A stretch of DNA of 64,000 bases. Source: Macrostomum lignano. Taxonomy: Eukaryota. Positions 1 to 64,000 of the stretch are shown piece after piece (positions within the stretch are counted from its first letter, which is position 1; the number at the start of each line of letters is the position of its first letter). Location of the stretch: contig NIVC01000516.1 in NCBI GenBank assembly GCA_002269645.1, positions 372,001 through 436,000 on the forward strand, read 5' to 3'. A program made the position numbers and the translations under genes. The notes beneath the pieces were generated by a model that did not search any database, had not been told where the DNA came from, and saw nothing but the letters and a program-made list of their open reading frames with translations.

Positions 1-3000
1 GTTACATATCGAGCTGAAACTTGACCAATAGTCGTTTCACGGTTGCAGTTTACTCTGTGTAAAGTTTCGTCAAGATCGGTGAAGCAGAAGTACCTGTACT
101 CGAATATCAATATGAATTTTGGAATCACATGTATTTTAAATGGAACACATCGAAAATCGCCCCTGCTCAGAGCCAAAGTTACATATCGAGCTGAAACTTG
201 ACCAATAGTCGTTTCACGGTTGCAGTTTACTCTGTGTAAAGTTTCGTCAAGATCGGTGAAGCAGAAGTACCTGTACTCGAATATCAATATGAATTTTGGA
301 ATCACATGTATTTTAAATGGAACACATCGAAAATCGCCCTGCTCAGAGCCAAAGTTACATATCGAGCTGAAACTTGACCAATAGTCGTTTCACGGTTGCA
401 GTTTACTCTGTGTAAAGTTTCGTCAAGATCGGTGAAGCAGAAGTACCTGTACTCGAATATCAATATGAATTTTGGAATCACATGTATTTTAAATGGAACA
501 CATCGAAAATCGCCCCTGCTCAGAGCCAAAGTTACATATCGAGCTGAAACTTGACCAATAGTCGTTTCACGGTTGCAGTTTACTCTGTGTAAAGTTTCGT
601 CAAGATCGGTGAAGCAGAAGTACCTGTACTCGAATATCAATATGAATTTTGGAATCACATGTATTTTAAATGGAACACATCGAAAATCGCCCCTGCTCAG
701 AGCCAAAGTTACATATCGAGCTGAAACTTGACCAATAGTCGTTTCACGGTTGCAGTTTACTCTGTGTAAAGTTTCGTCAAGATCGGTGAAGCAGAAGTAC
801 CTGTACTCGAATATCAATATGAATTTTGGAATCACATGTATTTTAAATGGAACACATCGAAAATCGCCCCTGCTCAGAGCCAAAGTTACATATCGAGCTG
901 AAACTTGACCAATAGTCGTTTCACGGTTGCAGTTTACTCTGTGTAAAGTTTCGTCAAGATCGGTGAAGCAGAAGTACCTGTACTCGAATATCAATATGAA
1001 TTTTGGAATCACATGTATTTTAAATGGAACACATCGAAAATCGCCCTGCTCAGAGCCAAAGTTACATATCGAGCTGAAACTTGACCAATAGTCGTTTCAC
1101 GGTTGCAGTTTACTCTGTGTAAAGTTTCGTCAAGATCGGTGAAGCAGAAGTACCTGTACTCGAATATCAATATGAATTTTGGAATCACATGTATTTTAAA
1201 TGGAACACATCGAAAATCGCCCCTGCTCAGAGCCAAAGTTACATATCGAGCTGAAACTTGACCAATAGTCGTTTCACGGTTGCAGTTTACTCTGTGTAAA
1301 GTTTCGTCAAGATCGGTGAAGCAGAAGTACCTGTACTCGAATATCAATATGAATTTTGGAATCACATGTATTTTAAATGGAACACATCGAAAATCGCCCT
1401 GCTCAGAGCCAAAGTTACATATCGAGCTGAAACTTGACCAATAGTCGTTTCACGGTTGCAGTTTACTCTGTGTAAAGTTTCGTCAAGATCGGTGAAGCAG
1501 AAGTACCTGTACTCGAATATCAATATGAATTTTGGAATCACATGTATTTTAAATGGAACACATCGAAAATCGCCCCTGCTCAGAGCCAAAGTTACATATC
1601 GAGCTGAAACTTGACCAATAGTCGTTTCACGGTTGCAGTTTACTCTGTGTAAAGTTTCGTCAAGATCGGTGAAGCAGAAGTACCTGTACTCGAATATCAA
1701 TATGAATTTTGGAATCACATGTATTTTAAATGGAACACATCGAAAATCGCCCCTGCTCAGAGCCAAAGTTACATATCGAGCTGAAACTTGACCAATAGTC
1801 GTTTCACGGTTGCAGTTTACTCTGTGTAAAGTTTCGTCAAGATCGGTGAAGCAGAAGTACCTGTACTCGAATATCAATATGAATTTTGGAATCACATGTA
1901 TTTTAAATGGAACACATCGAAAATCGCCCCTGCTCAGAGCCAAAGTTACATATCGAGCTGAAACTTGACCAATAGTCGTTTCACGGTTGCAGTTTACTCT
2001 GTGTAAAGTTTCGTCAAGATCGGTGAAGCAGAAGTACCTGTACTCGAATATCAATATGAATTTTGGAATCACATGTATTTTAAATGGAACACATCGAAAA
2101 TCGCCCTGCTCAGAGCCAAAGTTACATATCGAGCTGAAACTTGACCAATAGTCGTTTCACGGTTGCAGTTTACTCTGTGTAAAGTTTCGTCAAGATCGGT
2201 GAAGCAGAAGTACCTGTACTCGAATATCAATATGAATTTTGGAATCACATGTATTTTAAATGGAACACATCGAAAATCGCCCCTGCTCAGAGCCAAAGTT
2301 ACATATCGAGCTGAAACTTGACCAATAGTCGTTTCACGGTTGCAGTTTACTCTGTGTAAAGTTTCGTCAAGATCGGTGAAGCAGAAGTACCTGTACTCGA
2401 ATATCAATATGAATTTTGGAATCACATGTATTTTAAATGGAACACATCGAAAATCGCCCCTGCTCAGAGCCAAAGTTACATATCGAGCTGAAACTTGACC
2501 AATAGTCGTTTCACGGTTGCAGTTTACTCTGTGTAAAGTTTCGTCAAGATCGGTGAAGCAGAAGTACCTGTACTCGAATATCAATATGAATTTTGGAATC
2601 ACATGTATTTTAAATGGAACACATCGAAAATCGCCCTGCTCAGAGCCAAAGTTACATATCGAGCTGAAACTTGACCAATAGTCGTTTCACGGTTGCAGTT
2701 TACTCTGTGTAAAGTTTCGTCAAGATCGGTGAAGCAGAAGTACCTGTACTCGAATATCAATATGAATTTTGGAATCACATGTATTTTAAATGGAACACAT
2801 CGAAAATCGCCCCTGCTCAGAGCCAAAGTTACATATCGAGCTGAAACTTGACCAATAGTCGTTTCACGGTTGCAGTTTACTCTGTGTAAAGTTTCGTCAA
2901 GATCGGTGAAGCAGAAGTACCTGTACTCGAATATCAATATGAATTTTGGAATCACATGTATTTTAAATGGAACACATCGAAAATCGCCCCTGCTCAGAGC

Positions 3001-6000
3001 CAAAGTTACATATCGAGCTGAAACTTGACCAATAGTCGTTTCACGGTTGCAGTTTACTCTGTGTAAAGTTTCGTCAAGATCGGTGAAGCAGAAGTACCTG
3101 TACTCGAATATCAATATGAATTTTGGAATCACATGTATTTTAAATGGAACACATCGAAAATCGCCCCTGCTCAGAGCCAAAGTTACATATCGAGCTGAAA
3201 CTTGACCAATAGTCGTTTCACGGTTGCAGTTTACTCTGTGTAAAGTTTCGTCAAGATCGGTGAAGCAGAAGTACCTGTACTCGAATATCAATATGAATTT
3301 TGGAATCACATGTATTTTAAATGGAACACATCGAAAATCGCCCTGCTCAGAGCCAAAGTTACATATCGAGCTGAAACTTGACCAATAGTCGTTTCACGGT
3401 TGCAGTTTACTCTGTGTAAAGTTTCGTCAAGATCGGTGAAGCAGAAGTACCTGTACTCGAATATCAATATGAATTTTGGAATCACATGTATTTTAAATGG
3501 AACACATCGAAAATCGCCCCTGCTCAGAGCCAAAGTTACATATCGAGCTGAAACTTGACCAATAGTCGTTTCACGGTTGCAGTTTACTCTGTGTAAAGTT
3601 TCGTCAAGATCGGTGAAGCAGAAGTACCTGTACTCGAATATCAATATGAATTTTGGAATCACATGTATTTTAAATGGAACACATCGAAAATCGCCCCTGC
3701 TCAGAGCCAAAGTTACATATCGAGCTGAAACTTGACCAATAGTCGTTTCACGGTTGCAGTTTACTCTGTGTAAAGTTTCGTCAAGATCGGTGAAGCAGAA
3801 GTACCTGTACTCGAATATCAATATGAATTTTGGAATCACATGTATTTTAAATGGAACACATCGAAAATCGCCCCTGCTCAGAGCCAAAGTTACATATCGA
3901 GCTGAAACTTGACCAATAGTCGTTTCACGGTTGCAGTTTACTCTGTGTAAAGTTTCGTCAAGATCGGTGAAGCAGAAGTACCTGTACTCGAATATCAATA
4001 TGAATTTTGGAATCACATGTATTTTAAATGGAACACATCGAAAATCGCCCCTGCTCAGAGCCAAAGTTACATATCGAGCTGAAACTTGACCAATAGTCGT
4101 TTCACGGTTGCAGTTTACTCTGTGTAAAGTTTCGTCAAGATCGGTGAAGCAGAAGTACCTGTACTCGAATATCAATATGAATTTTGGAATCACATGTATT
4201 TTAAATGGAACACATCGAAAATCGCCCCTGCTCAGAGCCAAAGTTACATATCGAGCTGAAACTTGACCAATAGTCGTTTCACGGTTGCAGTTTACTCTGT
4301 GTAAAGTTTCGTCAAGATCGGTGAAGCAGAAGTACCTGTACTCGAATATCAATATGAATTTTGGAATCACATGTATTTTAAATGGAACACATCGAAAATC
4401 GCCCCTGCTCAGAGCCAAAGTTACATATCGAGCTGAAACTTGACCAATAGTCGTTTCACGGTTGCAGTTTACTCTGTGTAAAGTTTCGTCAAGATCGGTG
4501 AAGCAGAAGTACCTGTACTCGAATATCAATATGAATTTTGGAATCACATGTATTTTAAATGGAACACATCGAAAATCGCCCCTGCTCAGAGCCAAAGTTA
4601 CATATCGAGCTGAAACTTGACCAATAGTCGTTTCACGGTTGCAGTTTACTCTGTGTAAAGTTTCGTCAAGATCGGTGAAGCAGAAGTACCTGTACTCGAA
4701 TATCAATATGAATTTTGGAATCACATGTATTTTAAATGGAACACATCGAAAATCGCCCCTGCTCAGAGCCAAAGTTACATATCGAGCTGAAACTTGACCA
4801 ATAGTCGTTTCACGGTTGCAGTTTACTCTGTGTAAAGTTTCGTCAAGATCGGTGAAGCAGAAGTACCTGTACTCGAATATCAATATGAATTTTGGAATCA
4901 CATGTATTTTAAATGGAACACATCGAAAATCGCCCCTGCTCAGAGCCAAAGTTACATATCGAGCTGAAACTTGACCAATAGTCGTTTCACGGTTGCAGTT
5001 TACTCTGTGTAAAGTTTCGTCAAGATCGGTGAAGCAGAAGTACCTGTACTCGAATATCAATATGAATTTTGGAATCACATGTATTTTAAATGGAACACAT
5101 CGAAAATCGCCCCTGCTCAGAGCCAAAGTTACATATCGAGCTGAAACTTGACCAATAGTCGTTTCACGGTTGCAGTTTACTCTGTGTAAAGTTTCGTCAA
5201 GATCGGTGAAGCAGAAGTACCTGTACTCGAATATCAATATGAATTTTGGAATCACATGTATTTTAAATGGAACACATCGAAAATCGCCCCTGCTCAGAGC
5301 CAAAGTTACATATCGAGCTGAAACTTGACCAATAGTCGTTTCACGGTTGCAGTTTACTCTGTGTAAAGTTTCGTCAAGATCGGTGAAGCAGAAGTACCTG
5401 TACTCGAATATCAATATGAATTTTGGAATCACATGTATTTTAAATGGAACACATCGAAAATCGCCCCTGCTCAGAGCCAAAGTTACATATCGAGCTGAAA
5501 CTTGACCAATAGTCGTTTCACGGTTGCAGTTTACTCTGTGTAAAGTTTCGTCAAGATCGGTGAAGCAGAAGTACCTGTACTCGAATATCAATATGAATTT
5601 TGGAATCACATGTATTTTAAATGGAACACATCGAAAATCGCCCTGCTCAGAGCCAAAGTTACATATCGAGCTGAAACTTGACCAATAGTCGTTTCACGGT
5701 TGCAGTTTACTCTGTGTAAAGTTTCGTCAAGATCGGTGAAGCAGAAGTACCTGTACTCGAATATCAATATGAATTTTGGAATCACATGTATTTTAAATGG
5801 AACACATCGAAAATCGCCCCTGCTCAGAGCCAAAGTTACATATCGAGCTGAAACTTGACCAATAGTCGTTTCACGGTTGCAGTTTACTCTGTGTAAAGTT
5901 TCGTCAAGATCGGTGAAGCAGAAGTACCTGTACTCGAATATCAATATGAATTTTGGAATCACATGTATTTTAAATGGAACACATCGAAAATCGCCCCTGC

Positions 6001-6432
6001 TCAGAGCCAAAGTTACATATCGAGCTGAAACTTGACCAATAGTCGTTTCACGGTTGCAGTTTACTCTGTGTAAAGTTTCGTCAAGATCGGTGAAGCAGAA
6101 GTACCTGTACTCGAATATCAATATGAATTTTGGAATCACATGTATTTTAAATGGAACACATCGAAAATCGCCCTGCTCAGAGCCAAAGTTACATATCGAG
6201 CTGAAACTTGACCAATAGTCGTTTCACGGTTGCAGTTTACTCTGTGTAAAGTTTCGTCAAGATCGGTGAAGCAGAAGTACCTGTACTCGAATATCAATAT
6301 GAATTTTGGAATCACATGTATTTTAAATGGAACACATCGAAAATCGCCCCTGCTCAGAGCCAAAGTTACATATCGAGCTGAAACTTGACCAATAGTCGTT
6401 TCACGGTTGCAGTTTACTCTGTGTAAAGTTTC
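1..6432. repeat. 177-bp tandem satellite DNA, ~36 monomers visible, continuing off the left edge
   Basis: Unit gttacatatcgagctgaaac...ctcagagccaaa recurs every 177 bp. The only variation I saw is CCCC vs CCC in aatcgcccctg (176-bp monomers). The array ends at ...gtgtaaagtttc|atgctacg. Confidence 0.99.
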
Positions 6433-9400
6433 ATGCTACGGGTTGCTTTTAGTATTTTGCTTTTGTTAAAATTTGAATATCAATGCGAATATCAATGGGG
6501 AAACAAATGCGTACGTGGGCCTTTATCGTGTTGTGTTGTCCCTTTCTTCGAATCTTGAATTTATATGTGGTAAATTTATATCGCGTTATTAAATGAATGC
6601 ATAACATAGACTTTGTTAAAAACTTATGGCTATAGACTAAATTACTAAAAATGTTATTTCAAGTAATTATTATCTAGGCCTACTTGTCTTTCCTAGGACG
6701 TAGGTTTCGCGTTTCGGTTGTAGGTCTTTTAGCCTACTGAGCTCACTATCAGTTCCTGTAGACTTATTTAAGTGTTGCATCGTTAAGAAAAAAACTTGAT
6801 AATCACGTACTAGAGCTATAGTAGCCATCGAATGGTTTAAGATTTGGATTAGACAAAATGCAAAAAAATATAACATTTTAATTTAGCAGTTTAATCTACC
6901 ATCTAGGCTAGGCCTCGGGCCTAGTTAGTAATAATCGGTTCACTGAAGATCTACTATATTGAGATTTGTTTGTTTCGTTTGGTAAATATGTCTAAAACTA
7001 GGCCTAAGACAAAGCAGCCTAAACTTTTAGTGTTTTATATGCATTAACTTTGTTAAATTTGGCAAATACTAAAAAAGTAGAACTTTGGCTAGGCCCTAGG
7101 ATACTAACAATCATTTGAGTGATATAAAGTTGGTAAAAATTAATTTACTAACAAGGTTAATATACCATCTGTTATTATGCTTATATACTCATTAACTCAT
7201 AGCCATAACTTATATTATAGTTATATTATACTATCAATCAATCACAAAAAATAATAGAAATTTTTGTCATAAACTTGGGTTGGCAGTTCAAATAAATATA
7301 ATATTTTTAATAATATCTTATTAGCCATGACATAGGCATAAAAATCTTAGTATTGGTATATAATTTTTTAAACAGTTGATTTTTATTCTAGCATGTATAA
7401 ATACTAATTATAATTCTTTTTAAAATTCTAATAAGTTTTAAAGATTTTACTAATTTATCAAACTTTAGAGATTTAATATAGTTAGATAAGCCTTTTTAAT
7501 AATGTGGTAATATGAACTGATTAATTAGGGCCTAATTATGTTTCATATCTTTACCTATAAAAAAGAAAACTCTGTTAGTGTATGTCTGTTTTTTACTATT
7601 ATAATATATAAAACCATGGCTAGCAAATTAGTATATAGTAAGAAATCAAGACAAGTATCTCATGTTAGAGCTGTTAGAAATTGAGATTTGGACCAAGATA
7701 AGATTCGAGATGAGAAAGTCTGAAGTTAAGAAATTTTGAGACAAGACAAGATTAAAAATAAATTTGAAAAAATATAATATATCTCATTACAACAAATATA
7801 CCATAGGATCAGCAGATCCTTTGAGTCTGCTGCCAAATCACCTTGTTGTGGAACTAAAACAATAACAAAAATGTATTAGTACAAGTTTGTATATTAGCAT
7901 TTATAACAATGTTTACATTTATTATGATGATACTAGGTAAACACTTAAAATCTGGACTTTCCAAGTTTAGGCCATAGACAGCAGCTGCTAGCTGCTATGA
8001 AGCCAGAAACTTACTGAGATGCTCTCACACTCACTAGCTATCAGTTCTGCAACAGCAAAACTAGTAGCTCAAACCCTAACAGGCCATGCAGTCACATAAC
8101 AAAAAACAGTGCAGACGCCTGGTCATATAGTACAAAACTAAGTACCCTGGACAGAGCAACCATGCCATTGCTAAGTACTTTGCTGAGGTTAGGTTGGCAT
8201 ACTCCACAGTCTACGCCATTCTGAATCATTACAAAGAAGGCAAGGTCAGGTCGCAGATTCGCAGGGTACACACTAATGGCTTTTAATTGGCTTATTGTTA
8301 ACTCTATGATGATTCCTATTTCTTGTTGAATATTTCCCTGTTAAAAAGTTTGGTTATCCTGTTTATAACCCCACAAAATATAAACATTTAGAGACATCCA
8401 GATTTTAAGTGTTCACCTAGTATAAAACTGCTCAACTAACCTAACCTATCATAGAATTTATCAATTTGAAAATTGTCTTGCTGAAATATTCAAACAAAAA
8501 GCACAGGTTCAACAATAGTATTTAGGTGTTTTGAAGAAAATATTTGCCCTTTCACATATTTTCTTAATCAAAAATTTCATTTTTAGCAATCTTCTCAATT
8601 TTCTTGAATCTCATCTCAATTTTTTTTTACAAAAGTCCAGATTTCTTGAGACAAGAAATAATGTCAAGATCTTGTCTCAAATCTCGTATCATCGAAGTCT
8701 TGTGACACCTCTATCTCATGTGACTTACTAGGCTTGCCTTTTGCTGCTTACAAATACTAAGCATGGCTTCAAATTAAGCTATTTAGCATATCATCAGATG
8801 GCAAACCTTCAAATAGTCCATGCTTGTTTAAGTGAAAAATGCGCTTACTATTGGCACAGTACACTTTTGCCCCCACAGTGAAAGCCAGTTGAAATAAATC
8901 AAATGTTAAACATGAGACATTAACAAAGAGTGAAAATTATAAATGTACTCATATGCTATATGCTGGAAATGTGTGGCAACATATGCTCCTAGCTAATATC
9001 ACAAACATGCTTGGGGACCAGTTTATACATGTGGACTATTAGAGCATCCTCTAGCTTGCAGTAATAGTCATCATTATCTAGAAGGTCCTCAAGGCTTTGA
9101 GGCATCATTTCTGGATATCAGCCTCCTAGTCAGTAAGTATACTGTTGCAGCCAGTTGCCATTTCTAAGTACACTCATAATGCAACAACTGCGACCATCAT
9201 GGCAGAGCCGTCAACCCACTACTGTGTAGCACAAAGCCACAAACACCATCTTAGTATTGGTATATTTGGCAAAACCATCAACTGTAAGGCAACACGCTCT
9301 ATTAGCTACCATGAGTTGTTGATAACCTCACTAATCATTGGGATTGCTAACTGCAAAAAGTAAGCACATCACTAGTGTATGATCAAAAGACCTTATGGGA

Positions 9401-10793
9401 AATATAAGCAGGACAGATTGCATAGCATTGTCCCAAAATTTACCTTGCCCCAGGTTATGTGCCCTGTTAAGCAGATGGCTAGCACACACTGATGGCATGG
9501 TTTTATTTGGCCCATTGACAAAGTCAGAATACTTCTCAATACTTCTTGTTGCTAGGCATGCTAATCAAATTAAGATGCAGTGCTCCGCATTTACACTGGG
9601 ATAAGGCAGAGTCACTAGCGATGCTGTCATTAACAGTTGCATCTAATAAATAATCATTATTGCCTTGATAGACATAATCACCATTGCAATAGTCGAGATA
9701 AGCAGACCAGTACTCTTTTTACCAAAATCTGTAGCATAATTGGCCAAGTTGCACTTGAACGAGGTGTTGTAGAGGTTGCTAGACAACAAGCTACATTGAT
9801 ACTCTTTTTCCATAGCTACTAGTTAATCACAGGTACACAAATAGGGAAAGCAAACATATAATGCACAAAGAAATCAGGGCATAAAATGCGCTGATTATTG
9901 GAGGTAAAATAGCAATAGAGAAAAAAGCAGAAGCTAGCAGTTCCCTCATAGAATGACAGGTTAAGCAGAAAAAGTTACATGAAAAAAAACAAGGCACAGT
10001 AAGTTCTTTGGGTCTAGGAGTAAAACTTTTCATCTGCACTTTGAGCTGGCTCCCTAAGTATATATCATACTTTGGCATGTACTGCGCCAGATAACTTTTA
10101 GCTATCTGACCAGTTTAGTGTACCCAGTCTAGTTTAAATTGCCAATGGGGGCCATGCCAGCATCAATGCCAGCATTGTCAGGCATTGTGGCAGCTGGCCC
10201 ACAGCTTTATTGGTCATTTGTGCCTGCACATTTAGGGCATTATCAATGGTAATGGTATTCACTTTGTCACAAGCCTGTTGCTGCTTGCATGCCATCTGTT
10301 GATTGACACCTGACTTCTAAGCAGCCTTGATTAACTCAGCAGTTTGCATTCAATGGTCCTCTAACAAGTCTTGTGTTACCTGGCCATGCACCTCACGTAA
10401 CAACAGATCTAGCTAGATTAAGCTGCCAAGGCCAAAATCAAGATTGTAGGGTTTAACCCTAGTCTATTAAGTCTATTACCTTTTTAATATCAGGATGCTA
10501 GGTTTTTTAATAGATGTAGAATAAAAACAATTTGAAACTTTTCATTAAACATAGCTAGGGCCCATTTTTCAATTCCATTTCATAATCATTTTTCATATTT
10601 ATTTCATTTTTATACTCTCAAAAGGCAATTGTGTTTATTATATCATTTGAATTTTTAACTTTACTGACATAAAAATAATTAAAACTAAACCCTTTGCAGA
10701 GCAGACTAGCTTGTTTGGTAAAAACTAAATGATGCTTTCTAATCTTAAATTGGAATTTTGTTAGTTATGAAATACAATTGTTGCTAAACAGCC

Positions 10794-10868
10794 ATGTTCT
10801 CTAGTTCTGAAGGAAAGAAAGTTTCAATACTGCTGCTTGATGGTAGCACTGTGTCAATATTTGTTAGG
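10794..10868 (+). CDS. FRMD4: FRMD4-like gene, coding exon 1 (start of FERM F1)
   Basis: gccATG start; MFSSSEGKKVSILLLDGSTVSIFVR followed by gtaagt, phase 0. Aligns by eye to FRMD4A EGRRCQVHLLDDRKLELLVQ, with the same intron position before PKL. Confidence 0.8.
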
Positions 10869-11029
10869 GTAAGTTGCGCCTTGGATTTTGCTTTATTGTA
10901 GACATTCAATCATTTATGGTCACTTACCTGTTAGCCCTGTTAGCCTGCAAATGTAAAAAGGGCTGAGTTTTTGAGATTCGAACTTATGATGTGACTGACA
11001 AGACTTTTTGACAATGTAAAATTTCGAGC

Positions 11030-11263
11030 CTATAAAATTTCGAGCTTGTGTACGGCTGTTCAGTCCAAGTGCTGGAGGGTCGCCACACACACACTCAATT
11101 ACCCCAGCTAATGCTGGCACCCACCTTACAGCAGGGTGAACTGCAGCAATGCAGAGTTTAATTGTCTTGCTCAAGGACACAAATTGTTCCGAGTGGATCG
11201 GGAATCGAACCCCCGACCTTCCAGTCGTGAGTCCGACGCTCCAAGCACTAGGCTGAAACTCCC
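11030..11263 (-). mobile_element. tRNA-headed SINE, family A copy 1
   Basis: Minus strand: A-box-like tagtgcttgg, B box ggttcgattcc (11201-11211), then a CORE-like gtgtccttgagcaagac...caccctgctgtaaggtggg. The acceptor and anticodon stems do not pair. Near-identical to 24659-24823. Confidence 0.75.
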
Positions 11264-11332
11264 TATAGCTTAATCGAGGATTAAACCACTCAACTTTAAT
11301 TTTATCATTTTTTAAACATCAAATCCTAACAG

Positions 11333-11718
11333 CCCAAACTGGTTGCCAGCGAACTACTGGACCTTGTCTGCTCCCAGCTGATGCTGCAAGATAGGCGCTG
11401 CTTTGGCCTCTGCTTCCAGCAGCAGCAACAGCAATCTTCCCTATCTAGCACAGCTAGCAATAACCTGTGCTGGCTGCCCCGTCCACTCCGAGTGCTGGAC
11501 TGCGAAGCTTGCAAACGAAGCGACGCGCCAGTGTTAGAATTTCGCGTTAAACATTTCCCGCCAAGCCTGGTCGAGCTGTCAGACAGGCGGCTTAGCGAGC
11601 TGTTCTATCTGCAGTGCCGACAGTTAATTTATAACGACGATCTGCTGTGCGACAGCGATGCACAGGTGTTTCAACTAGCCGCTCTGGTGCTGCTGGCCGA
11701 GCACGGCGACTTTGTTAA
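11333..11718 (+). CDS. FRMD4: FRMD4-like exon 2 (FERM F1-F2)
   Basis: ctaacag|PKLVASELLDLVCSQLMLQDRRCFGLCF...LCWL..RVL...VLEFRVKHF...ELFYLQCRQLIY..LLCDSDAQVFQLAALVLLAEHGDF, ending AA|gtgag. Matches FRMD4 PKLLAKELLDLV...LQEAKGDF. Confidence 0.93.
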
Positions 11719-11819
11719 GTGAGCAATATTTATTTATTGTGTTATTAATATTATTGTGTCCACGTTTCGTGCGCATGGATTTTAATTGAATTATCCGATT
11801 CTATTTTTTGCCTAAATAG

Positions 11820-11903
11820 CAATACCACTGCCATTGCCGATCTGAGGCAGCACTGTCTGTTCCCCGTCAGCCTGCTGCAGCGGCACCCGTCGCTTGAGTA
11901 CTG
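11820..11903 (+). CDS. FRMD4: FRMD4-like exon 3
   Basis: tag|C...NTTAIADLRQHCLFPVSLLQRHPSLEY-TG|gtgagt. Matches FRMD4 LKEHPSLAYC. Phase 2 in and out, consistent with neighbouring exons. Confidence 0.9.
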
Positions 11904-11944
11904 GTGAGTGGCCTGGCACAGACTTTACCCTGCCGGACATGCTG

Positions 11945-12620
11945 AGAGAGACAGACAGACACTAGGGAGACAGGCAGACACTAGATAGAGACAGACAGAC
12001 ATTAGATAGAGACAGACAGACATTAGATAGAGACAGGCAGACACTAGAGAGAGACAGACAGACACTAGAGAGAGACAGACAGACACTAGAGAGAGACAGA
12101 CAGACATAGTTAGAGACAGGCAGAAACTAGAGAGAGACAGACAGACATTAGATAGAGACAGGCAGACACTAGAGAGAGACAGACAGACATTAGAGAGAGA
12201 CAGGCAAGGACTAGAGAGAGACAGACAGACATTAGATAGAAACAGGCAGACACTAGAGAGAGACAGACAGACATTAGATAGAAACAGGCAGACACTAGAG
12301 AGAGACAGACAGACATTAGATAGAAACAGGCAGACACTAGAGAGAGACAGACAGACATTAGATAGAAACAGGCAGACACTAGAGAGAGAGAGAGAGACAG
12401 ACATTAGATAGAAACAGGCAGACACTAGAGAGAGACAGACAGACATTAGATAGAAGCAGGCAGACACTAGAGAGAGACAGACAGACATTAGATAGAAACA
12501 GGCAGACACTAGAGAGAGACAGACAGACATTAGATAGAAACAGGCAGACACTAGAGAGAGACAGACAGACATTAGATAGAAACAGGCAGACACTAGAGAG
12601 AGACAGACAGACACTAACAG
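11945..12620. repeat. Intronic 42-bp GACA/GA-rich minisatellite
   Basis: Unit attagatagaaacaggcagacactagagagagacagacagac. Confidence 0.95.
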
Positions 12621-12731
12621 ACACACGCCAGAGTTCAGACACACCGGACAGCAGTCCCACCCGAACCAGGGCCTGCAGACGAGACCAGCGACGCCAAACC
12701 TCGCCCGCCACCCCCTCCACCCGATCCACAG

Positions 12732-13028
12732 CGAGCAGCAAACGGTGGTCGCCTATCTCCAGCTGTCTAACAGCGGCCAGCGCAGCCGAGAAGACGCCAT
12801 ACGGGCCTACCTGCGACTGGCCTCCGGGCTGCCAAATTTCGGTCAGTCGCAGTACAGCGTCACGGATTCGAGCGGCTTACCCTGGTGGCTAGGCTTTAGC
12901 CATCGGGGCGTGTCGGTTTACGATTATAACGACAGGCGGCACTATCGGTGTTGCTATTCCTGGAGTAGCCTGGAGAATATCTACTGCCGGGATAGGAAGT
13001 TCACCATCGATGTGCGCTGCGATAGAAA
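12732..13028 (+). CDS. FRMD4: FRMD4-like exon 4 (FERM F2-F3)
   Basis: cag|(C)EQQTVVAYLQL...SREDAIRAYLRLASGLPNFG...DSSGLPWWLGFSHRGV..YDYNDR..YSWSSLENIYCRDRKFTIDV, ending |gtgagt. Matches FRMD4 GIPWWLGLSYKG...WRQLENLYFREKKF. Confidence 0.95.
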
Positions 13029-13079
13029 GTGAGTTGCTTTTCAATAGTTTACCCAGTATCCATTCAGATCGGGACAATT

Positions 13080-13465
13080 CTCCATACCCATCTTGATCCC
13101 ATTCTCCATCCTCATTCCGATCCCAATCCCAATCCCCCCGGGACAGCCCTGCAGCTAAGTCAAGCCCAATCCCGATCCCATTATGAATCCCCAATCCTGA
13201 TCCCATTCTTGATCCAAATCCTAATCCCATTCTTAATCCCTAATCCTGATCCCATTCTTGTAGCTAATCCCGATCTCATTCTTAATCCCCAATCCTAATC
13301 CTATTCTTGATCCCAATCCTGATCCCATCTACATACCCAATCTTGATCCCAAATCCTGATCCCATTCTTGATCCAAAATATTGATCCCAAATCACGATCC
13401 CATTATTGATCTTAATCTTAATCCCAATCTAATTCTGAGTCTTAATCCTCATTCTATAATCCATC
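13080..13465. repeat. Degenerate gatccc/aatccc short-period array
   Basis: Recurring (t)gatccca(tt) and taatccc. Confidence 0.8.
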
Positions 13466-13470
13466 CCATG

Positions 13471-13725
13471 GGGAGGGCCGTAGCCCAGTGGTCTAACGCG
13501 GCGTTCTGATGTGCTAGCGGCCCAGGTTCGATTCCAAGTGCAGTCACATCAATTTGGGGTTAAATTGGAATCTCGGCTTGGCTCTGCTCGTGCAATTAAA
13601 GGCACAGTGAAGTGTACATGCCTAACGATAAATAAAGTTAGGGCCGCTGTACACTCATGTCTGAGTGTGTGCCTGCTCAGGGGAGTCAGTCAGACTTTCT
13701 AAGAGTGGATTAATAGAAATTATTT
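13471..13725 (+). mobile_element. tRNA-headed SINE, family B
   Basis: A box tagcccagtgg (13481) and B box ggttcgattcc (13525), followed by a non-tRNA body. No complete cloverleaf. Confidence 0.6.
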
Positions 13726-13809
13726 TCAAGCCAAAAGTTATCAAGACTGTTCTACTAAGGCTTAAGCCATGCTAGTTAATTGCTTTCTGGACTTGAAGAA
13801 ATTTTAACA

Positions 13810-14230
13810 GCACGGGCGTTGTACTCGGGCTTTCCTGTTGATTACCATCAGTGCCTGCACCCCTGCCTTCCTCCCCCGAGCAGCAACACTGCTAGCGAAC
13901 TGCAGAGGTGGACACCATATGACCAAACTGTTCTTAGTTTATATATCTTGCTATAAGCCTGCTTCGGATTCTAGACTATCTCTGTAGCATCTTGCTTTTG
14001 CTTTTAGTAGCTTCTTCTTGGCTTTATTCTGTAGCTTCCATTTTCTATCGTTTTAGATATAGCCTACTATATAACCGGGTTGCCTGTTAAACCTTTGCCG
14101 TTAAGCCAAGCAAATTGCTGCTTTTACACCCCGGCCTTGTCTTTCTATCTATCTATCTATCTCTTTCTCTCTCGCCTTTCACTCTGTTTCAATGCTATCA
14201 ATAAAACTGTGTGTTAGCACGACCCCCCCC
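13810..14230 (+). mobile_element. Possible solo LTR or other repeat remnant
   Basis: TATA-like ctatataa near 14066, AATAAA near 14200, ends in CA, and ttaac occurs on both sides. The 5' TG terminus is not clear. Confidence 0.25.
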
Positions 14231-14539
14231 CCAGAACTTCGGAGGCACGCATTAACTGCTGATCATGATAATAATTATGCTAAAACTTATTCTGAACTGT
14301 GCGCTACTTGCAAATTATACTTCTGTACAATTTTATGCTATCCGCGTTTGCTAGTTAATCGTTATTCATGATATGCTTTTAGCAAACTTCAGCCATTGCT
14401 TAAATGTCAATTTTACTACTTTTAAGTAGAAAATTGGGATAGTTTATGCGCACAGAGTCGTAATAATAGACTCTTCAATATTGGCTTTCTTTAAGCGCTT
14501 GCTTGTAGAAAAATCTTATTTAGTGGCTTTTAAGAATTC

Positions 14540-15600
14540 ATCCAGGGCCCTGAACTAGTAGCAGGGTAGTGTCTAGTAGTTATGTCTAGTAACTAGTAGT
14601 AGGGTTGTGTCCCCTCATCCAGGGCCCTGAACTAGTAGCAGGGTAGTGTCTAGTAGTTATGTCTAGTAACTAGTAGTAGGGTTGTGTCCCCTCATCCAGG
14701 GCCCTGTACTAGTAGTAGCTGGGGTAGTGTCCCCTCATCCAGGGCCCTGTACTAGTAGTAGCTGGGGTAGTGTCCCCTCATCCAGGGCCCTGTACTAGTA
14801 GTAGCTGGGGTAGTGTCCCCTCATCCAGGGCCCTGTACTAGTAGTAGCTGGGGTAGTGTCCCCTCATCCAGGGCCCTGTACTAGTAGTAGCTGAGGTAGT
14901 GTCCCCTCATCCAGGGCCCTGTACTAGTAGTACTTGGGTAGTGTCCCCTCATCCAGGGCCCTGTACTAGTAGTAGCTGAGGTAGTGTCCCCTCATCCAGG
15001 GCCCTGTACTAGTAGTAGCTGAGGTAGTGTCCCCTCATCCAGGGCCCTGTACTAGTAGTACTTGGGGTAGTGTCCCCTCATCCAGGGCCCTGTACTAGTA
15101 GTAGCTGAGGTAGTGTCCCCTCATCCAGGGCCCTGTACTAGTAGTAGCTGGGGTAGTGTCCCCTCATCCAGGGCCCTGTACTAGTAGTAGCTGAGGTAGT
15201 GTCCCCTCATCCAGGGCCCTGTACTAGTAGTAGCTGAGGTAGTGTCCCCTCATCCAGGGCCCTGTACTAGTAGTAGCTGGGGTAGTGTCCCCTCATCCAG
15301 GGCCCTGTACTAGTAGTAGCTGGGGTAGTGTCCCCTCATCCAGGGCCCTGTACTAGTAGTAGCTGGGGTAGTGTCCCCTCATCCAGGGCCCTGTACTAGT
15401 AGTAGCTGAGGTAGTGTCCCCTCATCCAGGGCCCTGTACTAGTAGTAGCTGGGGTAGTGTCCCCTCATCCAGGGCCCTGTACTAGTAGTAGCTGGGGTAG
15501 TGTCCCCTCATCCAGGGCCCTGTACTAGTAGTAGCTGAGGTAGTGTCCCCTCATCCAGGGCCCTGTACTAGTAGTAGCTGAGGTAGTGTCCCCTCATCAA
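14540..15600. repeat. 43-bp minisatellite
   Basis: Unit gccctgtactagtagtagctggggtagtgtcccctcatccagg. Confidence 0.97.
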
Positions 15601-15662
15601 GGGCACTACAGGCCGGCCTTTCAATCGCCGTGCATCGATCGCCCCTTAATCCGCCCCTGCAG

Positions 15663-15873
15663 AGCCCCCCTGAGCCGTTGGAGTTTCGGCAAAGGCGACC
15701 GGATCGCTTCGCGCTGTTGGTTCGCCGACTCGGCCCAGACTGCCCGGCGAATATTCGATTTCGCCACCTCGCAGCACGAGTTTCTGATTAAATTCGATGA
15801 CCAGTCTGTGGATTTCTATGCTGAGGCAGTAAAAGGCTGCGGCAGCGCCGGGCGGCGGGCCAGCGAGGACAGG
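15663..15873 (+). CDS. FRMD4: FRMD4-like exon 5 (end of FERM F3)
   Basis: tgcag|...SRWSFGKGDRIASRCWFADSAQTARRIFDFATSQHEFL...EDR|gtaaga. Matches FRMD4 RRTFG...WY...IW.MAISQHQF. Phases fit. Confidence 0.9.
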
Positions 15874-15919
15874 GTAAGAGTTATATTGATTGATTTTTGA
15901 AGATTAGATAATTATTCAG

Positions 15920-17120
15920 GCAGGGGAATTTATCTGGATGAGGGAATTTTTCAGGCCGGGGAATTCTTCTGGATGAGGGAATTTTTGAGGCAGGGGAATT
16001 CTTCTGGATAAGGGAATTTTTCAGCCCGGGGAATTCTTCTGGATGAGGGAATTTTGCAGGCCGGGGAATTCTTCTGGATAAGGGAATTTTTGAGGCAAGG
16101 GAATTCTTCTGGATAAGGGAATTTTTCAGCCCGGGGAATTCTTCTGGATTAGGAAATTTTTCAGACCGGGGAATTCTTCTGGATGAGGAAATTTTTCAGG
16201 CAGGGGAATTCATCCGGAGGGAATTATTCAGACAGGGAATTCTTCTGGATGAGAGAATTATTCGGATAGGGGAATTCTTCTGGATGAGAGAATTAATTCA
16301 AATGGGGGAATTCTTCTGAATTAAGGAATTATTCAGATAGGGGAATTCTTCTGAATGAGGGAATTAATTCAGATGGGGGAATTCTGGATTAAGGAATTAT
16401 TCAGACAGGGGAATTCTTCTGGAGGGAATTATTCAGACAGGGTATCCTGGATTAAAGAATTATTCAGATAGGGGAATTCATCTGGATGATGGAATTTTTC
16501 AGGCAGGGGAATTCATCCGGAGGGAATTATTCAGACAGGGTATCCTGGATTAAAGAATTATTCAGATAGGGGAATTCATCTGGATGATGGAATTTTTCAG
16601 GCAGGGGAATTCATCCGGAGGGAATTATTCAGACAGGGAATTCTTCTGGATGAGAGAATTAATTCAGATGGGGGAATTCTTCTGGATGAGAGAATTAATT
16701 CAGATGGAGGAATTCTTCTGGATTAAGGAATTATTCAGACAGGGGAATTCTTCGGGATGAGGGAATTATTCAGATAGGGGAATTCTTCTGGATTAAGGAA
16801 TTATTCAGACAGGAGAATTCATCTGGATGATGGAATTTTTCAGGCAGGGGAATTCATCCGGAGGGAATTATTCAGACAGGGAATTCTTCTGGATGAGAGA
16901 ATTAATTCAGATGGGGGAATTCTTCTGGATGAGAGAATTAATTCAGATGGGGGAATTCTTCTGGATGAGAGAATTAATTCAGATGGGGGAATTCTTCTGG
17001 ATTATGGAATTTTTCAGGCAGGGGAATTCATCCGGAGGGAATTATTCAGACAGGGAATTCTTCTGGATTAAGGAATTATTCAGATAGGGGAATTCTTCTG
17101 AATGAGGGAACTATTCACTC
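15920..17120. repeat. 35-36-bp GGAATT(C)-rich minisatellite
   Basis: Unit ggggaattcttctggatgagagaattaattcagatg, made of two related halves. Confidence 0.93.
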
Positions 17121-17669
17121 ATGCTTATTATTTGTTAGCGAAAAATTTTATATTTACAGAGAGTTAACAAAGCTTAGGAACTTAGAGCTGCCTTTCTTTG
17201 TTTCAAGTCTTAACAAAGACACGCGAGTCAGTTACATATAATAAAATATGCCAGTATGAGAGTTTTTTATCTAACAGACCTATTTTGACCTTGCCTGACC
17301 CATTGAGATCCCTATGGTATAAATGAACTAAGTTTTTCTATTCATATAGCGATAGATATCGGATATCCCATGGGATACGGATGGATTGCGCTTAACTCCT
17401 TCTTTTCCCATCTCCATTTCGTAATCTGGGACCTGGATAGCGCGGCGGCTTCTTCCCAGTATTTTATTGTAGCTACAGTATAAGGATTTTATTTCGTCTG
17501 TCCCAGATAGTATTTATCCTCCCCATCCGCCCTGTTTTGTGCGTTCCTGGCAAAGCTTAATACATCTGGCCAGGGGCATTCTCCGGAGATGGGTGGGGTG
17601 ACTAATGGCTTTCCTGGGATTCTAGTTAGCATGCATAGCCTAGCTTGACCCGTCTGCCCCCTCTCGATA

Positions 17670-18510
17670 GAGCCACTTAACGGTCATGAGAATCGCCACT
17701 TAACGGTCATGAAAATCGCCACTTAAACGGTCATGAGAATCGCCACTTAACGGTCATGAGAATCGCCACTTAACGGTCATGAGAATCGCCATTTAACGGT
17801 CATGAGAATCGCCACTAAACGGCCATGAGAATAGCCACTTAACGGTCATGAGAATCGCCACTTAACGGTCATGAGAATCGCCACTTAACGGTCATGAAAA
17901 TCGCCACTTAACGGTCATGAGAATCGCCACTTAACCGGTCATGAGAATCGCCACTTAACGGTCATGAGAATCGCCACTTAACGGTCATGAAAATCGCCAC
18001 TTAACGGTCATGAGAATCGCCACTTAACGGTCATGAGAATCGCCACTTAACGACCATGAGAATCGTCATTTAACGGTCATGAGAATCACCACTAAACGGC
18101 CATGAGAATCGCCACTTAACGGTCATGAGAATCGCCACTTAACGACCATGAGAATCGTCATTTAACGGTCATTAGAATCGCCACTTAACGGTCATTAGAA
18201 TCGCCACTTAACGGCCATGAGAATCGCCACTTAACGGCCATGAGAATCGCCACTTAACGGCCATGAGAATCGCCACTTAAAGGCCATGAGAATCGCCACT
18301 TAACGACCATGAGAATCGTCATTTAACGGCCATGAAAATCGCCACTTAACGGCCATGAGAATCGTCATTTAACGGTCATGAGAATCGCCACTTAACGGCC
18401 ATGAGAATCGTCATTTAACGGTCATGAGAATCGTCACTTAACGGTCATGAGAATCGTTATTTAACGGTCATGAGAATCGTCACTTAACGGTCATGAGAAT
18501 CGCCACTTAA
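17670..18510. repeat. 23-bp minisatellite
   Basis: Unit gccacttaacggtcatgagaatc. Confidence 0.97.
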
Positions 18511-19029
18511 TTTGTGCTATTATATTTCTAGACTGAATAATCGTATTGTCTGGTTCCAATCCAGAAGCTATGCCTTGAAAGTCCTTGGTGTCTGATATCG
18601 GCCAAGCGCTGCGCAAGCATTCCCTCTCGTGCCCAGCCCGTGCAGAGCCTAAATGTATTTTCAACCAATAAGTAATGACTGCATGACTCATCACCGCTAC
18701 AGTTCCAGTCAATATTCTGTTATTATTATCTTTCCTTCTTCCTGCCTGCCACCCTTTTCATGCCTCTGTAAAGTTGGTGCAACCAATGCACTTTTAATCC
18801 TCTTCCTCGACTTATTTTGCGCTGGCCCAAGCAGCCCTGGTCTAACTTATTTATCTTCTACAATACGTCTAAAAGGCTTGTTTCCCAGCTGTTAATTATT
18901 TATTGCGAGTATTGCATAACCGCAACATGGATAGCCCTATATGATGGAACGCACGTTAAGATTTTTAGTTGCTAATTAGAATCGGAAGAACGTGCTTATC
19001 GAAGAGACTGAAAGAGAGAGCTTTAAACT

Positions 19030-20190
19030 CGACTTTTTACCGCCTCGACGTACTATCAACCTTGTACCGCCTTGAGACACAATTGACCTTGTACCGCCTT
19101 GAGAAACAATTGACCTTGTACCACCTTGAGACACAATCGACCTTGTACCACCTTGAGACACAATCGACCTTGTACCACCTTGAGACAATCGACCTTGTAC
19201 CACCTTGAGACACAATCGACCTTGTACCACCTTGAGAAACAATCGACCTTGCACCGCCTTGAGAAACAATCGACCTTTTACCGCCTTGAGACACAATTGA
19301 CCTTTTACCGCCTTGAGACACAGTTGACCTTTTACCGCCTTAAGACACAATTGACCTTTTACCGCCTTGAGACACAATTGACCTTTTACCGCTTTGAGAC
19401 ACAATCAACCTTGTACCGCCTTGAAACACAATCGAGCTTTTACCACCTTGGGACACAATCGACCTTGTACCACCTTGAGACACAATCGACCTTGTACCAC
19501 CTTGAGACACAATCGACCTTGTACCACCTTGAGAAACAATCGAACTTGCACCGCCTTGAGAAACAATCGACCTTTTACCGCCTTGAGACACAATTGACCT
19601 TTTACCGCCTTGAGACACAGTTGACCTTTTACCGCCTTAAGACACAATTGACCTTTTACCGCCTTGAGACACAATTGACCTTTTACCGCTTTGAGACACA
19701 ATCAACCTTGTACCGCCTTGAAACACAATCGAGCTTTTACCACCTTGGGACACAATCGACCTTGTACCACCTTGAGACACAATCGACCTTGTACCACCTT
19801 GAGACACAATCGACCTTGTACCACCTTGAGAAACAATCGAACTTGCACCGCCTTGAGAAACAATCGACCTTTTACCGCCTTGAGACACAATTGACCTTTT
19901 ACCGCCTTGAGACACAATTGACCTTTTACCGCCTTGAGACACAATTGACCTTTTACCGCCTTGAGACACAATTGACCTTTTACCGCTTTGAGACACAATT
20001 GACCTTTTACCGCCTTGAGACACAATTGACCTTTTACCGCCTTGAGACACAATTGACCTTTTACCGCTTTGAGACACAATTGACCTTTTACCGCTTTGAG
20101 ACACAATCTACCTTTTACCGCCTTAAGACACAATCGATCTTGTACCGCCTTGATACACAATCGACCTTGTACCGCCTTAAAGCACAACTG
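19030..20190. repeat. 27-bp minisatellite with a 297-bp higher-order duplication
   Basis: Unit cgccttgagacacaattgaccttttac. Identical ORFs start at 19394 and 19691. Confidence 0.96.
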
Positions 20191-20960
20191 TCCTATGTAC
20201 AAAACTATTTCGGACAAATTAGAAATTTTCTTGCTTAGTTGCGTATGTCGGCGTTGTACACTGTTTAGTGTCATCTACTAAAAGGTAGAAAACGCCGCCA
20301 ATAGGCATTAAAAAGAGATGCTTAAAGACTGCTAATTAAGCAAGCTCACTAAGTTTAGCCCAACGTGCTTATCGAAAGAGGGTAGAAAGCTTAGAGCAAG
20401 GGCGACAAAAGGTGTTGATTGACTGAAACTATGGAGGCATGAAAACTGAAAGAGAAGGAGCCAGAAAATTCTACAGTATGTAAGTATATATAAGTTTACT
20501 GCGCAAATTCTAACTCCTTTTTTACCTGGTTCCATACGGGAAGCAATTCTGGCATATCAACCCGTAGGTGTATATTATTCCATGGTAGCATATTTTTCTG
20601 CTTATATTTCCTCTAGCTAAAATATTGCTAAAATGCACATCAGAATCGTGAAAAAACGACGCGGATCGTACAACCTTGTGAGTCTGGATAAAGTTCTCTG
20701 ACTTCTTTGTCGGCTAGATTAGCTATCCATTCTATTCTTGTGCTATTCATTCTATTCCTGTTCTATCGATTGTATTCCTAGTCTATAAGAATAGAGTAGC
20801 CACATAATGAATGTGTAAAATCTGATCAGTCGCTCAATATTGTTCATTTTCTACCACAAATATTTAAGCCTAAACCGTATTAGTTAGACCATAATGTTGC
20901 TTATAGTACTTTATTCTATGGCCATAACTTCAGTCAGTTACACATTTGCTATTCTCCCAG

Positions 20961-21123
20961 GTGTCTCTGGCGTCAGCCACTGCGAGTCCCTCCAACATTG
21001 AGCTGCCTGTTGTGGTTACGCCGCCTGACAACGCCTTAGCAACCGCCACCTTTCATTCAGGTAGTAGCAGCGCGGGCGGTAGAAGTCTGCGCGATCTGAA
21101 AACATCGCAGCATCCGGCTCTGT
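20961..21123 (+). CDS. FRMD4: FRMD4-like exon 6 (linker)
   Basis: ttctcccag|VSLASATASPSNIELP...HPAL-T|gtaag. Phase 0 in, phase 1 out, fitting both neighbours. An alternative phase-1 donor lies at 21061. Confidence 0.65.
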
Positions 21124-21159
21124 GTAAGAATAAGTGCTTCTGTAACCTGTTTGCCGCCT

Positions 21160-21310
21160 GTTAACCTGAGAGTCACACTGTTATTGACCTGAGAATTTCC
21201 CTGTTTTTAACCTGAGAATTTTTCCTGTTATTAGCCTGAGAATTTCCCTGTTATTAGCCTGAGAATTTCCCTGTTATTAGCCTGAGAATTTCCCTGTTAT
21301 TAACCTGAAA
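21160..21310. repeat. 23-bp minisatellite
   Basis: Unit cctgagaatttccctgttattag. Confidence 0.85.
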
Positions 21311-22081
21311 TTATATTAGAAAACTTGCACTATGGACAAGCCCCTTATACAGTGGAGATTTATGGAAGCGCTTGTGTTGGCGGGGCACTGCAAGTTCTAC
21401 GCATAAGTTAATTGCTTAGATTCATTTTCCTCTGGCGTGCCCGAGCATATTACTTTAGTATTAATGCACTAAGCATATAGTGTCTGATACAGTGTGATTT
21501 AGGTTGGGTGCAGTGCAGTCAGAATGTTTTCTACTGCGCTTCAAGTTTCCTGCTTTCCAGTTAATCCAGTCAGCCGCATTCCAGCCTACAATAAATCAAC
21601 GATTGAGAGTATGATTCGCTATTGCGAATCGAACCCGGGACCTCCATTCTTGCTAATGTATCCTATTCATGAGCTCTATTAAATTAGAGCTCTATATATA
21701 TTAATGGGTAAATAAATTTGTTAAGATTCGAACTCGGGACCTCCAAAGTACTGATTCTGCTTCTTGACCGCATAATTAGCGTACTTAAATATAAGACTCG
21801 AAAATAGACTTGTGAGTGTATTTTTACAGAATCGAACCCGGGACCTTTTTAAACTACTAATTTAGCGACCTAACTGTTGTGTGATTAGTGTTGAGAATAA
21901 AATTAATAACAATGAGCTTTTATTTGATATACTTGATACACTACTGATAGTAGAAATGTAGCAAAAATCATTTAAATTCTAACTAATAAAAACAACGAGG
22001 GTGTACGCGATGCTCTACTAGTAGTAAAAATATTGATATTAGCTTTTTAGTTACTCCGCGCGACTTTTGCGAATCTTTCAG

Positions 22082-22461
22082 ATAACAGCTCGCAGAGTGT
22101 GAACCGGCTCCCAGCCCAGTTGCCAAGTATCCTGACCGACCCCAGCGACGACTGTTGCTCGCTGTCGCAGCAGAGCGTTGGCTCTTCGACATCGTCGGAT
22201 CTGTTGCAACAGTCGGCGGTAATCAAAGCGGCTACATCCAGGCATCTGCGCCAGCAGCAGCACGCCAGACACCTGTGCCAGCTGACCATCGGCAGCGGCG
22301 GCAGCAGCGGCAACACTTTGCGGCCTTTGAGGAAGTTGAGTTCTGGCGAGCGGCGCCGGCTGCTGGAGCGGTACAGGGAGCTGCGCAGCCTCCTGGCAGA
22401 GTTAAGGACGCGGAAGGCTGAAAGAGAAGAAGAACTGGCTAGATTGATTGCGCAAGAGAAG
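22082..22461 (+). CDS. FRMD4: FRMD4-like exon 7 (first coiled coil)
   Basis: tctttcag|...LLERYRELRSLLAELRTRKAEREEELARLIAQEK|gtttgt, resembling FRMD4 ALKSRQEALEETL...LCLRE. GC-rich coding composition. Confidence 0.8.
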
Positions 22462-22489
22462 GTTTGTCTCTTAAACTGGGTGGTTAACT

Positions 22490-23070
22490 ATCTGTAGATA
22501 ACTTTTTTGAGTGTCTGTAGATTTCTTATTTGAGTGTCTGTAGATTTCTTATTTGGGTGTCTGTAGATGTCTTATTTGAGTGTCTGTAGATGTCTTATTT
22601 GAGTGTCTGTAGATGTCTTATTTGGGTGTCTGCAGATGTCTTATTTGGGTGTCTGCAGATAATCTCATTTGAGTGTCTGTAGATGTCTCATTTGAGTGTC
22701 TGTAGATGTCTTATTTGGGTGTCTGTAGATGTCTTATTTGGGTGTCTGCAGATGTCTCATTTGGGTGTCTGTAGATGTCTTATTTGGGTGTCTGCAGATG
22801 TCTCATTTGGGTGTCTGCAGATAATCTCATTTGAGTGTCTGTAGATGTCTTATTTGGGTGTCTGCAGATGTTTCATTTGGGTGTCTGTAGATGTCTTATT
22901 TGGGTGTCTGCAGATGTCTCATTTGGGTGTCTGTAGATATCTTATTTGGGTGTCTGTAGATAATCTCATTTGAGTGTCTGCAGATGTCTCATTTGAGTGT
23001 CTGTAGATGTCTTGCTTGAGTGTCTGTAGATGTCTCATTTGAGTGTCTGTAGATGTCTTATTTGAGTCCC
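22490..23070. repeat. 23-bp minisatellite
   Basis: Unit gtgtctgtagatgtcttatttga. Confidence 0.95.
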
Positions 23071-23324
23071 TTAATAGATGATCATGAATGGGTTGATTAT
23101 TAGGTATCTAGAGATGTCTATTTGTGTCTACAGATGTCTAAATACGTTGTCCATAGATGCTTGTTTATTGGCTGATTCAGCGTGATCCTGTGTCTACCGA
23201 ATAAATTCGAGCTAGATTGCAATTTTCGGTGCCTCGCAGTCTTGTCTATCGGTGCCTGTTTCACTGTCTATCAGATATCTGAGAGTTGTATAGAAATGAA
23301 TCGCCTACCTACCTATTGCACCAG

Positions 23325-23519
23325 GCACTGGCCAACAACAGCCAGTCCTCTCTGGTTGATTCCGGCGGCGCCATTGGTAACAGAGGCGACTCGCCAGCCG
23401 ACCCCAATACCGAGGATACCAGATGCCTGCCAACTCAGTATCTGGTTGCCGTGGCAACTAACCAACACGAGGACAAGCAGCAGCAATGCAGCGAGACCGA
23501 ATCTCAACTGCAGCAACAG
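23325..23519 (+). CDS. FRMD4: FRMD4-like exon 8
   Basis: caccag|ALANNSQ...DTRCLPTQYL...ESQLQQQ|gttagt, phase 0/0. The acceptor choice is uncertain. Confidence 0.6.
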
Positions 23520-23624
23520 GTTAGTGACCTTTTATCGTCCCGTTCAGGTACAGACTGATGAGCAACAACATGCTGACATTCATCTGGATTAAGGACACAT
23601 TTACGGGAATAAAGTTTTCTATTC

Positions 23625-24360
23625 TCTTCTCTTCCCCTCCTTTCTCCCTCTCCTCTCCCCTCCTCTCCCCTCTCCCTCTCTCCTCTCCTCTCCTTTCTAT
23701 CTCTCCCCCTTCTCTCCTCTCTCTCCTCTCTCTCCTCTCCTCTCCTTTCTATCCCCGCCTTCTTTCCTCTCCTCTCCTCTCCTCTCGCTCTCCTCTCTCT
23801 CCTCTCCTCTCCTCTCTCTCCTCTCCTCTCCTCTCCTCTCTCTCTCATCTTCTCTCCTCTCCTCTCCACTCCTCTCCTCTCCTTTCTATCTCTCCCCCTT
23901 CTCTCCTCTCCTCTCCTTTCTATCCCCGCCTTCTTTCCTCTCCTCTCCTCTCCTCTCGCTCTCCTCTCTCTCCTCTCCTCTCCTCTCGCTCTCCTCTCTC
24001 TCCTCTCCTCTCCTCTCTCTCTCATCTTCTCTCCTCTCCTCTCCTCTCTCTCTCCTCTCTCTCTCCTCTCTCTCCTCTCTCTCCTCTCCTCTCTCTCCTC
24101 TCTCTCCTCTCTCTCCTCTCCTCTCTCTCCTCTCTCTCCTCTCTCTCCTCTCCTCTCTCTCCTCTCTCTCCTCTCCTCTCTCTCCTCTCCTCTCCTCTCC
24201 TCTCCTCTCCTCTCTCTCTCCTCTCTCTCCTCTCTCTCCTCTCTCTCTCCTCTCTCTCCTCTCTCTCCTCTCTCTCCTCTCCTCTCTCTCCTCTCTCTCC
24301 TCTCCTCTCTCTCCTCTCTCTCCTCTCCTCTCTCTCTCCTCTCCTCTCCTCTTATCTCCT
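23625..24360. repeat. CT-rich polypyrimidine array
   Basis: Almost pure C/T (ctctc, ctc). Confidence 0.97.
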
Positions 24361-24479
24361 ATCGGATTAGCGAAGCAGGGTTTAGCTTCCACTAGCGAGA
24401 ACTGTGTTTTAATATTTTATTTTCGGCTGGGTAGATAAACCCTTTAATGCACAATGCTGTGCACATTTTCCTAACGAGG

Positions 24480-24825
24480 ATAAAGTCCTTATGGACGCTT
24501 TTACATACCCTAGGCGAGTCGGTGTGTCTCTGTGTCAGTGCTCAGCTCCGAGATCAGAATGCCTACTTGCTGGCACTACCTGGTTACACCTGCCCTAATG
24601 GTCAGATGTGCAACCGACAGCTCAGCCGCAGCTATTGCGCGGCGCATCTGAAGCTGCGTTCAGTCCAAGGACTGGGAGGTCGCCACACACTCTCAATTAC
24701 CCTAGCTAATGCTGGCACCCATTTTACAGCTGGGTGAACTGAAGCAATGCAGAGTTGAGTGTCTTGCTCAAGGGCACAAATTGTTCCAAGTGGGTCGGGA
24801 ATCGAACCTCCGACCTTCCAGTCTT
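24480..24825 (-). mobile_element. tRNA-headed SINE, family A copy 2 (5'-truncated, longer 3' part)
   Basis: 24659-24823 aligns by eye to 11057-11225 (gttcagtcca...ggcaccc...tgtcttgctcaagg.cacaaattgttcc...ggaatcgaacc). Confidence 0.72.
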
Positions 24826-24867
24826 ACAACCCTCTATCAAGCTGACAACACCCTCTCTCATTACCAG

Positions 24868-25011
24868 CTCGAGCAATTGCAACAAGAGCTGGCCGTGCAC
24901 AAAGCCCTAGTCGAGGCCAGCACGCGGCTGCTTCGCGAGGCCAAGGAGTCGCGGCAGCCGCGTCAGCTTAAAAAGAAACGCATCGCCGAGTGCCAGCTGG
25001 CTAAGGAGCGG
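24868..25011 (+). CDS. FRMD4: FRMD4-like exon 9 (second coiled coil)
   Basis: ttaccag|LEQLQQELAVHKALVEASTRLLREAKESRQPRQLKKKRIAECQLAKER|gtatgg. Matches FRMD4 LERLEREFAIQSQITEAARRL...KKLKKQR. Confidence 0.85.
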
Positions 25012-25034
25012 GTATGGCATTTCAGGTGTTATTT

Positions 25035-26070
25035 GATGCAGGGAGAGGACAGGTGGGATGCAGGGAGAGGAAGGTGAGGTGTAGGGAGAGGACAATTTGG
25101 ATGCAGGGAGAGGAAAGGTGAGATGCAGGGAGAGGACAATTGGGATGCAGGGAGAGAACAAGTAGGATGCAGGGAGAAGACAATTGGGATGTAGGGAGAG
25201 GACATGTGAGATGCAGGGAGAAGAAAATTGAGATGCAGGGATAGGACAGGTAAGATGCAGGGATAGGACAGGTAAGATGCAGGGAGAGGACAGGTGGGAT
25301 GCAGGGAGAGGACAGATTGGATGCAGGGAGAGGACAGGTGGGATGCAGGGAGAGGACAGATTGGATGCAGGGAGAGGACAGGTGGGATGCAGGGAGAGAA
25401 CAGGTGGGATGCAGGGAGAGAACAGGTGGGATGCAGGGAGAGAACAGGTGGGATGCAGGGAGAGGACAGATTGGATGCAGGGAGAGGACAGGTAAGAAGC
25501 AGGGAGAAAACTATTGGGATGCAGGGAGAGGACAGGTAAGAAGCAGGGAGAAAACTATTGGGATGCAGGGAGAGGACAGGTGGTATGCAGGGATAGGACA
25601 GGTGGGATGCAGGGAGAGGACAGGTGGGATGCAGGGATAGGACAGTTGGGATGCAGGGAGAGGACAGGTGAGATGCAGGTATAGGACAGGTGGGATGCAG
25701 GGAGAGGACAGGTGGGATGCAGGGAGAGGACAGATTGGATGCAGGGAGAGGACAGGTGGGATGCAGGGAGAGGACAGATTGGATGCAGGGAGAGGACAGT
25801 CGGGATGCAGGGAGAGAACAGGTGGGATGCAGGGAGAGGACAGGTGGGATGCAGGGAGAGGACAGTTGGGATGCAGGGAGAGGACAGGTGGGATGCAGGG
25901 AGAGGACAGATTGGATGCAGGGAGAGGACAGATTGGATGCAGGGAGAGGACAGGTGGGATGCAGGGAGAGGACAGATTGGATGCAGGGAGAGGACAGGTG
26001 GGATGCAGGGAGAGGACAGATTGGATGCAGGGAGAGGACAGGTGGGATGCAGGGAGAGGACAGGTGGGAC
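25035..26070. repeat. 22-bp minisatellite
   Basis: Unit gatgcagggagaggacaggtgg. Confidence 0.97.
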
Positions 26071-26114
26071 AGATCATGCCTATCCTGAACGTTGTTCACC
26101 CGCTATGACTCAAG

Positions 26115-26324
26115 ATGTCGCAGATCAGTAAGAAAATCCAAGAAGTTCGAGACGCCCTCTGCTTCGCGGCCGAAGACGCGGCAGCGGCGGCATCTGCAGA
26201 CGGCGCGAACGTCAACGAAGGCGTCACGGCGGCCTCCGTGGCGGTGGATTTCGCTATCGGGTCATCGTTCAACTCGTTGAGCTCGGGCTCGAGTCCGCGC
26301 AGCGTGGCGGCTGATAATACGGCG
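26115..26324 (+). CDS. FRMD4: FRMD4-like exon 10
   Basis: (MSQ)ISKKIQEVRDAL... resembles LKKLQEIENAI. In-frame acceptors precede 26115 and 26124; donor gttggt at 26325. Confidence 0.65.
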
Positions 26325-26433
26325 GTTGGTTCAATTTCTTTATCGTTTTTATGCTGCAGTGAAGCCTACGGTAATCTGTCATGATTAGGCTGGTTCTCAC
26401 TTTGTTCTTATTTTCTCAATCAATTCTTCACAG

Positions 26434-26519
26434 ACGTCGCAAGATGAGCAATGTTTGTCTGTCAGCGCCAGTCAGAACTCGTCGCTGTTGTCGCTAGGAG
26501 CTGCCGCCTCGACGGCCAG
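26434..26519 (+). CDS. FRMD4: FRMD4-like exon 11
   Basis: ttcttcacag|TSQDEQCLSVSASQNSSLLSLGAAASTA-AG|gtgaga, phase 0 in and 2 out. Confidence 0.65.
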
Positions 26520-26524
26520 GTGAG

Positions 26525-27400
26525 ATTGGGGTAGACAGGGATGGGAGAGGTAGATAGGGATGGGAGAGGTAGATAGGGATGGGAGAGGTAGATAGGGATG
26601 GGAGAGGTAGATAGGGATGGGAGAGGTAGATAGGGATGGGAGAGGTAGATAGGGATGGGAGAGGTAGATAGGGATGGGAGAGGTAGTTAGGGATGGGAGA
26701 GGTAGATAGGGATGGGAGAGGTAGACAGGGATGAGAGAGGTAGATAGGGATGGGAGAGGTAGATAGGGATGGGAGAGGTAGATAGGGATGGGAGAGGTAG
26801 ATAGGGATGGGGAGAGGTAGATAGGGATGGGGAGAGGTAGATGAGGATGGGGAGAGGTAGATGAGGATGGGGAGAGGTAGATGAGGATGGGGAGAGGTAG
26901 ATGAGGATGGGAGAGGTAGATAGGGATGAGAGAGGTAGATAGGGATGGTGAGAGGTAGATGAGGATGGGGAGAGGTAGATGAGGATGGGGAGAGGTAGAT
27001 GAGGATGGGGAGAGGTAGATGAGGATGGGGAGAGGTAGATAGGGATGGGAGAGGTAGGTAGGGATGGGAGAGGTAAATAGGGATGGGAGAGGTAGATAGG
27101 GATGAGAGAGGTAGATAGGGATGGTGAGAGGTAGATGAGGATGGGGAGAGGTAGATGAGGATGGGGAGAGGTAGATAGGGATGGGAGAGGTAGGTAGGGA
27201 TGGGAGAGGTAAATAGGGATGGGAGAGGTAGACAGGGATTGGGAGAGGTAGATAAGGATGGGGAGAGGTAGATAAGGATGGGGAGAGGTAGACAGGGATT
27301 GGGAGATTTAGATAGGGATGGGAGAGGTAGATAGGGATGGGAGAGGTAGACAGGGATGGGGGAGAGGTAGATAAGGATGGGAGAGGTAGGAGTAAATAGG
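26525..27400. repeat. 19-20-bp purine-rich minisatellite
   Basis: Unit gggatgggagaggtagata. Confidence 0.97.
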
Positions 27401-27530
27401 GCAGACAGGTATCTACAAAAGGTAGATGGGATATGTAAGATATTACATATGATCATATAGACACTAAAGGGATGCTCTGCACAAGAGAATGAAGTATTCA
27501 ACGAATCACCCGCATCTCAATCTGCCCCAG

Positions 27531-28055
27531 AATTGCTGCAACATCGGAGCAGCAACCGCCACACCAGCAGCAGCAGCAGCAGCGACTTCAGCAGCCGGCT
27601 CTGCAAAGAATTCAGCAACAACAACAGCTGGGCTCGGTGAAGAACCGGGTCACCCAGTGCAGCATGGACTCCGGCTATCAGGACACTGTATGCAGCTCGC
27701 TAACCAGCCTACAGCAGCAGCACCAGCATCAGCCCACTCCGGTGCCTCCATTCGCCGTAGCTGTCCGAGAATCTGTGGCCGCGGCCAGCCGGACAAAGCA
27801 GCGCCGCCGATCCAGCAGTGTCGGCGATCTGTCCAAAGAATTGGAGAAATTCGAGCTGCAGTTGCAGCAACTGCAGGAGCACATGCCGGCCAAGGACTGT
27901 TCCATTGTTATTGATGAGCCAGTGGAATCGCAACGGGCCAGAGCTGTGACGGTTGAGCAGTGCGGCCCAGCTCAGAATACCAACTTCCCTTCATCCGGAT
28001 TGGCCAGTCCGGACACTCTGTCCGAGTATCGCTACAGGCCCAGGGAGGCGCTAGA
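27531..28055 (+). CDS. FRMD4: FRMD4-like exon 12 (Q/S-rich disordered tail)
   Basis: ccccag|A-IAATSEQQ...DSGYQDT...RRRSSS...REAL-GA|gtacgt. Open frame, phase 2/2. The frame would otherwise stop at 28080. Confidence 0.65.
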
Positions 28056-28204
28056 GTACGTGCAAATTAAGGATAGCTAAATTAGAGACCCAGCTGTGGT
28101 CTCTTGAGTGTTGTTTTCGAAACCCTCTGTTTTAGTAGCTCGATGCCTGCTGCCTAACCGCTTTTAACACCATATAATTGTTGTGCCGTTAGAAATGGTA
28201 TATA

Positions 28205-29850
28205 GTTAGATATCATCTTCCTAGATGTCCAATTTTAGTTAGATATCATCCTCCTAAATGTCCAATTTTAGTTAGATATCATCCTCCTAGATGTCCAATT
28301 TTAGTTAGATATCATTCTCCTAAATGTCCATTTTTAGTTAGATATCATCTTCCTAGATGTCCAATTTTAGTTAGATATCATCTTCCTAGATGTCCAATTT
28401 TAGTTAGATATCATCTTCCTAGATGTCCAATTTTAGTTAGATATCATCCTCCTAGATGTCCAATTTTAGTTAGATATCATCTTCCTAGATGTCCAATTTT
28501 AGTTAGATATCATCCTCCTATGTGTCCAATTTTAGTTAGATATCATCCTCCTAAATGTCCAATTTTAGTTAGATATCATCCTCCTAAATGTCCAATTTTA
28601 GTTAGATATCATCTTCCTAGATGTCCAATTTTAGTTAGATATCATTCTCCTAAATGTCCATTTTTAGTTAGATATCATCTTCCTAGATGTCCAATTTTAG
28701 TTAGATATCATCCTCCTAAATGTCCAATTTTAGTTAGATATCATCCTCCTAGATGTCCAATTTTAGTTAGATATCATCCTCCTAAATGTCCAATTTTAGT
28801 TAGATATCATCCTCCTAAATGTCCATTTTTAGTTAGATATCATCCTAAATGTCCAATTTTAGTTAGATATCATCCTCCTAAATGTCCAATTTTAGTTAGA
28901 TATCATCCTCCTAAATGTCCAATTTTAGTTAGATATCATCCTCCTAGATGTCCAATTTTAGTTAGATATCATCCTCCTAAATGTCCAATTTTAGTTAGAT
29001 ATCATCCTCCTAAATGTCCATTTTTAGTTAGATAACATCCTAAATGTCCAATTTTAGTTAGATATCATCCTAAATGTCCAATTTTAGTTAGATATCATCC
29101 TCCTAAATGTCCAATTTTAGTTAGATATCATTCTCCTAAGTATTCCATTTTAGTTAGATATCATCCTCCTAAATGTCCAATTTTAGTTAGATATCATCTT
29201 CCTAGATGTCCAATTTTAGTTAGATATCATCCTCCTATGTGTCCAATTTTAGTTAGATATCATCCTCCTAAATGTCCAATTTTAGTTAGATATATCATCC
29301 TCCTAAATGTCCAATTTTAGTTAGATATCATCCTCCTAAATGTCCATTTTTAGTTAGATAGCATCCTAAATGTCCAATTTTAGTTAGATATCATCCTCCT
29401 AAATGTCCAATTTTAGTTAGATATCATCCTCCTAAATGTCCAATTTTAGTTAGATATCATCCTCCTAAATGTCCATTTTTAGTTAGATAACATCCTAAAT
29501 GTCCAATTTTAGTTAGATATCATCCTCCTAAATGTCCAATTTTAGTTAGATATCATCCTCCTAAATGTCCAATTTTAGTTAGATATCATTCTCCTAAGTA
29601 TTCCATTTTAGATAGATATCATTCTCCTAAACACATCCCCTTTTAGTTAGATATCATTCTCCTAAACATCCCCTTTTAGTTAGATATAATTCTCCTAAAT
29701 ACCCATTTTAGTTAAATGTCATCCTCCTAAATTTCCCATTTTAGTTAGATGTCATCCTCCTAAATTTCCCATTTTAGTTAGATGTCATCCTCCTAAATAT
29801 CCCATTTTAGTTAGATATCATCCTAAATATCCCTTTCTAGTTAGATATCA
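28205..29850. repeat. 33-bp AT-rich minisatellite
   Basis: Unit ttagatatcatcctcctaaatgtccaattttag. Confidence 0.97.
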
Positions 29851-30414
29851 TCCTCCCAAACTTACTAGATTATGAAAAATCGTCACTGGGTGAATAATTT
29901 AAGAATAAATAATCATTAATAATTCTATCGATACATAAATTTGTAATTGGTGCTTGATTACTAACTGGCTGTCGCAGACCACTCTACTAACAGTACTAAC
30001 TAGAATATTTTGTGCCCCTAAACTCCGCTGCAACGCATGCCAATGCACACGGCTAATTATAAATATTGCTTTGAGTAAAAGTTGTTTTCCTAATCCGTTG
30101 ACCCACTTTTATTGCGGTAACTCAACGCTGCTCACTATTCAAGTGCTAATCGCTGAAAAACTTTGCCAGATTTAAATGCTCAAAAACAAACATATTTGTT
30201 TGCTCAAATGGGTTCTGACGGATGTTGTTTTTATAACGCTATCGATTTGTTTTTTGTTTACTTTTTGATATTGTGCTCATTTTCTCCTGTTCTGTCAGTA
30301 TTATTGTTTCTCCTCATTTTGATTTCATCTCTACTTGTCCCTACTTTTAATCACATCAAATTGATCTCATCTCAACTATGGCTTAGAATGGATCACGACC
30401 TAGGATCACCATAG

Positions 30415-30990
30415 TAACAGGTTATAAGATGCATAGCAACGGGTTATAATCTGCGTAGCAACGGGTTTTAACATGCATAGCAACGGGTTATAATCTGCAT
30501 AGCAAGGGGTTATAATCTGCATAGCAACGGGTTATAATATGCACAGCAACAGGTTATAATCTGCATGACAACGGGTTATAATATGCATAGCAACGGGTTT
30601 TAATATGCATAGCAACATGTTATAAGATGCATAGCAACGGGTTATAATCTGCGTAGCAACGGGTTTTAACATGCATAGCAACGGGTTGTAATATGCATAG
30701 CAACATGTTATAAGATGCATAGCAACGGGCTACAATGTGCGTAGCAAACGGGTTTTAACATGCATAACAATGGGTTATAATCTGCATAGCAACGGGTTAT
30801 AATATGCATAGCAATGGGTTATAATACGCATGGTAACGGATTCTACTATGCATAGCAACGGGCTATAATCAGCATATCAACGGGGTATAATCTGCATCGC
30901 AACGAATTATAATCGGCATAGCAACGAGTGAAAATCGCCATAGCCAACGAGTTAGAATCCGCATAGCAACGTGTTATAATACGCGTAGTA
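30415..30990. repeat. 22-bp minisatellite (atagcaac core)
   Basis: Unit atagcaacgggttataatctgc. Confidence 0.93.
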
Positions 30991-31497
30991 GCATAATCAG
31001 CATTACAATTAGTTTTGGATCTCTCAACTTCAATGTGCCATGTTGAAATTTTTTATATATAATTTTATGTATTAAACACTATTTTCTCTGAGAATATCAA
31101 TTGCTTTTATACAAAAAATTGTCACTGTGACTTACGAAATTGCAAACATTTATTTATTCGATAATTTTCTGTTTTTTTCAGCTTCGCTTCAATATTATGC
31201 CAATGTAATAAACACGTGCGCTATGATTTTGCAATAACATGTTTTTTTAGTATTGAAACAGAGTAATTAATTACATACACAGGCTTAATTTGTGCACTTA
31301 CTAACCATGCTACTGGCCTGCTTTAAAGTAGTATAATAGCGCTTTAAACTGCACGGCTTCTCTGCTTCAATTAATTAAGCTTCAATCTTTAACCAATTTT
31401 CAACAGTCTATATTCAAACTATGCTACTTATAGGTAGCTAATGAGTAGCACACAACGAATTTAACAAGTATTTTATATTCTGCTGCATCAATTTCAG

Positions 31498-31563
31498 ATT
31501 CTCCTTTGACTTTGAAGAAGAAGATGAAAACTGCAGAAGTTTGCGTAAAACTCAATCGCTCAG
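31498..31563 (+). CDS. FRMD4: FRMD4-like exon 13 (66-nt symmetric exon)
   Basis: atttcag|A-FSFDFEEEDENCRSLRKTQSL-AG|gtcggc, phase 2/2. Confidence 0.5.
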
Positions 31564-31671
31564 GTCGGCTCAGAGTTCGGCTCGACAGAATAGAAGGTCT
31601 GTTTTTACAGTTCCGATTATTTGTTTATGAAATTGCGAAATTTTATTCTCACTTGTATTCTCTTTTTTCAG

Positions 31672-31975
31672 ATTGTTTCACAAAAAGCCGCCCATTTCTG
31701 CTAAAGCTTTCGCCAGCCAAAGCAAGCGGCTTCTGCAGCAGCAGCAGCAGAAGACATCCGACTCAATGATGTCTGCAACTGCCTACATCTCCCCTGCCGT
31801 GTCAACCGACTTCTCGCACGAGATGCTGGCCTGGTATGACAGTCACAGGCAGCGGGTGGCTTCTACAGCTTCTTCTTCTGACTGCTATTGCTGCTCCTGC
31901 TGCTGCTGCGACTCTTCTGCTGCCGCTGCTTCATCTGCCGGGGCTGATCGGACTGAACTGGACAGCTTCCTGTGA
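31672..31975 (+). CDS. FRMD4: FRMD4-like terminal exon
   Basis: tcttttttcag|...DFSHEMLAWYD...RTELDSFL*. Phase fits. F(S)xEMLAWY resembles a motif I recall from invertebrate FRMD4 tails. The end is PDZ-ligand-like (S-F-L). Confidence 0.65.
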
Positions 31976-32019
31976 CTCTGCTCACACGATTTCTGTCTCT
32001 TCACTCTCCCCCTCCACTC

Positions 32020-33110
32020 CTGTTCACTCTTCACTGTTCTGTTCGCTCTCTCCACTGTTCTGTTCACTCTCTTCACTGTTCTTTTCACTCTCTTCACTGT
32101 TCTGTTCACTCTCTTCACTGTTCTGTTCACTCTCTTCACTGTTCTGTTCACTCTCTTCACTGTTCTGTTCACTCTCTTCACTGTTCTGTTCACTCTCTTC
32201 ACTGTTCTGTTCACTCTCTTCACTGTTCTGTTCACTCTCTTCACTGTTCTGTTTACTCTCTTCACTGTTCTGTTCACTCTGTTCACTGTTCTGTTCACTC
32301 TCTTCACTGTTCTGTTCACTCTCTTCACTGTTCTGTTCACTCTGTTCACTGTTCTGTTCACTCTATTCACTGTTCTGTTCACTCTCTTCACTGTTCTGTT
32401 CACTCTCTTCACTGTTCTGTTCACTCTTCACTGTTCTGTTCACTCTCTTCACTGTTCTGTTCACTCTGTTCACTGTTCTGTTCACTCTTCACTGTTCTGT
32501 TCACTCTTCACTGTTCTGTCCACTCTTCACTGTTCTATTCACTCTCTTCACTGTTCTATTCACTCTCTTCACTGTTCTATTCACTCTTCACTGTTCTGTT
32601 CACTCTCTTCACTGTTCTGTTCACTCTCTTCACTGTTCTGTTCACTCTCTTCACTGTTCTATTCACTCTTCACTGTTCTGTTCACTCTCTTCACTGTTCT
32701 GTTTGCTCTCTTCACTGTTCTGTTCACTCTGTTCACTGTTCTGTTCACTCTCTTCACTGTTCTGTTCACTCTGTTCACTGTTCTGTTCACTCTCTTCACT
32801 GTTCTGTTCACTCTCTTCACTGTTCTGTTCACTCTCTTCACTGTTCTGTTCACCCTCTTCACTGTTCTGTTCACTCTCTTCACTGTTCTGTTCACTCTCT
32901 TCACTGTTCTGTTAACTCTCTTCACTGTTCTGTTCACTCTCTTCACTGTTCTGTTCACCCTCTTCACTGTTCTGTTCACTCTCTTCACTGTTCTGTTCAC
33001 TCTCTTCACTGTTCTGTTCACTCTCTTCACTGTTCTGTTCACTCTCTTCACTGTTCTGTTCACCCTCTTCACTGTTCTGTTCACTCTCTTCACTGTTCTG
33101 TTCACTCTGT
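32020..33110. repeat. 21-bp minisatellite directly after the FRMD4-like stop codon
   Basis: Unit ttcactgttctgttcactctc. Confidence 0.97.
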
Positions 33111-33379
33111 TCGCAGACACAAATCTTTCAATTTATCAATCAATATTCCCCAAATCCGGTCCCTCCCAAACTGCCACAGCTTCTCCAATCAGAGTCCTTT
33201 TTGCTCCTATCCTGGCCATGCGTCTTTCGCTGCTCGCTCGAAAAAACCCGTGTGTTTTTTAGAAAAAGGGCTGCTAACTTTGCAGTAAATTTGTTGTAGC
33301 TGTTTATCTGTGCCCCATGGAAATTCAAAGTCAACTGCGCTTGTTCTAAATGTCAATTGGTTCAATATGAAGTGTCAAT

Positions 33380-33670
33380 TGGAAGTAGGAGGTTGGAACT
33401 GTAAGGGATTCCGGAACCGGAAGTAGGAGGTTGGAACTGTAAGGGGTTCCGGAACCGGAAGTAGGAGGTTGGAACTGTAAGGGGTTCCGGAACCGGAAGT
33501 GGAATGTTGGAACTGTAAGGGATTCCGGAACCGGAAGTAGAATGTTGGAACTGTAAGGGATTCCGGAACCGGAAGTGGGATGCTGGAACTGTAAGGGATT
33601 CCGGAACCGGAAGTGGGATGTTGGAACTGTAAGGGATTCCGGAACCGGAAGTGGAATGCTGAAACTGTAA
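33380..33670. repeat. 38-bp minisatellite containing CCGGAAGT
   Basis: Unit ttccggaaccggaagt(g/a)g.a.gttggaactgtaaggga, about 7 copies. Confidence 0.93.
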
Positions 33671-34374
33671 CCTGTAACGGCGAGAGATCACTCTAAACAC
33701 AATTTATTTTGTCTTCGCTTCCATTTGATCATTAATAATTAATAATATCTGCTAAAATTATGCCAAGTCGATTTTAAGCAATACCAAAAGGTTTTTATAA
33801 TAATTTTCGGCAGTATAACTGTTTTGCATTTCTCGCTTCTTCTCAATTCTATTTTTCTGTGCCCGCTGAATTTGCGCTTTTTCGCTATTTTTATTTGCTT
33901 GTTTTTCAGTCCAGTCGATTTGCACTACTTAATCAGTAGCAAGTATTGAATATTTAGTATCGCTGCTATTTTGTCCTACTTTGCCAATAAGTCTAATTAT
34001 TATTTTGTACTGCTTGTTAGCAATATTTTTATTTTCATTATCTATTAATTGTCAATAAGTTCGTGCGTTTTTAGCTTCCGCTTGGCTGACTTCTCCGTTG
34101 CGTAGTGTAAATTTATATAATAAAATAAACGATTAAAAACAGCTAATGAAAGAGATTCAATGCTGTGCCTATAATTGCTTTGTTTATATGCGCATACATT
34201 GAGGCGCGGAATTATATCATGTTATGGACAGTCGAGCTGTGGCTTTTGTCTTTTCTATTCCAAATATCAGACTCGTCAAATATTTAATATTCCATATAGG
34301 ATCTGAAAAATCTCCCACTGGTCTGGGGTTGCAGTATTTGTAGCAACTGTCGTCATCCGCTTAGCAACAGCTTG

Positions 34375-34690
34375 CATCCACATAGCAAGTTTGCATCCGC
34401 ATAGCAACAGTTTCTACCCACATAGCAACAGCTTGCATCCGCATAGCAACAGTTTCTATCCGCATAGCAACAGCTTCTATTTGCATAGCAACAGCCTGCA
34501 CCCGCATAGCAACAGCCTGCACCAGCATAGCAACAGCTTGCATTCGCATAGCAACAGCTTCCATCCGCATAGCAACAGCTTCCATCTGCATAGCAACAGC
34601 CTGCACCCGCATAGCAACAGCCTGCACCAGCATAGCAACAGTTTCCATCTGCATAGCAACAGCTTGCATCCGCATAGTAACAGTTGCTAT
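34375..34690. repeat. 21-bp minisatellite (gcatagcaac core)
   Basis: Unit gcatagcaacagcttgcatcc. Confidence 0.93.
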
Positions 34691-34788
34691 TTCCACAATA
34701 TTCGCATATTTTGAATCTTCATCGAAAGATCACAATGAAATATGGAAAAACGAGCAGAATAGAATAGTTGGAGACTGAGGCGCCGATA

Positions 34789-35529
34789 CTATGCGGAGCA
34801 GTTCAGATCGTTCGGCTGCGCCATCGAGCTGCAACCGCTGTTGTCGGACAGCTCAGGCTGATTGTGATTGGCTGACGAGTTTGCATTGCCAGAGTGATTG
34901 GAGTCCTGATTGGCTGCCGAGTTTGCATTGCCAGAGTGATTGGAATCCTGATTGGCTGCCGAGTTTGCATTGCCAGAGTGATTGGAATCCTGATTGGCTG
35001 ACGAGTTTGCATTGCCAGAGTGATTGGAGTCCTGATTGGCTGACGAGTTTGCATTGCCAGAGTGATTGGAATCCTGATTGGCTGCCGAGTTTGCATTGCC
35101 AGAGTGATTGGAGTCCTGATTGGCTGCCGAGTTTGCATTGCCAGAGTGAAAGGAATCCTGATTGGCTGCCGAGTTTGCATTGCCAGAGTGATTGGAATCC
35201 TGATTGGCTGACGAGTTTGCATTGCCAGAGTGATTGGAATCCTGATTGGCTGCCTTAGCCAGGTGTCTTCTGTGCTTAGCTCGGGAGTTCTGGAACCACA
35301 CCTGCAGCACTCGCTTGCTGAGTCCCGTGCTCGAGGCCAATAGGCGCAGTTCGCATGAATCCGGATTCGGGTTGGCTTGGAAATGCGCCTTCATGGCCTG
35401 CAGCTGCTGCTGCTTGAAGCTGGTGCGCGACTGCCTCTTCCGGCACAGCTGCTGCGGCTGCTGTGGAGTCGGCTCGACAGAGGTGGGCTCCGCTTTGGGA
35501 AACTCTGGATTTGGGAAGCGGGATTTAAA
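34789..35529 (-). CDS. LIM-homeobox gene, terminal exon (homeodomain + repeat tail)
   Basis: ctaacag|...RKRQSRTSFKQQQLQAMKAHFQANPNPDSCELRLLASSTGLSKRVLQVWFQNSRAKHRRH. TSFK..QL..MK, NPD and KRVLQVWFQN are Lhx2/9 (apterous)-type. Confidence 0.93.
   Translation of the reverse strand, partial: FKSRFPNPEFPKAEPTSVEPTPQQPQQLCRKRQSRTSFKQQQLQAMKAHFQANPNPDSCELRLLASSTGLSKRVLQVWFQNSRAKHRRHLAKAANQDSNHSGNANSSANQDSNHSGNANSAANQDSFHSGNANSAANQDSNHSGNANSAANQDSNHSGNANSSANQDSNHSGNANSSANQDSNHSGNANSAANQDSNHSGNANSAANQDSNHSGNANSSANHNQPELSDNSGCSSMAQPNDLNCSA
34868..35253 (-). repeat. 42-bp coding minisatellite, 9 copies, within the Lhx terminal exon
   Basis: Encodes NQDSNHSGNANS(S/A)A x9. Confidence 0.95.
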
Positions 35530-35569
35530 CTGTTAGACAAGTGTCTCATACCTCAGGAAGAGAATGTGA

Positions 35570-35715
35570 GGGATAGGGAAGAGGATGTGAGGGGATGGGG
35601 AAGAGAATGTGAGTGGATGAGGAAGAGAATGTGAGGGGATGGGGAAGAGAATGTGAGGGGATGGGGAAGAGAATGTGAGGGGATGGGGAAGAAAATGGAG
35701 GGGATGGGGAAGAGA
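35570..35715. repeat. 22-bp purine-rich minisatellite
   Basis: Unit gggaagagaatgtgaggggatg. Confidence 0.85.
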
Positions 35716-36364
35716 AGATTTGGTAGAGATGAAAGGATGATAAATTATAAAAATAAAATCTGTCAAAAGTATCAAAAAGCCTGTTACAGTAAGCAGTTTT
35801 ACATACCATAACAATACTTAAAGGACAAATTAATTAGATTGCATTCGCTCAGCTTACTTCAAACACTCGAAGCTCTGCTCACCCCAGGCAGCCCCCACCT
35901 CAGTAGAGAATAGCAACACCTGATGAGAGGCAACCCGCTGCGAATCTCCAGTGCCATCGCCAGTTCAGCTCCCACCACAGGAAGTGGCCCCTGAGCAGAC
36001 TGGGGGACACTTGAAGACCCATTTGACAAAGCCATGAACTAAAAAAACTCTGCGCAATCTTGGCAGAAATCCAAGCTAGTGGAGTCTTCTGGCTGAGCAA
36101 TAAGTGTTTTGAACCGAAAAAGAGAATCTCTCGGTTGTGTTGAGCTGTTTTTCTTCAACTGCTCAATCTTGAGTGTTATTTCGAGTTTAGCGGCTTAAGG
36201 GCTGACAGATCTGCTGAGCCATTGAACACTCCACATCCACGAGTGCTGAGCAAAGGTGTTGAGTGGGCTTTTAGCGGGCTTTCTCATATCTAACTATTTT
36301 TCATTTCTTTATCGCTGTGTAATGCATTGTCCAAGTTTCTATTCGACATGACATTCTGCTCTGC

Positions 36365-36965
36365 TAGACAGACACTAATAAAGACACTAATACAGACACT
36401 AATACAGACACTAATACAGACACTAAGACAGACACTAATACAGACACTAATGCAGACACTAATACAGACACTAAGACAGACACTAATACAGACACTAATA
36501 CAGACACTAAGACAGACACTAATACAGACACTAATACAGACACTAATACAGACACTAATACAGACACTAATGTAGACACTAATACAGACACTAATACAGA
36601 CACTAATGCAGACACTAATGCAGACACTAATGCAGACACTAATGCAGACACTAATGCAGACACTAATGCAGACACTAATACAGACACTAATACAGACACT
36701 AATACAGACACTAATACATACACTAATGCAGACACTAATGCAGACACTAATGCAGACACTAATACAGACACTAATGCAGACACTAATGCAGACACTAATG
36801 CAGACACTAAGACAGACACTAATACAGACACTAATACAGACACTAATACAGACACTAATACAGACACTAATGCAGACACTAATGCAGACACTAATGCAGA
36901 CACTAATGCAGACACTAATACAGACACTAATACAGACACTAATACAGACACTAATACAGACACAA

Positions 36966-37002
<37 letters not shown>

Positions 37003-37045
37003 CTAAGACACTAAGACAGACACTAAGACAGACAGACAGACACTA

Positions 37046-37115
<70 letters not shown>
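36365..37115. repeat. 12-bp minisatellite grading into (GACA)n
   Basis: Unit cagacactaat(a/g), then (gaca)n next to the Lhx donor. Confidence 0.97.
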
Positions 37116-37117
<2 letters not shown>

Positions 37118-37132
37118 GGACATGTCTCTCAC

Positions 37133-37491
37133 CTGTCGTTTTGTCGGACGCCACCGTGAGGATTTTGTCCCCAACATCCGAGTCCCGCAGCTCCGCCGCC
37201 CGCCGCTGCCGCCTCCACACCTTGGCCAGTTTCGATCGCTGCCGCTGGCGCTTCGCCGGCTTCAGCGGCTGCTCTGTCAGCGGCGTCACCGGCGAGTGCA
37301 GCTGGCAGCGCAGTTGACCCGCGGCGCCGTCGGTCAAGACAAATCTGTCGCCAGTCGCCAGCCGCCGGCCGCAGACGCCGCAGGCGAAGCAGCCGGGATG
37401 GTACAGGAGGTCCCGGGCTCGCATCACGGGCTCGCCTGGCCAGAGGAAAACTCGGCAGGCGTGGCAGCTGCTGGCTGAGTTGCCGAACAGC
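37133..37491 (-). CDS. LIM-homeobox gene, LIM2 exon
   Basis: CHAC...VMRARDLLYHPGCFACGVCGRRLATGDRF...CQLH. VMRARDLxYH is Lhx2/9-like. The strong donor gtgaga at 37132 is phase 1; a weaker in-phase donor lies at 37220. The junction to the homeodomain exon is unresolved. Confidence 0.88.
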
Positions 37492-37509
37492 CTGGGGGGA
37501 TTTTTAAGA

Positions 37510-39445
37510 AAAATTTAAGAATTGTGAAATCGGGGAATTGTGAAGTCGGGGGAATTGTGAAGTCGGGGGAATTGTGAAGTCGGGGGAATTGTGAAGTCTG
37601 GTGAATTGTGAAGTTTGGGGGGAATCGGGAAGTTTGGGGGAATTGGGAAGTTTGGGGGAATTGTGAAGTTTGGGGGAATTGTGAAGTTTGGGGGGAATTG
37701 TGAAGTCGGGGAATTGTGAAGTCGGGGAATTGTGAAGTCGGGGAATTGTGAAGTCTGATGAATTGTGAAGTCTGGTGAATTGTGAAGTTTGGGGGGAATC
37801 GGGAAGTTTGGGGGAATTGGGAAGTTTGGGGGAATTGTGAAGTTTGGGGGGAATTGTGAAGTCGGGGAATTGTGAAGTCGGGGAATTGTGAAGTCGGGGA
37901 ATTGTGAAGTCGGGGAATTGTGAAGTCTGGGGAATTGTGAAGTCTGGGGAATTGTGAAGTCGGGGAATTGTGAAGTCGGGGGAATTGTGAAGTCTGGTGA
38001 ATTGTGAAGTTTGGGGGGAATCGGGAAGTTTGGGGGAATTGGGAAGTTTGGGGGAATTGTGAAGTTTGGGGGAATTGTGAAGTTTGGGGGAAATTGTGAA
38101 GTTTGGGGGGAATTGTGAAGTCGGGGAATTGTGAAGTCGGGGAATTGTGAAGTCGGGGAATTGTGAAGTCTGGGGAATTGTGAAGTCTGGGGAATTGTGA
38201 AGTCGGGGAATTGTGAAGTCGGGGGAATTGTGAAGTCTGGTGAATTGTGAAGTTTGGGGGGAATCGGGAAGTTTGGGGGAATTGGGAAGTTTGGGGGAAT
38301 AGGGAGGTTTGGGGGAATCGGGAAGTTTGGGGGAATTGTGAAGTTTGGGGGAATTGTGAAGTTTGGGGGAATCGGGAAGTTTGGGGGAATTGTGAAGTTT
38401 GGGGGAATTGTGAAGTTTGGGGGAATTGTGAAGTTTGGGGGAAATTGTGAAGTTTGGGGGGAATTGTGAAGTCGGGGAATTGTGAAGTCGGGGAATTGTG
38501 AAGTCGGGGAATTGTGAAGTCTGGGGAATTGTGAAGTCTGGGGAATTGTGAAGTCGGGGAATTGTGAAGTCGGGGGAATTGTGAAGTCTGGTGAATTGTG
38601 AAGTTTGGGGGGAATCGGGAAGTTTGGGGGAATTGGGAAGTTTGGGGGAATAGGGAGGTTTGGGGGAATCGGGAAGTTTGGGGGAATTGTGAAGTTTGGG
38701 GGAATTGTGAAGTTTGGGGGAATCGGGAAGTTTGGGGGAATTGTGAAGTTTGGGGGAATTGTGAAGTCGGGGAATTGTGAAGTCTGGTGAATTGTGAAGT
38801 TTGGGGGGAATCGGGAAGTTTGGGGGAATTGGGAAGTTTGGGGGAATTGTGAAGTTTGGGGGAATCGGGAAGTTTGGGGGAATTGTGAAGTTTGGGGGAA
38901 TTGTGAAGTTTGGGGGGAATTGTGAAGTCGGGGAATTGTGAAGTCGGGGAATTGTGAAGTCGGGGAATTGTGAAGTCTGGGGAATTGTGAAGTCTGGGGA
39001 ATTGTGAAGTCGGGGAATTGTGAAGTCGGGGGAATTGTGAAGTCGGGGGAATTGTGAAGTCGGGGGAATTGTGAAGTCGGGGAATTGTGAAGTCGGGGGA
39101 ATTGTGAAGTCAGGGGAATTGTGAAGTCGGGAGAATTGTGAAGTCTGGGGAATTGTGAAGTCGGGAGAATTGTGAAGTCTGGGGAATTGTGAAGTCGGGG
39201 GAATTGTGAAGTCGGGAGAATTGTGAAGTCTGGGGAATTGTGAAGTCGGGGGAATTGTGAAGTCGGGGAACTGTGAAGTTTGGGGAAATGGTGAAGTTTG
39301 GGGGGAATCGGGAAGCTTGGGGGGAATCGGGAAGCTTGGAGGGAATCGGGAAGCTTGGAGGGAATCGGGAAGCTTGGGGGGAATCGGGAAGCTTGGGGGG
39401 AATCGGGAAGCTTGGGGGGAATCGGGAAGCTTGGAGGGAATCGGG
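37510..39445. repeat. G-rich 16-18-bp minisatellite with ~351-bp internal duplications
   Basis: Units ggggaattgtgaagtc and gggggaattgtgaagttt. Matching blocks start at 38247 and 38598. Confidence 0.97.
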
Positions 39446-39473
39446 AAGCTTAGGGATTGCACAGACAGCTCAC

Positions 39474-39730
39474 AGCCAGTAGTCCCGGCGGCAGAAGATC
39501 CTGCCCTGCCGACAGAAGCAGCTGGTGCACCATTCCAGCGAAGCCGAGCAGCGGCAGCAGCGCAGACAGTTTGAATGAAACTGCCTGCCATCCACCTGGA
39601 GCAGATAGCGCTGGACTATGGGCTCTGAGCAGGCGAAACACCTCAGCAGCGGTTCGGAGGCTGGCTGGCCGGAACGATGAAGTTTCTGCTTGGCAACGGC
39701 GAGTGAAGAGGAGCAATTGGGGCTGTACTG
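39474..39730 (-). CDS. LIM-homeobox gene, LIM1 exon (not a named ORF in the supplied track)
   Basis: cctgcag|QYSPN...CFACSEPIVQRYLLQVDGRQFHSNCLRCCRCSASLEWCTSCFCRQGRIFCRRDYW-CT|gtgagc. Full LIM Cys/His/Asp pattern; phase 2 joins the LIM2 exon. Confidence 0.92.
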
Positions 39731-39739
39731 CTGCAGGAT

Positions 39740-40170
39740 AGTGTCTGCGTCTAGAGGGCTAAGTGTCTGTGTCTAGAGGGCTAAGTGTCTGTGTCTAGAG
39801 GGCTAAGTGTCTGTGTCTAGAGGGCTAAGTGTCTGCGTCTAGAGGGCTAAGTGTCTGTGTCTAGAGGGCTAAGTGTCTATATCTAGAACTCTAAGTGTCT
39901 ATATCTAGAACTCTAAGTGTCTATATCTAGAACTCTAAGTGTCTATATCTATAACTCTAAGTGTCTATATCTATAACTCTAAGTGTCTATATCTAGAACT
40001 CTAAGTGTCTATATCTATAACTCTAAGTGTCTATATCTATAACTCTAAGTGTCTATATCTAGAACTCTAAGTGTCTATATCTATAACTCTAAGTGTCTAT
40101 ATCTAGAACTCTAAGTGTCTATATCTAGAACTCTAAGTGTCTATATCTATAACTCTAAGTGTCTATATCC
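39740..40170. repeat. 22-bp minisatellite in two variant blocks
   Basis: ctagagggctaagtgtctgtgt, then ctagaactctaagtgtctatat. Confidence 0.95.
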
Positions 40171-40599
40171 AGAAAGCCAAGTGTCCAAATATCTAGAAGA
40201 CTCATCTTTATCTGAAGTTGTCTAAGAATTTAGACCAACATCTACATCAATTTTTTCGGATCGGAGTCTCAGAAACTTGAGGTTCCTTTAAAGTCCCATA
40301 ATTAAATAGTTAGGCGCAAGTTGTAAAAACTTTATATCAAATGAGATCTCTAATTATTGCAAAAAACACAAGTCTTCAATAAGTAAAAAAATCCTGAAGC
40401 GTGGCGGGCATGCCTTCTGCTATCTTAGTCGTTACATTCGTATCCGCACGTCTTGCTATTAAAAACTTAAAAAGTTTGAAAATCTTTTTAGATTTTTATG
40501 ATCCAGTTTACAACTCAATTAGGATAAACTGGATATCTCGTCTGCTTTCGATTAGATACGCAGCGCCCGTGCAACAAATGATCTCTTTCTCATCCCGCT

Positions 40600-41700
40600 C
40601 TGTCTTCACCTCTCCTCCCTTTCATTACCCTCTACCTGTCTCCCACTTTTCTCTACCTGTCTCCCACTGCCCTCTACCTGTCTTCCACTACCCTCTACCT
40701 GTCTCCCACTTTTCTCGACCTGTCTTCCACTCCCCTCTACCTGTCTCCCACTGCCCTCTACCTGTCTCCCACTGCCCTCTACCTGTCTCCCACTGCCCTC
40801 TACCTGTCTCCCACTGCCCTCTACCTGTCTCCCACTCCCCTCTACCTGTCTCCCACTTTTCTCTACCTGTCTCCCACTGCCCTCTACCTGTCTCCCACTG
40901 CCCTCTACCTGTCTCCCACTGCCCTCTACCTGTCTCCCACTCCCCTCTACCTGTCCCCCAATGTCCTCTAACTGTCTCCCACTGCCCTCTACCTGTCTCC
41001 CACTGCCCTCTACCTGTCTCCCACTGCCCTCTACCTGTCTCCCACTCCCCTCTACCTGTCTCCCACTGCCCTCTACCTGTCTCCCACTGCCCTCTACCTG
41101 TCTCCCACTGCCCTCTACCTGTCTCCCACTCCCCTCTACCTGTCTCCCAATGTCCTCTAACTGTCTCCCACTGCCCTCTACCTGTCTCCCACTGCCCTCT
41201 ACCTGTCTCCCACTGCCCTCTACCTGTCTCCCACTCCCCTCTACCTGTCTCCCACTCCCCTCTACCTGTCCCCCACTGCCCTCTACCTGTCTCCCACTCC
41301 CCTCTACCTGTCTCCCACTGCCCTCTACCTGTCTCCCACTCCCCTCTACCTGTCCCCCACTGCCCTCTACCTGTCTCCCACTGCCCTCTACCTGTCTCCC
41401 ACTGCCCTCTACCTGTCTCCCACTCCCCTCTACCTGTCTCCCACTCCCCTCTACCTGTCTCCCACTCCCCTCTACCTGTCTCCCACTCCCCTCTACCTGT
41501 CTCCCACTTCCCTCTACCTGTCTCCCACTGCCCTCTACCTGTCTCCCACTCCCCTCTACCTGTCTCCCACTGCCCTCTACCTGTCTCCCACTCCCCTCTA
41601 CCTGTCCCCCACTGCCCTCTACCTGTCTCCCACTGCCCTCTACCTGTCTCCCACTGCCCTCTACCTGTCTCCCACTGCCCTCTACCCGTCTCCCACTCCC
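40600..41700. repeat. 21-bp minisatellite
   Basis: Unit cctctacctgtctcccactgc. Confidence 0.97.
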
Positions 41701-41915
41701 TCTTCTTTCAAGCGCAGAAAAAAATAATAAATTCAATAATTACCTCTTCGTGGTATTCATAAAGACTGGCATAAACAACGGTGCCAACGCAAGGCTCCAA
41801 CGGACTGCAATTCAGTGTTAGAGCCAGACTGACCTGTTTGTTTCAAATTTAGCCCCAAGAATAGCGGAGAAGTTAATATGGCATTTGTGTAAGCTGCTGA
41901 GTAGCAAGCAATTAC

Positions 41916-41972
41916 TCTCGGTAAAATAGGTGCTAATTGTATGCTTGAAGCTGTAAGCTGGTTGGCTGTCAT
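41916..41972 (-). CDS. Candidate first coding exon of the LIM-homeobox gene
   Basis: ATG...MTANQLTASSIQLAPILPR|gtaatt, phase 0, compatible with the LIM1 exon. No homology support. Confidence 0.3.
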
Positions 41973-42109
41973 TATGAGTCCATCATCTTTATGAGTCCAT
42001 TGGCTGCTGGCGATGATGGTGGAGCTTCCAGACTCTCGGCTAATGACAGCTAACCGTCTGAGCAGATTGTTGCGGAATTCCGAGAAAAATCGTAACTTAG
42101 AGACATACG

Positions 42110-42905
42110 GAGAGTCATGAGATACCCGAGTAAGTCATGAGATACCCGAGTAAGTCATGAGATACCCGAGTAAGTCATGAGATACCCGAGTAAGTCATGA
42201 GATACCCGAGTAAGTCATGAGATAACCTAGTGTAAGTGATAAGGTACCCAAGTGTAAGTGATGAGATACCTTAGTGTAAGTGATGAGATACCCTGGTGTA
42301 AGTGATGAGATACCCAAGTGTAAGTGATGAGATACCCAAGTGTAAGTGATGAGATACCCAAGTGTAAGTGATGAGATACCCAAGTGTAAGTGATGAGATA
42401 CCCTAGTGTAAGTGATGAGATACCCTAGTGTAAGTCATGAGATACCTTAGTGTAAGTGATGAGATACCCAAGTGTAAGTGATGAGATACCCAAGTGTAAG
42501 TGATGAGATACCCAAGTGTAAGTGATGAGATACCCTAGTGTAAGTGATGAGATACCCTAGTGTAAGTGATGAGATACCGTAGTGTAAGTCATGAGATACC
42601 TTAGTGTAAGTGATGAGATACCAAGTGTAAGTGATGAGATACCCGAGCCTACCCAAGTAAGTGATGAGATACTCACTCAGATACTCCACCCTGACCGGCC
42701 CCACGCCTCTTCCACGCCTCTTCCACGTCTTCGGGCTTTAAGGGATTAGCGGAATGGGCGACCCTCGCCTCCCCGCTGTCTACGGACCAACCTGCAGCTA
42801 AGTCAAGTAAGCCAAGATGGGATACTCTAGTGTAAGTGATAAGATACCCTAGTGTAAGTCATGAGATACTCGAGTAAGTCATGAGATACCCCAGTAAGTC
42901 ATACC
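42110..42905. repeat. 20/22-bp minisatellite interrupted by a unique insert (~42670-42815)
   Basis: Units gagatacccgagtaagtcat and gagatacccaagtgtaagtgat. Confidence 0.93.
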
Positions 42906-44499
42906 CCAATTGAACTAGAACATTTGATAGAAATGTTCATTTTTAAAGTTAAATCTTAAAAAATGGAGCACGCATCGTGTCCCCTACTCAAAGTAGTCGA
43001 ATAAGAAATAAACTGCAATCAAAATTCAATATTAGCACTCGCTCAGACAGAGAAGCGCTCTGATATGGGTCAAATAAATTCTAATCACAGTAAAATGAAC
43101 AGCGAATATATTTCTGTATACTAAAAAAATATAATTGGGCTTAATTTTCCAGTGCATAGAAAAACCAGAGAACCTAGGAAAAAAAATAATAACTTTCCTT
43201 AATAATGATTATGAACTTAATAATAACAGTAATAATAAAGGATTAATATTATGTAATACGCTGTACAATGTCCTATATAATAATGTGCAAGATTAGCAAC
43301 CTTTGCGAATAAGTCTGCAGGGTGTGAGTTGGGATGTACACATAGTGACACGAAGAAATGACACAATGTCCTGTGTTACCTGCTTCCTCAAAATATTAAT
43401 CTTGATGTATAAGCCCTTGAAGGGCGAGAGTCTATGTGAATCATATAGTTAACGCAGAGTATAGTTCACAGATTACTAGAGAATAACTAGATGGCTTAGG
43501 TGGGCCACTCAGCACATTTGCATGTAAGCTACTTTCAGTTCAGTAGCAAGTTAAACAGAAGCATTTTAATCTATTTTTAAAGACAAGGCTCATTTATTGG
43601 CTCTTACCCACCCCCCCCCCCACTCAAACCTCCAACTGCGCCTTTCCACACTACCCCCCCCCGCCCGCCCTGCCCCAATTTTTATTGCCTTTCTCGGAAT
43701 TCCAGCCTAAAGCTGCCATGTACATTTCAGTGGACTGGCCAATGTACATTACTGCTGAACCAATTAGCAAGCTGTTTACGCCTGCAAGCTTGGGCTTCTA
43801 TTCTAAATTTATTGAAGTCGTTTCAGCTGGCACTATTTTTATAAAAAGCTTATGTATTATTCTTTGCTACTGAACTGAAAGTAGAAAGCTGTTTTATTAA
43901 GTATATGCGTCTGAGTGGCCCATCTAGTTATTTTAGTATCTGCGGTATAGTTATAGCAATAATGCAGATCAGAGTTTGGAAGTTACTGCAGCAGCAGCAG
44001 CAGCAGCGTGGAAGCGTGGCAGTCCATAGGGTGGAAATAAATCGATTGATATATCAGGAGGAAATAATTTTTGTATATTAAAAATACATATAATGCACAT
44101 TCTCCAACTGAACTACTTCTCTTACAGCAGGATTATATACATATAAGTAGAAAGGCGGGAATTTCTGTATTAAAAAGTTAACAGAAAATGATAACAAAAC
44201 ATAGAAAAGTAATCCACATGTACTTGAAGACAGCCTCTGTTTGATCAGAGGTGATTATGAAAGCAAAATTAAAAAGCTAAAGGTTGAGACACCTATTGTT
44301 TGTTATATTAGAAATAGCCTCATGAAATCTCTTTAATTTGTAAAGGAATAGAGAGTAATTAGCGATAGTAAAGAAGATGAAAAGAAAATTATAAACTGTC
44401 TTAAAAAATGGGACAGCGAAAGGACCAGGAGAACTGCGGGGTGGAAGAAGGCGGGAAGTACATGTAGGCCCGAGAGACGCGGAACAACGGGAGCGGAGA

Positions 44500-45145
44500 G
44501 GGGATCGGAAAGAAAGTGGAAGGCGGAGAAAGGGCGGAAGAGAGGGCGAAAGAGAGAGGCTGAAGAGAGGGTGGAAAACAAGAAGTCCCAGGTAGGGCAG
44601 AAGAAGGGGCGGAAGAGGGGGACGGAAGGGGGCGGAAGAGGGGGACAGAAGGGGGCGGAAGAGGGGGCAGAAGAGGATGCAGAAGAGGGGCGAAAGGGGA
44701 GCGGAAGAGGGGGCGGAAGAGGGGACGGAAGGGGGGCGGAAGAGGGGGCAGAAGAGGGGGCGGAAGAGGGGCAAAAAAGAGGGCACAAAACAAGGAGGAG
44801 GAAGGGCGAAAGAGAGGGCTGAAAACAAGAAGGCGCAGGTAGGGCGGAAGAGGATGCGGAAGAGGGGGCGAAAGGGGAGTGGAAGAGGGAGGCGGAAGAG
44901 GGAGGCGGAAGAGGGGAAGGAAGGGGGCGGAAGAGGGGGTGGAAGGGGGCGGAAGAGGGGACGGAAGGGGTGGAAGAGGGGGCGGAAGAGGGGCGGAAGA
45001 GAGGGCGGAAAACAAGAAGGCGGAGGAAGGGCGGAAGAGGATGCGGAAGAGGGGGCGGAAGAGAGGGCGGAAAACATGAAGGCGGAGGAAGGGCGGAAGA
45101 GGATGCGGAAGAGAAGGGGTGGAAGAGGGGGCGGAAGAGGATGAA
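44500..45145. repeat. GA-rich ~12-bp array downstream of the OXR1-like stop codon
   Basis: Recurring ggcggaagaggg. Confidence 0.9.
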
Positions 45146-45291
45146 ATGAAGACAGGAAAATCCAGACACAACGGACGGGACAGGCGGAGAAGAAAGGTGG
45201 CCAGTGAAGGCGGACAGGACTAGATCTGAGCTACGAGAAGGCAAATCAGCGGGAAAAGCCGGAGTCTCAGTCTGGCAATCAATAATGCTGA

Positions 45292-46392
45292 TCACTCGCA
45301 GGTGAACAACCACAGCTCCAATTCTTGCACAACAAAGTCCTCGGCAGCGCCAGTCAGTACAGGGCTAGCAAAGGTGTCGCAGGCCTGAGTTCGGCCCCTA
45401 TAGAGTCCGGAGTCCAGCCACAGTGCGCGAGAGCCAACATTAAAGGAATCAGTGGCGCCGCGCTCAAAAAAGGAGTTCTCCCCAGTCCAGGCGTAGTGAT
45501 AGAAGTCGTTAGTCAGCGGGTTGTGGACGTCGTCCTCTTCGTCTTCGTCTAAATCTGAATCCTCGGATGTCGCCGTCTTTGAGGCGGAGTCGGCAGCGGC
45601 GGCGGTGACCATATCAACTCCGGGATCATTTTTAACATCCTTAGCAGCTGTGGCGGCCTTCAACTGGCCAATGGGATGCGACCAGCGGAACACGAAAGTC
45701 TCGCCAGTGCCGTAGTAGTGCTCGGACATGCGCGGCGGCGCCGACAGGCAGGCGCCGAACAGATGATTGCGAGTGTCGGCCACCAGCAGCAGGCAGTAGG
45801 CGTCGGGATCGGCGCCCGAGTGGCAGGCCCGGTAGGCCGACTGTAGCGAGAATCCGTGCCGGCTGGCCCTGTACAGCAGGCGCAGGTCGGCGCCCTCGGC
45901 CCGCGGCGGCAGACGGCGCACCAGATGCCGCAGGCGGCGACTGTTCAACAGTCGGGACTCGCCGCCTAACAGGCGGGGCAGCGGCAGGCGATCGGCGGGC
46001 ACGCCGGAGGGATCGGCGCTAACAAGGCGCCAACCGGCCGCGCCGTCCGAAGCGGAATCGGCGCCTGGCGTTGTTGTCAGGAAGGACGATTCAATAAACG
46101 CCGGCGCTCGATTGTCGCCCGGCGCTGATTGGTCGGCGGCGCCGGAGGAGAAATCGGCGCCGAAGCTGGTGTCGTTGTTGCCGCAGGCTGGCGGCGCCGG
46201 GGCCGGCAGGGAGCGCAGGAAGTCGCGCAGCAGTTCGGCAACGCTGGACTCGACGCGGAAGCGCAGCGACGTCTGACGGCTGGCTGACGTTAGGCGCCGT
46301 CGGCGACGCTTGGAGCCCGACTGCTGCTGCGCCTGATTTTGCTGCTGCCTGGGCGACGGCGGCGGCGTGGAGCGGGCGGCGTCCGATGCTAC
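45292..46392 (-). CDS. OXR1: OXR1/NCOA7-like gene, terminal exon with TLDc domain
   Basis: ctcttcag|VASD... in frame to SRLL...LPPR...LLY...HGFSL..AYR...LFGA...YYGTGETFVF...WTGENSFF...ALWLDSGLYRGRTQACDTF...EDF.VQELELWLF. Canonical TLDc motifs. Confidence 0.93.
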   Translation of the reverse strand, partial: VASDAARSTPPPSPRQQQNQAQQQSGSKRRRRRLTSASRQTSLRFRVESSVAELLRDFLRSLPAPAPPACGNNDTSFGADFSSGAADQSAPGDNRAPAFIESSFLTTTPGADSASDGAAGWRLVSADPSGVPADRLPLPRLLGGESRLLNSRRLRHLVRRLPPRAEGADLRLLYRASRHGFSLQSAYRACHSGADPDAYCLLLVADTRNHLFGACLSAPPRMSEHYYGTGETFVFRWSHPIGQLKAATAAKDVKNDPGVDMVTAAAADSASKTATSEDSDLDEDEEDDVHNPLTNDFYHYAWTGENSFFERGATDSFNVGSRALWLDSGLYRGRTQACDTFASPVLTGAAEDFVVQELELWLFTCE

Positions 46393-46544
46393 CTGAAGAG
46401 GTGAAATTATTAGAGAAGAAAATAAAAAGAATTTTGAAATTATTATTGGGATTTGCTTATGCTCCGGTGAGATCAGAATTACTCATAGGATTTAGGCTTA
46501 CAAAAAATGCCCGGATTTGTGACCACAGAATTCAGGATCATGGG

Positions 46545-46905
46545 AAAACGGGATTCAGGATCGGGATCAGAGGATTCAGGATCGGGATCAGAGGATTCAA
46601 GATCGGGATCAGAGGATTCAGGATGGGGATCAGAGGATTCAGGATGAGGATCAGAGGATTCAGGATGAGGATCAGAGGATTCAGGATGGGGATCAGAGGA
46701 TGCGATCGGGATCCGAGGATTCAGGATGGGGATCAGAGGATTTAGGATCGGGATCAGAGGATTCAGGATGGGGATCAGAGGATTGAGGATGGGGATCAGA
46801 GGATGCGATTGGGATCAGAGGATTCAGGGTGGGGATCAGAGGATTCAGGATGGGGATCAGAGGATTCAGGGTGGGGATCAGAGGATTCAGGATGGGGATC
46901 AGGTT
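46545..46905. repeat. 21-bp intronic minisatellite
   Basis: Unit gggatcagaggattcaggatg. Confidence 0.95.
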
Positions 46906-46927
46906 AACATTACGCTCGCACAGAAAC

Positions 46928-47455
46928 CTTTAGCGCCACCTCCAGCCACACGGGCCCGGGTCCCTGAGGCCACACAGCGCCGATAGACTGCACATCGGCC
47001 AGCTCGTGGGTCAGACAGAACGGCTCGGCACCTGAGGCGATCACAAGCGGATCGTGCGCGTCCGGATCGAACAGCAGAGTTTCCGGCGTCACCAGCAGGG
47101 TGCCGGATACAACGGCCGATTCCTGGGGACCCAAATCCTCAGACTGTTGGCTAGATTCGCTAGCTTCCTTAGCAACTAGCGTAGCCAGGCCGGCGCGAGT
47201 TTTAACAAACTGCCGCTCGCTTGGATCTTCAACGCGCTCAATGTGGCCAGGTGGCGCCGGCGCCGACGGACAGTCCAAGTCGCCGTCCACCACAGAGGCC
47301 TGAGTGGCGGCCACAGCGACAGCATCCGGATCTGGCAGTAACAGCCGCGTGCCAGGGAACAGGTCGCGGGTTGGGAGGCGATTCAAACGGCGCAACTCCG
47401 ACGGTGTGCTGCGATAGCGGGCCGCCAGGCCTTCCAGGGTGTCGCCTGGTTGAAC
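46928..47455 (-). CDS. OXR1: OXR1/NCOA7-like gene, LysM + GRAM-like exon
   Basis: ccgcag|VQPGDTLEGLAARYRSTPSELRRLNRL..RDLFPG..LLLP (LysM), then VVSGTLLVTPETLLFDPDAHDPLV (OXR1 GRAM-like). Donor AAG|gtttct, phase 0/0. Confidence 0.92.
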
Positions 47456-47489
47456 CTGCGGTATCATTACCGAGCGAGGCGTGATGATT

Positions 47490-47700
47490 CCCTACTTCCG
47501 GTCGGTCACTGGGTGGCCAGCTTTGTCTCTACTTCTGGTTGGTCACGGTCAGAGTGGCCAGCTCTATCTCTACTTCCAGTTGGTCACTGGGTGGCTAGCT
47601 CTATCTCTACTTCCAGTTGGTCACTGGGTGGCCAGCTCTATCTCTACTTCCAGTTGGTCACTGGGTGGCCAGCTCTATCTCTACTTCCAGTTGAAAAGTC
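47490..47700. repeat. 37-bp intronic minisatellite
   Basis: Unit ccagctctatctctacttccagttggtcactgggtgg. Confidence 0.9.
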
Positions 47701-47810
47701 ATTGACTAGAAAATACTCAACACAAAAAATAAGAATAACATTTCTTTGTCATTTTTAATTGCCAAAACAACTTTAATTTTCAATTTTCAAAACAACTAAA
47801 GGGTACTTAC

Positions 47811-47883
47811 CTCATGTACAATTGTAGGTAACTTTGTTATTGATTGATTAGCATTCTTCATTGCTTTATCATTTGATTGTGAC
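47811..47883 (-). CDS. OXR1: OXR1-like upstream exon (AT-rich)
   Basis: catttag|G-SQSNDKAMKNANQSITKLPTIVHE|gtaagt. Phase 0 joins VQPGDTL and supplies the LysM first strand. The start may be the internal ATG or lie further upstream. Confidence 0.65.
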
Positions 47884-49759
47884 CTAAATGAACAGATTAG
47901 CTTCTGAAAATATTTAATGTTTTTTTAGCCTTGGTTTTAAGTCTAGAAAATATATTTTATTATAGAATAAATGTATAAAAAACAAAAATATATATTTAAA
48001 TTAATATAAAATAAAGTCAATTGTTTATGTTCTAGATCATGCTAAGCTTGTATTATAATATAATAAGAAAACTCTACTTTTTCTTGATTTATCATCACAA
48101 GGGAATAAATAGAAACTCAAAAAATATGCCAACTATAATAGAAAAAGAGAAAAACTTTCAAGATAGACTTTTAAATAATAAAAAGATATATATAAAACAA
48201 TTCATTGCTAAATATTTTAAGTGCAATGCAGTTAATTTTATTTTTTAATTATAAAGTCTATTTAAACAGATTAAGGACATAGAACATGGTTATATATTTA
48301 TAATATATAATATTATAAAATGTATTAAAACCAACTCAAAATGTTTTTTATTAAATGATTCAATGAAAAAGATTTATAAGTCTATTATAATAAGATGAAA
48401 ATTGATAATTATAAAACAAGTATCAAATATCAATATAACTAGGCCTAATCTTCATCTTGAAAAAACAATTACTAGGCCTTAATTAGTTTTATATATTGAA
48501 TTTCATAACATAGCCTAGACAAAGTAAAATAGGAAATATCATTTCTAGATTTGAACTTTTTGAAAACTAGCCTAATATATAAACCATAGGCTTAGTAGCT
48601 AGGTTTATACCAAAACATTGAAATAAGCCTAGGAACTGTTATTTTAGCAAGTTCTCTATGGAAGATAGATCAAAAATCAAATGCTTATTCATAGATATAG
48701 ATATAGGGGCCTATCTAAGTATCTCTTTCATTTTCGCAAATATATCAAAAGCTAGAAAATCAAAAATGACAATAATATATTTAATTTGGTTACCCTTTTT
48801 ACCATATCTTTTTTAGACCTACCCTAGCCTAGGCCTATCCATGCTCTTCTGATTAGACAATTAATAAGTAGGGCCTACAATAAAATTTTATTGAGAAACA
48901 ATTACCCTCGCTCCATGCATGTTTATTTAAGAACAAATCTATAGGCCTAGCCTAGATTGTCTTCTTTAAAGCAAGACTTTTAAATGGAAGTTTGGGTTTT
49001 ATTAGGCCCTAGCAAAAAAGTTAGGCCTATAAAATTAAAAAAGTGCCCCTGGCCACTGGCCTGAGTCAAATATTTGCCTAAAAATTGAAAATAATTAGAA
49101 AGAAACATATATAATCGAAATTACACAATTATATCGAGTTTATTAAGAAAGAAACCAAGTAAAAAGCAATGGGAATATTATGGACTATGCATGCAGGCTA
49201 GGCAAGCTTATGCTCACTAAAAATGTTGCATGGATTCTTGCTTTTACAAACAAAGCTTCAAAAAATAAATGAAGTCAATAAATAGTTATGTATTACTAAA
49301 AAAGATTCCGATATGCATTCATTGAACTTGAGCGACTAAAGTTCTTTTATATAAAAAATGAAAAATTACTATCTTTGTAGTGTACTTTTTGGCTTATCGC
49401 GCAAACCAGCTCAAAAATGTTTTCTAAGAAACCAAGTCGTCCTCGGCTTAGCTGGTCTACATACACCCTTTACTCACGTTTCTTTCGCAAGCGAATCACT
49501 TTTACATAATTTTAAAAAGACAATTCGGGCAGACTCAAAAAACTGACTGATCCAAATAAAATTTTAATTTTCCATTACGAATATTCGCCACTGGGTGTTG
49601 TAGCCAATTACATTAGCACGTAATTTACACCAAACAAGGGAAACGCATAGGCTGAAATTATAAAGTGCGACGCTAAAAAATAGTATTCTCCATAATGGAA
49701 GATGCCTCGATGCCTTAAAAGAGAAGCAAGGATCTCCCTTCAGTATTCCTATTCAGCTA

Positions 49760-49940
49760 TTATATGCTATTATCGCGGTGGGCAAGGCCGTGCTGGATCC
49801 AACAGAACGGGTTCTGGAGCCATTGCGGCACAGTGGCGCAAATTCTATCTCAGATAGCTAGCTCTTCGCCGAGTCATCGAGGCGGCACGGGTACACCAGT
49901 TTATCTTCATAGACTTCAAGAAGACATTGGACTCGGTCGT
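49760..49940 (+). mobile_element. Decayed RTE-type LINE reverse-transcriptase fragment
   Basis: Across frameshifts: VLDP / QQNGF..TVAQIL / LRRVIEAARVHQFIFIDFKKTLDSV, matching non-LTR RT QNGFR..RST..QI..LRR.IE...FIDFKKAFDSV. Confidence 0.65.
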
Positions 49941-49959
49941 AAGCAAGGCCCGCCCATGC

Positions 49960-50345
49960 TCATAAATTGTGCTCCGTGTATTCAATGCGTACGTACAACA
50001 GCACAGGTCGCAACATCATGGAACAAGCTGACAAGCTTTGGTTGCTGATGTGTGGTGAGTGTCGAGCGGTGCTCATCATGCAGAAAACCGACGTTGGTCT
50101 GCCAAGCTGAAAGAATTATCAAGGCTGCGATTTTGTGTCGGGGTATAGCACTGACGAAAAGCGCAGGTGACAATAGAATTCTTTCGCGATGTCTGCAACA
50201 GCTCGTTTACAGCTGGATGGTCTGATTCCCGACGTCCGCGTGGATCTACAGCGGCGTTGCTGTACGCCTTGCCTAGGTTGCCTTTCGTTTTTGGTTTTAT
50301 TTCGTTCTTATATCTCACAAAAATTTCTAAGCAAAAATATCTCGC
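49960..50345 (-). mobile_element. Possible decayed LINE C-terminal fragment, opposite orientation
   Basis: Weak RTE-like pieces (GKAY, ERILL, CYT, AAL.I.W.TN) spread across frames. Confidence 0.3.
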
Positions 50346-50356
50346 AAGCCACAAAT

Positions 50357-50750
<394 letters not shown>

Positions 50751-51306
50751 TATAATTTGTACGTGTGATGTTTTAAAGTAGTATAATCAATTTGATTAGT
50801 TAGCGAGCTCTATTCAAGGACTAATTCAGTACGAGTACTCTACTATTCGTCCCTGTTTGACGCGACAAATCAATCAACGGAATTACAGCTAGTATAGTTC
50901 ATATGTATGTACATGTAGTTCGTTATGCTTGCCCATAAGTGTACATTTATTACACACTTTCATGTCCTTCACTCTAAAATATTAGATTGCTCACCAGGCT
51001 GTATTAGCATCTTGGTCACAACAATCGAGCAAACTAACATACGGTATCACTTTGACTTCCGTCTTACTCTTTGTCAAGGGACAATTACAAGCGAATACAT
51101 AAAGTCAAGTGCCCTGCCCCCGTGCTTTTCATTAACGCCTGGGCGTTCTGAAGCCTTTTTCAGCGCTAGCTGCATTGATCAAATAATGGAGGAAGCATTA
51201 GCTAATTATTTTTGCATTGGCGCGTTGACGGGTATAAAAACAGCGATGATTTACGAGCTACTCTTTTTTTAAACTGTCTCTTCTTTTTCGAACTTTATAC
51301 TTCTCC

Positions 51307-53190
51307 ATGAGGACGATTCGGCTCGCTCCCCTTGCTGCAGGCAGTCCGAAGCCTCAGAACAACAATGAGTCGATCTTTAACATATCAGACTACATCGGCG
51401 AGAGCCAGTGGCCTCTACTAATTCGCTGCTTCCTTCAAGACGACGAGGCAGCGCTGAGAAGATTCTCTCAAAGATGCCCGGACACCTGGCTGAACTTCCT
51501 AACCAGCCGTGATACAAGCAATCATATTCGCTATTGCCCGCCGGAATTCCGGAGCAGCTCAAGTTCGAGCTCGATATCGAAGCAAATTACAGCCCTTCGT
51601 GGCATTCATCAGCAGCCGACAAATCCTTTCCTTATGGCTGTCATGTTCAATGCTAAGCGCTGTTGCGAGTTTATCAAAACTTCCGCTCCACAGTTGAACC
51701 TGGCCGAGGTCAGTGAGTACGGTTTCAATGCTTATCACGTGCTATTTCTGGGACTAAAGGTGCTGGATCAAGACTCAGACGGTCAGCTATCATTAAGCAC
51801 CCAGTTCGCATACATCCGGTTTTTTATTAAGGGTTTTTTCACCCCAGACCAGGTCGATCAAATGTCTCGTCAGGTGAACAGCTTTGGCATGAGGCCGCTG
51901 GACTGGGGTGTGTACACCGGCCAGGTGCATATCGTTGAGAAGCTGATGTACCGCAACCACAGCTGCGGAGTTGTGACTCGCGTTGCTGGCGCAATGGAGC
52001 ACGTCAAGATAGACTTGTCCGACTCTGTCTGCCCGGGACCGGAACGATTCCTGACGCCTTTGGCAATCATGGCCGACGTGTGCGAGACGCAGCTGGACGC
52101 TCTGCGCAGGATGGAGATTTTCCGACAGCCGTTGGTCATTGCCTCCTGGGTCGATGCCATGTTCTCTCGCAGTCGCTGGCTATTGTTGACAAACATTATC
52201 GAGCGAATTTTCCATCTCACTCTGACGCTATTCTTCTTTGACTACACGGTTAGCGATCACCTGGTCGCGGCGTGCACAAACACTAGCGGAGTCGCCTTGC
52301 CAACGGGTTTCAAAGTCACCATTGCCTACAGCCTAGCTGTGAGCGTCTGGCAGCTCGTGGTGCCTGGGCTCGGAGCTGTTCGCAAGTACCGCTACAGACG
52401 CAGAGTTGGCTATCCGAGCGCCTCGGCTGGAAGCTTCAGACTCGTCATGCAGTGGTATTTTCCGCATCTGTCCTGCGGCCTGCTAGCTCTGACAATGCTG
52501 CTGCTGATGGTGGCACCTGCTGCAGCCTGCGATAGCCTCGGCATGGAGCAGCTGCAACCGCTCATCGGCTGCCTGATGCTGGTACACGCCCTCTTCAGTG
52601 TCTTATTCATCCTGCTGCTAAGCCGTCTCATTCCCGGAGTGTCGAGATTCACTAACAGCTTCTACAACAGCTTTGCAATGTTTGGCAATTTTTTAATCTG
52701 CTACGTCCTACTGCTGGTGCTGTTCGCCCGCCTGTTCCAGGCGTCTGGTCGGTTTCAACAGCAGCAGCAGCAGCAGCTGAAGCAGGCGACCAACATCAGT
52801 GGGAGTCAGCAGCAGCCGGAATTCATGGAGTCCTTCTATTGGGCCTTCCTGCTCACACTGAACGTTGTCGATACGAGCACGTTTGCTCCGACGTTTGATC
52901 GTCTGGACCTGCTAGTAACTCTGTTCGTCTTTATCATTCTGGTGCCCATAGTGTTCATCAACTTTGTCACCGGAGTTCTGTCTAGCGTTGTCAGCCACAG
53001 TATGGACCGCGGCGTTGAGTTTAGCTACGTGCTCAAGCTGAACTATGCCGAGCACATGGAGACCAGCTACTATTGGCTGCATCGACTGATAGACTGGGCA
53101 TTTGGTCGAAAGCCCCGCCTGATCATCTCGCTCTGTCTGCCTCTGCGCTTGACTTGCAAGACAATGCAGGAGCTCAGTGGCTCGCTGTGA
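51307..53190 (+). CDS. Divergent TRPV-family (TRPV5/6-like) cation channel, uninterrupted 627-aa ORF
   Basis: Ankyrin-like segments (NPFLMAVMFNAKRC, GFNAYHVL, NSFGMRPLDWGVYTGQVHIVEKLM), a TRPV-like linker, six hydrophobic helices, pore helix/filter FYWAFLLTLNVVD (cf. TRPV6 FELFLTIID), and S6 ending in INFVTG. Confidence 0.8.
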   Translation: MRTIRLAPLAAGSPKPQNNNESIFNISDYIGESQWPLLIRCFLQDDEAALRRFSQRCPDTWLNFLTSRDTSNHIRYCPPEFRSSSSSSSISKQITALRGIHQQPTNPFLMAVMFNAKRCCEFIKTSAPQLNLAEVSEYGFNAYHVLFLGLKVLDQDSDGQLSLSTQFAYIRFFIKGFFTPDQVDQMSRQVNSFGMRPLDWGVYTGQVHIVEKLMYRNHSCGVVTRVAGAMEHVKIDLSDSVCPGPERFLTPLAIMADVCETQLDALRRMEIFRQPLVIASWVDAMFSRSRWLLLTNIIERIFHLTLTLFFFDYTVSDHLVAACTNTSGVALPTGFKVTIAYSLAVSVWQLVVPGLGAVRKYRYRRRVGYPSASAGSFRLVMQWYFPHLSCGLLALTMLLLMVAPAAACDSLGMEQLQPLIGCLMLVHALFSVLFILLLSRLIPGVSRFTNSFYNSFAMFGNFLICYVLLLVLFARLFQASGRFQQQQQQQLKQATNISGSQQQPEFMESFYWAFLLTLNVVDTSTFAPTFDRLDLLVTLFVFIILVPIVFINFVTGVLSSVVSHSMDRGVEFSYVLKLNYAEHMETSYYWLHRLIDWAFGRKPRLIISLCLPLRLTCKTMQELSGSL

Positions 53191-53198
53191 CGGAGAGC

Positions 53199-53900
<702 letters not shown>

Positions 53901-54524
53901 AGTTAAGATTAGAATGAATTTCTTTGGTAGAAATTTGTAGACGCGCTCTGAAGTTAAGTTTAGGATCAGTAAAGTTTAGGATCAATGAAGTTTCGGAGCT
54001 GCGATAATATTGGTAACTCCCCAGATCATCAATAAACAGGCAAAATCTTGCAAAAACATCGAATCCATGCTTTGACCTGTTGCTTCTTTTAGTCCTATCC
54101 TAAAAAGTACTTTTCTGCTCTCTCCCAGTCAGTCAACAGCAGTCTCAGGCCTCGAAATTGCTTTTAGCTACGATAGCTGGCTAAAAAGAGTTTATAATTA
54201 GAAGCAGAAGAAGAGAGCCTGAAACTCAGCGCTGTCCGCTCAAAAGACGGGTTTTCCGGCGGGGGGGGCAATTAGAGCAGGGAAGGGCCATGATGGATAA
54301 GTGACAGCAGCTGGCTTCATTTTCGCAAAGGCTTTTGTGAAGCTGCAGACTCAGAAAAACAGCAGGAAGTCTCCTCACATGCAGGTTTTAGAGCTCCAAT
54401 TAAAATGATTTTCTCGAAAGCAGACCGGCTGTCTTTGATTCTGCACCATGAGGTGGTAATTTTCGTTTGTGTGAAAGGAAAGGATTCAAAGGAAAAGGGA
54501 TATGAAGAGAAGATCGAAGCAGGG

Positions 54525-54775
54525 GAGAGAAGGAGAGAAGGACAGGGGAAGGCGGGGAAGGAGAGGGGAAGGCGGGGAAGGAGAGGGGAAGGCGGGGAAG
54601 GAGAGGGGAAGGCGGGGAAGGAGAGGGGAAGGCGGGCTAGGAGAGGGGAAGGCGGGGAAGGAGAGGGGAAGGCGGGGAAGGAGAGGGGGAAGGCGTCAGG
54701 AGAGGGGAAGGCGGGGAAGGAGAGGGGAAGGCCGGGGAAGGAGAGGGGAAGGCGGGCTAGGAGAGGGGAAGGCTA
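54525..54775. repeat. 20-bp purine-rich minisatellite
   Basis: Unit ggaaggcggggaaggagagg. Confidence 0.92.
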
Positions 54776-55619
54776 GTTAACGCAAGTAAACTAAAATTTA
54801 TAAATTTGTTAGTCAAAGCATGAATGCATGAGCAAGCTGCCCAGACAAAATATTGTAATTGACTACCCCAGTCACGCCTGGGGTCATAAAAGTACATTTG
54901 CACTGACGCTGATACAATGGCGCAATTTTTTTACCAGTTGATTGACAGTAAAACATTTTTTAAAGAATTGATTGCTTGCCTTGCTGCTGTCACTGTCTAT
55001 CGCTGATAAAGACAGCGGGTTGAAGTTTTCATATTCTAAAAAATTGTGCTTGTCGAGCGTGAGGCACTGCAAGAATGCTGCTTTTTTACAGCTGATTTTG
55101 AGTGCATTTTGGCGATAAGAGCACAGTTCGAGGGGCTTCTGAGGTAAATACTAAACCAAATGATAAGAGCTTGTCGAAAATCAAGTGGGCCTGCTCAAGA
55201 AAGATCCATTTCTAGAACTCGTGACTCATTTTTGTCATGATAATTGGCCTTCAACTTTATTTTCTCCTTTTACTAGTGAACGGGGCACAATAAATTAGTT
55301 TGCTAACTAATTAATGCATGCAGAATAACTTTAACACTCGGTCGGAGTGCTTATTGGAGCGAATCTCAGTTTGAGGGCATGCTTTTCGTGGCTGCTCAAA
55401 GTATACATATATTCTTCACCTGCTTGATTCACAGAAAACCCGGAAAAAGCTGTAACCCCCGTGTTTGCTCACGTGATATCGACCGAAATGCATAACAAGA
55501 ACGCTATCTATCGTGTTGCTTTGATTTCGCAAGCAAGATTGCTGAGATTTTGAAACAAAAACTATTTGGCTTAAGAGAACTTTATTGATTTTTTTGGGCT
55601 TGACTGTGGGAAATGGGGA

Positions 55620-55900
55620 AAGAGATAGAGAAATAGACAAGCACATAGACACCAGTAGATAGAGAAGTAGACAAGCACATAGACACGAGTAGATAGAGAA
55701 GTAGACAAGCACATAGACACCAGTAGATAGAGAAGTAGACAAGCACATAGACACCAGTAGATAGAGAAGTAGACAAGCACATAGACACCAGTAGATAGAG
55801 AAGTAGACAAGCACGTAGACACGAGTAGATAGAGAAGTAGACAAGCACATAGACACCAGTAGATAGAGAAGTAGACAAATGCACAAGCATAGAGAGAAGC
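55620..55900. repeat. 34-bp minisatellite
   Basis: Unit agtagatagagaagtagacaagcacatagacacc. Confidence 0.93.
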
Positions 55901-57619
55901 TACAAACAAGTAGAAACAGAGATACCAGACGTAGTTTAAAACGCAGACCAAAATATGGAGTAAGGTTTAGTAATTAACCATGCCAATTTTGCTAGGTTCG
56001 CTCAACAAGAAAATAAGTAGTGCGCACTCACAGAGAACCTACCCTCCCCTGTGGTCAGCTGCACCCAAATTTGTCCAGTTGTGCTAAACTCTATTAGCCA
56101 TAGGGTTTAAGCGCTCGGCCCTCTGACAACCTAACGTACTAGGACTAAACTAAAAATTCTCATACACAGTTAAATGCACAATAACCTGGTTCATTCACTT
56201 GCATTTTGGCTTCAAGTGTTATTTATTTATATATATATTGTTGGTCCCCTGCGCAGCCCCGCTGTAACCAGAGCCCAATTCAACTGACTGGTACAACTAA
56301 GTTTGAGAACAGAAGACAAAAGTTTGGGCGCCATGAGTCCAAGAGCGCTCCGTTAACGAGTAACTTTGCTCTACACACTCTCACGAGTGAATAGAAATGA
56401 AAATGATTAATGAGCTGTATTTGATATTCAGTTTGCCCGAATCTTGGCTATATTGTCAAATTAAAAAGAAACTTTGCAAAAATGACCGACGGCGACAAAC
56501 CACGTGACTTAGGGTGGTTTTATTGTTCATTTTTTTTTCACTGAGGTAGAGTGAGAGACAGAAGGGTGGACGAGAGGAGAGATGAAGGAGTTGGTGGGAG
56601 AGAGAGAGGGAGGTCATGCAGCGTGCACTATTAGCAGAGAGTCAAAGTCGCGCATAGCCCTCAACTGTGCATTTTGTATTCTGGCAGCTCCGACCGCACT
56701 GAATTAATGCAAAACGAGAGCTACGCCTGGTGCTACAGTGCAAGTGCAAGACTGCGTCGAGAAGGCCTCGTGACAACGCCTATAGAGTGCAAAAGATTCT
56801 ACATTGAATATGAAAAATTAGCCTGTAAAGTGACTTTGGTTTCTCGGGAACCATTCTCAGGTGTAGGGCACGCTTCCGTCACGTGATAAACATTTCTTAA
56901 ACAACTTTTATGGCTGCATGAACAAATACTTGACGAATGGAGCTGCTTGTCTCCCCCCGTCACATCGGCGCCGGCCCAGATCTGATAAAGAAAATTTATT
57001 CAAGCCAATTACAATATAAAAAACTAGCGTAAAATCTCTTTCAAGTCGTTCTGTTTATCTTAACTTGGGTGAGGGCGGTGCAGTATGCCGCGGGAATAGC
57101 TGAAGCGGAAAAGCAAGCCGAAAACGATATTGGTGTCACCGCGACGCTCCAATTCAATCGAGGCCCCTTTTTTCGGAGGCCGAAGTCCGCCAGCGGAAAG
57201 TTTTTCTACATTTCGATAGGGAAGGGAATCGTGCGGGGTATTAAGTGGCTAGATTTTGCGACAATATCGTTTTTTGTCTACAGTTTTAACCTCAGTTAGC
57301 ATCGAGTGGCTCACCAACTAACATATTGCAACTGATGATTAAGCAAGCATTTTAATACAGAGAGGACAAGGTCAGCAGCACTATTACTAAAGCAACTCCA
57401 TTTTAAAATGCTTATTAGCATAATTAAACATCTGGTTCTTGATATTGGTAAATCAAAACATCGAGAAATATCGAGAATCCTATGTTTGATTTGTAGTTTC
57501 AAAATAACTTTTTTGTACTTTTAGGCCAATGGTCGGCTCCAGGGGATATTTGATTTCGCAAGAAAGATTTTTGAAATTTGCTGAGCAGGGGTCGGCAGCT
57601 TCGGCCCGCTTAAGAGGTC

Positions 57620-58800
57620 TTTTCTCAACTCTTTTACCTCCTTTTCTCCTCTCTCCTCTCTCCCTTTCTCCTCTCTCCTCTCTCCCTTTTCTCCTCTCTC
57701 CTCTCTCCTTTTCTCCTCTCTCCTTTTCTCCTCTCTCCTCTCTCCCTTTTCTCCTCTCTCCTCTCTCCTTTTCTCCTCTCTCCTCTCTCCCTTTTCTCCT
57801 CTCTCCTCTCTCCCTTTTCTCCTCTCTCCTCTCTCCCTTTTCTCCTCTCTCCTCTCTCCCTTTTCTCCTCTCTCCGCTCTCCCTTTTCTCCTCTCTCCTC
57901 TCTCCCTTTCTCCTCTCTCCTCTCTCCCTTTTCTCCTCTCTCCTCTCTCCTTTTCTCCTCTCTCCTCTCTCCCTTTTCTCCTCTCTCCTCTCTCACTTTT
58001 CTCCTCTCTCCTCTCTCCCTTTTCTCCTCTCTCCTCTCTCCCTTTTCTCCTCTCTCCGCTCTCCCTTTTCTCCTCTCTCCTCTCTCACTTTTCTCCTCTC
58101 TCCTCTCTCACTTTTCTCCTCTCTCCTCTCTCACTTTTCTCCTCTCTCCTCTCTCCTTTTCTCCTCTCTCCGCTCTCCCTTTTCTCCTCTCTCCTCTCTC
58201 CCTTTTCTCCTCTCTCCGCTCTCCCTTTTCTCCTCTCTCCTCTCTCCCTTTTCTCCTCTCTCCTCTCTCCTTTTCTCCTCTCTCCTCTCACCCTTTTCTC
58301 CTCTCTCCTCTCTCCCTTTTCTCCTCTCTCCTCTCACCCTTTTCTCCTCTCTCCTCTCTCCCTTTCTCCTCTCTCCTCTCTCACTTTTCTCCTCTCTCCT
58401 CTCTCACTTTTCTCCTCTCTCCTCTCTCCTTTTCTCCTCTCTCCGCTCTCCCTTTTCTCCTCTCTCCTCTCTCCCTTTTCTCCTCTCTCCGCTCTCCCTT
58501 TTCTCCTCTCTCCTCTCTCCCTTTTCTCCTCTCTCCTCTCTCCTTTTCTCCTCTCTCCTCTCTCCTTTTCTCCTCTCTCCTCTCTCCCTTTTCTCCTCTC
58601 TCCTCTCTCCCTTTTCTCCTCTCTCCTCTCTCCATTTTCTCCTCTCTCCTCTCTCCTTTTTTCTCCTCTCTCCTCTCTCCCTTTTCTCCTCTCTCCTCTC
58701 TCCCTTTTCTCCTCTCTCCTCTCTCCTTTTTTCTCCTCTCTCCTCTCTCCCTTTTCTCCTCTCTCCTCTCTCATCTCATATTTTCTCATCTCTTCTCTTC
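57620..58800. repeat. CT-rich polypyrimidine minisatellite
   Basis: Recurring ttttctcctctctcctctctccc. Confidence 0.97.
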
Positions 58801-60387
58801 TCTCTCATCTTTTCTGAAACCATATCTCATCTCATGATCATCTCTCTCTCTCCTCTTTGGCCTTTATTCCCTCTGCTTTCCTTTCTCATCTGGGCCTTGA
58901 GATAAAAAAGTTGGCCGACCCCTGTTACTGTATGCATGATTATGCATGATAGATTGCTTGATGTAACTGCCTCCCAAACATGCCAGCTTTGATATCTTAA
59001 ATACCTATTCGACTTGATCTTGCATGTCATTTCCAGATAAATTTGTTGCTTTAATCTAGCAAACGCATGCATTTACGAGTACAACAAACTGTGGGGGAAT
59101 CCCACAAATAAAGTTTATTGATTTTTTCACGAGATGGGAATCCGAGGGACAATTAGTCGGGTAAAAACTAGATAATAGTGCAAGTTAGGTAGCGGGCCTC
59201 AGCGCGCAGGTTCTGTCTTAGCTGCTTAGCAAATGGACGAGAGGTAAGCGAGGATGAAGGTAAAAATCTGCCATCTCTTTACTTTGCTGAGCCGCCCCCC
59301 CCAATATGGAATCGCCTGTTTGTTCGCCTGTGGAAATTTCCAACAGAGCCTGCCTGTTCTCTTACTTAGGCCCAGCCCTGTGCGCACAACCCTGTCCGCG
59401 CTCCCTTCGTGCGAGAGTGATCGCGGGTCCCGCCTGTCTCCTCAAGCCCAGAAAAAATGCGTCACATTGAACTTCCCCAACCCCGCAATCCTCTCTCCTC
59501 CCTCCGCTCTCTCCCTTTTCTCTCTCCTTTTCTCTAGCTTGTATTTTCTAGGCCGGGGGGGGGGGGCAGTATAATTCTCAGTGCAAGCTTGAATTAGGAG
59601 CCAAGCAGCCTATTTCATTGGCTGAGGGGTGCTGGCAGAGTTTTTAGGGTCAAACAGCCGCCCTCCCTCCCCCAGTGCAGACGGGCACCAGCGCACAGCA
59701 GGCAGTTCTCTCCCTCTATTCTGCCTCCTGCCCCATGTGGGGAGCAAGACCCAAAGATTCTTCAGCGCTTGCGGAGGGGTGGGTGGGGGGAGGCGCCTGA
59801 GCGGTATAGTGCCGGTCTGGCAATTTTTCATATTTAAAGCAACTGGAGTAACAGGGTTCTTCGGCCCGCCACCGCCATTCACTCAGTACTCAGTGCGCAC
59901 CCTGTTGTATTTTAGACAGTTTTGCTAACTATAGACTGATAAATACGCTGAATCTGCCACGAAACTTCTTTCCTCTTTGAATTATCTTTAACCTGGAAAC
60001 CTTAACTGAACAAAAATTGAGTTAGAAACGATTTGCAAAGGTTGCAAAGTTGCGCGCGATGCCGTTGAAAAAGTACATCACAGACCTGTGGTCTAGAAAG
60101 GTAAGAAAAGTTTGAATTGAACTTGAAAAGTTTTGCTTCATTATTCCAGTCTTTTTTTTTTACTGTTTATTGTTTCCAAAGTGGCAAAGCTTAGTAAACA
60201 CCAAAATAAACAGTCTAAACACCCTCCCTAAGAATAGTAAACAGCAACTTCTTTCGTGCTTGACGACTTAGATTGTAATTTTTTTGGCTTAATATATGAT
60301 CGATATTTTATGAGAATAATAGTCTTACAGAATTATCGGGGACCACACTAATACAGTTCTTAGTCGTTGGAATTCAGTTGCAGCAAC

Positions 60388-60450
60388 ATGGCCCACGCTA
60401 CACACGGCCCAGCGGATGGAGGAGGCGGAGGCTCCCCCTGCCCCTTCTGG
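60388..60450 (+). CDS. Candidate first coding exon of the SLC6 gene
   Basis: gcaacATGG start context; MAHATHGPADGGGGGSPCPFW|gtgggc, phase 0, compatible with the acceptor at 62490. No homology support. Confidence 0.3.
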
Positions 60451-61014
60451 GTGGGCCCTTAGTGGAATAAATAAAAATGCTGTTGGAATTTTCCACAAGC
60501 ATCATCTCCTTTCCTTTCCACCAACTCGCCTCCCCTTACCCCCCCTCTCTCTCTCCCTCCCCAAGCTCTCTTCTTGTACAACAGTACAGTCGTCTGTCTA
60601 TCTGCAGACACCCCCTGTTGGCCTTGTGGGAAGCGGAATTGCTAACACAGAGACAGGCAAGATCGCACCGCAGGGGATAGCAATGCTGCATCTATTGAAT
60701 CACATGTGTTGGTGCATACTATATCAGCTGCGACCATCAAACAATTAAAGACAACAGTTGTTGCTGTGCCCTAATCCTCTTGTCCCTTTTATGACCTAGA
60801 AAGTTTCAACTTTTTTTTTCACCAAGGTCACACAAGATGCATTATTGCACAAAACCATTTTCTAATTGTTTTGTTAAACTGATTTCATTTTTTTGGCGTC
60901 TGAAACTGAGAGAGCTTGACTTCGTGTTGTCTACTCCACGGCAATAAGCCCGTAGCAACAAAATTAATACTTTGGTAATTAATTCTGTTACATGATGTGC
61001 CTACTGTTTCCTTG

Positions 61015-62330
61015 CATTACTTCTTTCTGTCACACTTTCACGCTTCCTTCTTTCTGTCACACTTTCCCACTTCCTTATTTTGTCACACTTTCACGCTTCC
61101 TTCTTCTGTCACACTTTCACGCTTCCTTCTTCTGTCACACTTTCCCACTTCCTTATTTTGTCACACTTTCACGCTTCCTTCTTCTGTCACACTTTCACGC
61201 TTCCTTCTTCTGTCACACTTTCACGCTTCCTTCTTTCTGTCACACTTTCACGCTTCCTTCTTTCTGTCACACTTTCACGCTTCCTTCTTTCACACGCTTC
61301 CTTCTTCTGTCACACTTTCACACTTCCTTCTTTCACACGCTTCCTTCTTCTGTCACACTTTCCCGCTTCCTTCTTTCACACGCTTCCTTCTTCTGTCACA
61401 CTTTCAAGCTTCCTTCTGTCACACGCTTCCTTCTTTCTGTCACACTTTCCCACTTCCTTATTTTGTCACACTTTCACGCTTCCTTCTTTCACACGCTTCC
61501 TTCTTCTGTCACACTTTCACACTTCCTTCTTTCACACGCTTCCTTCTTCTGTCACACTTTCCCGCTTCCTTCTTTCACACGCTTCCTTCTTCTGTCACAC
61601 TTTCAAGCTTCCTTCTGTCACACGCTTCCTTCTTTCTGTCACACTTTCCCACTTCCTTATTTTGTCACACTTTCACGCTTCCTTCTTTTGTCACACTTTC
61701 ACACTTCCTTCTGTCACACTTTCACGCTTCCTTCTTCTGTCACACTTTCACGCTTCCTTCTTCTGTCACACTTTCACGCTTCCTTCTTTCACACGCTTCC
61801 GTCTTCTGTCACACGCTTCCTTCTTCTGTCACACGCTTCCTTCTTTCTGTCACACTTTCACGCTTCCTTCTTTCACACGCTTCCTTCTTCTGTCACACGC
61901 TTCCTTCTTCTGTCACACGCTTCCTTCTTCTGTCACACTTTCAAGCTTCCTTCTTTCACACGCTTCCTTCTTCTGTCACACTTTCACGCTTCCTTCTTCT
62001 GTCACACTTTCACGCTTCCTTCTTTCTGTCACACTTTCACGCTTCCTTCTTTCACACGCCTCCTTCTTCTGTCACACTTTCACGCTTCCTTCTTTCACAC
62101 GCTTCCTTCTTCTGTCACACTTTCACGCTTCCTTGTTCTGTCACACTTTCACGCTTCCTTCTTTCTGTCACACTTTCACGCTTCCTTCTTTCACACGCTT
62201 CCTTCTTCTGTCACACTTTCACGCTTCCTTCTTTCTGTCACACTTTCACGCTTCCTTCTTTCACACGCTTCCTTCTTCTGTCACACGCTTCCTTCTTCTG
62301 TCACACTTTCACGCTTCTTTCTTGTGTCAC
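61015..62330. repeat. ~26-bp pyrimidine-rich compound minisatellite
   Basis: Recurring tcacactttcacgcttccttcttctg and shortened variants. Confidence 0.96.
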
Positions 62331-62490
62331 AATTTCGCACACTATCTTTCTTGTTTTTTAGACTTATTTTTCTGCCACTTATTTATCTTTTGCTTCTGTC
62401 ACCAACTCCTCCGAGCTACGCGAGTTCATCCGTCACCCGTTCGCATCGCGCTTCCTTACGCCCCCTTCATTCTCGAATCCTTCCTTGCAG

Positions 62491-62708
62491 AACTGCAAAC
62501 AGGATGGGGCCGGCCCGGCCAACGAGGACCCCGACGCTGTCTTGCCAGCTGCCGACTCCGACTGTCGCGATGTCGCCGCGATCGCCCAGTCGTCCTACAC
62601 GATGGCCACCCTGGACTCGCTGGTGGAGCCGCGGGAGCACTGGCCGCACCACATGGACTTCATCCTTAGCTGCGTGGGATACGCGGTGGGCTTCGGCTCC
62701 ATCTGGAG
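62491..62708 (+). CDS. SLC6 (Na+/Cl--dependent neurotransmitter/amino-acid transporter) exon, N-terminus to TM1
   Basis: ccttgcag|...[27 protein letters not shown]|gtaaga. SLC6 signature RE.W...DF.LSC.GYAVG. Confidence 0.93.
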
Positions 62709-62729
62709 GTAAGACGAACTGGACAGGAC

Positions 62730-62845
62730 AGATAGACTAGCCAGACACAGACAGACAGACAGTCACACACAGACAGACAGACGACAGACACACACTAAGA
62801 CACTAAGACAGACAGATACTAAGGCAGACAGACAGACAGACACTA

Positions 62846-62881
<36 letters not shown>

Positions 62882-63300
62882 GGAAACTAAGACAGACAGA
62901 CAGACAGACATTAAGACACTAAGACAGACAGACAGACGGAAACTAAGACAGACACACAGACAGATAGAGAGATATCCAGACACAGACATACAGACACAGA
63001 CAGACAGACACACAGACACAGACAGACAGACACACAGACAGACAGAGAGATATCCAGACACAGACATACAGACACAGACAGACAGACACACAGACAGACA
63101 GAGAGATATCCAGACACAGACACACAGACACTAAGACAGACCGACAGACACTAAGACAGACAGACACTAAGACAGACAGAGAGATATCCAGACACAGACA
63201 AACAGACACTAAGACAGACAGACAGACACTAAGACAGACAGACAGACGCTAAGACAGACAGACAGACAGATAGACAGACAGACAGACCGACACACAGACA
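62730..63300. repeat. GACA-rich intronic array
   Basis: (gaca)n with cactaa and gagagatatcc variants. Confidence 0.95.
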
Positions 63301-63331
63301 AATAACAGTCATTCCACTCGCCTCCCCTCAG

Positions 63332-63450
63332 GTTTCCCTACCTGTGCTACAAGAACGGAGGCGGCGCATTCCTCATCCCCTACATTGTCTTCATGACAAT
63401 CTGTGGAGTGCCGCTGTTCTTTCTCGAACTGGCGATCGGACAATTTTCGG
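63332..63450 (+). CDS. SLC6 exon, TM1b-TM2; the gene continues past the window end
   Basis: cccctcag|[41 protein letters not shown]|gtgagc. Canonical SLC6 motif; phase 2 joins the previous exon. Confidence 0.96.
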
Positions 63451-63914
63451 GTGAGCAGCCGTCGAGGGGCCTCTCGGCGCTGTGGTTGTTTTTTCATTTT
63501 TAATAACTCTAATCCAATTCTAATTGATTTCGTCTGAGTAACTTTATCTAAACTTCTCAATCTAAACTCAATTAGCTGGACTTGCACTGTTCGCCGCTCC
63601 GCTCTCCCCTTATTCTTTCCATTTCGTCAGCCAATCACTATAAGTCTACTGTATTAAATGTACTTAGAGGGAACTGAGCAGAAGTGTACGTTTTTCATAT
63701 ATTTACATGCACATTGTTCTGCTCCCCGGATATTTTTAAAGCTTGTGTATTTTTTTCATATTTGATTTACTGTCATTCCTGTCGCTTCTTGCTTTCTCAA
63801 GTTCGAGATTTCCGACAACGTACTGAGTAGAGTTGTTTTACGAAGCAAGCAGAGACACGTGAGCAGCTTTGTTGTCTATTTATGAGTCCTCTCTTCGATT
63901 GTACGACTGTTTGT

Positions 63915-63934
63915 GTCTGTCTGTCTGTCTGTCC

Positions 63935-64000
<66 letters not shown>
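63915..64000. repeat. (TCTG)n microsatellite running off the window
   Basis: Direct reading of the sequence. Confidence 0.97.

What the first reader, a model, noticed from the sequence alone, without database searches (positions are those of the whole stretch)
51307..53190. Divergent TRPV5/6-like channel that keeps the Ca2+-filter Asp but lacks the TRP-box Trp and carries a polyQ pore turret
Seen: a 627-aa ORF with ankyrin-like repeats and six TM helices. The filter FLLTLNVVD aligns without gaps to TRPV6 FELFLTIID (recalled), placing Asp at the Ca2+-selectivity position (D542 in TRPV6). An NTS sequon lies in the S1-S2 loop, where TRPV5/6 are glycosylated. After S6, an ungapped alignment from the S6 Asn puts Ser (EFSY) where TRPVs have the TRP-box Trp (ELWR). 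The S5-pore linker has Q7 plus an NIS sequon. Established: the familiar invertebrate TRPVs (Nanchung/Inactive, OSM-9/OCR) form separate clades. Inference: this may be a lineage-specific, Ca2+-selective TRPV with unusual gating.
Basis: partly seen in the sequence, partly recalled or inferred. Interest (0 to 1): 0.7.

Follow-up and report, generated by a model that had tools for sequence, protein, structure and literature searches.

The report
Divergent orphan TRPV-like channel gene
This is an intact, intron-less animal gene for a very divergent relative of the TRPV sensory cation channels; it belongs to a small uncharacterised clade whose only named members are hypothetical proteins of the flatworm Macrostomum lignano, so it will interest TRP-evolution specialists but is not a new kind of thing.

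Summary
Fold and profile evidence show a TRPV-type channel subunit: ankyrin repeats, linker beta-hairpin, six TM helices, pore helix, TRP helix and C-terminal strand. It is far more divergent than "TRPV5/6-like" implies. Alone, it matches no solved TRPV and passes only Pfam Ion_trans (27.9 bits against a cutoff of 25). Its nearest relatives, 31% identical, are Macrostomum lignano hypothetical proteins. The link to TRPVs runs through a sister clade of unnamed proteins, which scores TRPV6/5 at 110 bits, TRPV3 at 86, Nanchung at 77 and Inactive at 69. Asp522 aligns with the TRPV5/6 filter Asp, in a glycine-free LNVVD filter resembling LTIID. The TRP-box Trp is absent across the whole clade, and the window protein also lacks its usual partner, the S4-S5 Gly (Ser446). 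It keeps only 5 of the 12 TRP fingerprint residues. The polyQ is a private CAA(CAG)6 repeat. The conserved glycosylation sequon is in the turret, not the S1-S2 loop. A proper phylogeny against TRPVL and OSM-9/OCR could not be run. Ca2+ selectivity and expression remain untested. Verdict: a new variant of a known kind, of moderate interest.

The parts
51233..51239 (+). TATAAAA box 74 bp upstream of the ATG; a candidate core promoter for a single-exon gene
   Evidence: sequence only; function inferred
51307..53190 (+). Complete single-exon ORF, 627 aa plus stop, encoding a TRPV-fold channel subunit
51409..51954 (+). N-terminal ankyrin-repeat domain (aa 35-216), about 4-5 helix pairs. Residues ~105-216 align to TRPV5 ANK4-6. 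A disordered Ser-rich loop at aa 76-100 interrupts it
   Evidence: (DARPin matches)
51970..52014 (+). Linker beta-hairpin (aa 222-236), as in TRPV linker domains
   Evidence: aligned to TRPV5 ~270-291
52135..52236 (+). Pre-S1 helix and S1 (aa 277-310), including the family-invariant Trp281, which corresponds to TRPV1 W426
52237..52302 (+). S1-S2 extracellular loop (aa 311-332). It carries Cys323, invariant in the core family, and the NTS sequon at 325-327, which is not conserved
52303..52623 (+). S2 (aa 333-367), S3 (374-402), the S3-S4 loop with invariant Cys408, and S4 (413-439, no regular Arg ladder)
52624..52749 (+). S4-S5 linker and S5 (aa 440-481). Ser446 occupies the position of the fingerprint Gly (TRPV1 G563)
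52756..52776 (+). CAA(CAG)6 tract encoding Q484-Q490 in the S5-pore turret; found only in this protein
52792..52800 (+). Turret N-glycosylation sequon N496-I-S; a sequon lies in this loop in all 11 core-family members that cover the region
52822..52872 (+). Pore helix (aa 506-517, with fingerprint Phe514) and the glycine-free filter L518-N-V-V-D522. Asp522 aligns to TRPV5 D542 / TRPV6 D541
52903..53067 (+). S6 (aa 533-558: Pro547, Asn552, Thr555, Gly556) running into the TRP helix (559-587). Ser573 (53023-53025) sits where TRPVs have the TRP-box Trp
53122..53142 (+). C-terminal beta-strand (aa 606-612), the TRPV-type strand that pairs with the linker hairpin
50358..50746 (.). Left copy of the direct repeat flanking the gene: (AGT)n plus about 240 bp
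53199..53891 (.). Right copy of the flanking direct repeat: perfect (GTA)165 starting 8 nt after the stop codon, plus about 200 bp that is 90-94% identical to the left copy

Best explanation
The ORF encodes one subunit of a tetrameric cation channel with the TRPV fold. It belongs to a small, fast-evolving, mostly intron-less clade. The only named members of that clade are hypothetical proteins of the free-living flatworm Macrostomum lignano.

Shown here: the architecture (short ankyrin-repeat domain, linker beta-hairpin, pre-S1, S1-S6, pore helix, TRP helix, C-terminal strand) and homology to TRPVs through a sister clade.

Inferred mechanism: four subunits surround a pore whose outer mouth is a ring of Asp522. 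These Asp residues top a glycine-free filter, L-N-V-V-D, of the TRPV5/6 type (L-T-I-I-D). I therefore expect a Ca2+-permeable channel that is blocked by divalent ions, and possibly a Ca2+-preferring one. The usual coupling between the S4-S5 linker Gly and the TRP-helix Trp is absent here (Ser446 and Ser573). Gating must rely on other contacts. Candidates are the clade-conserved S6 Pro547 hinge, Glu571, and a probable extracellular disulfide between Cys323 (S1-S2 loop) and Cys408 (S3-S4 loop). By analogy with other TRPVs, the likely role is sensory or Ca2+-entry signalling. The activating stimulus is unknown.
For: - The ORF is intact with a coding-type GC3 bias.
- There are 22 homologues in 1.84 billion representative proteins, the best at E=1.2e-70 and 31% identity. 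Named hits are all M. lignano 'Ion_trans domain-containing' proteins.
- Pfam Ion_trans is just above its cutoff.
- Two template-free AF2 models (pLDDT 78 and 72, pTM 0.74 and 0.68) show the complete set of TRPV elements. The second model was built without any sister-clade sequence. In both, all of the top 50 Foldseek PDB hits are TRPV1-6, aligned full length.
- The core-family profile hits TRPV5 as the only solved TRP channel (E=2.4e-4).
- Core family against sister clade by hhalign: probability 99.9%, E=9e-35 over 520 columns.
- The sister clade against PDB scores TRPV6/5 at E~1e-30 in one full-length alignment.
- Asp522, Phe514, Asn552 and Trp281 align to the TRPV fingerprint and filter residues.
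- The window protein departs from clade-conserved residues no more often than its Macrostomum relatives do (9 of 34 against 9-10 of 36). This argues against decay.
Against: - There is no transcript or protein evidence for this gene. The exact protein is not in the public collection.
- The protein alone finds no TRPV by sequence.
- Only 5 of 12 TRP fingerprint residues are kept, fewer than in any subfamily tabulated in PMC9242649.
- It uniquely replaces a His that all 14 relatives aligned at that column keep at the top of S6 (H to L539), and it has Thr555 at the position of the gate Ile.
- Pore geometry was not examined in a tetramer.
- The closest relative has Asn rather than Asp at the filter position, so a Ca2+ site is not a fixed property of the clade.
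Confidence: 0.78

Rival explanations
1. It is a true functional counterpart of TRPV5/6: a constitutively open, highly Ca2+-selective epithelial-type channel. In this reading the Asp ring is inherited from a TRPVC/D-type ancestor.
For: - The filter is glycine-free: LNVVD here, LNIVD in the family, against LTIID in TRPV5/6, in the same register.
- TRPV5/6 are the best-scoring solved relatives for both the core family and the sister clade.
- TRPVC/D-type genes exist and have duplicated in lophotrochozoans (PMC9664204; PMC12980990).
Against: - TRPV5/6 proper arose in deuterostomes, so orthology is excluded.
- Foldseek shows no preference among TRPV1-6.
- From my own knowledge, the Asp also occurs in the non-selective TRPV1-4.
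- P0001 has Asn and P0017 has Ser at this position.
- The score ranking is not a phylogeny.
- Selectivity cannot be read from sequence.
Confidence: 0.2
2. It is a divergent member of TRPVL, the sister family of TRPV. TRPVL is known from cnidarians, annelids, a mollusc and unicellular holozoans.
For: - The TRPVL consensus also lacks the TRP-box Trp (Ala instead) and keeps only 7 of 12 fingerprint residues (PMC9242649).
- Two sister-clade members have the TRPVL-like N-x-F-I-A in S6.
- TRPVL occurs in spiralians and in protists, which could account for the unnamed metagenome relatives.
Against: - At the S6 position where the TRPVL consensus has Trp (TRPV1 Y666), both clades have Tyr or Phe. One core-family member, P0005, has Ile.
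- The core family has N-x-I-I-G, not N-x-F-I-A.
- The sister clade scores TRPV5/6 far above Nanchung/Inactive. That is not expected of an outgroup to all TRPVs.
- No TRPVL sequence could be fetched, so there was no direct comparison.
Confidence: 0.2
3. It is a silent or non-conducting copy: either a recently inserted or duplicated intron-less gene that is not expressed, or one that serves only as a modulatory subunit.
For: - The gene has one exon and sits between two copies of a ~390-bp repeat that includes a microsatellite.
- The stop codon lies 8 nt before a 496-bp (GTA)165 array, and there is no AATAAA until 54031.
- A His that all 14 relatives aligned at that column keep is replaced by Leu539, and there is a private CAG repeat in the turret.
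- No record of the exact protein exists.
Against: - The 627-codon frame is intact within DNA that is 47% tandem repeat.
- There is a TATA box 74 bp upstream.
- Being intron-less is normal for the clade. Loci L002-L006 are uninterrupted ORFs, and one of the two M. lignano paralogues in locus L001 is intron-less.
- Conservation violations are no higher than in relatives.
- No trace of a parent or second copy exists in the window.
Confidence: 0.12

Closest known systems
Vertebrate TRPV5/TRPV6 (epithelial Ca2+ channels; TRPVD lineage)
   Same: - Overall fold and domain order.
- A filter without glycine that ends in an Asp at the aligned position (LNVVD against LTIID).
- A sequon in the S1-S2 loop.
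- They are the best-scoring solved relatives.
   Different: - About 11-13% identity in structural alignments.
- No TRP-box Trp and no S4-S5 Gly.
- A shorter ankyrin domain (~4-5 repeats against 6).
- An S6 Pro, Gly556 in place of Ala, and conserved extracellular Cys323/Cys408.
- It cannot be an orthologue, because TRPVD arose in deuterostomes.
Macrostomum lignano hypothetical proteins PAA64149.1 / PAA49257.1 / A0A1I8HKA1 ('Ion_trans domain-containing protein')
   Same: - Same clade, with 100% bootstrap in a simple NJ tree.
- 29-31% identity over the full length.
- Same architecture, cysteines, turret sequon and missing Trp.
   Different: - Only ~30% identical.
- P0001 has Asn at the filter Asp position.
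- In locus L001, P0001's gene lies in tandem with a second paralogue that is 55% identical to it. P0001's gene has one ~89-bp intron and the other paralogue has none.
- None has the polyQ.
Lophotrochozoan TRPVC/D-like channels and unclassified TRPV-like genes (e.g. abalone Hdh-TRP_21/22)
   Same: These are spiralian, lineage-specifically duplicated TRPV relatives that are closer to vertebrate TRPVs than to Nan/Iav, and some resist classification. The score ranking of the sister clade fits this pattern.
   Different: No sequences were available for comparison, so any relationship is an inference. The window clade is much more divergent than typical TRPVC/D genes, which NCBI had annotated as 'TRPV5-like' or 'TRPV6-like'.
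TRPVL (vanilloid-like TRP family)
   Same: An ankyrin-bearing sister group of TRPV, with no TRP-box Trp and a reduced fingerprint.
   Different: The S6 residues differ: Tyr/Phe (Ile in one member) against Trp, and I-I-G against F-I-A. This is a fingerprint comparison only. A direct test was not possible.
Nanchung/Inactive and OSM-9/OCR (TRPVB/TRPVA)
   Same: Invertebrate TRPV channels with the same general fold. Canonical TRPVs of this kind are known in free-living flatworms, including Macrostomum (PMC5196486).
   Different: The solved Nanchung and Inactive structures score 33-40 bits below TRPV5/6 against the sister-clade profile, and they do not reach E=1e-3 against the core family. Nan/Iav proteins are also much larger (882-984 residues in the solved chains).

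Membership tests
TRP channel superfamily, group 1 (6TM tetrameric cation channels) | Six TM helices with a re-entrant pore helix between S5 and S6 (Ion_trans fold) | tested here: met
   Pfam Ion_trans scores 27.9 bits against a cutoff of 25, covering aa 419-564. Both AF2 models show S1-S6 and a pore helix at 506-517.
TRP channel superfamily, group 1 | The 12-residue TRP fingerprint W F Y/F G Y/F Y/F Y/F N L I A W (PMC9242649); 95% of TRPs keep at least 9 | tested here: not met
   Five of 12 are kept: W281, F473, F514, F542 and N552. The others are replaced: S289, N296, S446, V554, T555, G556 and S573. The two S1 positions were mapped by ungapped counting and are less certain.
TRPV family (sensu lato) | N-terminal ankyrin-repeat domain (six repeats in solved TRPVs) | tested here: inconclusive
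   Ankyrin-type helix pairs span aa 35-216. One repeat matches DARPins, and aa ~105-216 align to TRPV5 ANK4-6. Pfam ANK stays below threshold, and there is room for only about 4-5 repeats.
TRPV family (sensu lato) | Linker beta-hairpin plus a C-terminal beta-strand after the TRP helix | tested here: met
   Strands at 222-227, 230-236 and 606-612 appear in both models. The C-terminal strand motif is conserved in the family alignment.
TRPV family (sensu lato) | TRP helix carrying the TRP box with its invariant Trp (TRPV1 W697) | tested here: not met
   A helix follows S6 (aa 559-587), but the Trp position is Ser573. It is variable and never Trp in any of the 15 family and sister-clade members aligned at that column.
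TRPV family (sensu lato) | Significant sequence or structural similarity to TRPVs above other TRP families | tested here: met
   All top 50 Foldseek hits of both models are TRPV1-6. For the core-family profile, TRPV5 is the only solved TRP channel at E<1e-3. The link through the sister clade is strong: E=9e-35, then E~1e-30. The protein alone finds nothing.
TRPV family (sensu lato) | Placement inside the TRPV clade in a phylogeny with TRPA/TRPN/TRPVL outgroups | not testable with these tools
   No TRPVL, OSM-9/OCR or outgroup sequences could be retrieved. All three word-indexed searches returned no named relatives.
TRPV5/6 (TRPVD) | Asp ring at the outer end of a glycine-free filter (TIID) | tested here: met
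   L518-N-V-V-D522 aligns without gaps to L-T-I-I-D in the HMM alignments. The Asp is kept in 10 of the 11 core-family members aligned there. Whether it lines the pore was not checked in a tetramer.
TRPV5/6 (TRPVD) | Orthology with, or clade membership in, vertebrate TRPV5/6/7/8 | not testable with these tools
   Score ranking favours TRPV5/6. The published phylogeny dates TRPVD to a deuterostome duplication, so a protostome gene cannot be an orthologue.
TRPV5/6 (TRPVD) | High Ca2+ selectivity, inward rectification and Ca2+/calmodulin-dependent inactivation | not testable with these tools
   This needs electrophysiology.
TRPV5/6 (TRPVD) | N-glycosylation in the S1-S2 loop (TRPV5 N358, from my own knowledge) | tested here: inconclusive
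   The sequon N325-T-S lies in the S1-S2 loop. Within the core family only P0008 and P0013 also have one there. The conserved sequon is in the turret.
TRPVL | TRPVL consensus at the fingerprint positions (W - N G Y/F F W N F I A A) | tested here: inconclusive
   It shares the missing Trp and Asn296 at the Y441 position. It differs at the Y666 position (Phe542, not Trp), at L678/I679/A680 (V-T-G, not F-I-A) and at G563 (Ser). No TRPVL sequences were compared directly.
Nanchung/Inactive (TRPVB/TRPVA) | Closer similarity to Nan/Iav than to other TRPVs | tested here: not met
   Sister-clade profile scores: TRPV6 110 bits, TRPV5 109, TRPV3 86, Nanchung 77, Inactive 69. With the core family, neither Nanchung nor Inactive reaches E=1e-3.

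The most novel reading that the evidence does not exclude
The window protein, its Macrostomum relatives and about ten unnamed proteins may form an undescribed TRP subfamily of the same rank as TRPVL or TRPS. Its proposed features would be: mostly intron-less genes; a glycine-free Asp filter that evolved or survived independently of TRPV5/6; an extracellular Cys323-Cys408 staple; and gating that manages without the otherwise near-universal S4-S5 Gly / TRP-helix Trp contact, using an S6 proline hinge instead.
Probability: 0.3. Interest if true: 0.6.

Novelty: new variant of a known kind. Interest (0 to 1): 0.42.

Why it matters
TRP channels are defined by a handful of near-invariant residues. 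The most conserved contact among these fingerprint residues is between the S4-S5 linker Gly and the TRP-helix Trp (PMC9242649), and it is thought to couple sensing to the gate. A natural clade that keeps the TRPV fold and a TRPV5/6-type Asp filter without that Trp, and in this protein without the Gly as well, is a ready-made test of how necessary the contact is. It could also show whether glycine-free Asp filters give Ca2+ selectivity outside vertebrates.

It also adds to the TRP repertoire of free-living flatworms, where so far only canonical TRPVs have been noted and parasitic relatives have none (PMC5196486). Current TRP surveys that rely on Pfam ankyrin plus Ion_trans hits, or on BLAST to model-organism TRPs, would miss this clade.

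Tried and rejected
- The word-indexed homologue search failed three times. The window protein and alignment A1 each gave 8000 candidates and no scored hit, probably because polyS and polyQ words swamped the candidate list. P0021 found only four unnamed ENA proteins. Profile bit scores against PDB were used as a surrogate.
- The exact-protein contig look-up for the window protein found nothing, so the source organism and any transcript evidence remain unknown.
- NCBIfam gave no hit. Rfam and tRNA scans of the window gave nothing.
- A precomputed Pfam YVC1_C label on sister-clade proteins was not reproduced at E<=0.01 and was dropped.
- A first NJ script timed out. A second produced NaN distances. 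The corrected version is.
- I looked for a relic second channel copy or a parent gene next to the flanking repeats and found none.
- I considered pseudogene decay and rejected it as the main reading: the frame is intact and conservation violations are no more frequent than in relatives.
- Supplementary files of the TRP papers hold accession numbers only, not sequences.
Full report
**1.

Window 51307..53190 (+) is one uninterrupted 627-codon frame. The nearest upstream in-frame stop is at 51247, and a TATAAAA box lies at 51233, 74 bp before the ATG. GC at third codon positions is 0.67, against about 0.44 for the surrounding DNA.

- FLLTLNVVD at 514-522, with Asp522
- EFSY at 571-574
- Q7 at 484-490
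- NTS at 325
- NIS at 496

Counting without gaps from the S6 Asn552, position +21 is Ser573. That is the offset of the TRP-box Trp in TRPV5 (N572 to W593, visible in the alignment).

**2. The protein is much more divergent than "TRPV5/6-like" suggests.**

- On its own it passes only Pfam Ion_trans, and narrowly (27.9 bits against a cutoff of 25). The ankyrin models stay below threshold.
- phmmer against all PDB sequences finds no channel.
- An exhaustive phmmer scan of 1.84 billion representative proteins finds just 22 relatives. The best is at E=1.2e-70 and 31% identity.
- The only relatives with names are Macrostomum lignano hypothetical or "Ion_trans domain-containing" proteins: PAA64149.1, PAA49257.1, A0A1I8HKA1, A0A1I8HLH7 and A0A1I8GXR8. 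One short 246-aa fragment is labelled as a bacterial MAG protein. The rest are unnamed proteins from Logan and ENA assemblies.

A simple NJ tree with 300 bootstraps separates three groups, each with 100% support:
- the window protein plus Macrostomum
- P0004-P0013
- a more TRPV-like sister clade: P0017, P0020, P0021, P0028-30

**3. What it is.**

I made two template-free AlphaFold2 models. One used alignment A1 (pLDDT 78.4, pTM 0.74). The other used only the core family A2, with no sister-clade sequence (pLDDT 72.4, pTM 0.68). Both give the same architecture:

| Element | Residues |
|---|---|
| Ankyrin-type helix pairs | 35-216 |
| Beta-hairpin | 222-236 |
| Pre-S1 and S1 | 277-310 |
| S2 | 333-367 |
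| S3 | 374-402 |
| S4 | 413-439 |
| S5 (runs on into the polyQ) | 446 to about 481 |
| Pore helix | 506-517 |
| Filter loop | 518-522 |
| S6, continuous with a TRP helix | 533-587 |
| C-terminal strand | 606-612 |

For both models, all of the top 50 Foldseek hits in the PDB are TRPV1-6 chains aligned over essentially the full length. TM-scores are about 0.45-0.6 and identity is 11-14%. No TRPV subtype is preferred.

The sequence evidence is transitive:
- The core-family profile alone reaches only TRPV5 among solved channels (E=2.4e-4), plus designed ankyrin proteins.
- The core family is homologous to the sister clade over 520 columns (hhalign probability 99.9%, E=9e-35).
- The sister-clade profile aligns in one piece to TRPV6/5 at E~1e-30.

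**4. How far the TRPV5/6 reading goes.**

The sister-clade profile scores against solved structures as follows:

| Solved channel | Bits |
|---|---|
| TRPV6 | 110 |
| TRPV5 | 109 |
| TRPV3 | 86 |
| Nanchung | 77 |
| TRPV4 | 74 |
| TRPV1 | 71 |
| TRPV2 | 69.5 |
| Inactive | 69 |

P0017 alone prefers TRPV5/6 (46 bits) to TRPV3 (30 bits).

In the HMM alignments the family filter SLNIVD (LNVVD in the window protein) lies without gaps on TRPV5/6 FLTIID. Asp522 falls on D542/D541, Phe514 on the fingerprint pore-helix Phe, and a polar Asn sits where TRPV6 has Thr. The filter lacks the glycine that 86% of TRPs have there (PMC9242649). In this respect it is TRPV5/6-like.

There are four limits to this reading:
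- A score ranking is not a phylogeny.
- Published trees place the origin of TRPV5/6 (TRPVD) at a deuterostome duplication of a TRPVC/D gene. Lophotrochozoans keep, and have duplicated, that TRPVC/D gene (PMC9664204). A flatworm-type gene can therefore be TRPVC/D-like at most.
- From my own knowledge, the aligned Asp is also present in the non-selective TRPV1-4 (TRPV1 D646).
- The closest relative P0001 has Asn and P0017 has Ser at that position.

**5. What is unusual.**

I mapped the 12 TRP fingerprint residues (PMC9242649, Table 1) onto the protein.
- Kept: W281, F473, F514, F542, N552.
- Lost: S289, N296, S446, V554, T555, G556, S573.

Five of 12 is below the lowest group-1 subfamilies in that table (TRPVL and TRPS, 7 each).

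The missing Trp is not peculiar to this gene. The position is variable and never Trp in any of the 15 aligned members of both clades. Its structural partner, the S4-S5 linker Gly (TRPV1 G563), is Ser446 here. It is Thr in the Macrostomum proteins, and Gly only in some other members. PMC9242649 describes that Gly-Trp contact as the most conserved interaction among the fingerprint residues.

Features specific to the clade:
- Cys323 in the S1-S2 loop and Cys408 in the S3-S4 loop are invariant in the core family. Both are extracellular in the model. The sister clade lacks both. I infer a disulfide.
- Pro547 lies five residues before the S6 Asn.
- Gly556 replaces the fingerprint Ala.
- Glu571 is nearly invariant.

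The window protein alone replaces a His that all 14 relatives aligned at that column keep (Leu539). Overall, though, it departs from clade-conserved positions no more often than its Macrostomum relatives do (9 of 34 against 9-10 of 36). So there is no sign of decay.

**6.

- The polyQ is encoded by CAA(CAG)6 and no homologue has it. It is a private trinucleotide expansion in a genome region that is 47% tandem repeat, not a family feature.
- The NTS sequon does lie in the S1-S2 loop, but within the core family only P0008 and P0013 also have a sequon there.
- The sequon that is conserved is the one in the S5-pore turret. It is present in all 11 core-family members that cover the region. From my own knowledge, that is where TRPV1 and TRPV4, rather than TRPV5/6, are glycosylated.
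- The ankyrin domain is real but short, with about 4-5 repeats. Residues ~105-216 align to TRPV5 ANK4-6.

**7. Genomic setting.**

The window is animal DNA packed with mini- and microsatellites. It contains recognisable exons of these genes:
- a FERM-domain gene (11.3-13.0 kb, +)
- a LIM-homeobox gene (34.8-39.8 kb, -)
- a LysM/TLDc (OXR1-like) gene (45.3-47.5 kb, -)
- an SLC6 transporter (62.4-62.7 kb, +)

The channel gene is a single exon. This is typical of the clade:
- Relatives on contigs L002-L006 are uninterrupted ORFs.
- In M. lignano locus L001 two paralogues lie in tandem. One has no intron and the other has one intron of ~89 bp.

The gene block 50747-53198 sits between two copies of a repeat of about 390 bp. 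Each copy is a microsatellite plus ~200-240 bp, and the unique parts are 90-94% identical. The right copy begins 8 nt after the stop codon with a perfect (GTA)165 array. There is no relic of a second channel copy nearby. How this arrangement arose is unexplained.

**8. Mechanism.** Steps are marked as shown or inferred.

- Shown: a TRPV-fold subunit with an Asp at the filter position.
- Inferred: the protein forms tetramers.
- Inferred: a ring of four Asp522 sits above the N519/V520/V521 filter. This would give a cation pore that is permeable to Ca2+ and blocked by divalent ions. I put the chance of true TRPV5/6-grade selectivity at about 0.2.
- Inferred: gating is not latched by the Gly-Trp contact. 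It may use the S6 Pro547 hinge, Glu571 and the extracellular Cys-Cys staple.
- Unknown: the stimulus.

**9. Comparison and novelty.**

Canonical TRPVs (OSM-9/OCR-like) are already known in free-living flatworms, including Macrostomum, and are absent from parasitic flatworms (PMC5196486). I found no paper describing this divergent clade.

Unclassified TRPV-like genes near TRPV/TRPVL have been reported in abalone (PMC12980990). TRPVL has recently been extended to unicellular holozoans. TRPVL membership therefore remains a live alternative that I could not test directly.

I rate the finding a new variant of a known kind. The fold and general function are those of TRPV channels. The clade is uncharacterised and departs from the family's hallmark residues.

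**10. Limits.**

- No phylogeny with TRPVL, OSM-9/OCR or outgroups could be built.
- No tetramer model was made and no coordinates could be inspected.
- There are no expression data.
- The source organism is not identified. The closest named relatives point to a free-living flatworm or another spiralian.

Noticed in passing
window 50358-50746 and 53199-53891: The channel gene and its promoter lie between two direct copies of one unit, each a trinucleotide microsatellite plus ~200-240 bp (unique parts 90-94% identical). The right-hand array is a perfect (GTA)165 that starts 8 nt after the stop codon. This is too long for a target-site duplication, and there is no second gene copy nearby. Its origin is unexplained.
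   Followed up: partly
window 1-6432: A 177-bp satellite in 36.4 copies at 99% identity runs off the left end of the window. It produces long artefactual ORFs on the minus strand.
   Followed up: no
whole window: 47% of the 64 kb is tandem repeat, made up of dozens of different minisatellites with periods of 12-50 bp, each 0.3-2 kb long. They fill the introns and intergenic DNA between ordinary animal genes. This density is unusually high.
   Followed up: partly
window 34789-35394 (-), with 37026-37514 (-) and 39473-39772 (-): Exons of a LIM-homeobox gene: two LIM domains and a homeodomain. The homeodomain exon runs on into a 42-bp coding minisatellite (9.3 copies, 95% identical; 34865-35254). 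This gives a tandem 14-residue repeat (NQDSNHSGNANS[AS]A) right after the homeodomain.
   Followed up: partly
window 45292-46482 (-) and 46910-47491 (-): LysM and TLDc domain exons of an OXR1/NCOA7-like gene lie 4-6 kb upstream of the channel gene on the opposite strand.
   Followed up: partly
window 11330-13029 (+) and 62362-62709 (+): FERM_N/FERM_M/FERM_C exons of a FERM-domain gene. At the right edge of the window there is a weak, sub-threshold SNF match (26.1 bits against a cutoff of 27) that could be the start of an SLC6 transporter exon.
   Followed up: partly
locus L001 (Macrostomum lignano NIVC01001778.1) 2059-3912 and 6001-7970: Two paralogues of the channel lie head to tail about 2 kb apart and are 55% identical to each other. 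The upstream copy has no intron, and the gene table for this stretch did not list it as a gene.
   Followed up: partly
loci L003 and L006 (ENA metagenome assemblies, contigs of 0.38 and 1.56 Mb): Sister-clade TRPV-like genes occur as uninterrupted ORFs of 584-628 codons on very long contigs in assemblies labelled as metagenomes. These are eukaryotic genomes, either small animals or protists, inside metagenomic data. One related 246-aa fragment (P0014, MEL7309700.1) is annotated as a Pseudomonadota MAG protein, which is probably a binning error.
   Followed up: no
window 51307-53190, aa 539: The window protein alone has Leu where all 14 relatives aligned at that column, in both clades, have an invariant His at the extracellular end of S6. 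This could matter for proton or metal sensing in the family.
   Followed up: no
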